Positions 1 through 64,000 of a stretch of DNA of 64,000 nt are shown piece after piece (the stretch's first letter is position 1; each line of letters opens with the position of its first letter). A program made the translations under genes and the position numbers. The notes under the pieces were generated by a model that ran no database searches, was not told the origin of the DNA, and was given only the letters and a program-made list of their open reading frames with translations. This stretch comes from Stylophora pistillata (Eukaryota): the NCBI RefSeq assembly GCF_002571385.2, contig NW_019217852.1, forward strand, positions 262,416 through 326,415, read 5' to 3'.

Positions 1-443
1 CTATATCCATTAGCTCATGTTGCTTTTTAGGAGACTTCGCCCAGACATGCAATGAACAGTGTACAAAAGGGAAATTTAGTGATACTGTCGCGAGAAATCA
101 GATGTTGTTGATCACTCTTAGGAGGAAAGGGTTAAACAATAATTATCCTTTTTAATTGATAATTTCTGCAACGTTTCAAAATACCAACAATCCGCGAATC
201 AAAACCTACACTTTTTACCATACATAAGTGGGGATGGAGGGAGGGAGCGGAGCAAGAATTTTCTTCCCTTTGTGCAAATTTGAAAACTTCAGGCGCCATA
301 TTTTCGGCATTACTTTGGATTCAGAATGTATATTTGAATTTTTTTCAGAGGGTTGTTGGATGTACTGTTTTTGGTTTTTTTGGATTATTTTTATCCTTCT
401 GAATGATAGAATTGTTCAAAACCTTTCTATTTTGCCGTTGTAG

Positions 444-3400
444 TACCAAGAAGATTCTGAAGTAGAATCTCTTGTACATAAACTGCTGGCAATACTGGAC
501 AAGCCAGAAAAGGCTCTTTTGTTGAGAGATATAAGGTGAGCTCCAAAGATCTGGAATTCCCTTCCTGTTACTTTTCTGTCAAGTTTTCCCAATTTTAAGA
601 AAAAACTGCTAAAGTTTTTAGTAAAATAATGACTGAATTGGCAAAGCCGCACACTTGTAGCACTATCTATGTAAGCGTATTGTTACGTTCGAGGTGGCCC
701 CAGCTAAAAGCCTGGTGATTTCTAGAGGTCACCTCGCCATACATTAACCATCGATAAATTGTTCATATATTAGGTAAAAAAGGCAAATAAATAAATTTGA
801 ATTTGAAGGAATCTTCGCCGTCATTGCAAATATCTTCACTACCAATACAGGAAGCAACCAGTCGTTGTATCAATTCGCATCATTTGAAGGGGGAGGGGTC
901 GGGGGAATTTTTGTGAAAATGTTTGTCCCTTTGATGGAAGTTTGTTCCTGATACAAGTGACATGAAATTAAACCGAATTGAATTCGTGAATGAAATTAAT
1001 GCCTTAAAAATAACATTTACAGTTTCGTCTTATTTTTAACTGGGAATAGTTTGTAGCCAAAGAAAATTACCCCGAATCTTAGACAAGCTTAGAGATTGTA
1101 TAATAATATGGGATCTTTTGAAGTTCAGCTAAAACGAAGCGAATTTAACCAATTCTTATATTTCTTTGAAATCGATTCTTGGACTTGAATTATCGCTCAG
1201 ATTTTATCAAAAAAACTTGGAGATCTTTTGGGTACTAATTAGAAATCTTTTTAGCATGTTGAAATAATCTAACAGAGCGTACCGCCCGCGCAAGTGATCG
1301 GTGGATGTTCACTTCCCGTGTACATTGGCTGGCTACAAGCATGTCTATCTAATAAATGAAAATTCCCCCAAGATATTATTCCACTTTCTGAAAGCTTACT
1401 TGGAAAATGTGTACATTATGATTTGTCAAATTCATTTACAGAACGTTAGTTTTACCGTATGACCTTGGAAGGTTTGATGCTATGGTGTCGGCGCATGAAA
1501 AAGAGGCTCTGGAGTACCTGAGTGGATTCGTACCTGGTATGAGCAAATAATCTCTAGATTTTTCCTAACACATCAGTGTTGTCGTGGTTTTGAATTCTCT
1601 GTCTGATGTAATTTTTATGGTTCTCTCTCCTTTCTAAGGTTCGCCAACCATAATACCTACCGTTGCTGAGAAACCGAAACGTCAACTTGTGGCTGCAATT
1701 CAAGGTAGTGTTTTAGAGAAACGGGAAGCCGACGGGCAGGTTCTCATTATTAGGGAATTCAAGAGAATCACGACGGCAACAACAACGGGAACATTTTTTT
1801 TTTCAATTCGTCTATACTTTTCTTTCATTTTTTAAAGTGAACGATCCTTTGGGGAAAAAATGTCGAATTTTCTTTCAAGATCGTGTACATAGAATTTCTA
1901 ACTCAATAGGAATGCCGAAGGGAACAAAAAAAAGTTTTTATTAATTTAAAACTGTTGCAGTTGGGGGCATTGTCTTACTACGACCGTAAATAAGTAATGA
2001 CCAAGATGGTATCTTACATTGAAGTGGGTGGGATGTTTTGCTTTGCTAACTTGTTGATGATTTTTTTGTCATTTGGTAACGAGAAGTGCCTGCTGTGAAT
2101 TATTTTATGTTAGTACAGCCCACGCTCGTTATTAGCAGTCTGTTATCTGCAAATGCACACAAACTTGATCAGTAATTTGGCGAATAAGCATCGTGGGGAA
2201 AAGAGCTTTTTTTAAATTTCCTGGGTTGCCGTCTTAATTGGGTATTTTGTAACTTCCCATTCACAGACAGCAGAGGGAGTTTTCAATTACGAACGAAGGA
2301 AGAAGTGGAGAAAATCAAACAGGAGAAGGAAGAAATGGAAAAAAAGCGAGAACAAACAGCGTGGCTGGGTGGCAGCATTCTCGATCGACATACACGAACA
2401 CCGAACAACCCAAATGCTCTCATACATTTACCGGAAAACTATCGAATGGATTCCGTCGCTGGGAAAGATTCGACCACAAGGAGCATCGCTCCAACTTCAT
2501 TTGGTGTTCCAGTGATACAGGTAAACAGCGGTGAGGCGTCCAGAGGAACGAAACACGATGAAAACGACAATGAACGACTCGTGGCGTCGAACTCGCTCCT
2601 TGTTCCCGACAGAGTATCGATCGAGTATAAGGACGACGAGGAAGTAGTTCCTGCGGCGTCCACTTCATCTGGGTCTTCTTTGTCGATGGGAGTTCCGGTT
2701 ATATCTGTTTCTAATGAGAACAAAGGGGTAACGATACTTCTCTCCAAAAAGAGAACAAGTTTAGGTAAGGAACTGTTTATCCTCTGAAATTTAGGGAAAA
2801 CCAATATGTTACTTTTCGAACTGATTCCGGAAAGGAATTTGCTTAACTCGCGCCAAGTCTTTTGGGAAACCATTTTGGAGAAGGGTTTATTCGCTCCTTG
2901 TTGAATTCTTTGGATTTTCTTAAGCATAACCTGTAGAATTTTATCAGTTACTGTGATATAATTTTGTCACTCTTGATAGCGTGCGACAAATAAGCAGAGC
3001 GATAGGCACTGAGAATGTATTTTCTGTCCCGTTGCAGGGACCTGAAATCGTACGGAATGATAGCAGTGATTATAATCACTTTGATTTGAGTTTATTTATT
3101 TGTCCAGGTATAAGTATTTCCGGAGGAAAAGGCTCCAAGACGCAACCCGAAGTCAGGGTAGAGAAAATTTTCCCTGGTGGCGCTGCAGCTGATGATGGAA
3201 GACTCAAGGTAAGGAGACCTAGACACATTTACAATATATCCAGCCTACAACCAGGTCGCGGGGGCCCCTCATTATTAGCGCTTTAGTACGACAGGTGTTT
3301 TCGCCCGCGGGGAAGTTTGAGGCCTTGAGATCATGAGAGAGGTCTAGAATGGGTTTAGTGCCAGGACCCCGGCCAATCTCCCGCCAACTCGCCGCGTACA

Positions 3401-3629
3401 GTTACATCCCGTATGTGGAAAGGTTGGTGTATCAGCAATTTAAACGGGTCTCGTGCTAATGCATGTTGTGTTGTGATTTCTTCCCTGTTAGAGCGGCGAT
3501 GAAATTCTGTCTGTGGACGGTGACAGCCTTGAAGATGCTACACATTCCGAGGCTGTGGATATCATCAGGAAGTCGTATAACAACAAGAGTAAGGATGTCA
3601 TGGAAATTGTAGTGATACCCAAGCAATAG
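444..3629 (+). CDS. PDZD7: PDZD7 (whirlin/harmonin family scaffold), 3' part: harmonin-homology domain plus C-terminal PDZ; 5' exons lie upstream of the window
   Basis: Phase-consistent GT-AG exons 444-535, 1442-1536, 1639-1704, 2267-2764, 3108-3208, 3492-3629 (TAG). Spliced product contains [30 protein letters not shown] (HHD) and [29 protein letters not shown]...EAVDIIRKSYNNKSKDVMEIVV, closely resembling PDZD7 PDZ3. Confidence 0.88.
541..807 (+). mobile_element. 3' end fragment of a CR1/L2-group LINE in a PDZD7 intron
   Basis: APKIWNSLP...FKKKL RT C-terminal remnant, a GAGGTGGCC...GGTCACCTC stem, then AATAAA and a (TTTGAA)2 tail. Confidence 0.55.
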
Positions 3630-6600
3630 CAGAGTTTTGTGGAGTATTTATCCGTTGGTATAGAGTTAGCTGTACATCGAAAAGGCACAAATCACACAGA
3701 TTACCACTTAACTTCACTCAGAGCAAAAAAAAAGGTTACAATTTAGTTTACTGTCAGAAGAAGGAAAAGAGTATACTGCCTCCAGTAGACGATCCCTTCA
3801 GAAATTCTATCCCTTTAGCCAACGTTCACATTAATTCGTGTTAGAAATTTGCTCGATCAGTTTTCAGCTAGTGTTCAGAAGGCAGTAAGTTTCCGCATCG
3901 TTTCTGTTTGCAGTTGTGCTGATATTTTAACACCAATTTTCTCCTCAGAATGACCAGTATAAGTAAATTCATGAAACATGTAATTCTAGATCAAAGTTTG
4001 CAACACAGCGCTTTTGGCCAGAATTGTAAATACATCAAAACGCTTTTAGTCATATCACATTTACCTATTGCTGCCCCCCTTCCCCCCCACTACGGGTTCT
4101 CAGCCCTCTCGTTCCTGCCACCAAGAATCCTTTTTTAATTCAATATTCCTTAATACACCGCTGACCATTGACTCGCCTACAATTTTTACTTTTAGAATCG
4201 ATGTATTTTACAATTTCTGCTATTTGGTTTTACAACTGGGCGCAGGACGTCCTTTTGAAAGCAAAAAAGAATGCTTATTTCACACGGTTACACGTCTTAT
4301 GCATTTATTAAATGAATAATATTGCAGTCGTACACACAGTCCGTTTCAATTAAGTTGGGTAGCATTTGGTAGAATTTTATTTTCCTCTTAATTTTTGAAA
4401 AAGTTTTGTAGAAAATATTTGCAATAGTGTTTTCAGAAATTGTGAAGTTTTGTGATTTGATTAAATTTTTTCTGGTTTAGTAATTGACAAAACATCTTTT
4501 TGGATAGACCCCCGGCCATGTTGTGAACATCGTTTGTAATCTTGATTAGTGTGTTACCCAAGAAAGATCTCTTTATTAGATCTTTAAAAAGAATTATTTG
4601 CTAACCATTGCTGTCTCAGTACAAAAAATGAATTTTTCCTTTGCCACAGCCATATTTTTGTAAGATAAAGTGGAGAGAATCTTTTTAACATATGATGTAC
4701 ATTTATCAGTAACCATAATTTGAAGTAAAATTCGATATTCAGCATAGATGTTGTTGATGTGGTATATTACTACTGTTTTCAGTTTTGTTAGAAACATGGA
4801 AGGACTCTTTACTTGTCCCTGGCAAACTTTACTCCCAAAAATACTGTTCCTGTTTAAACACTATAAATGGCACCAAAAACTAAAATAAAAAGACTGTCTT
4901 TCTACTCTTGTCTCTCTTCTACTGCCTCGTCATTCAAACATCCACCTTGCAAAACTCATGAAAAACTGAATTTCTTTTTGAGAGTACCTTCACACAATCA
5001 GAGGAAATTGAATTATCCAGTTCCCATCTGGCCTTGTTAAGAGAGATATGTGAGAATCCATTTTACAGAGACAAAAGCAAAAATTGCAACATCACAATTG
5101 ACCTGATGGGTCATGCTCTCAATTTACTATTTACCTGTGTGATTAAAGCGAGAGCCTAAAGAACATTGACCTACAGTTTCACCATTGCCAGCTTTCACTG
5201 TCACACCATCATCAAAACCGTTCCACATATTACATCAAGAATCAAAGAGAAAAGAAGATGAACAATCAATCATTCTCACAAAGATTCAGGTCTGTGAGAT
5301 GTCTGGTGTGAGAGATTTTCAAAGAAAGGAGCCTTTCTCACATGAATGTGTTTCTCTGTTTGTTACAAGGACACGGGTAAATAATGCTACATCTCATACA
5401 AATGGATGCACAGTAGTACTGTGGCTTGGACAGAAGCAGTATTAGTTTAACAAAGTAATATAAATATTGTTATCATTATTATTACCATCATTAGTGTCCC
5501 TGCTTCCCCCCAATTTATCTCTCTCACACCTCCACCTACTATAGAGGAAAGGGCTCCAGGAAAAAAACCTCAATAAGTTTGTTCAGGATCTTAAGGGACT
5601 TGCTGGTGTCAGGGAAGTGGACTTGCTGGTGTCAGGGAAGTGTGTGTGGGGGGAGGGGGAAGAGATACAGAAAGTTATTTGATCAATTAATATGACAAAG
5701 CTACACTACTAAGTTAATCAGCCTTTAATATCCCTATTATTTAGCATCTGAGAAAAATTCATACAAATGCTTTCTCAATGCATTTAAAAGACATACCAAG
5801 CTAGAGCTTCCCATATAGATGATCCTTGGGACACAAGTTGTTGGGGTGGGTGTCAAGATAAAAACAACATTCATCAACACATGATGGAAATAAAGAACAG
5901 GGAGTCATTATACTAGCAGTAAATATTCAAAATTTAGACTATGCTTACAGTTCAACTAACACAAACACTTAGATATATTTTACTAAGGAATTAAAATGCA
6001 ACACAAAATAAAATAAAATAAAGGAAATTTGCTCCATTTAAAAGCTCACAACAGTTATGTTGGAGGTAAGTTGCATAACATTACTCTCAGTGACAAAACA
6101 CGAGGTCTAGTTGCTTAACAATTATAACACTACCTTATTCGCTGTTTTTGCTTGAGAAAAACAAAATAAATTCACTAAAAAGGACATTCCACCTTCACCA
6201 ATATCTGTACCCTTATGAAATTTCTGCCATAACCCAATACAATGGTTGACCAATAATGTTGGTTTAAGTCTCAGTGGAGTCTCGTTTGTCCAGGATGATG
6301 TTTTGCATGTCATTTGAATAGAAGCACTGAAACCCAATTAAACCATTTCTACAATTAAACTAACTACTTGAAACCTAATCATTAAAAGACAATGCATACC
6401 AAAAACAGATGCAAAGTACTGTTTCCTTATTTTGCTTATGCATTTTCTTCAAATCTGGAATCTAAAACTCCCAACTGATGGGAATATTAACCTTTTTAAC
6501 TACTACGAAAATGAAGTGTTTTGTCTAAGCTGCGTGTCCTACCTGATGATTTTCTTACTTCTTAATACCTGACTGTTTAACAGAGTATTAAAACTGTAAA

Positions 6601-6952
6601 TATAATTCAAGGTGTGATCACTAATAGGGTGGATGGGTTTATTATTTGCTGCTTTTCTGTGGACACACCGTGTTCATTACAGTCAAGTCATGTTGTTAGT
6701 TGGTTAATTTGTCAATGTGATACATGTCTGGTGTGTCGTTGAAATCTGTTGTGAGCGATTTGCAAACTGTGCTCACAAGTGCCTTGTTGACCTTTTGACT
6801 TTTCATTTGAAGGTTTCCTCTTTCTTTTTTCTCTTTCATTTGTACACTCCCTTCCACTTTACAAAGTTCAAGTATAGTATAGCAATCAAATTTTTGTCAA
6901 ATCATAATCTATCACCAGGTTTTGAGGAAGTTCATGACTTCAACTCTCCACT

Positions 6953-6996
6953 CTGTTGCTGTTGTTGTTGTTGTTGTTGCTGCTGCTGCCGCTGCT
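6953..6996. repeat. (TGT)n(TGC)n trinucleotide microsatellite (CAA/CAG, polyQ-like on minus strand)
   Basis: Directly visible tgttgctgttgttgttgttgttgttgctgctgctgccgctgc. Confidence 0.85.
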
Positions 6997-9437
6997 CACT
7001 GTTGCCGCTCTTTCAACAGAGCTGTACAACTTGTAACTGCCTCCCCTCCCCTCCCCTCCCCTCTGTATGGTGTCTTCTTTCGTAGGTTGTGTTTTCAACT
7101 GTTAAGCATTTCTATGGTCAATGTCTTGTCTGTTTTCTGATCTCTGTTGCTGTCTTGTTTGGAGGCTTCTACAGTTTTTTTTCCCCAAAAATTTCAGTCT
7201 GAGAACACAAAGGATAAGAAGAAGGTATTCTTTAACTCCTCCTTGAAATGCATGACATACCGGTAGCTGTTGATTTAAAATGTCACCAAAGTCTCATCCT
7301 CCTTTGATTGCTGATCTGGTTTCTGTCTAAATGTTTGTGTGAAGTAACAAGTCTGGTTTTGGAGTCAAACCAATGATGTCCTTTTACCCCTATAATTATT
7401 AACTCAAATATTTCTTGGTAATGTCAGTCATGGTCACTTGTCGATTTCTACAATCCTTCCAAGGAGAACCTCACTTCTGTAGCACTGCACAAAATTTCAT
7501 TCACTCACGATGTTCAGTCACTAGTCTTGTAAATACACATAACTTATGGAGCACACTATTCACGAATTCCATTTAAAAACAAAACAAAACAAACAAAAAA
7601 CAATCTCTTGATAACTGTAACACATTTTACAATACTTCCACACATAACTAACACATCATTCAGTCTTTTGTACATTGTAGCCGTTTGCTTTTCTGTCTTG
7701 TCCAGTTTCTGTAAGCACTTCTTGAAAACCCAAATGACACAGCACTGCATCTTTGGTACAAGAAGCATGAAGATCCAGTGGGATACACCATTATCAACCA
7801 CTATGTCACTTCAGTTTTTTCATCATCTTCATCATCATCATCTTCCTTAACTTGATGGTGGGCATTTTGGGTCTGCACCAACACACTCCAGTTGCAGGGG
7901 AAATACTGTCGTATTAGTGCTTTGCATTAGTCCATTATCATATCACTTAGTTTGCTACTAGTGCAAGATTTCTGCTCAGCTTCATACTTTAGTATGCATA
8001 GAGTCCTTGGTTAAAGTAAACAACAGTAAGATTACATTTGGAACTAAGGTTTTGTTTCACAATAAAATGGGGCTGTACCGAAATTTTATTATTGTTAGCA
8101 ATTATGGTCAGAACTGTTTAAAATTTTCAAAACTTAGCAGTTACATACACATATTTAAACATGGTGTATCACACAGACTTGAAGCAGCAAACAAATTCTC
8201 TGGTGGACACATTGGTAAGTTAAATTTATCTTGTAAATATGGTTTGTAATTAAGTGTAGAAACTTCCTTCAAATGGCATGCAACAACATCAATTCCTTAA
8301 GTTTTTAGTTCAGTCTTCAGTCATCTGTCATATGAATGATTGTGCCCCTCCCTCAAAAACAAACACAAAAAAGTCAAAAATTGATAAAAATAATAAGCCT
8401 TCTTGGGGATAACTTCCAACTGATTATCAACCACTAAGAGGACTTTTGAATTCGGCTTTGTCTTTCTTCTCTTCCACCATTCACTGTAAGATCTGCTTTC
8501 GAAAGCTAACCAAACGTGAAGGCTGTAGGTTTGTGCAATGTGCTCTACTTCACAATATGGTATAATGTATTAATGACTATTAGTGCGATAATCTACTATA
8601 TTTTGTTAATTCTTTTAGCCTGGTTGACTAGAAACCCTGTACAATCCTCTCAAATAATTGTTCTGGCTACAAGTAACTTCCTTGTGTTACTATTATCTAA
8701 TCTCATCTAATCTACTCATCCGTTATATCATTGTTAGTAAACAGAAAGGCTGTTAGTATGTGGAATGAAATGAGTGATGTGACTGTGGTTTCACCCTAGT
8801 CTGTCGTATCTGTGGTGTCAACCTAAAGAATGTCCATTCTAAATGACAAAAACATTCAAACTTTCCTAATATAATGATAAAGGTGAAATGTCCTTTTAAG
8901 GCAGTCTTTCAAGCAGGTAATCGCCTTTTGATAACCCATTCACATCGATGTAAACAAAAAAAAGTGTGCTCACTGTATCTTATGATTGTTAAAATTTCAC
9001 AGAAATAGCCTAGAGTAGTATCTTAACAAATATGCTCTTTTTTTTTTCATGTTACACAAAAAAATCTCTTGAAATGACTTTTACCAAACATCACAGCTCT
9101 TTTCAGGTAAATTTTGTCAACATCATCTCAACAGTGGATATAGAGGAGAAGGAAAAGTCCTGCACAAGCCTAAAATTAAGTGTAACTAAGCACTGCCAAA
9201 ACCATGATTGGTTAATTGTTGCATATTGTTCAGTTTTTAGTACCTAATTTCCACGTATCTGGAGATGCAACTCTAAGACCTGCCCTAACATTAGTTATAT
9301 CACTTTTGTCACCACAACAAAAGAAAAAAAAAAGAAAAAAAGGAAAAGAAAATTGAAATGAATAAAACACTTTTTCAAAATGTCAACTTACAAACACTCA
9401 CACAAAAAAAGAAATAAACCTTCATAATACATTACAC

Positions 9438-12400
9438 TCATGCGAAGAAGTTAATAGTGTCCTTAATTATTCCGAGGGATTCATGGAGCTGTTCCTCTGT
9501 GATCACCAAAGGTGGTGTAAAGCGAATAATGTGATCATGGGTGGGTTTAGCTAGAAGACCATTATCCTTCAGTTTTAAACACACCTTCCAGGCATCAAAG
9601 TCTGAAAAAGGGGAAGGAAAATAATTCTAAAAATCCTCAGGTATCTGATCTATATCACTCAGACAAACAAGCCAACAAAAATTGTTGTAATCAAAAGAAA
9701 AATAAAGCTGCAAGAAACATCAGTTTTCCAAACTCCCTGACTTCTCCCTTGTAAAAAGTAAGAATACTCCACCACAAAAAAACCATTCACCCTCTCTAAC
9801 AGCCATTTTTTCATCTGCTGGTGTACTTTCACCAAATAAAAACTAATTTGTTAAAATGGCCTCACAAAACAGTACAAATGAACCAATAATAGTTGTAGGA
9901 TGACTTATACTTTCAATTTTTTTCTTCATATTTGTCCTCGACTCCAAATAAAATTCACAGACATCTCCCTGACCTGGAGGGATTTTTTGTTCTGACCATT
10001 TTCTAGCCTATGGCAACCATAAAAATGTACACTTTGCAAAGAGGAGCTAAAGTTTCATGGGATTAATGATGTGTTGCATCAAAGCTAAAATATAACTCCT
10101 TGTGTCAATTTTTCATACCCTTTGGAAAACAAGAACTTGGAGAACAAATTCATGGCAAGGACAAGAAACAAGGACACACTAGAACCACAAGTAACATCAG
10201 CTAATGGAGCTGAACCTCAGCTGTAGCAATGGGAAAAATTCACTCAGTTCTTTTTCCATATACTCCTTCTCATTCCCTGGTTTTTTATTTTTTTTGATTT
10301 CATAAGCTTGGCATTTGAAAACAATCTATGATTCAAAGCTTACTTTTATGATTTAGTGATAATCAATGCTAGCATATCTTACCATTTGTTGGTCTTATCT
10401 CTATCGCATTCATAAGTCCCTTGCCACGAGCAGTCTTTACAACAGCTGGGTTTAGCTTCTTCAATTCTGGAACCATGATTTCTCCAAGCTTTGCAGCATG
10501 TTCAGCCATTTTTTCTTCTTCCAAAACCTACATGTGTGATACATAATGATTTCTAAATAAATTTCAATTAATCAAATATAACTTTGCAAAAAATTTTACA
10601 GGAGTCTAAGGCATAATGAAAGGCTTTCTTGGAGAGGAACAAAATAAGCAGTGTATATCACAATATTTGAAAAAAGGTAAAGATACATTATGTAACTTAC
10701 ACTGAACCATAATGTATGGTTCTGAACGAGAAACAAGTTCATCTAATTATTCCCTTCCAAAGATTGCTACATTAGCCAAACAGTACTTGAGTAAAAAAAA
10801 GCACCAGGCTATCAAACAAGAAACCAACCATCCACTACAATTATCAATAATATTCATAACTTACTTTCAAAGCAGTTATAGCAACTTTGCAGCCAAGTGG
10901 GTTTCCACCATAAGTTGAGCCATGCTAAAAGAAAAAGAAAGCAGAAATCACCTCAGTTTAGCATTCTTTGAAAAAATACTGGAATAAAAAAATTAAAAAA
11001 ATGATTTTATAATGTCTGGCTAGAATTTTAGCATTACCTGCCCTGGTTTGATGGTAAGCATAACTTCATCATCACAGAGAACTGCTGAAACCTAATAACA
11101 CACAACACATTAGAGGAAGTCAGGAGTCAATCATGAACTTCTTTTGCAACACTAGGTCACCTATGTAACCCCTTAAGAGCAAATCTATGTCAATAGGGAA
11201 CAAAAATGATACATCAAGGTACAGACGCAAGGGATGATGAGCACAAAAAACCCAAAATTATTCTACATAGAATTCAACTGAGAAGGCTTTTAGTATGAAT
11301 TTGTTTCATTAAAAAAAATGACAGACCAGGGATATGAGATATAACAACAAGTCTGAATGCAACTCACTGGGTAAACTCCACCAGACAGAGCTTTTCCAAG
11401 AACAACAAGGTCTGGTCTAACATTCTCATGGTCAACACATAAGCGCCTGAAGTCACATAATATGTCAGATATTAGTCTCCAAAGTTGGGAGTGAATATAA
11501 CAAAAAATTGCAGCTCTGTTGCAACATTTCGAGTCATGTGAGGATTAAATCGAAAAAAAGCTATAAAATAATCAATTGATAGGGTAAGCAAAAGCTGAAG
11601 AGCTGAGAGTGGACAAAAAAGGAATAAAGCTGGTTGAGGACAGAGATTATCAACACTGACTGCAATGGACAAACTTACTAAATAAAAGTCAAAATGAAGA
11701 AATAATGTTGAATGTGAGCTGCAATCAAAGAAATCGTTGACAGCAACATTGAGTGCTTCTACACAAATAGAGCAAAAAACATATATACCTTCCAGTTCTC
11801 CCAAGTCCAGTCTGTACTTCATCAGCAATGAAAAGAACCTGGAACATTGTGTATATGCCATAAATGGGCTGCTTATCATCAACTCTTATGATTCCAAAAG
11901 CAGATATTTTAGTTGAGGAATGATTCCAAACATAATAATTATGTTTGATTGTGGAAAAATTACTGCTCCCAATTCTGCTTCCATTCTTTAGCAAAAATCA
12001 CAACTTTTTCCTGNATAAAAATATTAATTATAATCCATTTGAATGCGCCGAAAGCGAAGTCGAGTTATTCAAATGATTGAGTTTTGACTCGTTTCAAGTT
12101 ATCTTTTCACAGATTGTGTCAAATACCTCGCGTTACTTAACACCGCGTCACCCAACGCGTGACGCTTTCATGAAATAATCCTTCGCTTTGGCTCAAGACA
12201 AGAGCTTGGGACGCCTGTGTCGGCATTCGTTTTGACAAAACCATCTGTTCAAATAATTTCTACAGGCCATCATTTTTTTCGACTGCTTAGCCGTTTGTCC
12301 ATTCGATCTCATCTGTGAGGCTCATCTCAGTGTTCGAAAAATTAGCCGTTCATCCCTTCGATAATTTTCATTAGCCGTTCATCCATTCAACCTCATCCGT

Positions 12401-14587
12401 TCGAAAATTTTAATTAGCTGTTCATCCGTTCGACCTCGTCCGTTCGAAAATTTTAATTAGCCGTTCATCCGTTCGACCTTTTCCGTTCGAAAATTTTCAC
12501 TAGCCGTTCACCCGTTTGACCTCATCCGTTCGAAAATTTTAATTAGCCGTTCATCCGTTCACAGTATCCGTTTCGAACGGCTTTCCAAGCCGTTCGTCAC
12601 CCGTTTGCTTGCCGTTCCGTTCACTGTTCGAACAGCTACCATTAGGAACGTTTTCGCGTGAGAGGTCACATTTATATCGATCCCAGTCTGGCAAATGTTT
12701 CCTAACTGAAGTTTCCATCTTTTCAAGGTACACCTTACCCAAGTTCAAAGGGTTTACCCAAGAGAGAGGTTCAACACAACGGTTGTATTTGCTGCCCTCA
12801 CTTCTGGGTACAACAGCTCAAAGGTACTATTTCTAAAACAGAATAACCATTCCTTGAATGGAGGCTCGGCTGCATCCTTGCATCATTACTTTTACTGTTG
12901 GACCTCTCTACCTAGTCCCAAAAGTGTCCCTCTCCCAATCCCTGTGACATTTCTATGGTTACATTCTCTTAAGGGACCATATTTACCTGAATAGAAGTTC
13001 CATGTAATCTTTGTAATCAGAGTTTGTTCCTTTTTTACAAAACAAATTTCAAGGTGTTTTCCAGGACTCCAAATTCACCTTTGACCCTTTCATTCCCAAG
13101 ACTTCAAAAATCAATTCTCCTATCAGTCTACAGACATTTTTTAATGACAAATTCTGAAAACTTTATTGCTTGAGTTGAGAAGATTTTCAAGACTTTCCAA
13201 GACCTGTAGTCTTTTTCCAGGACTTTCCAGGCCTGGAAAATGTCAAAATAAAATTCCAGGACTTTCCAGGGTTCCACGACCCATATGAACTCTGTTTCAT
13301 AGTTTATATTTCCACGTGAAGAAGAAAAAATGTTCAAATCTGATAGTAAAAGTACATTCTTAAATATCTAAGCAAATGTGATCAAATGTCTATGAAAATG
13401 GGGGAAGAGAGAGCAAAATTGTTTGAGGGGCATTTATTTTGATTCTTGGCTACAGGGGAGGGGGGCACTTTTTTCTTAACTATTGGTTAATGCATCAGCG
13501 TGTGTTCATCGAGGAATTAAGCACATGGAAAGTTTGGAGAGCACAAATGATGCACAAGAGATGCACGACGCACAGCCGAGAGGAATTCTAGCTTCTTGAG
13601 TGTCCTCTAAACTTCCCAAGTACTTCAATTCTTGATAAACACACAGCTGACACATGAACCAATTATCTAATAACATTTTTAACGCTCTAGTTTATGTATT
13701 AAGGGCAGAAATTCCCTCTTCTACGCTTCAATACATTGTTTATTTTGATTTGGAAAAGTATTTTGCTATGCTTTAATGATCTCGCATCAGATTGGTCAAA
13801 AACTGACAGGTGAATTCATGCTTGTCAATGAACGTCATCAGCATGAACAATGGGAAATTGAGATTGGCAAATTGAATTTAATTGCACGAATTTACAAGCT
13901 ATGTCATAATTGCAGTTTAAGAACACGTGGCACAAACTTGATGATAGTCACAACACTCACCTCCAAAGCACCAAGATCGTTATACGAAATTAGTTCAAAG
14001 CCTGGCATAAAAGGACCGTATTCACCGTAACAGTCTGGATCAGACGACGACGACACTGCGGCGAGCGTCCTTCCCCAAAAATTCTCCTCAGCGAAGACAA
14101 TTTTGGCTTTGTTCGCTGGGATGCCTTTCACATGATAACCCCATTTTCGGGCCAATTTACAAGCCGTTTCGCCTCCTTCCACTCCCGTATTCATGGGCAG
14201 TAGTTTGTCATAGCCAAAAAGTTTCGTAGCAAACTCTTCGAATTCCCCCAAAACATCGTTATAAAACGCTCTAGAGGTTAACGTCAAGATTTCTGCTTGG
14301 TCTTGAAGCGTTTTCACAATGCGAGGGTGGCAATGTCCCTGGTTCACAGCCGAGTAGGCGGCGAGAAAGTCGAAGTATCGCTTTCCGGTCACATCCCAGA
14401 CAAATACTCCTTCCCCCTTCGCCAAAGCTGCTGGTAGAGGATGGTAATTGTGGGCGCCATAAGTGTCTTCTCGCTTGAAAATGTCTTCAGGCGTGAGCTG
14501 ATATTTGGTCGCAGCGGCTGGAGTAGAATACAATCTCGTCACAAGAAACAGATTTCTGTTCATGGAACGGGCACAAAGGCGAAGCAT
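9438..14587 (-). CDS. OAT: Ornithine aminotransferase, mitochondrial (class III PLP aminotransferase); one internal exon not present in the sequence
   Basis: Exons (minus) 14587-13961, [missing], 11838-11789, 11446-11368, 11091-11038, 10924-10865, 10527-10383, 9601-9438 (TGA). Motifs [43 protein letters not shown] (PLP lysine), [18 protein letters not shown]. Arg-rich N-terminal presequence. Confidence 0.95.
12285..12600. repeat. ~40 bp minisatellite (AATTAGCCGTTCATCCGTTCGACCTCATCCGTTCGAAAATTTT)n in an OAT intron, probably part of a transposon
   Basis: About 6-7 imperfect tandem copies, close to the assembly gap at 12014. Confidence 0.8.
13483..13664. mobile_element. Hairpin MITE-like element
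   Basis: Imperfect inverted arms ATTGGTTAATGCATCAGCGTGTGTTCATCGAGGAATT... / ...AATTCTTGATAAACACACAGCTGACACATGAACCAAT. Confidence 0.55.
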
Positions 14588-17127
14588 TGTTTCGCAGTTA
14601 ACAGTACAAATTAAACCGAAAAAACTAAAAGCGAATCACAGAAAAGGTAGTTTCGTCTATCAAATTATAATCAATTTTAACGTTACTACAATCACATAGT
14701 CATTAAGATCTAACTCCACTCCAACCACAACGACCGTAAAGAAAGAACTCAAGGAAGATAGGACGTCTTTATACCTATTTGAGAATACCATATTTGGAAT
14801 GAGACGGTCCAATCCTCTCGCCGCCAAGCATCGTTCTTTTGTTTCCCCGAACCTCCCCACAGAGTATAAACAGAAGAAAAGACAACAAAAAAAACAATAA
14901 AAAGCTAACGAAAAACAAACAAAAAACAGGGACTATCGACACATTTAGTGAAGAAATAAGAGTGGTAACTTGTGATCCTATTAATGACAATGATCATCTA
15001 GTTATCAATTTCCCATGCTATACAACAATAGAAGCTTCCATAACCACTGAATGTCTCTCTTATTCCATCTTGGTGTAGGGCCCATTTGTGGGTTCTGTTG
15101 TAAACTGCCTCTTCCACCTCTTTCAAATACCAATCTGGGTGTCTATTCTGACTCCACACTTTGCGGACAGGATGTGGACATCCTGTTCTGTTTTAATGAG
15201 TAACTTACATACCTGCCAACCCCTAGTGTACAAAAATCTGGAGACGTTTAGAATTTTTTGCAATGAACCGAAATCCATGCTGGGCATCACCGCGCGCGAC
15301 AACCTGAACCGCGCCAAATTTCTATCATATATTGTGTGATTTGATTGGCTGATTTCTTACCAATTACCATACTCGTAATTTGATCGCTTTGTTTAACTGT
15401 TCCCGATCAAGATTAAGTTAGAGCATTAAATCCATTTTGACATCTCAAAAACAACTAAATTAAAAAGCGACGGTAGCTATTTTCGGGGAGATTTGTTGCT
15501 CTAACCGAGAGACCGCGAGATTTGATGAAAACCTTGTAGTCTCTCGCGAAGATCGGGAGAGTTAGCAGGAATACACTTAATCCCTAACGCCATAACACTT
15601 GAGTGCATAAAGAAGAATTTGTTTGATAATCAAGTACTTCTGCAGTTGGTGATCTAAACTTAGTGATAAGACCTGATGTGGGATTCAAGGGTAATTTTGT
15701 AGGGAGAAATTGGATGCTTGTCACGCTTGAGAGTGAAAGAGCTATGAGTTTCAAGAACCCTCACCTTCAATATATTCAAGGTCAGTAAAAAAACTTTCTT
15801 TTGCACTTAGCTTATCCTCCTACCCTAGTGAGGTTTTATTTTTCGGCAGCGAAGCCGCTAATGGTGAGTGGAAAGGCCACAATTGTTGGCAAGAAAAAAA
15901 AAGCTTGCCAACAATAGGGGCTTTGCTGCTATCTGTTAACTGTAAGCTTCACTGCAAAGAAAAAAATCCTCTAGTTCCCAGGGTATTATCCTCCCATTCT
16001 GATATACTTCCTCAAAAACAACAAAATAAAGAATATTGCAACAAAGCAAATGTCATGTGATTTATTAGCAGTCCTGGAAAATTCCATAATTATGCATATG
16101 ATTGACGTGTAATCATGTTTGATACACCAAGGATATATAACAGTGCAGAGTTTTCCTTTTTTTTTCTTTTTTGACACAATTAATTTAAGAGACAAAACTA
16201 AATTCCACAAAATTAATGAAACTGAATTACCATAATTTCTAAGTGTCCCCTACCACCCAATTGATGTAAAGCATCTAAAATCTTAACACACACATTTTGA
16301 TTAAATAGAACACACATTCCCATTTGTTAAGATTCCCTTAAAAATTTAAAAGAAAACACAATACACTGCCTAAATTCCAGGTGCTTGAAACAGGGACCAT
16401 GAAAAATATCATACTTCTTTCAATAACTTATCGCTGACTTAAATAGGATAAATTCATGAAATAGAAAATTCACAAATTAGGATATGTATTATCAAAGATG
16501 TATGCAGTGGAAAAATATCTTTTCTATCTCCACTATCTGATAGATTTTAAAAATTTAATAACAACCCTTATTCGCAATTCAAAAAAATTACAAAACCCAA
16601 TTAATGTAAGTTAATTGTCTTCAGATACGCAAACAAATTGATCATGGAAGACATCATTTTGGAGAAAAAAAACTCTGTAGCCAGAGTTCAATCCAAATGA
16701 CAGAAGCCAAATTGCGTACACAAAAGTTCATTGTTGAGCAGGACGTCAAATGGTGTCAATGGCAGCTCAATTCTTAGAACATTCAAACACAATTTTCACA
16801 AGGTTAGGTAACTCTTTGGAAACTTGCAATTTAGGTAGAGATAAAATTTATATGGTCACTGGAGCATACCTCCTATCCCTACTATGATTGATTGAAGATT
16901 TTATTGCAATTGAACCATAAGAAGGTCAATGGAACATACCAGCTCTACTATATTTGATTTAAGCATTAGTAAAAGTTAATAAACCTATTCTGTTGCTAGT
17001 GAACCATAAAGCCAGTATACCAAAATTCACCTGATATACATGGTGACAAAAATAATGTTAGTATTCTGTAAGATGCACACATCAATTGCACAAAAACTCT
17101 AGCTAATAAAATTAATATAATTATGAT

Positions 17128-20100
17128 TCAAAGTCCCTTGTTGAAGTAGACATATTTCAGTGGAGTTCCTCCTCTTTGTTTGATGATTTCTTGAAGTTCA
17201 GGTTCAAGTTTTGAGACTGCTATGGAGCTGCCAAGTAGAAAGGCAAAAACCAACTGGTTTAGCAGCTAAAAACAATCACAGTTGCTCAACTGATTTTTTG
17301 GAGTACTAGTAGACTGTTGTTTCTACTTTTGGTCCAGAGACCTTAATCATATGACACTAATTTTGAACCCCCGGGATAAAAGCTTCAAGTTGTTTTTGCA
17401 TGTCTCAACTCATCTTTGCTACAAGGCTAGCTAAACAAGCATGCTTTACCTCCCAGAGAACTCCAAAAGCGTGCAGCATGATAAAGGTCTAAAGTGTGGA
17501 ATGAAAGCAAACATACACAAGTGGTACGGGCTAACTTGCACTTTCCTCTTTTGCACAACACACCTTGATTGGTCAAAGTTTTCATAGCGTTCTTATATGC
17601 AATCATCCACTTCACATTACAAGCCCATCAATTTAAAGCCTCAACATCCCCACCCCCCCTCCCACAACCCATTGGGGAATTTGGGGAACTTGAACCTTGC
17701 CTGGTTGGGGTGAGGCATTTGAACCAAAAGTGTCAAATCTTTCCAGCCAAATATAATCATTATATCTTTGACTATGGTTTTCTTTAAAGAAAAATAATTT
17801 ATTTATGTGAGCCAATATAATGGCTCATAAGAAAAGGTCTACAAGGTCACTGATTTTGCCAATTACAAAAAAAAAGTTACCATCATATCAGGTACTTGGA
17901 AGAGGTATTTGAAGACAATTTCTGCCCCAGGGGGTGGGTGGGAATTTGAACAAACCAACCTTCAAAAATTCAAATGCTGGAGTTTTGCTTGGGGGGAGGG
18001 GTGGTTGGTGTTGAAGGTTCATATTGATCCATGTATTAGGCAATTAGATTTAAAGCTCAAGCAATATTTTATACCAGTGATAATTTATCAATAATAATTT
18101 TATTCAAACAAAACTAAATAAACAAATAATTTTATTATGGGCCGCCCTGCGTCCATTTCATCTATAATGTCTCGGTGTGCCCACTCCCAGCAACTTAAAC
18201 TGAAAAGCACCCCTATAATACAGTGTACTAACCTCTTTTGTGGAAAGATTGCACAACACAAGGGAGTTGCAAACACCAAGCTTAAAAATAACAGACAACA
18301 TACTGTAAGTACCAAATAAGACCAAAACAATCAGTAATGACAACAAGTCAAGGCAAATCTTCTGTTAAGTTCTTGTAACCAAAACTCCTTTCAAAACACA
18401 TTCAAGTGGAGATCATAACAATCACAAGGACCTTGACAATTACAAGGAAACCAGAGCTATGAGGAAAACAATCAGATAGCTAGTGTGAAGAGGACAAATA
18501 ATCCAAAGAGTGACTACTCTTGAACTGGTGTACGTGATGCAATGAAACAGACATCCTTTTAAGCAAACCAACTCATATTTCCATTTTGAAGCATATATAC
18601 TATTAATGGTATGCAAATTCTTAAATTCTAAGGGAAAGATATTGATAATATTCACTTTTCTTAGAATAGTATTGGTTCATATATCATACTTTCAATCTGT
18701 AGTTATCTATATACACTAGCTTAGCATTCTTACCACAATCCCACTAATCCAACTTGAATTGGAGAAGCTAAAATTGGCCATCTCTTATAAGGTTATAAAA
18801 CAAAGACAGAAATATTCACAAATTATTTGACAAAAAACAAAAACCACTTTCTTGTGGGGGTAATGTCGAAAAGTTCAAGGTATGGTATATTGTTCACAAA
18901 ACTAAATTAAATAAACAAATAAAATTATTATTTTATCCCTTTGTTCACTTCTTCATTTAATGTGTTCATTTAACTATCCATTCATTGCTATTGATATTAA
19001 TTCCTTCACAGTTCTTTGCAAGAAAATTCCAACTTATTTCAGTCGGAAAATATGATGGAAATTTTAAATTGAGCAGAGCTGGGTTATGGAGATTTTTTGA
19101 TTAAAAAGAAATGTAAAAAAAAAAAAAACATGTTTATAACCAAAACTTACCTTCATAAATGGCTTTGAATCTAGATAGTTCATTATAATTGGTGGGATGG
19201 CTGAAAGCAAAAGGCAAAGCATGCAAAGATACAGTTAACAGCTTTCCACAAGTTTACAAACATATAAACTATAAGACCTAGCCACCTAGATAATATTGAC
19301 AACCAAATAACTGAAACTGTTAAATGAGGAAAAGAAGTAGGCATGCAGCATCTAAACCTGCTCAGCCAGTGGGTTTTGTGTGCACTTTAAAGCAACCCAA
19401 ACGTCTTGTAAAGGCTGCATGCTTGTTTTTACAGCTCCACCTGATGTACCAAAGCACAGCTAGTGCACATTAAACCAACAGCTATGCATCTTCCCCAGTT
19501 TTTGGTGATCATTACAATAATTATCATAAGTTAATTGACAAAAATTCTCACAGAATTCAGCAAGATTACCAGTCACCTTTACACAACTGTAAACTGTTGT
19601 TGACTACTTCAGAAAACACAAGCAGTGCAAATAATCCTTGATAATTTGCAAGTGTTGATTAAACTAAGAAATATCAAAATATAATATGCAGATAATGTCT
19701 ACCATTAAGTAAAAATATCAGCAGAAAAAAAAATTATATTAATTAAGCTTACACATTCCAGGAGATGCCATAACTATTCTGGAAAACACAACGCTTGCTA
19801 TGGCTTTCCGTGCTGCAGCCTGAAGTGTGAAAAGGACAGGTATAAAAAATAATCATTGGCCTCACCTCAACAGAGGTGGACAGTATTTGGATGACAAAGT
19901 GATGGTGAATTTTTACAAAACTGGTGTATGTGACATGTTGAAAAAAGAATAAATGATGGGGCTACTAGTACTGCTGTCTGGTTAAAGGTGAAGAAGGGTC
20001 CCCTTGTTAATGACTGCTGGTCATGTCTAAGCTATCAAGACTGTTTGCCATTTAAAGATTTCCCATCAACTCAGGGATGTTTCTGGACCAACAGGGTTTT

Positions 20101-23100
20101 GCTTTAGTATAGCCGAGCTGTAAACCAACAGACCACAAATTGACAGCCACTATAGCTGATGTTGTGTCATTAATAAGTTGCTAAGTTATCTATTGTCTTT
20201 TTTGCAATATATAAACTAAAAAGAAAAAGGTTATTGTTTAAAAATTTACCGAGAACATATGGTAAACTTGAAGGAAACTTTTAGGCAAAAATGATTTTTT
20301 TTGGAAAGGGGTGGGGGAGGGGTGTAACTGACGATGAATTGTTCGTAACATCGAAACATGTCCTCAAAATTAAAAAATGTCATACTCTTCTTGAAGATAA
20401 TGACTCATATATTGAGTAAGATCCAAACAGAGTAACAGCAATTCAAGAAAATTCTTACCTTTGATTCTCCAATTTTGTTTCCATCTTCATCAGTTACAGG
20501 TATTCCCCTGAACAACTCCCTACAATTAGAATTAAGTCACTAAATTTAATAGGATTTATCAGAAAAGTATAAATTAAATTATGTTTGTGAAAGTACAACG
20601 GTTATATTTGAGTAAGAGTTAAACCTATCATTTATTACTTAAATCATGTAAACTATTATTTATTCATTGCATATATAAAAGGCAATGAGGAGAGTGCACT
20701 TACGTTTGTCGCATAAGAGGGATGTTTACACAGTTTGCCGCAGCAACAGCAGCAAATGGAACAAATCTACCAATCAAAGGTGGAGCTGACTGCAAAAATC
20801 AAACATCAGAAAGAATCGGGTTGACACAAAATAGACTAATAAAAGTTTGATCATAATTTGATTAATCCTGGTAGAGTAGGCTTCTAATGAGCCGTGCAAT
20901 TCTGAAAAGCCACACTTTTGCAAGTTCACTGATAAGGCCCCTAGATTGTTGTTTAATTACTTCAACCTGTGTGTTTTTCATGGAAGAAGTGAGGGGAGAA
21001 TTTGTTAACAGACAGCAAGGCTGTGCACTCTTAAGAAAAATTGAAGGGAGCCCTGAGTGCTCTAAAACTGTGAAATCTAGGATGCCCAGCATATGCTTTT
21101 TGAGAAAAAACTAAAATTCCTGAATCATCTGAGAACAAAAGTAAGGCACCAGGGGCCACCAGGCGCTGCTAGATGACAGCCCTGAACAGGGAAGTCTATC
21201 GGACAAGGAGAGATCTTTATTTTAAACTAGAAAGCAGAAAGTAGTCTGAATAAAATAACATAAGAGCAGCTAAACATTAGAGTAGGGAAACAGGGTAGAT
21301 GGAGAAAACAGTTTAGACTGGGTGGCTTATTATAGTCGGATTCATTTTCACATACTGAAAAGAAAGTTAATTATTAAAAGTGACCTCAACCCTATTACAC
21401 GATCTTCTTAATAATATATGATTGTCCCTCCTATAAATTGCATTTAAGTGACACAATATTGACAATTCAAGATCCAAACATTAGCACTTAATTGCTTATA
21501 GGCATGAATTCAGCTCTCTTTTAATTTAGTTTACTCTTCAGAATTGTTTTACTGGGAATATAGAGCACTCTGGACAAATATATTATGGGCTTTTGATTGT
21601 ATTTTGTAACTCAACATGCACCAGTGCAGATAATAATTAGATAAAAATTTACAACACTTATAAACACGGGAGCACTATAGCTAGTGGAAATGTGAAATCA
21701 AATGTCTCATCCAAGCTCTTCATTTACTGTACTTTAAGGCCTGAGCAAAACTCACAGAGTGGCCTACTCGTAAATTAAAGTACCTGAAAAATCCCTACAC
21801 CAAAAATAACAACAACTTCAATAAGTCTATAGTTAGCCAACGCCTGGTTCCTTAAATATGCTATTATACTGAGTTTACCGCTAACCTACCGGATAGATAA
21901 TAACACTTACTGTAGTTACACCTTAATTACCTTAGTAAGGTGGTTTAATCCCAGAGCTACAGCAACAGCACCTGTTGTGGCAAATGCATATCCCATTGCC
22001 AACTGTCTGTGTCAAAGCATTTAAAAGTACTGTTATTCAAATTATTCCTAGCAGTATATTAATCAATGCTTATAAATAGGTAATAGCTCTAGATAACCAT
22101 TAATATTTATTTAATACTCATCAATGGTTAATTTGAAATTGTTTATTTGACACAGAAGAGAACTAAACCAAAAAAAAACAAGCACAAACAAACAATGCCA
22201 CACACCTAGTCATGCATGCATGCATGGTGATTGTACATGCTAACACTATTTTGCGAAACGAAACGAAAGGAAACAAAAGCAGGTGAGATCTAACAAAACT
22301 AAAGGGATAATACCAATATATTTTCTAATAAGGCAAAGATAACTTTCACAAGGATTTTGGAGTAATCGTTAATTAATAATAAGGATTTTAATTCATTTCG
22401 CAAAGTAGTAATTTAAGAAGAGTTACTATTTTGCAAAATCAGTTATTTTTACTCTGCGGTGCATGACAGTGACCTCTTTCAGGTCGCAAAAATACATTTA
22501 AATATTTGATAACTTGTAATTTTTAAGAGATTGGTGGAATCATTGTTTTTTGTACTGGATCAGTCCACCAAGAGTTTGATGATAAAATCTTCTCATGCAG
22601 CGAAGCCAGATGATTGATTTACCTGACTATTGTTCATCCAGCCTCAGGTGGTGGGATAACATTCTTAACATTGTCTTTGTGTAACACTTGTAGTTTCCTT
22701 TTTAGAATCATCCACCATGAAGATCAGTTTCATTTGCTGTCATCATTGTCTAGGTTGTTACCTTATCAGGTGAGAGCTTTGCCAATTTCAACTCACTAGG
22801 TTCAGTCTGAGTCAATTCTTCCTAATGATGGTCTTGAAGGTGAATCGTTAAAGGCAAAATTGCTATGACCGACCATGGAAACGAATTTCATGTGCTGACT
22901 GGTCATAATCACAAAGTCAGAACAGACTTGCCCGAATTGCGTCACTTTCGCTAAATTATACCTGAAATTGGCTTGAACACGGAACAAATCACGTTCTTTA
23001 CAAATTGTAAAATGTCCGCCCCCCATCTCCCCCCAAGAAGTCTGCTCTCTCTCTGTCTCTCTTTATCCCTTGTACTTCATTTCCCTCCCTTCTCGAACTA

Positions 23101-26100
23101 GCCCACTATGCTTCATGATTGCTTGCTCACTGATTAATGCAAAACAGAAATTGAAATACTATAATCTTAATATGTCCACAAATACTATCTGTAGATGCCT
23201 AGCCGTCCTTTGATGAGTCATGTAAGCTAAACCCAGTTGGTGTAGCTTTTAAAGGTGACAATGGCAAGTATCTCAGCCATATTTCACAGGGGGGAATTGA
23301 CAAAATTGAGATGATAAAAGACCACAAGGATGCTCACACAAGATTCCTCGCTGGAGAGTTTAATTTTGAGGCTGCCAATGAAAAGTTTCTGTCTAGAATA
23401 ACGTCACGGCATTGACTTCATCAAGGCTGCCAAGACATATCCCAGAGTCTATACCCAGTTTACAGTCTGCAATCAGCCTGATGGAACAGTGGTACTGCAA
23501 GCTGATATTGGAAGGTACTTGAGTCGAGTCTGTCGTGGCTCAACTGACTCTTTTGAGGCAGCAAAAGGTACCATTGATGTAAATTGCAAATTGCATCTTG
23601 ACTTTCAGCCCTAGAAGGAACCTGACTCCAATAATGAGTGCTCAGTAGTTTTAAAAGTAAATTAAAAAGAGTTGTTAAGGGTTAGATAATTTTCTGTTAG
23701 AAGCTGATTAGAGCCAATAAAGAGGTACTTTCGGAGCAAAATTGATGGTTGCTTGGCTTATTGCTTTTAACTTAGAGACTAAATGCCTGAACTACACATG
23801 CCGTTGCTTGCCAGCTAGATGTCTGTAGCGAACTTGATTGCAAAATCAATGGCACTGAGATCTGGTGATCAGAGGAAAGAGGCTGCAACTGAGACTGCAA
23901 AATGGCCATAAAATATGCAAACTGGCCATAAAATATGCAAACTGCAAACCAAAAAGTAAGGCCAAAAAAAGGTAATCTCCTTCCCTGAGCAAACTCTTCC
24001 ATGTAGCATTTTTTTAAGTAACCACGAACAGTCACAGCCCTAACTGCACAATCTATTTTGCATAATGAGGGGGGGGGAGAGGGAACAAGCTTTGATTCAG
24101 AAAAGAAAGAAGTTACATTTTTAAATAATAGCCTAAACGAGCTAAGAAAAGTAATTAGCGGCCCAAGAACGCCTCTTGTTCTTTTGTTCATCATACACCT
24201 CATCATGGCACAATGTATTTGTTACCACCACATGGCTGTATTTGTTTCTTTTGTTTGTTTTCTCATTTGTAAACGCATTTTTTTCTCTCATTATCGTATT
24301 CTTTGTGTTCTTTTTTTTCGCCTTTACGTAATCAATATTCTGTTAGGTGTTTTCGCATAATTTCATCTCGTTACGGCCCTTTTGCATGTGTCTTTTTTTC
24401 AGTGGACTTGTGCTTGCCATCGCTACATTTCATTTGTTCAGTTCACTTACCATCTTCTCCGTTTTTGATTTTCATGTTCCTAGCCATCCTGGTCATACAA
24501 TGTTTCTACCACTTGCTTCGCATCGCTTTTCGCTTACATTGTACATTTCGTGAAACCGATTAAACAACATGTAGCGTGTTGGACGTTTGACTACAATAGT
24601 ATTCTACAGGGAATTTTCTTCTCTAACGACGTATCAATAAACTGTTATATATTTGAGATATTTTCCTTGTTACCCTCACTATAACAAATATATTCACACT
24701 GTAAAACAGAGTTCAACTAGAATTTCAAATTATTAGTGGGAAAAGGTTGTGCAGAAGTCATCATCATGACTTCCACACAGGTCGTCGAAACATCAGTCAC
24801 CACCACCGACAACTGAGTCCTTCTCAGGACTTAACACTCACCCGGATGATCGCACTTCACTTTCACAAGCAAGCCAATGTTCAGAAATATACTTTTATAT
24901 ATCTTCGGGAATATACTTTAATGTAATGTTTAAATGTATTTTTGTAACCCGAAAAGAAAGACATCATTATTGAAGGGTGAAGCTAGAAGTTCACTTTGCA
25001 AAGTCATAATTTTTATCTCTTCTAAAATTACTATTTTGTGAAATTATTTTAATAAGGTTTAAGAAATAATAGGAGGCCAAAATCCTGGTAATATACTAAT
25101 TTGTAATATTTAAATATATTTTTGTGACATAAAAGAGGGCACTGTCACCACAGGGTGAAAATAGCCGATTTCGCAAAATAGTAATTCCTCTTAAATTACT
25201 ACTTTACAAAATGAATTAAAATCCTTATTAACCATTACTCCAAAATCCTCACAAAAGTTATCTTTGACTTATTAGAAAATAAATTATATCGGTATTATCC
25301 CTTTAGTTTCATTAGATCTCACCTGCTTTTGTTTCGTTTCGTTTTGCAAAATAGTGTAAGCCAATTGTACAATCAAGTTTGGTCAGTAAAGGAGTCATCG
25401 CATTGTGAAAAGATCATGTAGAGAAGTTCACTTCAAAGCAAAATAAAAGTGTCAAATCTCAACTTGATTTCTCTTTTTTTTTTTTTAATGATGAGCAAGA
25501 CACTTATTTATTGTGTTTTACAATTCCATGGATAAGTTAAGTGCTAGAAAAATTTAGTTTAAACTTCAAAATCAAGTAAACAAGTATCTTGACTAAAACT
25601 CAATCATCAATACTTGAAAGTAATTCAGCCGAGGTCATGTTTTGAGACTCATGTTTTAGGTTTCAAAGTTATTTGTTTCTGGCAAAAAGTAAGCAATCTA
25701 AAATAGGCAGGGACAAAAATGTCTTTTCTCGGTGTTTGGGATTATCCAATCAAAGCACAGAATTCACTTCTGATCATTTTGCCTATATGTAGATGACTAG
25801 GAGCATTTCTCAATAAATATAGATATTCTATAAATGGGGCACAAAATAAGCAATCAACCAAGATGTACACCCACTTATTTGTTATAAGAGAGTCTCCGCT
25901 CCGGTTTGTATAGTTCACTACTGCATTAAATGATTGGTTGATCCACTGCCAGAAGAGGACAGCTGATGTGCTCCTGAAAAACATACAGTAAATTTTGAAC
26001 TTCCAAATTTTCTTAATTTGATAGTAGTTCAAAATTCAAACATGGACATTAAAGAGGAATGTTCTAGTTCATTCTTGAATGTTCTGTTGTTTACCTTGTT

Positions 26101-27543
26101 CTGCTTCAGCTACACCCTCATGGCCATGCATGCTGATTGATGTATTGTTTATGATGTAATCAGTTAGAATGTACTAGACCGTTATGCAAGTCGTTGTTGT
26201 CGTTTGGTATGCTGTAGATAATAAGCTGTTGCAGTCGACAAGCAGATGCTACAAGTATCCCATTCTTATGCAATATTCACAAGGACGAGCCTCAAATATC
26301 TGTTTAGCTGACATTTTGCCTTGAAAGGTAAGAATGACATATTCCTCAGAAACCCTATAACAAGAAATAAAAACATGACATACTTACTTGTAAAATGTCA
26401 ACATACAACCACATATTGACATGTTCATTGGCACTTGTGCTGACATTCGACCAATGAGGAACATTTTATCTCCTGTATCAGGATGGAAAGCTGACTCGTA
26501 CACTTTCTTAGCAGTCCAAATTTGTACATCAGTGGTTCCAGCAGGTTCTTGTTTCTGTCTACAAAAATTTACAACAGACTTATGAATAGCCAGGTATATA
26601 ATTTACTGGCTTTCTCTACTTATAATCTAAATCTATGACTGCATGCTTTGCTATCAACTCATGTTGACAGATCTTAAAGAACAGCAATTTGAGGCAAGAA
26701 TTATCTTATTTCTTTTAACTTAACTCTGAAATCTATAAACCAGTGATCAATAAAACAAAAACTACTTAACAAATGGTAAACACCACAGTATACACTATTG
26801 GGTTATGAATGTATGCAGGAGGTTGCTCAGCATGAAAAAAAGTGTAAGAGTCACTTTAGGCCATGCATAGCCGTGAGCAAACAGGTAAACAGTACACACT
26901 GAATTGACTAATCAGAGTGCACACTTCTGTGATTAGTTAAGTTTGCTCTCTAACTTTCTTCTTTCTTCCCAATTTTTATCTAATGATTATAACCTTTCAT
27001 ACACATCAAAACTTTTTTACCGAGACCCTATGCATGCTTTTATGTAAAAGCACCACAAAAAAAATCCCTGCATTATGGCCTTATGCAATGCCCCATAGGC
27101 AGAACCACAAAATTCACACACCCTCACATGACATCAGGTAAAACAGAAAAGTTAGAAAGAGAAAGAACATCAGTCAGATAAAATAACACTCATTGTATGA
27201 GTTGGGCAGTATGATAAAATATTCTCATAGCTTAATTTCTTTGACTAGCTTGCTGCCTTAATTGTCTTGTTAATGTTTTAACAGTATTACACCTTTTTTT
27301 TGCCTGTGTCAGTATCAGGCAAAATCAATAAATAGACTGAACTTCTTACAACCTGAGACAAGAATTTTCTTACCTGTACTTTAAAAGAAGTTCTTTTGCA
27401 TCCTCCAGTTCTTTTGCTGAACGTAAAATATTCTTTGGGTCAGTAACTGTGAAAAAGTGTTTTGCACGTCCAAGAAATGTTGACTGGTCATAACGAGGGG
27501 CATCCAAATTAATCCTTCCACCTTCTAATCTTGGAGATTCCAT
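17128..27543 (-). CDS. SFXN1: Sideroflexin-1/3-like mitochondrial inner-membrane amino-acid (serine) carrier, 325 aa
   Basis: Eleven phase-consistent exons (minus): 27543-27374, 26558-26388, 25973-25875, 22006-21931, 20789-20704, 20519-20459, 19819-19753, 19200-19151, 18783-18734, 18280-18233, 17227-17128. Motifs [57 protein letters not shown]-terminal YFNKGL*. Confidence 0.95.
23190..23614 (+). pseudogene. Captured, frameshifted fragment encoding fascin-like beta-trefoil repeats
   Basis: Hand translation gives three repeats: [35 protein letters not shown] / [12 protein letters not shown]-(frameshift ~23401)[22 protein letters not shown] / [35 protein letters not shown]. In-frame stop at 23200. 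Confidence 0.7.
24746..24862 (+). mobile_element. Degenerate Penelope-like pseudo-LTR fragment with hammerhead-like remnant
   Basis: ATGACTTCCACACAGGTCGTCGAAACATCAGTCACCACCACCGACAACTGAGTCCTTCTCAGGAC, preceded by a short inverted copy (GAAGTCATCATCATGACTTC). Confidence 0.5.
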
Positions 27544-28174
27544 GTTTCTTAATAAAGGAAAAAGAATATATCCAGTAGGATCAATTCATTTTCCATCACT
27601 CGCGTAACAAATTCTTAAAAAAGCAAAGTCTGTTAAATACGATCAAGATTACAGTAGAAATCAGATTGTCATTAATTCTTCAACATCAAAGATCAAAGAG
27701 CCACTTCTCTTCATAAAGGGGTATAAATATCTTGGTTGGCTAAGTTAATGGTCATTTGGCGACAGTATCCCCCAGTTGGAAATTTTCCTGATTCACATTA
27801 CCAACCCTCTTGACAAGATTTACAGAGTCATCTCTTACTTGAGGGTGGGGGGCTACAGGGGATGAGACAAACAAACCTAATCCAGAGCCTACTTCCCCCC
27901 ACCCCATCACCCTGGTCCCACTTCCCCCACCCCACCCCACCACCCTGGTCTAGTACCACTGATCCCTGACCTATGTTATACATCTTTGGGGCAAGAGGAG
28001 GATTTTACAGTAGAGACATTGTTATGGAATATTTTTTGTTAATTTCAAGAATAATGAATAATCACTTTTTCTTTGTGTGGAATGAGGTAACGTGCATGAA
28101 CGCTCAGAACGCCAGTTTCCTTTCAGTGATAGGGTCGAATAGCGTTTGGAAATGAATGAATTACAGAGGGGCAT

Positions 28175-28296
28175 GAGAAAAGATCTCCGTATAACCCCAT
28201 ACCAATCAAAAAAACAAAGCCGTAATCTAAAGGTACTCTGTTGTCTTGCCTCTGCTTTCTTTTATCCAAGAATTGTATGCATAATGAAGTATGGGG
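28175..28296. mobile_element. Short MITE related to those at 39698 and 49688
   Basis: TIR AGATCTCCGTATAACCCCATAC / GTATGGGGTTATACGGAAATCT. Confidence 0.6.
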
Positions 28297-28858
28297 TTAT
28301 ACGGAAATCTTGCTCTACGTAATTCCACGTAATCAGCTTGGTGCAATCTCACTTGAATATATAAATATCAAGTTTTAAATGGCACTTTTGGTTAAGCTTC
28401 TAAGAAATTATGAAATGAAATGTAGTATGTAGTGCAACCTTAAATTTATGCGTCAGGATTCTCGATCAAAAGTATCGGTAGACTGTACGTCTAGATCTGT
28501 TTGTAAACGTAATCGTGATTTAATTTCATTCACCGGTTTCTGGACGTCCTTCTGGTACCTGTCTTCCGTACTATCACATTCACGTCAACCACTTGAAACA
28601 AAAGAATTTCATCGTTTTCCTATTAAGATAATATAAGTCCTAAAATCGAGCAACGGCTATCGATCGAGAAATTACAGAACTTTAGTACTGTAACAATGCA
28701 CTCGAACTAATTCTCTTTCAAATGAACGTCTATCAAATCGAGTTCTCCGTATCACGAAGTAATTTCAAAGAATCTATCTTCGCACCGTGGAGTGAAATCG
28801 ACAAGGTAGAGAAAACAAAAATCGCAAAAACATCAGCTTGTAAGTTAGTCATCCTTAC

Positions 28859-29000
28859 CAGAATATTACACGTGGACCTGTGACTCGGAATTTTCCAACT
28901 CTGGAAAAATCTTCTGCTCTTGTTTCTTTCCCGCTACAGATTCCCGGCATACATCTGAAGCCGAAAGGGGGCGTCAGAGGGGCGGGTACAGAGCCTCGCT
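28859..29000 (-). promoter_or_regulatory. Probable SFXN promoter and first 5' UTR exon
   Basis: Acceptor TAAG 4 nt before the SFXN ATG (27548-27549), strong donor TG|GTAAG at 28858, CpG-rich region with GC-box-like GGGGCGG near 28979. Confidence 0.5.
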
Positions 29001-29995
29001 CACAGGGTCGACCCAGGGTCTTTCCCTTAGGGCGAAGTTCGTTCCAACATGGGAGAAATAACAAGAAATTCAAAATTAGAGAAAACTTTATGATAAATAA
29101 ATCATACATCACAGTCTTTTCCACGATACACACTCCTGGCCTTTGCTCTCTGAACGGGTGAACGTGAAATGCTATTCGGAGAGAAGAGAAAGATTTGAGA
29201 CGGAAAAGTCCATGTGCTTGACTTTTTCTCATCAAACTCTCTCTTTTTTGATAACAACTTTTTTTCAATCAGTATTATAAATATTTCTCGACAACGTTGA
29301 TAAACATTTGAAAACACCGTGAACTGTCTGTTTGGTTTGTGAAAGCTCAGTTGCAGATCTGCATCTAGTGCGCGTATTTCTGGGTAAGGGTGTCCAAGGG
29401 TTGGAGCATTATGAGGTGGCGCTGGTTGTTCAAAAAAGAAAACAGAATGGAGGCGAGTGAAATTCTTAATAAATGAGTGGACCATTATTTAGAATCGAGC
29501 CCCCAGCGAAAAAAATTTGCAATCCTTCACATACTCCTAACAAAATCAGTTCCTTGTGCTACACATATAAATCACTGAGTGCAAATTACGTGAAATGCCT
29601 TTAAATTGTGCCGCGCAGCTAGCCACGCCCCTGATCTGGCGTTCATTAAAAGTCAGAGTGGTTCTTGGGGCAGAATGCGTAAACATTTATCTAAGAAACG
29701 GTTCATTACCTTGGAATATGCCCAAGATACAAAGTAGTAACTTGTATTTAGTTTCAACGATTGTGGCCAGGATTAAGCCTTGTTTAGTATAGTAATCGCA
29801 CCTAACAACCCTCCGTCCTCCTTAGGAATTTGGGGATTTTAAAGGGGAGGGTCTGATTGTAGGCAACAGGGGGAAGGGGTACTAATGTAAGTGAATTTTT
29901 TAGCGAAAATGTCAGCCTTCAATTTTTCCTTTTTAAAAGTGTAGGAAGAAAGTGCAGGAACTCAAAACTGCTAACATCGTTATCACTTATCTTAA

Positions 29996-30417
29996 ACACG
30001 AAGGCGCGCTATATAAGGGAGTCTTCCCTGGGAAGACCTAGGCTCATTTGTCACTCACCGTTGACGTGTGTAGGTCAAATTTAGATGCTGGTAGAGGAAC
30101 AAAAGGACCAAATGAGATATCTATTGTTTACTTCCACCAGCATGGTGGCATGAGGTAACGTGCGAACCACCCACTTCGATCTCAAATTTACCGCCACAAA
30201 TAAAGATAGTTTCCATTGGAGAAAGGAAATACAAATCTCAAAAATTCTTGTATTGTGATGAAGACATAAACAATTTTGAGGAATGCGCCCGCTGTTCACT
30301 GTTTTGGAGTAGCTGTAGCTCAAGCTGACTTGACTCCAAGAGTTCTACATCACACGACGGTTGATTGACAAATGGCCCCGTGGGACCTAAGGCTCCTTTT
30401 ATAGCGCGCCTTCGTGT
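29996..30417. mobile_element. TTAA-flanked MITE
   Basis: TIR ACACGAAGGCGCGCTATATAAGGGAG / CTCCTTTTATAGCGCGCCTTCGTGT, with TTAA on both sides (29992-29995, 30418-30421). Confidence 0.75.
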
Positions 30418-31716
30418 TTAAAAACCAACACGGAGACAAAGAGATGCACGAGTGTAGCAACCGTAAGGTAAATTCCTGAACACTTTTTGTTTCCTAAATT
30501 CAACTCTTTCCTTGTTTAGATAGCTCTATTTCTATTGTTATGGAGAAATTCAAATTATTGCAAACCCTCGACGCAATCATCTTCATTGTAAATGACATCA
30601 CAACGGAGTGAACGAAACAGAAATCCTTGAGGTTCGTCTGAGAGATTTTGTACGAAGCAGCTATGGCTTGTGTTCTCATACCGTTCCGTCGAGAAAGAGA
30701 AAGAGCAGATGCGTTTTTGATCCCATCACATGTTTCGCTACTGAATGTTGAAGTTCCCGATGAAAAGGCTAGACTCTAAACTCTAAAATAAAGATGTACT
30801 AAACCGTGTCAAATTGAATACAATTGGTTCGAAAAGTCTTAAATTATAAACAAGAGCAAAGGCAAAAAGTTTTCGATAACCAAAAGTTTAAAAGCCTTTA
30901 CTCAACTCCCAAAGTAGGCCGCGTCAACCTCAACGTCAATTTTAAGGTCTCCAAACATGATTTGCTCAATGATCAGATCACGCGTGTCATGCACGAATAC
31001 AACAAAGCTCACCAATGGGACCGAGGGGAGAGGGAAAAAAATTGCAATTTTAAATACATTTGCGGAACACCCGAACACAACCATCGGCACTCGGTCTATG
31101 GCTGTTTGGCAATTCTACATTTACAGTTCTCCTGTTACAAAAAATGAAATCAAAATTAAAAAAGGTGAAGTGACATTAGAGGAAGATTTTTTTTTTTTCA
31201 AATAAAAAAAGAAGAAATAAAGAAAAAATGAAAACGGTATTTATTTGTTGTCTTCGTGCAACAGGAACTAAATGCATTTTGCTATTAGGTCTAATTCTGG
31301 TTTCCAGAGCAAAATACATCTGAAAACAAGACTTTTAATTTATACTCATTCCAGGGTAGCCTGCAAACTGCAAACAATTCATTTATTTTAGGGTTTTGAG
31401 ATGATTTCTATCATTATCCATTATTTGCTGTACTCATCCTCATCACGCATAACTTAACGACATTTGCGCGCGCATCAGTTTAGAACACTGATAGTTTTTC
31501 TCTACGGCTAAAGCTACCTACAGTACTTCTTTATTTTAAATCATGTGATGGTGTTCTCTTCTGTGAAATATCAGAAAGACTATTAATAGTGACGTGGCAC
31601 ACTCGAAAATGAGAATGATAAGCTGTTGCCATGCCTACATGACATCATAATGGGTAAACAGCAGATTTTCATTCCTATGAAACGCGTTTGATCGTTGTGA
31701 CCAAAAGGAAGTGATT

Positions 31717-34700
31717 ATGAGTTTTTTGAAGAAAATTCAGAAAAAAGGTCGAGGTAAAAACCATCGAGAACTATACTTCAGAGCTGCGGCTCCCTCTCCA
31801 ACTCTGGAATGTGCCAAAGACGAAAGGTAAGTGCCTGAGAAAAAAGTGAAAACACTCGTCGGAAGGTGTCATTAATGAACATAGGTGTCATAGATTTATA
31901 GGAGAAAGTTTCTGTTCTCTGCACTTTTGTGGTAGGGAAAGAATACATAAGCTGTTTCAAGTAAAAATACGCATACGCAGGCAAGAAAATATCCAAGTTT
32001 GCCATCCAGTCTGGGACAAAAATTAAGTGACTCAAAAGGATTTTTTAACTTGACCAGCGTTTCTTATTTTAACTGAAGATCGCCTAATCGCACTTTGAAG
32101 AAGCCGATGAAGGGCTTTTAAGATCTCGTGGACATACCAAAGCCCTAAAAAGTATTTTTGAGATTAGGAAAAATAAAGTTGACTGGTGTGAAGGTATCGA
32201 GAACTACACAAATTTTCGAAACGCTATGTACTAAAATGAACGAGAAATTTTACGACCTTTTAAGGAATTAAGGCTACTGGATAAGGCAAGTTCTTAAAAA
32301 AAAAAAAAAAAAAATAGTAAAATTTTCGTTTCTTAATCTCAAAGTCATTAGGATATATCAACAAAGTTGAAATGGTAAATTGGCCACCGTAACGATTACA
32401 AAGGCTGACGTTTCGAGTGTTAGCCCTTCGTCGGAGCGAATAGAGGAATTGTGGGTTGTGTGTGCTTTTAAAGGCAGAAAATGGAGCTACGTTATTGGTG
32501 GGAACATGGTTACGATTTCCTGGCGTAGCTCCTTTGTGAGTTTCTTGCCGCTGTTTTCTGTTTTCTGCCTTTAAAAGCACACACAACCCACAATTTCTCT
32601 ATTCGCTCCGACGAAGGGCTAACGCTCGAAACGTCAGCCTTTGTAATCGTTACGGTGGCCAACTTACCATTTCAACTTTGTTGATCTATCCAAATTATTT
32701 CGTTACCCCCACCGACGCAGCCCCAAACAGTTTCTTTCGAAACTATCAGCCTTTATTCAAAGTCATTAGGATGCATCTTTTAATAGCATGAGTTCATTAC
32801 ATCCTCGTAATTATCCCACAGTATCTTCAACAAGAAAGAAACCACAAAGGAAGAAAGTAGAAAATTGTCGCGTCCGGAATCCCTAAAAAACTTCCAGGAT
32901 GACAACCGCAGTAGAGATATTACAAGCAGTGCTGCCTGTTCCAAGGAGGCCACCCCAAAGGTTATTACTGCTCCACGTGCTCCACTTTCAGAAGCCGTAG
33001 GTGACGATGAGAAAAAGGAAGAAGAGAAGGCCCATGCCGACACTAAAGGTAATGGTCCTAAGGCGGATTCGTGTCGAAGCAACAAAACAAGATCAGGATC
33101 AATAACGGTTAACAGAAAAGCTCCACTTCCGCCTACTTCTGACAGGCCTTCCGTATCACATCCCAGTCCATGCCAATCTGCTCCACCTCGTCGTATTCCA
33201 GTTCGTCCAGCTCCACCGCGTCGACCGCGTCCAGCTCGCCCCCCTCCACCAACTGTAACACAGCGTGGCAAAAAGAGCGGCACTGCATCCAATGCAGTTG
33301 ACAAAGGACCGTGCAGTGTTAAGAAGAAAGCAAACGAGATTTGCAAATATCCAAAGGAACTGAACCCGTTTGCAAATTGCAACAGTACCACCGATGATGA
33401 CTGTTCGTCGCAGAAGAGCGAGGAGGCATTCGGTACTAGTCACCAAAGGCAGAGAAAGAGACAAAAATATTCTAAAAGGGAAGAATATCCGATGAAAAAA
33501 AATTCATTGGATGATGCTGATGAGATGAGCGAGAAGGTCCCCGGTACTCGTCGCCAAAGGCGTAAAGGAAAACAGAAAGAATCTAAAAGCGAAGAATATC
33601 TAATCGAAGGAAGTGACTGTCCATCCAGTGATGTTGACGAGATGAGCGAGAAACCCTCCAGCGCTCGTCGTAAAAGGCGTACAAGAAAACGAAAAGAATC
33701 TAAGAATGAAGAATTCTTAATTGGACAAAATCCATCTAATGATACCGATTGGGGAAAAAGCTCTTCGTGTTCAGATTCAACCGAAACTTCTGACATGTGG
33801 TCTGTTTCTTCATTGGAAGATATTCAGTTTGCGGTGAACACAGCTGCAATACCAGAGCTAAACGTTAAGAATGCAGAGCAAGGTTTGGCTGGTAACAATG
33901 AAAAGGACGCACAGATTAACCGAGAGGATTCTGGTGACTTAAAAGCCCACTCATTCCCTTCTTGTAGGGAGGTCTCTTCGGTTAATGTCCCTTCCACAAA
34001 AAAGGGCAACGACTCTGCAAGTATCAGATCAACAAACGTCGATGCTTCGACTGCCAAAGAATTTAAAGATGCTGACGAGAAACCAATTCTCAAGCAAGCA
34101 AAAGCTTCGGAGGAGGCTAGTGCCATGGAAGAGCGCCAGGGTGGAGATGACTGTGGTAAGTTATAACTATATGTTCACAGCAAATACTGAAGCGAGGAGG
34201 AGATTTAGGCATCTTCATCTGCCTAACCGGGAAAAAGAGTAATTAGGAACATTCCAGTCTTCCCGCGAGCAAAACATTCTTGATTGCTGCTAGTACTTTG
34301 ATTCATACAGTAGCGTTGCATCGGAGATGCATCTGTTAATTGCATCAGATGCCATTCAGTCTTTTATGATAGATTTAATAGATTCAACTAATTCAGTGTC
34401 AACTTCATCGCAATGTGTTTACATTCGCCTTCTCTTGTCATCATTTGAGCGTGTGTATTTCTGAAATCTTCCTTACGTATGATGCACGATCCTCGCAGTA
34501 GATAGCGCTATTTAAGCAATAGCGAAAATCAGACCTGAAAAAAAATATCAGGCCTGTACGGGACTCGAACCACTGACCTCTGCGATACTAGTGCAGCGCT
34601 CTACCGCTTGTTAGCTCAATTGGTAGAGCGCTGCACTAGCATCGCAGAGGTCAGTGGTTCGAGTCCCGTACAGGCCTGATATTTTTTTTCAGGTCTGATT

Positions 34701-36262
34701 TTCGCTATTGCTTAAATAGCGCTATCTACTGCGAGGATCGTGCATCATACGTATCAAATATCGCAGTTCAAAATATATGATTTTCATATATTTATTCTAT
34801 CTCGAAATCTTCCTTAGCCTCCAATCCAAGTAATCGGTGCCCAGAGTTGGCCATTTACGCGCATGCAGAACTTCAGGTTGTCGAAAGCGAGTTGCTTTCT
34901 TTGCAAAAGGTGATGGCTAAATTGGAATCAGAGATGAAAGAAGCAATGGACAGTAAAGGTTAGTTTTGCCTGTTCTTGTTCTTCTTTTCATGAGTCAATA
35001 TAAAGAAAAAATAGGCCAAGAAAACATTACATGTAATTCAAAACCCTGAACTAGAGCGGTAAACCTAAAGGCGCGCTTTGGCGATAATTTGGCCCACCAA
35101 ACTTTATAACTGAAACTCATTTCCTGAGATTCAGAACTGCTTATCTCAACTTTTTCATGTGGCCTTTTGAGGAGAAGTGATGTTTCCAAAGTTTTCTCCT
35201 GTAATGTGAATGAGGAACTTCAGGTATCCTTTGCGCAAATGAAAATACAGAAATACCGGCCATTTTTTGCATGACGCACATTTTTGAGAGCTAGTCACTG
35301 AAATCCCTAGCCTCTTTTCAAGTGTTCCCCCTTGTAAAATGGCAGACGGACACTCCTCTCACAGAATCTGTTTAAACCTCGTAAATTAGTTGACTGGAAT
35401 ATTTCTGGGATTAAAAGCCCTCAGTTTCCCTCCCACTACGCTCTAAGAGAGGTTTTGCCCTCGAACAAATATCCGGTCACACCTTTGCACCGTATAGCGG
35501 GTGATGCATGTCTATTAACTGAACACAAATTAGATGCAGTCTTCTTTACCGCTTGTAGATTGTGAGGCCGAGTTTCAAAGCTTATCGCTTGACTGGTTGG
35601 CGCTTAACAAGTTCCGTACTGAACTCGACAAAAGGAAAAAAGATCTTTTTGCTCTGTAAGTACATGCTGACGCCATGAAGCTCTTTCAAGTCATGCCCGA
35701 CAGTTTGGAACAAGTGAATAAGCCCAAATATGAGATGGTCACTAAAACTCAATAACACCCACAGCCTTGACTAGCCTTACTTTTACCGACATCGCGACAC
35801 AAACGATTGAACGTTCCTTTATCAGAATGAGTTCGTCAGGCACTTTGTTCTTCAATATTTTTCAGTGCGTTATCAGCGAAAGTTGATGATTCATACTGTA
35901 TTTTCTACTTGAAAGTTTATCATGTCTGAAGTGCCTTAATTTTAGTCCTTTTTGTATTTAGTTGCAAACAAGAAAACCCGAAGATGTGTTTGAAATTCTT
36001 GCGCGAAGACCTGAGATGTCTGCTTGAAGTCAAAAGTGAGAACCCATTCTGTAAAGCTATTTCTTGTATCTTCGTAACCCAAGCTTGTGTGTTTTTTGCA
36101 ATCTTTGACTTGCCTTTCATCATATGGTGAGTCATTTTCTTTTACGTTTCCTGCGGTAGGTTGGAAGAAAACAAAAGAACACAGGGCTCAGGTGAAGAAT
36201 GTCTTGGATCTTATCCTCAAGTTGGCCAACATGGCCTGAATGGCAAACCACATCAAAAGTAA
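31717..36262 (+). CDS. Divergent MICAL-like/EHBP1-like protein (~594 aa): Pro-rich disordered region, NPF motif, partial C-terminal bMERB (DUF3585)-like coiled coil
   Basis: Phase-consistent exons 31717-31826, 32822-34155, 34818-34958, 35559-35655, 36160-36262 (TAA). Contains PVRPAPPRRPRPARPPPP, YPKELNPF, and YAHAELQVVESELLSLQKVMAKLESEMKEAM...LSLDWLALNKFRTELDKRKKDL. Gene model well supported, family assignment moderate. Confidence 0.7.
32355..32756. mobile_element. Penelope-like non-autonomous retroelement (inverted pseudo-LTR pair) with minimal hammerhead ribozyme motifs
   Basis: ~131 bp inverted arms 32351-32481 / 32561-32691. 16-bp direct repeat TCAAAGTCATTAGGAT at 32339-32354 and 32757-32772. 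Tail CCCACCGACGCAGC...CAGTTTCTTT shared with copies near 45.1 kb and 59.1 kb. Confidence 0.8.
32605..32638 (+). ncRNA. Minimal type I hammerhead ribozyme-like motif (inverted copy on minus strand at 32404-32437)
   Basis: GCT-CCGACGA-A-GGGC(TAAC)GCTC-GAAAC-GTC-AGC: stem I GCT/AGC, stem II, GAAA, GUC site. Core has C in place of the canonical U4. Confidence 0.55.
34476..34803 (+). mobile_element. tRNA-derived SINE with a 132-bp 5' inverted duplication (near-perfect palindrome)
   Basis: Arms 34474-34605 / 34622-34753 with one mismatch. tRNA-like head 34606-34676 with A box TAGCTCAATTGGTAGAGC and B box GGTTCGAGTCC. 13-bp TSD GAAATCTTCCTTA at 34463-34475 and 34804-34816. Confidence 0.85.
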
Positions 36263-37674
36263 CGGAAACGTGCATTTTCTTGAATTTAAAGACCTTTGGT
36301 TCTTCTTACGTAATCATACCATGAATTAATTACGGATAACATTGGCTAATTCTGTTCTTTGCTTCCTTTTTATAGTTTCGATTTCAAAAGCATTTCCATA
36401 TTTCTGGTCTGAGCTGTGTTGTACCATGTTTATACATGACACAAAATCTTTTGTAAATTTGTAAATTCTGAGATCGCTTTAAGCCTGCAGTTTCATTTTT
36501 CAATGTTAAGTTCTAATTCTGAGAGAATTATTCAGATGTTATCTTTGAATCATAAGATTACTTCATTTGTCGAACATTCTTTCATGTACATAACTGCTAT
36601 GAATTTATATGATTGTATTCTTGTAAGTACTTTCGTTTTTTGTCGTAAGTAACATTAATTCATGTTTTCTCTTTCGTTATTCGTTGCCCGGAATCATTTT
36701 ATGATTGTAACAGTACTTCTTTGTATCATGATACATTAAGTTTAGGTTAAGGAAGAGTTTCTTTTCACTACGATATTTTTATCTTTTTTTTTCGATAAGG
36801 TGAAGTTAGATAATTCTAAAGTGACGTCATCTTTTTGCGTGGTTCAATCTGTAGGCTTTGTTTTCGTCCAATCAGATGTGCTGATACAGAATCATTTGTA
36901 ACGAGGGTGACGTAAGCGGTCACAGAGTCACTGCACGTAACTGAATACTTCGCCTTTGGCGCCGCTGTCTTTTTCTTTTCTGTCTTTTCTTTTTCTCCTT
37001 TTTTTTCATAACTCTTTCATCTTGATTTTTTAGGCAGATAGCCTTTTTAGTTTTTTTTTTTTAATTTAGGTATTAAGCATTTTGAATTTTGATTAGGGTA
37101 TTTTAGGTATTTTGTAATTCAGTTTTAGTTTACAATTCCTTTTCGTTCTTTTTCTTTCCTTTGTTCTTTTTATTTTATTTTTTGTTTTTTGAATATCATT
37201 ATTACCTTTTTCCACCACCTGTATTAACAGCGATTCAAACGCTGTGGGTTATGTTGGGTGGCTTTCTGACCACATCCGTCACTTTTCTTTACAATGAAAC
37301 CATAACAGCGCTGATGATTAACCAGACGAACAGAAATGGAGACCGGGTCTCATTAAGTAGAAAGTCATGGCACAACTTCACTAAGGATAGAAGAGTAACG
37401 TAATCGCCTCAATTATGTTTGTCAAATTTCTGTTACATCAAATTTGTAAAATTGTGAACTTTCAAGTTTTGAGTTACCTAATTTCATTATGATTTTTCTT
37501 CGCCAGTTCCTCTGTTTCATTTTGATTTGTAATATTAGTTATTGAAAATAAACATGACAGTTAAAATAATCACGCTTTAGCTTCATTCTGTTGCAAGGTC
37601 CATCTTATCACTCTTTTTTCCCTTTCGATCCACCAATGAAAAGCCAGTTCTCGTGTTTCATCATTAGCATCAGA

Positions 37675-37826
37675 CCTCATTCCCAAGGTCTCACCCTGGA
37701 GCGAGAGAAAGGGCGGGAAGATGACAGACCCGCACCCTGGAGCGAGAGAAAGGGCGGGAAGATGACAGACCCGAACCCTGGAGCGAGAGAAAAGGCGGGA
37801 AGATGACAGACCCTGGGAACGAGGAT
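37675..37826. repeat. Small TIR element containing a 41-bp x3 tandem repeat
   Basis: Units start at 37693, 37734 and 37775 (ACCCTGGAGCGAGAGAAAGGGCGGGAAGATGACAGACCCG). Termini CCTCATTCCCAAGGTC / GACCCTGGGAACGAGG. Confidence 0.75.
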
Positions 37827-38820
37827 GTGTCAGTAACGTTCGGATTATAACTCTCCGATTTATGAAGCTTGTTTTTTCGATTCTGATGAAAATTTTGGAC
37901 AGTTTTTTCCTGTTTCGAGTGGCTTTAAAAGGTAAATTGACCTCGGAGAAAAGTTCAGCCAAGACGACGCGCGGCCGGGACGGGCACTGAAGAAATCAAA
38001 CTGCTCCCATGACTTTTTATTCCTCTTTATCTCGAACAACTTCTATCAGACCAACAGCTAATTAAGAAAGTCCTCTCCTACAAAAAGTCCCATCGCCCTC
38101 TCTAATCTCCCGCCCATTTTTGCATGCCGAGAAGACATTGCAGTATCGTTTGATCAGGCCTTTGGCGCTCGATTAACTTTCTCTTCTATTAGTTGTCGAC
38201 TAAAATTCCTGAAGCGTACGAGAATTCCAATGCCGCCAGGCCATTATCGATTGTGCTAGCATAACTTTTGGCATAATTTGGAAAAAAAGCATACTTTTTG
38301 CACTTTTTCTAAAAGTAGCAGTGGGTGTAATCGGCATATTTTTATATTTAGTTTTTTAAAGGGAACATTACTAGAGTCGCGACTTGCTTGGTCCCTAAGA
38401 TTGATTATTTTCAAGTTCTGTCCATGGGAAAGGGAACCACTTGACTGATACACGAGTAACAAAACTTTGGGCTGCAAAGATAAAGAATACAAGAAGTATG
38501 GGATTATTCAGTAGGTTCCAGTGGTACCGCGCTTTAGCGAGGTGACACCCACGCTTCACGTGTTAGGACCCGATCCGTGCGTATAAACCCTGCCCCAGGC
38601 GCCTCTCTGTTCACCTCTTACGAGACTACTCCGCAAGCTGCAGCCTGTAAAACTGCGGTACTAAGAGCAATACCACCGGCAACGAACCCAGAATGAGCAA
38701 TTTTCATTGCACTACTACTGGAGGTACATTTCATCGTGACTACCCCTCCCCTCTTGGTTCTGCTTAAATGGACTTTGTTCTCATGAGTGTAGCCTGGAAC
38801 TAGTTTTTCATGGAAGAAAC

Positions 38821-41800
38821 ATGGTGGTTCGTTTGCATCACGTTGAAGTACTCTGTCAAAATCTTCAGCAAAGTTTAAGGAAATTCTGCGGAAACTTTGG
38901 CTTTAGAGTGCTTGCTTCGTCTTCCTTTCCCAATCGGGTCACTCTGAACCGGGACTCTATAAATTTTGTTTTGAGCGAAGGCGCCAGTGAACGAGACACC
39001 GTTTACAACGTTGCCCTTGAAGTCAAAGATGTGAAACAAGTGGTGGATATCGTAGAAAGAAATAGCGGTAAAATAATCAGAAGACCAGAAACATTCGCTG
39101 ATCGTAACGGAGTGGTGGAATCCGCTGTAATACAAACTCCTGTCGGAAACGTTGTTCACACATTGTTAAATGCTTCTAGTTACAACGGTGTGTTTTTGCC
39201 GGGATTTCATGAAAGTGACAATTACAAGATGGCGTTACCCGAAAGGGTAGATTATGTAACCCCATCGAACTCGACTAACAAGAATTCAGTTATTGGCGAT
39301 CGTCTTTTAACACACTTTGATCACATAACGTTTGCATGCCCGTTAGGGACTTCTCCGTCGATTATGAAATGGTATGAGCGATGTTTTGGCTTCAGTAGGT
39401 TTAATATCAGCTCTGATGAGAAGTCAGAGGGCTTCATTGTGCAGAGTTCAATACAAGGAGCGAGCATTGGAATGAAGCTGACAGCCATGCAGTATTGGTT
39501 TTGCTCGGAATCAGAGCTAAGAATAAACACTGATGAACCAGGAGGTGGTGTCAAGTTTGTTTTTGCAGAACCACTACCGGGACAAGGTTAGCACATACAC
39601 ATTCGCTACAATGACAGAATCATTCAAAGTCATTCAATGTACATGTGGATATGAGCCTCTTAGGCTTCCAGGTAGTGGGCTTTTAAGAGAAAAAGGCAAG
39701 AGTACCATATAACCCCAAACATTAATTATACATTCAGACTAGTAGACTTCGTTTTTAAAGTTTTGTCGTGAAAGACAAAGAAGTAGAATGCATAATTAAT
39801 GTATGGGGTTATATGGTACTGTTTCCGAGAAAAACGCCTATTACTGAGGGGAGGGGGGATGGAGGCTTATTAGCTACTTATTTCAAGCCAAAATTAGGGT
39901 TCTTGTATTCTATTTGGTCACCAATTTTAAAGGTGGAGTTTGCTCCTTTACCTCATGACTTTCATCTTAGGCTTTAATCAAACATTAATGTAAAGATCAT
40001 ACTAGACCTTGCTTTAATTTTTTTTTTTTCAAATGTGTTGAAACGTAGAACACAAAAGCTACTGTTTTAAATGCTACTTGGCAACCTGGCATCTTGTCGG
40101 AATTAAAAGGGTTATCACTCTTAGTAATTCTCCTTGCTGTCTGCCATACAATTCATATGATGCCAGTTTGGAGAATTCGGTTTTGAATCAACTAACAATC
40201 CCCCAATTGACATTTTTCCTTGTTCTCATCAGTTGTTTGCTTGATGTAGTATTGTTTTTGTAAAGAGAAATTCTGTCTTGGTCACCTTGTAAGTCAAAGG
40301 AATAAATGCAAGGATCATGCCGTCTAGTACTTTGTGTATGTTTGTGGGGGGGGGGGGTAAGGAATATTTTTGGTTCAGTCGAAAATATTGTAAAGGTTGG
40401 TGTAAAACTTGTTACAAAAATGTCACTTTGTTTGAATTTTTTTTGTAGGCCCTAACCAGGTACAGACATTCTTAACAGAACATGGAGGACCAGGTATACA
40501 GCACATAGGCCTGCATACACCAAACATAGCTGAAGCTGTTGCTACCTTAAAGGACAGAGGAGTCAAATTTATTGATCCTCCATCTGCTTATTATTCTGAG
40601 GTGTGCAAGTTATACAGTGATCACCAATTTAGGATAGAAGGCTGGGGAACCTTGACTAGGAGGTGTTCAAGTTTGATTATACCCATTGGCTTAGCTTTGT
40701 TTTTTTTTTTTTTTTTCTGTGAAAGAGTTACTTCTTTCGTCTGTCCCAGAGGTATAAATGGAATCTTGGTATCCAATTTCTTGTTTTGCTTTCCAGACAC
40801 AGACAGTTTGGTGGACTTCATGATCTAGGGCTGACCTGTTATTGGAACTATCTGATCTCTTTGAAAGCAGCATCATGATTGCCCTTTCTTTGTCACATGT
40901 TAATTCATCTTTGATGTAGTGAGTGGAACAGTGCTGCAATCTAGCAGGGATATGGTGCCAAAGCCAACAAACGTTGCTCTTAGGGAGATTTGTGTTTGGG
41001 TGTGACTAAGCTTCTGCAAAAGTTTCTAGCAGCAGGGCAATCCAGTTTTTTTTATGCAAGAGCCCTAAGGCAACTAATAAATCTTGTAATAGTACAGTTT
41101 TTGACAACATCAATCTCATTTTATAGGAAGGTAAACTTCAGGAAATACGAGATGTAGGAGAGAGTGTGGAGTCTCTCCAGAAACATGGTATTCTGTTGGA
41201 TGCAGAGAGCTTCACGTCAAGTGAAAGCACAGCCTCATGTTTGGAAAATATGAATGTATGCCAAGATGCTGACAACAAGTGAGTTTTAATTTGACATTCC
41301 AAAGAGGAATCTAACATTTTGAAAATTGCTTATGAATGAGCAGATCCATCAAATTGTTCAACCATTCTTGATACAGGGGTTTCATTAAAGGCCAGGCAGC
41401 GGGGAAATTGACCGGTTGTGAGGACGGTTTTGCCCACCTGGTTTGACAATTGGGAGGAAAGTTTAACTTATAAAGAAGTTCAATTCAAAAAGTTTGACCC
41501 GCCTGTGAGAACCAGTCGCCCTCCTGCTGAAAATGTTAATAATGCTGTCTCTCCAACTGACTTTGGCATTCTGTCCCCAAAATGGTTGTCATGACAGAGT
41601 TCAAGTGTAACCTACATATATCTTATTAACCAAGTGCGAGGGCTGTACTGGGAGAATATTGGCCTAAGGTCTAGACAGTACGGACTGAGCACAGCTCGGT
41701 CTGTACAAAAATGACCGAGGGCCGATATTCTTCCAGTACAGTCCTGAGCAAGCTTGGTTAATAACAGATTTATTATACGACTGAAGTTCAAAGGGACACA

Positions 41801-42433
41801 AGTGCGGTATCATTCGGGACCATTCGGGACAGTGCCCGGTCCAATACTGAGAGAATATTGACCGGCAATAGAGCATTTTGATTGGTTGATTTTAGTTATT
41901 GGCCCTCTGACTGCCCGAGTCATGTAATAATTTATTTTATTTCTCAGTTAGTATGTGTGCTATTATTGGTCGATTTGGTAAGCCATCTTATCGGGCCTCA
42001 CTAAATTCAAAAGGTTATTTGAATTGAAGTCCTTCCCTTCTACCTGAACCTAGCGATTTCATAATTACCTTATGAACTTCAGTTCTCAGTCTGTACTAAC
42101 TTCAAGTTACACAATCTCATTTTTTTTGCTCTGATTTACAGCCTGGTTGGGCTATAAATCCAAGTGGAACAAACTTGGTTCATAAATTTACAGCACTGAC
42201 CTAGAACTCGGTTAGTAAGAGGCATTTGTGGTGAATTTACCACCTCTCTTTTGTTGTTATTTTACAGGTATTTGATGCAAGTTTTTACTAGACCACTTTT
42301 TAACAAAGACACCTTCTTCCTGGAGGTTATTCAGCGCTGTGGGGCCACAGGATTCGGAGCGGGCAATATAACTGCTCTGTGGAAAGCTGTTGATTCATAT
42401 TTAAATAATGAATCAAATAAAAGTAATTCTTAA
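38821..42433 (+). CDS. HPDL: 4-hydroxyphenylpyruvate dioxygenase-like protein (4-hydroxymandelate synthase type), 411 aa
   Basis: Exons 38821-39586, 40449-40600, 41127-41278, 42268-42433. VOC-fold Fe ligands [24 protein letters not shown]-type C-terminus [14 protein letters not shown]. Confidence 0.92.
39698..39822. mobile_element. ~125 bp MITE; near-identical copy in opposite orientation at 49688-49811
   Basis: TIR AGTACCATATAACCCCA...TGGGGTTATATGGTACT. Internal sequences of the two copies are approximate reverse complements. Confidence 0.8.
41621..41770. mobile_element. Hairpin MITE-like element in HPDL intron 3
   Basis: TTATTAACCAAG...GTACTGGGAGAATATTGGCC / GGCCGATATTCTTCCAGTAC...CTTGGTTAATAA. 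Confidence 0.6.
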
Positions 42434-45092
42434 AACTCATGGACATCTTAATTTTGTTCATAGGGCATTGTCACATTTGACTGGCAGAGATTGATCTGTG
42501 CTGAGTGTTAAATAATTTTTCCGACACCTGAATGTGGCTTTGAAATATTTGCAGTGTTTGATGATGGAAGAAAAGTTTCCACTTCCTAAAAAATGGAAAA
42601 TAGTTTATTAAAAACATTTGGGTCAAACCTCTTGAAAGTTAGTGATATTACTGTCTTTTAAAAAAGCCTTTTAAACTGTCATTGTAGCTTTTCTCAACCC
42701 CCTTTCTCCTACAGAATTGACCAGAATGTAAACTCTCTCTCTACTCTATCAAAGAGACAGTTCATGAGAATTAAGAAAATTAATGACTAGGATATATTGT
42801 TAAGTAGAAATTACTTAGTTATAGAGGGGTGTATTGTAGTCAGTTGGGAGAGTAATGTTTTTTATCTTTGGAATTAAAGCAATGCTGTACTCCCTCCCCC
42901 CCCCCCATACATGGGGATGGGGGGGAGAAGAGAAAATGTACCACACCCTGATTGATATTGGGTGACCCAGTGGCTTAATGGTCATTGCTTTGGACTCCCA
43001 GTCAACTCATGGATATTCCAATGGTAGTGAATGGTGGGAACTGAAAAACCTAACTCGGAGCTAAGTTACATTTAAAAAAAAAATTGTATTTACATTTTTT
43101 TGAAGCTGGCAAAGATACACACTGACTGAAAATGACAACCTGGAGAATAAGGCTGAATTTCTTAATACCTTGAAAGTTCCATAGCCAAATTAGCCTTTAT
43201 CTTTCCTCAATTACGCTCCATTCAAAAGGCAAAGTCACATGCTCGAGCTTACACCTCACCACACTCCCAAACACATCTTTCGGGACACAGTCTCCTTCAC
43301 CTGCTTCTCTCGTTGTGGGTCTTCAAGATAGCATAGAAACACTGGCAGTTAACAACATTGGAAAGGTAAGAGGGACAAAAGAACCTTATGGAAGTTGTTT
43401 GAGCAAAGTGTTGCAACCATTTATGTTGGGGAGTGTAGCTTTACATGTACCCAACAGTTTTTGCCATGAGCTTATTTCAAGCACAAAGAACTTGTTCACT
43501 CCCTTGTCAGTTTTGGGTCTGTTAATATCTTTGTCAAGTACTTATACTGATATTTAATGCTCTTGCCATGGAGGTAAATAATTATGGTTTAATGAACTCA
43601 AACTGAAAGAGATGACAATTTTTTAAAAATACATGAATTAAGTTGCGTATCGAAAGAAAAGCCGCTGGCAGGCTTCAGTCATTCTTTTTCAAGTATTTTT
43701 ATTTGAAAGTTGGGTAAAGGATGTACATTTCAGATCCTCAAAATAAATTGTTTCTCACACTAAAGTTATGTGTTTTTTTGTCTTACAACACCAAAGTTGA
43801 AGTGGGTTTTGCCAAGGAAACATAGTACATCATAATTCTATAGTAAACAAGAATCATCAGCTAGGGGAAAGTTGTGAAAAGGGGGTGGGATAATGCTATC
43901 TGACAAAGAAATCGCTATCCAGCATACAAGTGATATCAATACATAGAGCGTTATTCAAGGGAGATCTTTGACTAGTGGATAACGTTATCCGACCTTCCAA
44001 CAGCTAGGGCCAGAAGTTTTATCACCAATGTTCAGTCCTGAGGAAACCCTTTAAACTTACTATTCAAAGAAATGGAAATTGTTTTAGATTACTAAAGTTG
44101 AGTATAACTTTAAGTATCTCAATCTGAAAGGTAATTCCTCCCTTCTGACAACAGACAACTCTCTTGTTAGCAGACAGCATCAGGAATTGGAAAAAGTGTG
44201 TGTTGGTAAAATTGTCTGCCTGCAAGAATTATTCCCTTAAGTGGACACCAAAGAAAATTAGGGTGGATGTCCTCATATGGGAGAGTAATGGACTCTTGTT
44301 GATGTCAAACAAACTGACAGCTTGCTTTCCTGTAGACAAAAAGACAGTTAACAAAACAGATCCCCACTGTTCTGTTGCTCTATCAGAGGTCAAATTTTTG
44401 TTGACTTGCAAATTCGAGACAAATTTTATTGCCAGTAGTCAAATATCATCCATGGGGTGTTTAGTAATGAGGGGGAGCAGACAAAAGGAAATTCCAATTT
44501 TCAATTTTAAGTGTTTACATCCACATACGACAGTGTATGTGGTGAAAATGTGTAAATACTGAGTTTGACTAGGAGGCAAAAATAAGGGGGTGAGTGACTT
44601 TATAAATTAAGGGAAGAGGAGGGGGTTAGGCATTAAATGTCTCTTCAATTTTCTACCCCTTGTCCACTCTAGCTATAAATTAAAAATGGCCAGTTGGGTA
44701 AAAAATTGTGAGCAGACTACCCCACAATTCAAAATGTAACACTGCCTGAGTTAGAAACTTTTCCTTTTTCTGACTAACCCTTGCGGTTACTTTAATTTTG
44801 GTGCTACAACACTCAGGCAAAAGGTGCACCATTAATTAAGTACATGATTTGTCTCAAGAGGAGGGTTACACCTTTTCCCCAGCATACTGCTAGTTCACTT
44901 GGGAAATTATAGCTGCAAGATTACAAGCCACTTTCAGAAGCAAAGTGTCCTTTATGAGATTTATGTAAATTGGCCACTGTAAAGAGTTTCAAAGTCAACA
45001 TTTCAATCGTTAGCCTTTTGTCAGAGGAAATGGAGGAATTGAGGGCTGTGTGTACACAACCCTCACATGCACACACAACCCCTCCATTTCCA

Positions 45093-45197
45093 GCAATGAA
45101 GGGCTAACGCTTGAAACATTAGCTTTGAAACTCTTTGTGGAGGCCAATTTACCTTCTTACTTCCACTGATGCCGCACCACAGTTTCTTTAGAAACTT
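45093..45197 (+). mobile_element. Degenerate copy of the hammerhead-bearing Penelope-type repeat
   Basis: GAAGGGCTAACGCTTGAAACATTAGC...GGCCAATTTAC...CCACTGATGCCGCACCACAGTTTCTTTAGAAAC aligns with 32610-32745. Confidence 0.65.
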
Positions 45198-46344
45198 GCC
45201 TCCTCAATGAGAATAAGATACGCTCACCCTCAAATGTTGGCCTTCTGTCATCCCCTGTTGGCATTGTTAAGTACTGATCTGGTTGGGATAAATTACAATT
45301 TAATACTTTCTTTATTAAAATAATTAAAAAAAAATCTTTATGTTCTATCCTTATTACATATTGGAGAAACAGTATTCTCTCCAATGTAGCATATATACAA
45401 CCTTATAAATAAATAAGTTCTAACTTTCACATACAGTCCTCTCCCTCTCTAACTTAAATACTATTAAAATTTAATTATTTTAATTCTCTAACATAACCAA
45501 CAGAATAACACTTCTAGGCATATAGTAAAACACAACCAACTGTATCATATTGCAGGATATTTGAACTTGATTTGAGTGTTATCTGTACTCTACAGTTGGA
45601 TAATGATAAGTAATACTACACACCAAATAGGTCTGATCAGCTAAGCATAGATTCCCAAGAAAATGAGAAACAGACTGAAAGTTTTTCACTCAAAATAGGC
45701 AATTGAAAATGATCAGTTATGATAAGTTCAACTCTGACTCCCTTATATTTCCACTTTGACATCAGTAACCCTCCTTACTGTATACTATATAATTTCTTGA
45801 TTACCCAATAATCCCCTAATACATATTTTTCTATATTCTCATCACTTGTCTACTTGAAATTGTATTGATATTGTAAGGAGAATTTGTGTCTTAGTCACTC
45901 CTGGTAATTTAAGGGTTGAGTGGGAAGGAAGAAGGAATAATACATACTGGTAGTAACTGTAAAAGGTCATTTTTGTAGGTGTAACCTACAGTATTTTTCA
46001 AAGCTGTGTTGTGTCATGGTCATACAGAACATACATGTAGTAGATGAAAATCATGATAGGATTGGCTCCATGCACAATATTCAACTCTAATCAACATGAA
46101 AAAAATCAAATAATTGAAGGCCTCTTATGCCCACTTTTTTTAGGTTGTTTTCATATCTGGGATTTTTTTTCCAGTGGCTAAGAAAAGGTAATACCCTGGG
46201 TTTCTCTAAATCTGGATCTTCACACGACATGCATAAATCCATGCATAATTCAGATATTAAATAGTTAGGAACAAACTTACTATCAGAATGTAATCTGGAT
46301 ATGAATGGAATTTATTAATAAAATGCTATCTGCCAAAAATTGTG

Positions 46345-46350
<6 letters not shown>

Positions 46351-46382
<32 letters not shown>
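46351..46382. repeat. (AT)n microsatellite
   Basis: Directly visible. Confidence 0.95.
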
Positions 46383-46384
<2 letters not shown>

Positions 46385-46625
46385 ATTAATTACTTCACAC
46401 TACATGTGCACAATCCTTCACTTTTCCACAGCAACCTGACTCCATCTTCACCCAGCTCCTTTCAGTTTCCAACAGAAGCACAGGACATCATGATTTGTGT
46501 GAGATTTTCTCTCAACTGTAAATACAGACCAGTGTACTTGAGTACAACAAAACCGTTTCAATCACCCTTGTTACTTGACAAAATAAGTGGTATTCTGTTC
46601 ACTGTACAGTTTGCAGAACCATCAT

Positions 46626-49449
46626 CTACAGAATTTCTGCAAAACTCTTTAGGGACACAATTAATTGCAATAACTGGTAGCTTCTTGGGGAGAGTGACGA
46701 ACCACATAACGCCTCTAAACGACCTGTCAACATTAACACTTCCTGTTCAATTTCTCTCAGTACCTCTATATCATCTTGGGACATAACTCGCTGTGAATCT
46801 TTCCCTTTTGCCATCAGAGTCCTCTTTCGACAGAAAATAAAGCTTTGCAACCAATACGCAAGCAGCATAACAAATTCTTCACAGTTTGTAGTGCTAACAA
46901 TGCCATTAGAGAGGGGTGGAGATCTTTTGAAGTTAAAGACAACATATTTCAATCCAAAACTAGTTGTTATTTCTGCCCCTGACTCATTATCAATAGCACA
47001 ACAGTTTTTCATTACAACTTCAATCAGCTTTGTCTTCAAAAAATGCGACTGTATTGACTGAAGCAGTAATGTTTTGTACTTGACAGATGGTAACTCTACA
47101 TAAGCCAGGACTAAATCATTTGCTAGTCTTACAGCAGTGTCCTCTGGTCTTTGACTGACTAACATTGACAACTGAAGCATTCTCTGTAATAAATATAGAG
47201 GACAGAAATTATGCCCACAATGTTGGTCCAATCGTTCAACACAGTGTTGTTCTGTAGCCTTTTGAATCCACTCTACAACATCATGAATGTTACCTGAAGA
47301 TCTATCCACTGAGAAAAATTGGTGTGCATTTGTCTTGACAAGGCTGAATTTCTTTTTCTCCACTTCCTTTTCCATGACGTTTATGAGAAAAGACAAAGCC
47401 ATGGAGGCATTCTGTTTGAAACTTTCCACTGTATGAAACTGTGAGCATCCTGCTAGTTTTACTATCATGGAAACACACTCCCAAGTAATTTTCAGCCGTA
47501 ACATCTGTGCAGCCTGAGCAGGATGCAATTCTTGAATCTGTAGGAGAATTCTAAAACATTCTGTTCCATAGCCACTTTGCTTGGAGAGCAAGATATTCTT
47601 GAACAGGTAAAATAAAAGAGATGGAGGGGGCTTGCGACACGGACTCATAAAACTTGTGACAGTTGTCAGGAAGGTCTTGTGGAAATTCTCTTCTTTAAGA
47701 GCCTCCAGTGAATTCAACTGGTTCTCAGTGAAGGTTTTGCTCAAGCTTGCTTCTTGTTTGCTCACAAGTTCTGATTTTTTCAGTGGAACTGTGCAATGTA
47801 AAGGTACTGTGTAAAGCAAAAGCTCTTCATCTCTCACAATCCCATGTAAAGGAGGCCTCTTCTTTGGGGAGAAACTCTCCGCAGTAATTTTTCCCTGCTT
47901 TAGTGAAGACGGAGACTGACAAGGGCTTTTAGACTTCTTGTGTTTGTAGCCATCAAAACTTTTATTGACTTTAACAGGTTTTTTGCCAGTGATTTCTTTT
48001 TTATCAGAGCAGAATTTCTCAAAGAGGTTCATTCGTGACTCCCCAACAATTTTGTCATCCTTTTCAGTCTTGACCTGGAAAATAAAGAGAATTAGGAATC
48101 AGACATCAGAAAACACACAGCGGCCTTGTACATGAAGTTAGTACACTTAACTCAAACACAGCCTCTCTCCACCCTAGATAATAGACTGTTAGTGACACTC
48201 AATGACTGCCAAAGGAGTTAAAATACATCTACCAACTTTTGTGGAGTCAAAGTCAATTCAATATTTTTGTACAGGACCCAATCATAGCCAACACAGCAGA
48301 AGAGTTTCAAGAAAATTTCAAACTTTTCGATGAAGCCTTTTTGATGAGAGTTTTGACACAACCTTATTTCTAGTGTCCCCCCTTTTAAAAAGACTTCTAT
48401 CTACTCAGATTGATTCAAGCTCTTAATCTAGCTAGGAAACATTTAGAAAATGTACCAGTCAGATCACAAAAGTTCAAGTGTTCGAATTTTTTTCTCTTTT
48501 TCAGCAAGAGGAACTGCTTTGCAATAATCAATTTTGGGCAAGAGCGAGCATATGATAACCTGCAGTAAACCAGCATCTTGTCCAGGAAAAGTAATACATG
48601 TTGTCTTGGTAATTTTATGCAGCAGATGCCAGGAGAAGGCCCAGTATAGTACTTACTGTCCACTAGGTTAGCAAGACTAACCTGTCGTGAGTTAAAACAT
48701 TATCAACTTTGAAGAATTTTAATATCATGATATTGAGCCACCTCGATATTAAATTATTAGCCTCCTTGTGGTTTTAAAAGCACAATTAAAGACAGCGCTT
48801 GGTCACTAGTTTAGGATTAGGGATACTCATAAAGAAAAAACCAATTTTGTGTTCTACACGCTTACACTACACTGAATGCTAACAGATATAGTGAAAGTTT
48901 ATTCTGTTCCAAGAAATTCAATTTTCTTCAGAGCTTAAGCAAGATGTTCGTATAACCCTAACACCTCAATATGCATACAGCAGTTAAAGAAAAAGAATAA
49001 AAATGGCAAAACAAAAGATTGACCATGAAGCTTTGTTTTAGGATAAGTATAGGGAAAAACAGGAATCTTTCCATTCTAATTCTCACCTGATCTACCGAAG
49101 AACTGGTTTCCTCACATTCGGCTGAACTGGTTGCAACTCCCTCGCCAGTCTCCTTCTTCACTGGACTCAGTTTCAGTGGTTTCTTCCAGTTTCCAATGTC
49201 GATGAGCTTTACCTGAGCTTGTAGCTTCTTAACACCATTTTCGCTAAATTTGAATTTTTTTAACGGACGACAGGGCTCAGATTTAGCTGAACTGCTTATT
49301 ACGATTCTTTCAATGACATCGCCCCTCGTTTTCATTGATTCGACGACTTCATCTTCCCCATCGCTGATAACAATTGATGTTATCTCCGATGTCTTTTGGT
49401 TGACAGAGTCTTCCTCGTCACTTATAACAATCACTTCGTTTTGCGCCAT
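46626..49449 (-). CDS. SIMC1: SIMC1-like protein (N-terminal SUMO-interacting motifs plus Nse5-like helical domain; SMC5/6 localisation factor), ~603 aa
   Basis: Exons 49449-49087 and 48074-46626 (phase 0). Three SIMs: VIVISDEED, IVISDGEDE, IVISSS. Segment SFMSPCRKPPPSLLFYLFKNILLS...ECFRILLQIQELHPA resembles the vertebrate SIMC1 Nse5-like domain (FVSP..PP...ILLS...E...LL..IQQLHPA) as recalled. Confidence 0.72.
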
Positions 49450-49687
49450 TTACATCTGCAACATAACCATGCTCCCTCATGCTTGTTTTGTGTAGGTATA
49501 TCAATTTACTCGAGGAACGTCAAAGTGTTATCTCAATTGGCACTGGCTTTAAACGACCCCTGATGAACCTTGATGTTCCTCGATGCTCCTCTCTACGTCA
49601 AGCCCTTTGTTTAGACCACAGAATTCCGGTGCTATGGAAACGTGACGTAAGCACTTTAGGACTCTATTATAGTAAGTTTTAAGGAAC

Positions 49688-49811
49688 GAGTACCATATAA
49701 CCCCATACATTTATTATGCTTTCCACTTCTTTGTCTTTCACGACAAAACTTTAAAAACAAAGTCTACCAGTCTGAATGCATAATTAATGTATGGGGTTTT
49801 AGGGTACTCTT
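49688..49811. mobile_element. ~125 bp MITE (same family as 39698-39822)
   Basis: TIR GAGTACCATATAACCCCATACAT / ATGTATGGGGTTTTAGGGTACTC. Confidence 0.8.
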
Positions 49812-50900
49812 ACCAGTTTTAAATTTCTACCGGCTTTCACACGATGACAGTATCTGAATAAACGCTGAATAACCGTTTGAAAAGCCTGATTGTAAAGTGC
49901 ATCTGTTCGAACGAATTGCGGACGTTTCGCCAACGAGTTGTTTCGCCAACAACGTCTCGTTCACGAACGTGTTAGGTTGATTCGCCAACGTCCTATGTCG
50001 ATTCGCCAACGTCCTATGTCGATTCGCCAACGTCGTATGTCGATTCGCCAACGTCCTACTGGTCAATTCGCCAACGTCAGTTATCCAAGACTAACGAAAA
50101 AAAAAGGGTGCTTATTGATGTTTAGAATGCAATCCTGATCCTTGAGTCACTGCCAGTTTCGCTTGACTGACTTCAGATCAATTTGCACGATTTGCAAAGG
50201 TAAAGGCGTCTTTAAAAAGAGAATGTTAATAATTATTGCCCCCAGCTAGGCTTTGTCTCGTTAAACTTTAACCAACATAAAATAAACTGAGGGCAGGTAA
50301 AAAAAACTGATCCTGGAAATTTCCTCTTTATGAAAAGAAAGGAAAGAAAATTGCGTGCGTGTCTTTTTTCAACCACTGACGCAAGGATTGTAAAAGAAAC
50401 AAAGCTGTTGTTGTCAAGCTTCAGGAACAAAGAAAGTGTGATTTCACACCTTGTTACTTTTGAGGGATGTCGCTTTTCGGACAGGACTAAGTGGCTGCAA
50501 AAGAGTAAGGTGGAAGAACAGAGTAACACACAATTGCAAGTTGGTCATTTCTTTCTCAGATTGTGGTAGCTCCTGAAGGAGCCGTTTTTTTTTGTTTTTT
50601 TTTACGGGACTTACCCAGCGGTAAGTCACCGAACTGTAGTCTACTTGCCCAAGTTAGCCTTGTGCACTCCTTGGGCTTCTTTTGGGCTTCTTTATTCCGC
50701 TCTCGGCAGAATGAGACCTTGACTTTTATTATCGCATGGTAGGTTATAAATGGCGTTAACGAAAACGAGGGAAGGGGAAAAAAGTTTGTTTGTCGCTCGC
50801 ATTCGCTGCCGTGTTTAAATAGCTGTTTGGATCACGTCCAAAAGCATCTCTTCAGTAAAGCGCTAAGTTGTTATGAAACGGACAACAATAACTAACATAA

Positions 50901-51288
50901 GACCTGATTCAGACGCCGAACTTTTCATGAGCCGAACTTAATTCGAATTTGGACCGACCCAAATTAACAAAAGTACGCCTGTTGATTCAAAGGCCGTTCT
51001 TTTTGGCCGTTCCAAATACAGTTCCAGTAAAACCAATCACATTACTTGCAAAATACATTATAATAGTTTATGCATTAAGATCGGCGCATGAAAAGTACGA
51101 CGTCTGAATCAAAGCCGTTCCAAAGGCTTTCCAGAGGCGAAATTCTCGGCCAAGTCAGGCGGGAAGAATGGGTGAGCCGTTCCAAATTGAAATAGCCGTT
51201 CCAAATTGATTCAGACGCCGATCTTTTCATGTACTTAATTCAAGAAATTAGGTTCGGCTCATGAAAAGATCGGCGTCTGAACTGGGCC
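50901..51288. mobile_element. PIF/Harbinger (Tourist-like) MITE nested in the foldback element
   Basis: TIR G(A/G)CC..TTCAGACGCCGA.CTTTTCATGAGCCGAAC at both ends. 3-bp TSD TAA (50898-50900, 51289-51291). Confidence 0.8.
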
Positions 51289-51560
51289 TAAGTCGCACCT
51301 ACCATTAGAATGCCGCCAGTAAACAGTAGAATTCGTTTTAAATATATGACAGTTTTCGCTTCGCGCTCAATTAAAAGAAGCAAGGAGTGCCATAATACGC
51401 GCGTCAGCAAAAACTAGTAGACATGTTTTTAAAAGTATATTTCAACAAGGATTGTTGACTGTTATCCATTCAAAGAAGAAAAGTCTCACCTTCTTTATAA
51501 AATGCCACAACACAACATTGCAAGAGAATTGCCTTCGTAAACACCGAGTTTCCTCTTGAA

Positions 51561-53650
51561 GATGATGATAGAAGGTTTATTAAAAGTATTCAAAAATGGC
51601 ACCCAAGTGGTGAAATACATGTGAATTTACAAGTATACTTTAAATATTTAAAAAATACGAAAATCTTACATTTGACTTTAAAATTAAGAGTCTAAAGGGA
51701 CTGGGAATTACAAGAATCGGCAGTTACATACCAATGAAAAACGCTTAGGTTTGCTTGACTACAAGAACTGGGCGTTAGACGCCATTGTTGGGAAGAAAGA
51801 TTTTTTAAATCTCTCGGTCCGGCATTTAAAGAGTGATACATGGTTTTTGTTGCGCAACTCATAAACGTGGCAATCGGCGCGCTTTGGTGGAATAAGGTGG
51901 TACAGCCGTGACCCAGGCACACAGATACCGCCCCAAACTTTCTTGCAGAGTTCGTCTCTTCTCACATTTAGGCGAGTGGAGTTTGCAGCCACAATGGCGT
52001 CTTTGTAGCTCAGCGCCGGAAATAATATACGCAGAGCTCTTTTCTGAACTCTTTCGATCATGTCCTTGAGGTAAATTGGTAGGCTAGTAGACCAAGTGAC
52101 GCAGGCGTATTCGAGGACCGATCGTACCAAGGCATAAAATATGTTAATAAGGTCTTCGGGTGGAATTCCGGACCGCTTGAGCACTCTTAAGATGTAAAGA
52201 CGTTTTGAGGCTTTGGAGACAATCTCACGCACGTGCTCATTCCACCCAAGAGTGTCGCTGATAGTGACTCCAAGGACCTTGTGTGAGGAGACCCGTTCTA
52301 AGGGACGTCCGTTGACGCACAAAGGGCCAAGATCTGGCCGTGTTCTGGGCGAACTAATCACAAGTTCCTTGCACTTGTTTGGGTTGAGGTTCATATTATT
52401 GCGCGACGACCACTGTGCAATGGCGTCAAGGTCTTTCTGAAGGGACGATGTGCCGCCTGATGGGATGGCCTCGGATATTGTTAGGTCGTCTACATATTTC
52501 CAGTGGCTCGATAGTAATGGAGTTTCAATCGCGAGATCGTTAATCATCAGGAGGAACAGGATGGGGCCAAGCTTAGTGCCCTGCGGGACTCCAGCGTGCA
52601 CGGGCAACCAAGGGGATATAATGTTCTTAATCTTAACAGCTTGGCGACGGCCATAAAGAAAACTGCAAATCCACCGGATAATAAAACCACGGACCCCAAG
52701 GTGGATGAGTTTATTGACTAAGATAGTGTGGTCAATATGGTCAAAAGCCTTACTAAAATCCAGGAAGCAGGCCCTTAAGCACATACCTGGTTTGTCAATA
52801 GAGGACAACCAGTTGTGCATCATATCCAACAAGTTTGGGGCGTGAGAGAGTCAACTGATGGTGAGTCACCGTCTACTTCTAAATCACTGAACCAACGGTG
52901 TGAACACGCCCACCTCCCAAAAGCGCTTATTGCCGACTGAGGAAAGCGACGCATCGGGATCCTTTTCTTTTCAACGCACAGCGGGTTTAGTTGGTTCATT
53001 GAAAGCGGATTCCAGTGAACGGAGCCATGGTCCGAAGACCCTAATTGCGCGCTGACAATTGGTTCGCTATAGTATTCACTAAAATCCGTTAAAATAAGGT
53101 CTAGTATGCTATTGCCCCGAGTGGGCCTCATAACTACTTGTTTTAGGTTATGATTGGCTAACATGTCTGAGATGTCCTGGGTGTTAAAATCGCCTAATAA
53201 CACTACGCCACAGTCTGGATAAGAAGTCTTTACGGAGTCTAGTGTTTCTATGATGTACTTTGTGCGATCTCGCTGCACTTGGGCAGAGGCCACAGGAAAA
53301 TACACCACCCCACATATAATACCAGATAGTGGGCGTGGTAGACGATGAGGGCGTAACCATAGCCACAAACACTCGTGTTCTGGAGACTCCAAGTCAGATC
53401 TACGCTTGAAAGGTATCTCTGAAGACACGAACGCGCACACGCCACCCCCTATTCGGTTGTGGCGGTCACGTCTCGCGATGTTGTAACCTGGAATGGTAAG
53501 GATGTTATTATCGATGTAGTCATGCAGCCAAGTCTCCGTAATAATTGCAATATCCATGTGAAACGTTAAAAGCTGGGCAGTCAACTCGTCCAGTTTGTCC
53601 CTGACCGATCGAGCATTTGCCATGTAGAAACTTGGGAAGCACGTGCAGGA
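51561..53650 (-). mobile_element. Internally deleted CR1/L2-group LINE (APE endonuclease plus partial reverse transcriptase)
   Basis: ORF 53668-52820: NARSV, ITETWL, RRDR..GGGV, GDFN, PTRGNSILDL, SDH (APE). ORF 52832-51759: FLDFSKAFD, GVPQG, YVDD (RT). Linker and N-terminal RT subdomains absent. 3' AATAAA plus (ATC)3 tail at 51561-51582. Confidence 0.92.
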
Positions 53651-53954
53651 AAATAAATAACAACACACACAAGTGAAGGTGAACTTTTATTGAGACGTTG
53701 GCGAATTGACCAGTAGGACGTTGGCGAATCGACATAGGACGTTGGCGAATCAACCTAACACGTTGGCGAACGAGACTTTGGCGAAATAACTCGTTGGCGA
53801 AACGACCGGATACCGTTCGAACCAGTAAAGTCGTCACGTGAGTACCAAAGAATTTCCACATGGGGCCTAGGTGGGGTTTATCAATTCTAAAGCCTGTGTG
53901 GACACCACAAGAGCTATTTAAGGGAAGTGATAACCTTTCGGTTATTATTCCATT

Positions 53955-54097
53955 GGGAAAGACATCTCGAAAATGAAAGTTGCTGAAAGAGCACTAACCC
54001 GCCGAGATTTGTGGCCTCCCCCCAGGGGTACACACTGACGACATCCAAAGTGGATCCTGGCCAATCAGGTGGAGACTATTCATCCAGGGGATTCTCC
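53955..54097 (+). promoter_or_regulatory. STING-A proximal promoter: IRF/ISRE, COE-like, CCAAT and NF-kB motifs
   Basis: GAAAATGAAAGT 53969-53980, TCCCCCCAGGGG 54017-54028, GGCCAATCAG 54059-54068, GGGGATTCTCC 54087-54097. Same order conserved upstream of the paralog. Confidence 0.7.
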
Positions 54098-54196
54098 AGG
54101 CGAATGAATTTGCTTCCGCCAGTTTGGCGCATTTGTTACGGCCAACCATACCAGCAACGCTGTATCCTGTTTTAGAAAGGAATACTTTTATCTGCA

Positions 54197-55553
54197 ATGG
54201 CTAATAATTCTCCTTTCCGCGGAGATGATGTAGCTCGGCAAGAACATAATGGCTTTGGACCACTTTCCGAGCTTCGTGGAAATACCGCTACGATCACATC
54301 AGCCATCGTGGTTGTGATAAGTAGCGCGACGCTTTTGTTAGCAGTGACGTGGAACGAAATGAGGGAAGGGATTCGTTTCCTGGTGTTTACAGTAGCTTTT
54401 CTTACCTTAAGTGTCGTTCTTGGAGAAATAGTACGAAGATTGTGCTTGGTGTCTGAAGAAATTAAACATAAACACGCGAGATATCGAGGAGACTGGAAGG
54501 CTGTTCTCAAGACAACTTTCACTTTCGGCAATGTCGAGTGTATTTTAGGTGTCGCTACCGTGTCCACTCTGATGCTGTGTTATCAGTTGTATGCTTATCG
54601 CGAGGTTTTCTTTCGTCCAGATTTTGCCATCTTGTTTTTGTTGAATTGTCTCGTGGTTCCGCAATTATCGTTCCTAGTGGGTCTACGACAGCTCTCTCCT
54701 GTAGAAACATCGGATTTGAACGAAAAAGAAAACAAGAATGTGGCTGATGGGCTGGCTTGGAGCTACTACTTTGGTTATCTGAGGCTGGTGCTGCCAAGAC
54801 TGGAACTACGGATATCAGAATCGGAGTACTTTCGTCATAAAATAACAGACAGGAAGCTTTTCATCCTACTGCCAAAAACGTGCTTCACTTGTGATGACAT
54901 TGAACAGGCTGATTCAAGGGTGAAATGGGTCGGCAATCTCCCAGAGAGTAAAATTAACAGGGGAGGAATTAAGGAGAGAAGTTACAAACATGCAGTACAC
55001 GAAATAGTGATGCCCTTCCCAGACGGGACGGAGGAAAAGTACCACTTTATCGTGGAGTATGCCACGCCTCTAATGTCCTTGTATGATATGTCTAGGTTTA
55101 CAGACGCACAATTAACCGGTTCAGAGCGGGATCATCAGGTATAGTACAGTGTCTAGCATCTGAACGCTTGAATATGCTTTGTCATTTGGTTTTAACGGTG
55201 AAAGAGCTCAGCCCCAAAAACATTTTAATTTCTTCTTCTGCTTATTAATTTGAAGACAGGCGCACAGCAGATTTGTTTTTTAAATATTATTAGCGCAGTC
55301 ATATAATTGTGTTATTGAATTTGGCTCAATCTGAATCTTTGTCTCGTCGTTACTTTTCACATAGGTGGTGTTGTTCATCCGAAAACTGACAGAAATTCTG
55401 GGGAAGAGTGAAGAATGTAAAGGAAGGTATGAATTGATTCCATTTTCTGGAGATGAAGACAAAAACAAGATTGCAGACATCCTGGTTGCTTTGCATAATA
55501 ATGCCAACATAATGGTGGATGAAGAAGCTGAAGTTAGCATACCAACACAGTGA
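54197..55553 (+). CDS. STING1: Stimulator of interferon genes paralog A (TMEM173), 376 aa, 4 TM plus cyclic-dinucleotide-binding domain, no vertebrate C-terminal tail
   Basis: Exons 54197-55138 and 55365-55553. Motifs [47 protein letters not shown]. Confidence 0.96.
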
Positions 55554-55875
55554 CTATTGTGAACAAAACTATGTTTATTTACCTTTATAAAGTAAAGAAG
55601 TTCTCTTGTTTTTTAAAATTTATGCATTTCACTTGTACTCAAGCACATTATTAATTCGTGCTGAGAAAATTAGTTCTAAAGCCTGCATCTTATAAGTCGT
55701 GACTGATAAATGGTTTGTTTAAAAACAGACCAGCCTAATAAAGTGGACTAATTTCCACAACAACTAAGTAGACATATATCTTGTGACATATTGCTCATGG
55801 TGAATAACTTGCTTTCATATAATGTTTGATTAGTTTGTTGCTTTTGCTTTTAATTTTTTGTTAGAGTGCCAAACT

Positions 55876-55910
55876 ATTGTGCGGGAGGTTGAGGGTTCAA
55901 GCCCCCGCCC

Positions 55911-55946
<36 letters not shown>

Positions 55947-56190
55947 TGTGCTACCTTTCTATAATATCAAGAAATGGATAGATATTCTAGTCTTCTCGGA
56001 TATGGACGAATAAACCGTAGGCCCCGTCTCCTGCAGGGTTAGGGGTAGGAGACGTTAATTTGCCACGCACGAGATCACCGTGTGGTAGATGTCCTCCCCT
56101 GGGGTGGGGTGGGTGGGTGTGAGGGCCATAGGTTAGAAAACTGTAAAAGGTTATTGTGCTTCCCTCCTTAAAAAATAAAGTTCAGTTAAG
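55876..56190 (+). mobile_element. tRNA-derived SINE with Deu/Nin-like central domain (copy 1)
   Basis: B-box-like GGTTCAAGCCC, then CAGGGTCTTAAAATAACTGAGGAGAA...CTCGGATATGGACGAATAAACCGTAGGCCCCGTCTC. Tail AAATAAAG-TTCAG-TTAAG-TTAAG. Confidence 0.65.
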
Positions 56191-56517
56191 TTAAGTTATG
56201 ATCCACTACTAAATATAACTCCAAGTTGTTTTATTGTCATTTAGGAGAGAGAGGGGGGAAAGGGGTCATTATTGATAAAGGAGCAAGTTTTTTTTAGTTT
56301 TATGGATGGTGAAAAATACAAAATCAAAATTAAAACCCTGTAGACTTAAGACTTTTTACTTTCCTTGATATGTGAAACTTAAAGTTGTTTATCTGATATT
56401 TGAATCATTTCTACTTTTTTGGTGTGCATGAAATGTGTGCAGGATCCCCTATCCCTTTACCCCCTCCCCCCCTCTTAGGTGTAGAAGACAGGTGATGCTA
56501 GACAAATTATAAGTATT

Positions 56518-56716
56518 TAAACCCTGTCAATCTCAATATCTCATTATTAATTCTCTTTACTTTCTGCATTACACTTCTAATGAAGTCAATTTACAGAATT
56601 TGGTATTGGATCATATAATAATATTCCTTGATTGATCTGGTTCTTTTATTCTCATCACTTGTCTACTTGATATTGCACTGATACTGTAAGGAGAAATTCT
56701 GCCTTGGTCACTCATG
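56518..56716. repeat. Copy of a dispersed ~200 bp MITE-like repeat (related copies near 40110, 45735, 56730/57770, 61170, 63040)
   Basis: Shared TTCTCATCACTTGTCTACTTGATATTG...GTAAGGAGAAATTCTG.CTTGGTCAC core in several places. Confidence 0.6.
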
Positions 56717-56849
56717 ATGGGGGCGAACCTTTTAACTCCCATGATCTGATTGTTTATTCTCCCTTGTGCCAGTTACACATTTCCATGTAAATTCGTTGGG
56801 AGAATTTGGTGGTAGATCAGGAGAACTACTTCTACATGATAACTTTGAG

Positions 56850-57765
56850 GAGGGGGGTGAATAGGCTAACGGATCGACGGATTCTGAGAATTATTTTGCC
56901 CGGATTTCGGATTTAGAGCAAAATTTTAACGGATTTGCGGATTCTGAAATTGCAACGGTTGCGGTTTTGTCAATTTTTTAGGTCCGGATTTTGGATTTTG
57001 CTTGTGAGGAATTTCGGATTGTGGATCTGAACGATCGTCAGAAATGCGTTGTTTTCTGAGTATGTGTATTTTTTTGTCACGGACGAGACTCTCTGCATGT
57101 CACGCATCAGGGAAACAGTAACGCACTGGGACGTCTGATGTGTTCGCGCCCTTATCCCCCGGGGGGGACTCCCATATTAAACAAGCGGGGATGCTCGTCG
57201 TCTCGCTTAGGAGTGTAAATTTTGGATCTTGGTCTCGCTTAGGGCGTTCCAGGCAAAGCGCCAGTATTTTAAGCCACCAAGGTCTCGTTTAGGGTTCCGC
57301 GAAGAAATACAGAATTACGCGAAGAGAAACAGAAGTAAAATTTTCTTTTTAACTTGTTTTGTTTACCGTATTACCTCAACATTAACAAGTTTTCTATTTT
57401 ACCAAGTGCCAAAGAGACAATGCATGAACATGAGCGGTCTCTTTTAGGGGTCAAAATTTGCTTGAGCCACGCCCAGATGGTCTCCTTTAGGGGTTAAATT
57501 TAAAATTTCCGACGAGCATACACGTTTGTTTCATATGGGAATCCCCCCGGGCCTTATCCGTGACACTATACCCCACCGATTGCAATTCGCTCGATGGGAA
57601 AGCCATTGCCGAGCTAACACACAACAGCTCAAGGTGTGTTTTCACCTTTTTACGAGGCAAGTAGCGAACGGATTCGGATTTAACAATTTTTTTTAACGGA
57701 CTGACGGATTTGGTCATCAAATCGTAGCGGATCGGCGGATTTGCATACCCCTATTCCTCCCCCTC
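56850..57765. mobile_element. Sola2-like non-autonomous DNA transposon
   Basis: TIR GAGGGGGGTGAATAGG / CCTATTCCTCCCCCTC, 4-bp TSD TGAG (56846-56849, 57766-57769), subterminal CGGAT repeats. It interrupts an older MITE. Confidence 0.7.
57158..57551. mobile_element. MITE with CCCGGGGGG termini and 8-bp TSD, nested in the Sola-like element
   Basis: TIR CCCGGGGGG.ACTCCCATAT.AAACA...ATGCTCGTCG / CGACGAGCAT...TGTTTCATATGGGAATCCCCCCGGG. TSD CCTTATCC at 57150-57157 and 57552-57559. Confidence 0.8.
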
Positions 57766-58599
57766 TGAGTATTTTCATTACCAGTTTGCTGAATAATGTT
57801 TGATTATTAAAGGAAGAAGTTACAGGTTTATCACTTCTTGTCCCTCTTCTATCTCATCAGCTGTTGATATGAAAAACTATGATGTGTGCAGTGGTATTTA
57901 TTACTGGTAAAACAAGTTTTAAAGGCATACCTTCCCTTGAAGTTCTAAAACTTGCTGAGGTTTTATTTTTTCGCCAATTGTCTGAAGTCCTTCACTGCCG
58001 TGTGGACCACTCAGATTAGACCATGCATTTGTGGTGACCCCAACATTCCTTGCGTGACAGTTCTAAAATTAACATTATTGCATAATCATATGACATTTTG
58101 GTCTTAGAGGGGGATTAAGCAATTCCCCCAGGTTAAACGTGTGGTCTTTGAAGCAAGCTGTTGTTGTTTAGGGTGTTCTGTGGTTATGAGAATAAAGAAA
58201 ATTAGTTCGTATTAGTGTTCGTCTATTCTGAACGCCAAATATTAATTGACTGGTTGCAGATTGGCAACTGCCATGAATTGAAAGAGGAAATCTCACACCC
58301 CAGTCATCAAACAGCAGTAATTTTCAGAGATTTTTGAGATAATTTCTGTGGAGTGAAGTCAACTGTCCTCCCTCCCAACAAAATGAAATGATTGGAATTT
58401 TTTAACGGGATGTTGATAACTTAACAAAGTATTAAATCTTCAAGCACACATATATATTTTCCTGTCATACGTTCTCTAAGTCATTTGTAAATTCTTGGAA
58501 TACAGTATTTTCGTTTTATGCAGATTATCTTTACAAAATTTCCAGTCTTTTTTTTCTGAATCAAAACATTAACTGGCAACCTGGCTCAGTCTTCATCCA

Positions 58600-58830
58600 G
58601 ACTCAAGGTCTTAAAATAACTGAGGAGAATGTGCTAGTACCTTTCTATAATATCAAGGAATAGATAGACATTCCTTTCATCTCGGATAAGGACGAATAAA
58701 CCGTAGGTCCCGTCTCCTGCATCTATTAATTAATTAGTTTGGTTAGGCAGGGGACGTTAAAGAACCCACCCACGAGATTACATTTACAGTGATGTGGTCT
58801 CGCCTGGTTACTGGGGATTGGGGGGGAGGC
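58600..58830 (+). mobile_element. Deu/Nin-like SINE (copy 2, 5' truncated)
   Basis: Aligns with 55918-56100 (GGTCTTAAAATAACTGAGGAGAATGTGCTA...GGACGAATAAACCGTAGG.CCCGTCTCC). Confidence 0.65.
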
Positions 58831-59023
58831 GACATCATCACAAGTTTTCTTCCATTGATTGTAAACGACTGACGCAGTCCGGCCAAAGTCCTCTGAAAAG
58901 AATACGTTTTTCGTTGTGATATGCATTTGATCATATCCATATGTTAATTTGCGCGATAGAAATTTTTATTATTAACTGGTTATAGAAGCATTATTTTAAG
59001 AGAAATGAATAAAGGGTCAAGCT

Positions 59024-59250
59024 TCTAATGAAACTGTGGTGCGGCGTCGGTGGGAGTAACAAGGTAATTGGGATTTTACCAACTGAGTTGATAATGAAAA
59101 TTGGCCTCCGTAAAGATTTTTAAAAGCTGACGTTTCGAGCGTTGGCCATTCGTCAGAGCGAATGTACGAAGAGCCAACGCCCAAAAAGTCAGCTTTTGCA
59201 ACTCTTCACGGTGGCCAATTTACATCATCAACCCAGTTGATAAACCCTAA
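59024..59250 (-). mobile_element. Penelope-type pseudo-LTR with hammerhead motif (59126-59159, minus strand) plus a degenerate inverted copy
   Basis: Minus strand reads GCT-CTGACGA-A-TGGC(CAAC)GCTC-GAAAC-GTC-AGC (canonical CUGANGA core), followed by the CCCACCGACGCCGCACCACAGTTTC tail. Confidence 0.7.
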
Positions 59251-59475
59251 TTATTTTTTTAGAGATCTCGGTTTTCGCGTGTAATTCAACTCGAAGTCCC
59301 TCGTCAGGTAATGATTTTTCCCATAGAATCACAGGGCACCATGGCTTTGGTTAAATTGTTTGTTACATGACCCAGAAGAAAGCAAAAATGTTATCGATCC
59401 AGAGAAAGCTGATAGATTATTCAAAGCGCAATTTTTCTAAAAAAAAAACGTTTTCCATTTCGTTTTTCATTTGCG

Positions 59476-59606
59476 TGGGAAAGATCTTTCGAAACTGAAA
59501 GTTGCTGCAAAAGCAGTTTTAAACTTTCCCCAAGGGGTACACGCCGACGACATTCTGGCGACCGTGTGGCCAATCAGAGCTAGAGTATTCATCTAGGGGA
59601 TTCCCC
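59476..59606 (+). promoter_or_regulatory. STING-B proximal promoter: IRF/ISRE, COE-like, CCAAT and NF-kB motifs
   Basis: GAAACTGAAAGT 59491-59502, TCCCCAAGGGG 59527-59537, GGCCAATCAG 59568-59577, GGGGATTCCCC 59596-59606. Confidence 0.72.
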
Positions 59607-59707
59607 CCTAATCAAATGTTCTGCACTCCCCAGATCGGCGCATGTCATTGTGACCATCTTCACAAGTAAAAGAAATTCTGCGAAAGGAAAGAAAACTTTT
59701 ATCCGTA

Positions 59708-61000
59708 ATGGCTGATAACGCTCATCTTCGAGGAACTGGCGTAGTTCAGCAAGAAAATAATGGCTTTGGACCACTTTCCAAGCGCCGCGGGAATACTGCT
59801 ACGGTTACTTCAGCAATCGTGTTTGTGATTAGCGGCGCGTTACTCTTGTTGGCAGTTCGAAAGGAAAAAGCAACGAGCGAAGGGATTCACTTCCTTGTGT
59901 TTACAGCAGCCTTGCTCACGTTAAGTTTCGTTCTCGGAGAGCTTGTACGAAGATTCTGCCTGGTTTCTGAAGAGTTAAAACACAGGCACGCAAGATATCA
60001 AGGAAACTGGAAGGGGGTTCTTAAGACAACTTTCACCTTCGATAATGCCGGAAGTATTTTAGTCGTTGCTATCTCTTCCGCTCTGACATTGTGTTTTGTG
60101 TTGTATGAACAATACGAAGCTTTCTCTGGTCCAGGTTACCCCATCTTGTTTTTCCTGAACTGTCTCGTGGTTCCGCAGTTGTCGTTCCTTGTGGGCCTGC
60201 GTCAGCTGTCTCCTGTAGAGACGTCGGATTTGAACGAAAAAGAAAACAAGAATGTGGCCGATGGGCTGGCTTGGAGCTATTACTTTGGTTATCTGAAGCT
60301 GGTGCTGCCAAGGCTTGGAGATCGTATCGCCGAATCAGATACATATCGTCATAAGATAACAGTCGAAAAACTTTTCATCTTACTTCCAAAAACGTGCTAT
60401 ACATTTGATGCAATAACTAAAGCAGATCCCAGGGTAAAATGGGCAGGTAAACTCCCCGCGAGTAAAATTAACAGGGCTGGAATTTTGGAGAGAAGTTACC
60501 AGCATGCGGTACACCGCATAGAGATGCCCCTCCCAGATGGAACAGTGGAAGAGTACCACTTCGTCTTGGAGTATGCTACGCCTCTCATGTCCCTGTATGA
60601 AATGTCAGATCATGCTAAGGCCCCTTTGACTGGTCCAGAGCGTGATCATCAGGTGAACTAGCCTTATCCGTTGTGTGATTTTATATTCATGATAACACGT
60701 CAGATATATTTTCTTTCATTTCTTTTCGAGGTTAATTTTCCATGTGATTTTTAATTCATTTTTTCTTGAGCTGATGCTTGCATGCACCCACTGAATTTAT
60801 TCTTCCTTGTAACCTAGGTGGTGTTATTCATCCGAAAGCTGAAGGAAATTCTGGATGACTCAGAGGAATGCAGAGGAAAGTATGAATTGGTACCAATTTC
60901 AGGAAATGACACAAACAAGATTGCAGATGTGCTCGTGGGAATGCATGGTGCAGCCAGCATAGATTTAGAAGACGAGACTGATGAGCAAACTAAGCAATAG
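59708..61000 (+). CDS. STING1: Stimulator of interferon genes paralog B (TMEM173), 375 aa
   Basis: Exons 59708-60652 and 60818-61000, same phase-0 intron position (RDHQ|VVLF) as paralog A. Motifs [40 protein letters not shown]. Confidence 0.96.
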
Positions 61001-61141
61001 AGTAGAAATGTAACCAGCGGCAGATCCAGATCTTGAACCAAGGATCTTGATCTTGAGATAAAGATCTTGTGTGAACTTTGAGAGAGCCTTAAATTATTTG
61101 ATTATGTAAACTTTGTGAAATACTTTCATTGAGAGCAGTGA

Positions 61142-63897
61142 CATACTCTTCTTCTGTTTAAGTATTAATTAACCCTAAATTTACACCATCATATCTGTAT
61201 GCATATTTCTCTATTAAATATTTTCTTTGGTACTGAGAAGGAGAATACACATTCAAATTTCTTAGTTTGGCCATCATTTCCTTTATTCTCGTGGTCTTTA
61301 TAATGAATCAGAATGATTCAACAGTATTACTATAAAGAAAAAATTAGATACTGATCACTCGTGGGATTTAAAGAAAGTAAAAATAAAACTTGCCACAAAG
61401 CACCTGTGTGTCCACTTTGACTGTGTGGTCAGATAATCATATTAGTATACCAGGGCCCAGTTGTTTGAAGGCCAATTAGTGCTAACCCAAGGATGAATTT
61501 TAATGTGGGTTTCTTTATTTCATGTTCAAAAGCCTATTTGGGATAATTTTACCCTATTCTTTTTGGAGCATCCAATTATCAACTTGTAGACAAAAAGAAT
61601 ACTACTGAAGTTTCTTTTAAAGCTTTCAGATCTTAAATCAGTTTCCACACTAACCCTGGGTTAACTTGACCCTGCTAATTGAACAACCATACCAGTACAT
61701 TAAGTTTGAAAAAAGTTAATCAGCAACTTTGGTGTTTCTTTAAAGGAGAGTCTCACCATTGAATATTCAAACTTTGCTGCAGCTTTAATATTTTTCTTTG
61801 TTTCCAGCCAGAAGTTTTTTCATTTGTGAAAGTTAAGCTCACCCAGATTGTACAATGGATTTAAGTCAAAGTTACAAATAAGTAACAGCAAAGAAAGAAG
61901 AAAACTCAGAGTAGGGCTTACTGGTCAAGTGGCTTTTATAATTGTAAAATTGGTTTGAGAGAAGGCATAGGGGAATGCCCTCTAAATCCCGCAAGAGCAG
62001 AAAGTAATTTTTTTTCTTTGCAGAATATGTTGACAGAAATATCCCAAACTTTATTTCAAGCATAAAAGATTGCACTTGATGTAAAATAATGGTTGTGAGG
62101 ATGTAAAAATAATGTTTTTTCGAGGCACTATTAAGGAATGGTCGTGATCAGGTTTCATGCAGGAATTAGAAAAAAAAATTTCATTTCACAAATCACAAAT
62201 TTAGAAGGGGAAAACTATAAATCTAGATTTACCANGGAGAACTGCATCTAAGACCTTGTTAAATAGTATTCTTGTCTCACAAAAACGCGTACTCCGTCTT
62301 ATCCACTTTGCCCCAGTAAGGGAGCATGCAATACCCTTTTTTTTAAAAGCAAAACTTCTTCCACTAGAATTCCGATATTATGAAAAAATTGCTAATCTAA
62401 TGAATGACATTAATACTACTTCTGCACCAAGTAATATTTCGAATTTGTTTCTAAAATTTCCAGCGTTCACTCTTACGGCACACATTCATCAACTTTTGAG
62501 CATTTTTATACTAAAAAATCTGCGCTTAATGTTCAAAGTAAGGCTTTTTCACGTATTGGCATTAAAATCTGGAATGGGATATCAACTAGTCTTAAAAACT
62601 TATCCAAGAACTCTTTTAAAAAATCCATTAGAACAAAATTGAAGTTCTAGAAACTGAAAACTCCTATGTTGAAATAGATACTCTAATTAATAAGATGAAA
62701 GTTAACTTCTAACTGTAATTATGTTTAGTCTGTAGTCGACTCCTAGAAAGGTCAAATAGATACTTAAATTAATACTTGATGAAAGGTTAATTTCTAACTG
62801 TAATTTGTTTAGTCGCTAGTCTCTTTCTAAGTCTGTAGTTTTCCTTTTTCTGCTCTCATGTTGTAATTGTATGTGAATATTATTATGTAAAATTGAGTAA
62901 AATTACTTTTCAATTGTCTGGCTTGCTGCAACTAGCTCTTCGCTATTTGCAAGCCAGCATAGTAATAACCACCTGATATTTACTTGGAAATAAAAACTTG
63001 GAACTTGGAACATACTCTTATTCTGTTTAAGTATATATCTGTATCCGTCATATCTGTAGGCATATTCTTGTATTAAATATTTTCTTTGGTACTGAGAAGG
63101 AGAATACACATTCAAATTTCTTAGTTTGGCCATCATTTCCTTTATTCTCGTGGTCTTTATAATGAATCAGAATGATTCAACCGTAGTACTATAAGGAAAA
63201 ATTAGATACTGATAACTCTTGGGATTTAAAGAAGTAAAAATAAAACTTGCCACAAAGCACCTTGGTGTCCACTTTGACTGTGTGGTCAGATAATCATATT
63301 AGTATACCAGAGCCCAGTTGTTTGAAGGCCAATTAGTGCTAAACCAAGGATGAATTTTAATGTGGGTTTCTTTATTTTATGTTCAAAAGCCTATTTGGGA
63401 TTATTTTTCCCTATTCTTTTGCAGCATCCAATTATCAACTTGTAGACAAAAAGAATTCTACTGAAGTTTCTTTTAAAGTTTTCAGATCTTAAATCAGTTT
63501 CCACACTAACCCTGGGTTAACTTGACCCTGCTAATTGAACCATACCAGTACATTAAGTTTGAAAAAAGTTAATCAGCAACTTTGGTGTTTCTTTAAAGGA
63601 GAGTCTCACCAATGAATATTCAAACTTTGCTGCAGGTTTAATATTTTTCTTTGTTTCAAGCCAGAAGTTTTTTCAATTGTAAAGTTAAGCTAACCCAGAT
63701 TGTATAATGGATTTAAGTCAAAGTTACAAATAAGTAACAGCAAAGAAAGAAGAAAACTCAGAGTAGGGCTTACTGGTCAAGTGGCTTTTATAATTGTAAA
63801 ATTGGTTTGAGAGAAGGCATAGGGGAATGCCCTCTAAATCCCGCAAGAGCAGAAAGTAATTTTTTTTCTTTGCAGAATATGTTGACAGAAATATCCC
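61142..63897 (+). repeat. ~0.9 kb direct duplication (61142-62046 and 63011-63897) of the sequence downstream of STING-B, spanning a gap at N62235
   Basis: Near-identical text in both copies. The same ORF tail IFLSTYSAKKKNYFLLLRDLEGIPL appears twice in the ORF track. Confidence 0.9.
62236..62990 (+). mobile_element. 3' fragment of a CR1/L2-group LINE (RT C-terminal region, frameshifted)
   Basis: ILVSQKRVLRLIHFAPVREHAIPFF...KIANLMNDI...SAPSNISNLF, then in another frame FSRIGIKIWNGI...SFKK. Confidence 0.75.
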
Positions 63898-64000
63898 TAT
63901 CCCCACCCAGAAGATTTTGTTTGAAATATCCTTCCCCCTTGATTCCCCCATCCCTTGAAAGAGGTTTCATTCCTAGTGACCCTCAAAGGATGAGCAGGGA

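Follow-up and report, generated by a model that had tools for sequence, protein, structure and literature searches.

A divergent SIMC1-STING gene pair parted by transposons in Stylophora pistillata, and an intergenic cassette that probably serves STING

A window of 64,000 nucleotides from Stylophora pistillata (the whole stretch of DNA analyzed; NW_019217852.1, positions 262,416 to 326,415) contains a SIMC1 gene on the minus strand and the STING gene STING-A on the plus strand, divergent and back-to-back, which are now parted by a pile of transposons. Their ATGs (49449 and 54197) are 4748 bp apart. On balance, with little more than even confidence, we regard their head-to-head arrangement as old and compact in stony corals and an ISRE-CCAAT-kB cassette between them as STING's own inducible promoter. 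The divergent orientation, the 4748-bp spacing, the TSD, and the 3902-bp element given in the initial annotation were all exact in their coordinates.

SIMC1 consists of two exons (49449-49087 and 48074-46626) with a GT/AG intron and encodes 603 amino acids, 599 of which are identical in P0001, a full-length protein encoded on a Logan contig of 2,114 bases. Its proposed homology to SIMC1/Nse5 was borne out by sequence and by fold. The protein matched 7T5P_A in phmmer (E 1.3e-13), and its AlphaFold model (mean pLDDT 67.6) had 7T5P_A as best Foldseek match (E 5.6e-10, TM 0.60/0.71) and as the sole PDB fold match below E 0.001. The Atlas match to a SIMC1 cluster was 0.95, and no SIMC1 model was matched in a Pfam scan. 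Exon 2 carries the Nse5-like helical domain, and exon 1 encodes a pair of SIM-like motifs, at residues 6 and 26. At motif level, hydrophobic-acidic SIM-like motifs were present in the disordered N terminus of full-length coral SIMC1 proteins, at least one in 8/8 and at least two in 7/8. We therefore class the 603-residue protein as a SIMC1 orthologue. With human SIMC1 (C5orf25; SIMC1-SLF2 complex, PDB 7T5P; PMC9708086) it shares a disordered N terminus with tandem SIM-like motifs and a C-terminal Nse5-like helical domain, whereas the length of 603 residues and an identity of ∼19-22% set the coral protein apart, and its antiviral role and SUMO/SLF2 binding are putative. Human SIMC1 recruits SMC5/6 to viral or extrachromosomal DNA, as stated in PMC9708086. 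The coral gene is single-copy, and a CANIN-domain gene (PF14816, SLF2-type) is present in the genome on contig C588. A search of 1.84 billion proteins returned 179 relatives without names or context and nothing on synteny; a search of viral and prokaryote collections with the SIMC1 alignment gave 0 loci.

STING-A (exons 54197-55138 and 55365-55553; 376 amino acids) heads a tandem array of eight STING copies. Exon 1 encodes the transmembrane and cyclic dinucleotide-binding domains (PF23417 and PF15009), the latter with a conserved pocket. Residues 181-314 were identical to crystallized Sp-STING1 (8EFM/8GJZ; 134/134 aligned), and the numbering of Ser189, Tyr194, Arg261, and Tyr263 agreed with the accessible part of bioRxiv 10.1101/2023.02.22.529553. 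That part reports a preference of Sp-STING1 for 2'3'-linked dinucleotides and deals with the protein itself; promoter, array position, and neighbor do not feature in it.

The initial annotation had described one TSD-flanked element between the genes. Its length of 3902 bp and its exact 8-bp TSD (GTTCGAAC at 49905-49912 and 53815-53822; three occurrences within the whole window) stood, but the insert is a composite of three insertions (MITE, MITE, and LINE). The outer element (49913-53814) has ∼1.4 kb of its own sequence and carries a nested ∼387-bp MITE with inverted ends (50902-51288) and a nested LINE fragment with endonuclease and reverse-transcriptase frames (51561-53638, minus strand), which is ∼1.1 kb shorter internally than a copy on contig C84 from the same, 99% identical family. 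With at least 42 dispersed matches, terminal inverted repeats, an 8-bp TSD, and no transposase, the outer element is a non-autonomous TIR DNA transposon. One copy, L011, is 1.35 kb long and free of both inserts; the TSD was exact (8/8) in copy L002, 7/8 in L009, and missing in L011. Closer to SIMC1 lies a palindromic 132-bp MITE (49683-49814; second copy at 39690-39826) with its own 8-bp TSD, AGTTTTAA, at 49675-49682 and 49815-49822. A solo 64-bp terminal repeat at 49606-49669, from a young DNA transposon family whose full copies carry a YqaJ+SWIM ORF, had been missed in the initial annotation. We discarded a CRE-like motif toward SIMC1 (49643) because it falls inside this transposon end.

Subtraction of the 3902-bp element and one TSD left 838 bp between the ATGs, in agreement with the earlier estimate of ∼840 bp. 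Further removal of the small MITE left 698 bp instead of ∼715 bp, and ∼633 bp remained once every transposon piece was subtracted. The head-to-head spacing between the ATGs, 4748 bp in the present allele, is below 1 kb (633-838 bp) after subtraction of the insertions. The same close spacing is implied by that of STING paralogues and by the SIMC1 contig L017, which both agree with a compact ancestral interval. The empty-site junction aligned with paralogues D and G at 21/2000 and 7/2000 shuffles, respectively. Since alignment was only weak for the 90 bp to the left of the TSD (23/2000 and 629/2000), the main support for an empty site comes from the flanking blocks and their spacing. A SIMC1-proximal non-coding block (49489-49585) was retained in two of the eight paralogue upstream regions tested (C69:333847 and 348415), with scores of 47 and 66 against shuffle maxima of 38 and 42; alignment of the introns of these two paralogues was not above shuffle. 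The block hints that the two promoter halves may not be independent.

The cassette lies inside the interval, as had been annotated, within 230 bp of the STING-A ATG, and was left intact by the insertion. It comprises, on the plus strand, a predicted ISRE/IRF-like motif, GAAAATGAAAG (53969-53979, 228 bp before the ATG), a CCAAT box (54059-54067), and a predicted kB-like site, GGGGATTCTCC (54087-54097, 110 bp before the ATG). All three motifs were found upstream of 6 of the 10 STING loci examined, at a near-fixed distance from the STING ATG, and five of these six loci have no SIMC1 neighbor. STING-B (59491-60985, plus strand; ATG 59708) has its own ISRE, CCAAT, and kB motifs at 59491, 59568, and 59596. 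The strict kB motif occurred 7 times in the 134,000 bases examined, each time upstream of a STING copy. It reads GGGGATTCCCC in five STING paralogues and in L017, and the STING-A site is one base off this palindrome. The cassette had been regarded as an element shared by both genes; it proved to be STING-proximal and to recur at STING copies lacking SIMC1, which supports its assignment as STING's own promoter. Judged by sequence, the immune-type motifs between the genes likely serve STING.

Adjacency was also found in related corals. SIMC1 and STING have consecutive locus tags in Oculina and neighboring accessions in two Montipora species. As tightly syntenic with SIMC1 as STING was HPDL, a metabolic gene on SIMC1's other side, which was 3 accessions away from SIMC1 in both Acropora palmata and A. 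muricata and no more than 5 away in Montipora foliosa; in two Porites its accessions lay 4-7 from those of STING. Accession order is an imperfect proxy, since HPDL of Montipora capricornis is on the SIMC1 contig yet far away by accession. In Orbicella, SIMC1 and the one STING cluster examined were on different contigs (788,370 and 220,703 bases). PMC6214176 states that gene order is highly conserved across all corals, and the HPDL-SIMC1-STING block common to Robusta and Complexa resembles this general microsynteny. In sea anemones, gene order is poorly conserved. Conserved gene order and the equal linkage of HPDL count against a special SIMC1-STING module, but the sub-350-bp distance between SIMC1 and the cassette in L017 does not follow from synteny alone.

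On L017, the same cassette faces away from a spliced SIMC1 frame, 241-336 bp upstream of its ATG, with ISRE-like, CCAAT, and palindromic kB motifs at 241, 303, and 326 bp. The ordered triad was seen in 0/5000 shuffles and kB alone in 5/5000, with a pattern written after the sequences had been seen. In a quick SIMC1 tree, L017 grouped with Montipora/Acropora (Complexa; SH-aLRT 96). It ends 20 bases past the kB site, before any STING coding sequence, and none of six SIMC1 loci in metagenome contigs was long enough to include it. On these data, the tight SIMC1-STING layout is likely ancient in corals.

In the reading that we favor, NF-kB and IRF would bind the cassette and induce STING in a feed-forward manner, and SIMC1 would likely use a separate promoter near its own start. 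Adjacency would persist through slow change of coral gene order and tightly packed promoters. Four independent insertions, plus the two nested in the large element, would have been tolerated owing to their position in the spacer, which leaves SIMC1's first ∼155 bp and STING-A's last ∼375 bp untouched. This reading is favored by intact SIMC1 and STING-A frames in the filled allele, by single-copy SIMC1, and by the only marginal induction of SIMC1 by SV40 large T in human cells (PMC9708086). Against it count the L017 cassette, near enough to SIMC1 to act on it, and the SIMC1-proximal block, kept upstream of two STING paralogues whose introns did not align above shuffle.

The annotated co-regulated module was partly supported: SIMC1 homology, a compact ancestral interval, and coral adjacency speak for it, and a cassette that STING copies keep without SIMC1 and the equal synteny of HPDL weaken it. 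A true bidirectional immune promoter, whose IRF and NF-kB sites would induce both genes and so link cyclic dinucleotide sensing with the silencing of viral DNA by SMC5/6, appears possible but rather doubtful. The adjacency in Oculina and Montipora speaks for it, as does L017, a spliced SIMC1 contig that extends through the ordered triad; this, however, is a single contig of ambiguous strand. The travel of the cassette with STING duplicates and the HPDL control speak against it, and a term search of the main text of three cnidarian immune-challenge papers found no mention of SIMC1 or SMC5. Through the insertions, the distance of SIMC1 to the sites would have grown from 0.4-0.5 kb or so to 4.5-4.6 kb, and its induction would have been weakened; because the STING-A cassette is intact, any uncoupling would fall mainly on SIMC1. 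It is similarly tentative that such a promoter has been kept since before the Robusta-Complexa split and that, in this lineage, the coupling has been knocked out naturally by transposon insertions, which may still be segregating.

TAP1-PSMB9 and PARP9-DTX3L have interferon-inducible bidirectional promoters in mammals. In these pairs, too, immune genes lie head-to-head at a distance of a few hundred bases, with IRF and kB or STAT sites between them. Two-way activity has been shown there, whereas for the SIMC1-STING pair it is layout and motifs that are shown, and its present allele is 4.7 kb wide. A SIMC1-STING link was not found in print in a literature search. If SIMC1 were co-induced, this would be the first sign of SMC5/6 silencing of foreign DNA wired into the cGLR-STING response of an animal that branched off early, and a comparison of filled with empty alleles would offer a natural experiment in corals. 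Even without co-induction, the locus places Sp-STING1, a protein known from its structure, in the genome; it shows SIMC1 as the anchor next to which STING arrays expanded in separate lineages of corals; and a conserved, predicted ISRE-CCAAT-kB promoter is defined for reporter work.

It is improbable that the insertions matter for STING-A, lowering its expression by cutting it off from 49489-49585 or by spread of silencing marks. Two paralogues keep this block and the STING-A kB site departs by one base, but six of the eight regions lack the block, STING-A keeps all three motifs, and its first exon has a CpG o/e of 0.97, with no sign of long-term methylation decay. A misassembly behind the large insert, with the genes in truth still ∼0.7-0.8 kb apart, is very improbable: assembly is imperfect in the adjoining STING array, where an exact 2,800-base duplicate surrounds an N gap, but the insert has exact 8-bp duplications on both sides, family-typical asymmetric termini, and nested junctions that are clean against L011.

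A gene on the minus strand (exons 49449-49087 and 48074-46626) encodes a 603-residue protein that was initially annotated as SIMC1-like, and this identity was borne out by sequence and by predicted fold. Its C-terminal 398 residues matched human SIMC1 (7T5P_A) with an E value of 1.3e-13 (runner-up 0.15), and 7T5P_A was the sole PDB match at E < 0.001 to an AlphaFold model of mean pLDDT 67.6 (TM 0.60/0.71). The exon splice is supported by P0001, a full-length homologue from a 2,114-base Logan contig, as 599 of its residues were identical to the 603 of the window protein. SIM-like motifs were seen, at motif level, at residues 6 and 26, and two or more occurred in seven of eight full-length coral homologues. 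SIMC1 is single copy in the S. pistillata genome, where a CANIN-domain gene of the SLF2 type is also present. The divergent plus-strand gene, STING-A (ATG 54197, two exons, 376 aa), was identical over residues 181-314 to PDB 8EFM and 8GJZ. A preprint describes 8EFM as Sp-STING1 with bound 2'3'-cGAMP, and its residue numbers for S189, Y194, R261, and Y263 agree with those of STING-A (bioRxiv 10.1101/2023.02.22.529553). Both proteins are of known kinds, and STING-A has already been crystallized.

Adjacency of the two genes was also found in other corals. Accessions lay close together in Oculina patagonica (STING, ACROYT_G005213 and G005214; SIMC1, G005215), Montipora capricornis (SIMC1, XP_068746941/942; STING, 943, 946, and 947), and M. 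foliosa (SIMC1, XP_068708908/909; STING, 910 and 911). Among the 120 of 190 STING matches listed, with the longest contig taken per protein, a STING protein sat on a contig of exactly equal size for at least 8 of 14 coral SIMC1 representatives (contigs of at least 30 kb); both comparisons speak to adjacency, not to orientation or distance. As a control, the HPDL-like gene next to SIMC1 on its other side (38740-41005, plus strand) was followed. In Acropora palmata and A. muricata, 3 accessions separate HPDL and SIMC1; in M. foliosa HPDL has accession 913, and in two Porites it lies 4-7 accessions off STING. Because HPDL equally stays near SIMC1 or STING across corals, a selected SIMC1-STING module appears less compelling. 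Gene order is described as highly conserved among all corals in a paper that cites a Robusta-Complexa split at ~415 MYA (PMC6214176). A class-III aminotransferase gene (13904-14635, minus strand) was also noted in the neighborhood, as were five to six units of a 43-bp tandem repeat at 12350-12607. The arrangement was not found in print in a literature search mostly outside subscription papers. The head-to-head pair of SIMC1 and STING is real, likely old, and apparently unreported.

The two ATGs are 4748 bp apart, as first described, and 838 bp remain without the 3902-bp element at 49913-53814. The flanking target-site duplication, GTTCGAAC, and the size of this element proved exact, but the supposed single insertion is composite. 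The outer part, a non-autonomous TIR element, has at least 42 dispersed matches; a 1.35-kb copy (L011), 88-94% identical, is free of both inner pieces, and another (L002) bears its own exact 8-bp duplication. Nested within are a MITE of ~387 bp (50902-51288) and a 2,078-bp LINE fragment (51561-53638) with endonuclease and reverse transcriptase frames, whose family copies are 99% identical. This family has a GAT-repeat tail, and over 1.27 kb at least eight further copies are 99% identical. Outside the large element lie a 132-bp MITE (duplication AGTTTTAA) and a terminal repeat of 64 bp that matches the ends of a young YqaJ+SWIM transposon family at 100% identity. Members of this family (L046:2725-6563, L047:4538-7433) are DNA transposons that combine a SWIM+YqaJ frame with imperfect TIRs of ~62 bp; their copies are 100% identical, suggesting very recent activity. 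Removal of all insertions leaves ~633 bp, with native upstream DNA of ~155 bp for SIMC1 and ~375 bp for STING-A.

The SIMC1-proximal block 49489-49585 was matched in two of eight paralogue upstream regions, at -621..-528 and -534..-479 from the ATG (scores 66 and 47 versus 200-shuffle maxima of 42 and 38), a spacing consistent with an insertion-free interval. In one of these paralogues the junction holds just one target-like site, although the junction match by itself is weak. L017, a SIMC1 contig from another coral, holds a spliced 663-aa frame and 356 upstream bases; in a quick tree its SIMC1 grouped with Montipora and Acropora, and that of S. pistillata with Oculina and Orbicella. Upstream, on the strand opposite to SIMC1, it carries GAAAGTGAAA, GGCCAATC, and GGGGATTCCCC at 241, 303, and 326 bp from the ATG. 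This ordered ISRE-CCAAT-kB triad arose in 0 of 5000 shuffles (pattern set post hoc). Alignment of the segment to the STING-B, D, and E promoters exceeded all 1000 shuffles and was less good for STING-G (5/1000) and STING-A (22/1000). The contig stops 20 bases beyond the kB site and shows no STING coding sequence. L017 is evidence, independent of the paralogue promoters, for an ancestral compact interval. The spliced contig runs through the STING-type cassette, with several upstream ATGs (L017:1-356); this may reflect divergent transcripts that overlap, or else an extended 5' leader.

In a scan with consensus motifs, the STING-A ATG was preceded by an ISRE-like site at 228 bp, a CCAAT box at 138 bp, and a kB-like site at 110 bp. 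This kB site (54087-54097) is one base off the palindromic GGGGATTCCCC shared by five paralogues and L017. Of 10 STING loci examined, 6 had the full set upstream, one had kB alone, and another ISRE alone; the strict pattern found no motif at two, one with its start not located and one a disrupted copy in which alignment revealed a variant cassette. Since fourfold-degenerate sites of STING-A and its paralogues are only 60-65% identical and introns failed to align above shuffle in all four compared, the cassette is judged to be under constraint. On balance, the cassette is probably the inducible promoter of STING, beside which SIMC1 is a closely packed back-to-back neighbor. STING induction would run through the sites next to its ATG, and SIMC1 would use a separate promoter of its own. 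In poly(I:C)-activated Nematostella cells, STING1 is listed among the induced genes (PMC13319465), and for the cGAMP response NF-kB is implicated rather than single IRFs (PMC8713801). Two-way use of the same sites by STING and SIMC1, as initially envisaged, is less likely but a serious alternative: the sites lie <340 bp from SIMC1 in L017, against 4.5-4.6 kb in the window. The full cassette, however, recurs at STING loci and tracks STING rather than SIMC1.

STING-A is the first of eight matches in a tandem array (C69:316612-354928 in contig coordinates, window 54197 onward; L029-L031), and two further matches lie elsewhere in the genome. Because three Montipora copies formed their own clade in a 19-row tree and most S. 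pistillata copies fell in another, the arrays probably expanded independently of each other next to SIMC1. The array copy at 327846 has no detectable 5' half, and that at 348415 is frameshifted. Around an N gap, copies 337405 and 343498 match at 100% over 2,800 bases and may be a duplicate made by the assembly. An FAA-hydrolase gene (L032:1129-1704) lies directly beyond the array, and downstream of STING-B (window 61186-63897) ~0.85 kb is duplicated at 1.85-kb spacing with 95-99% identity.
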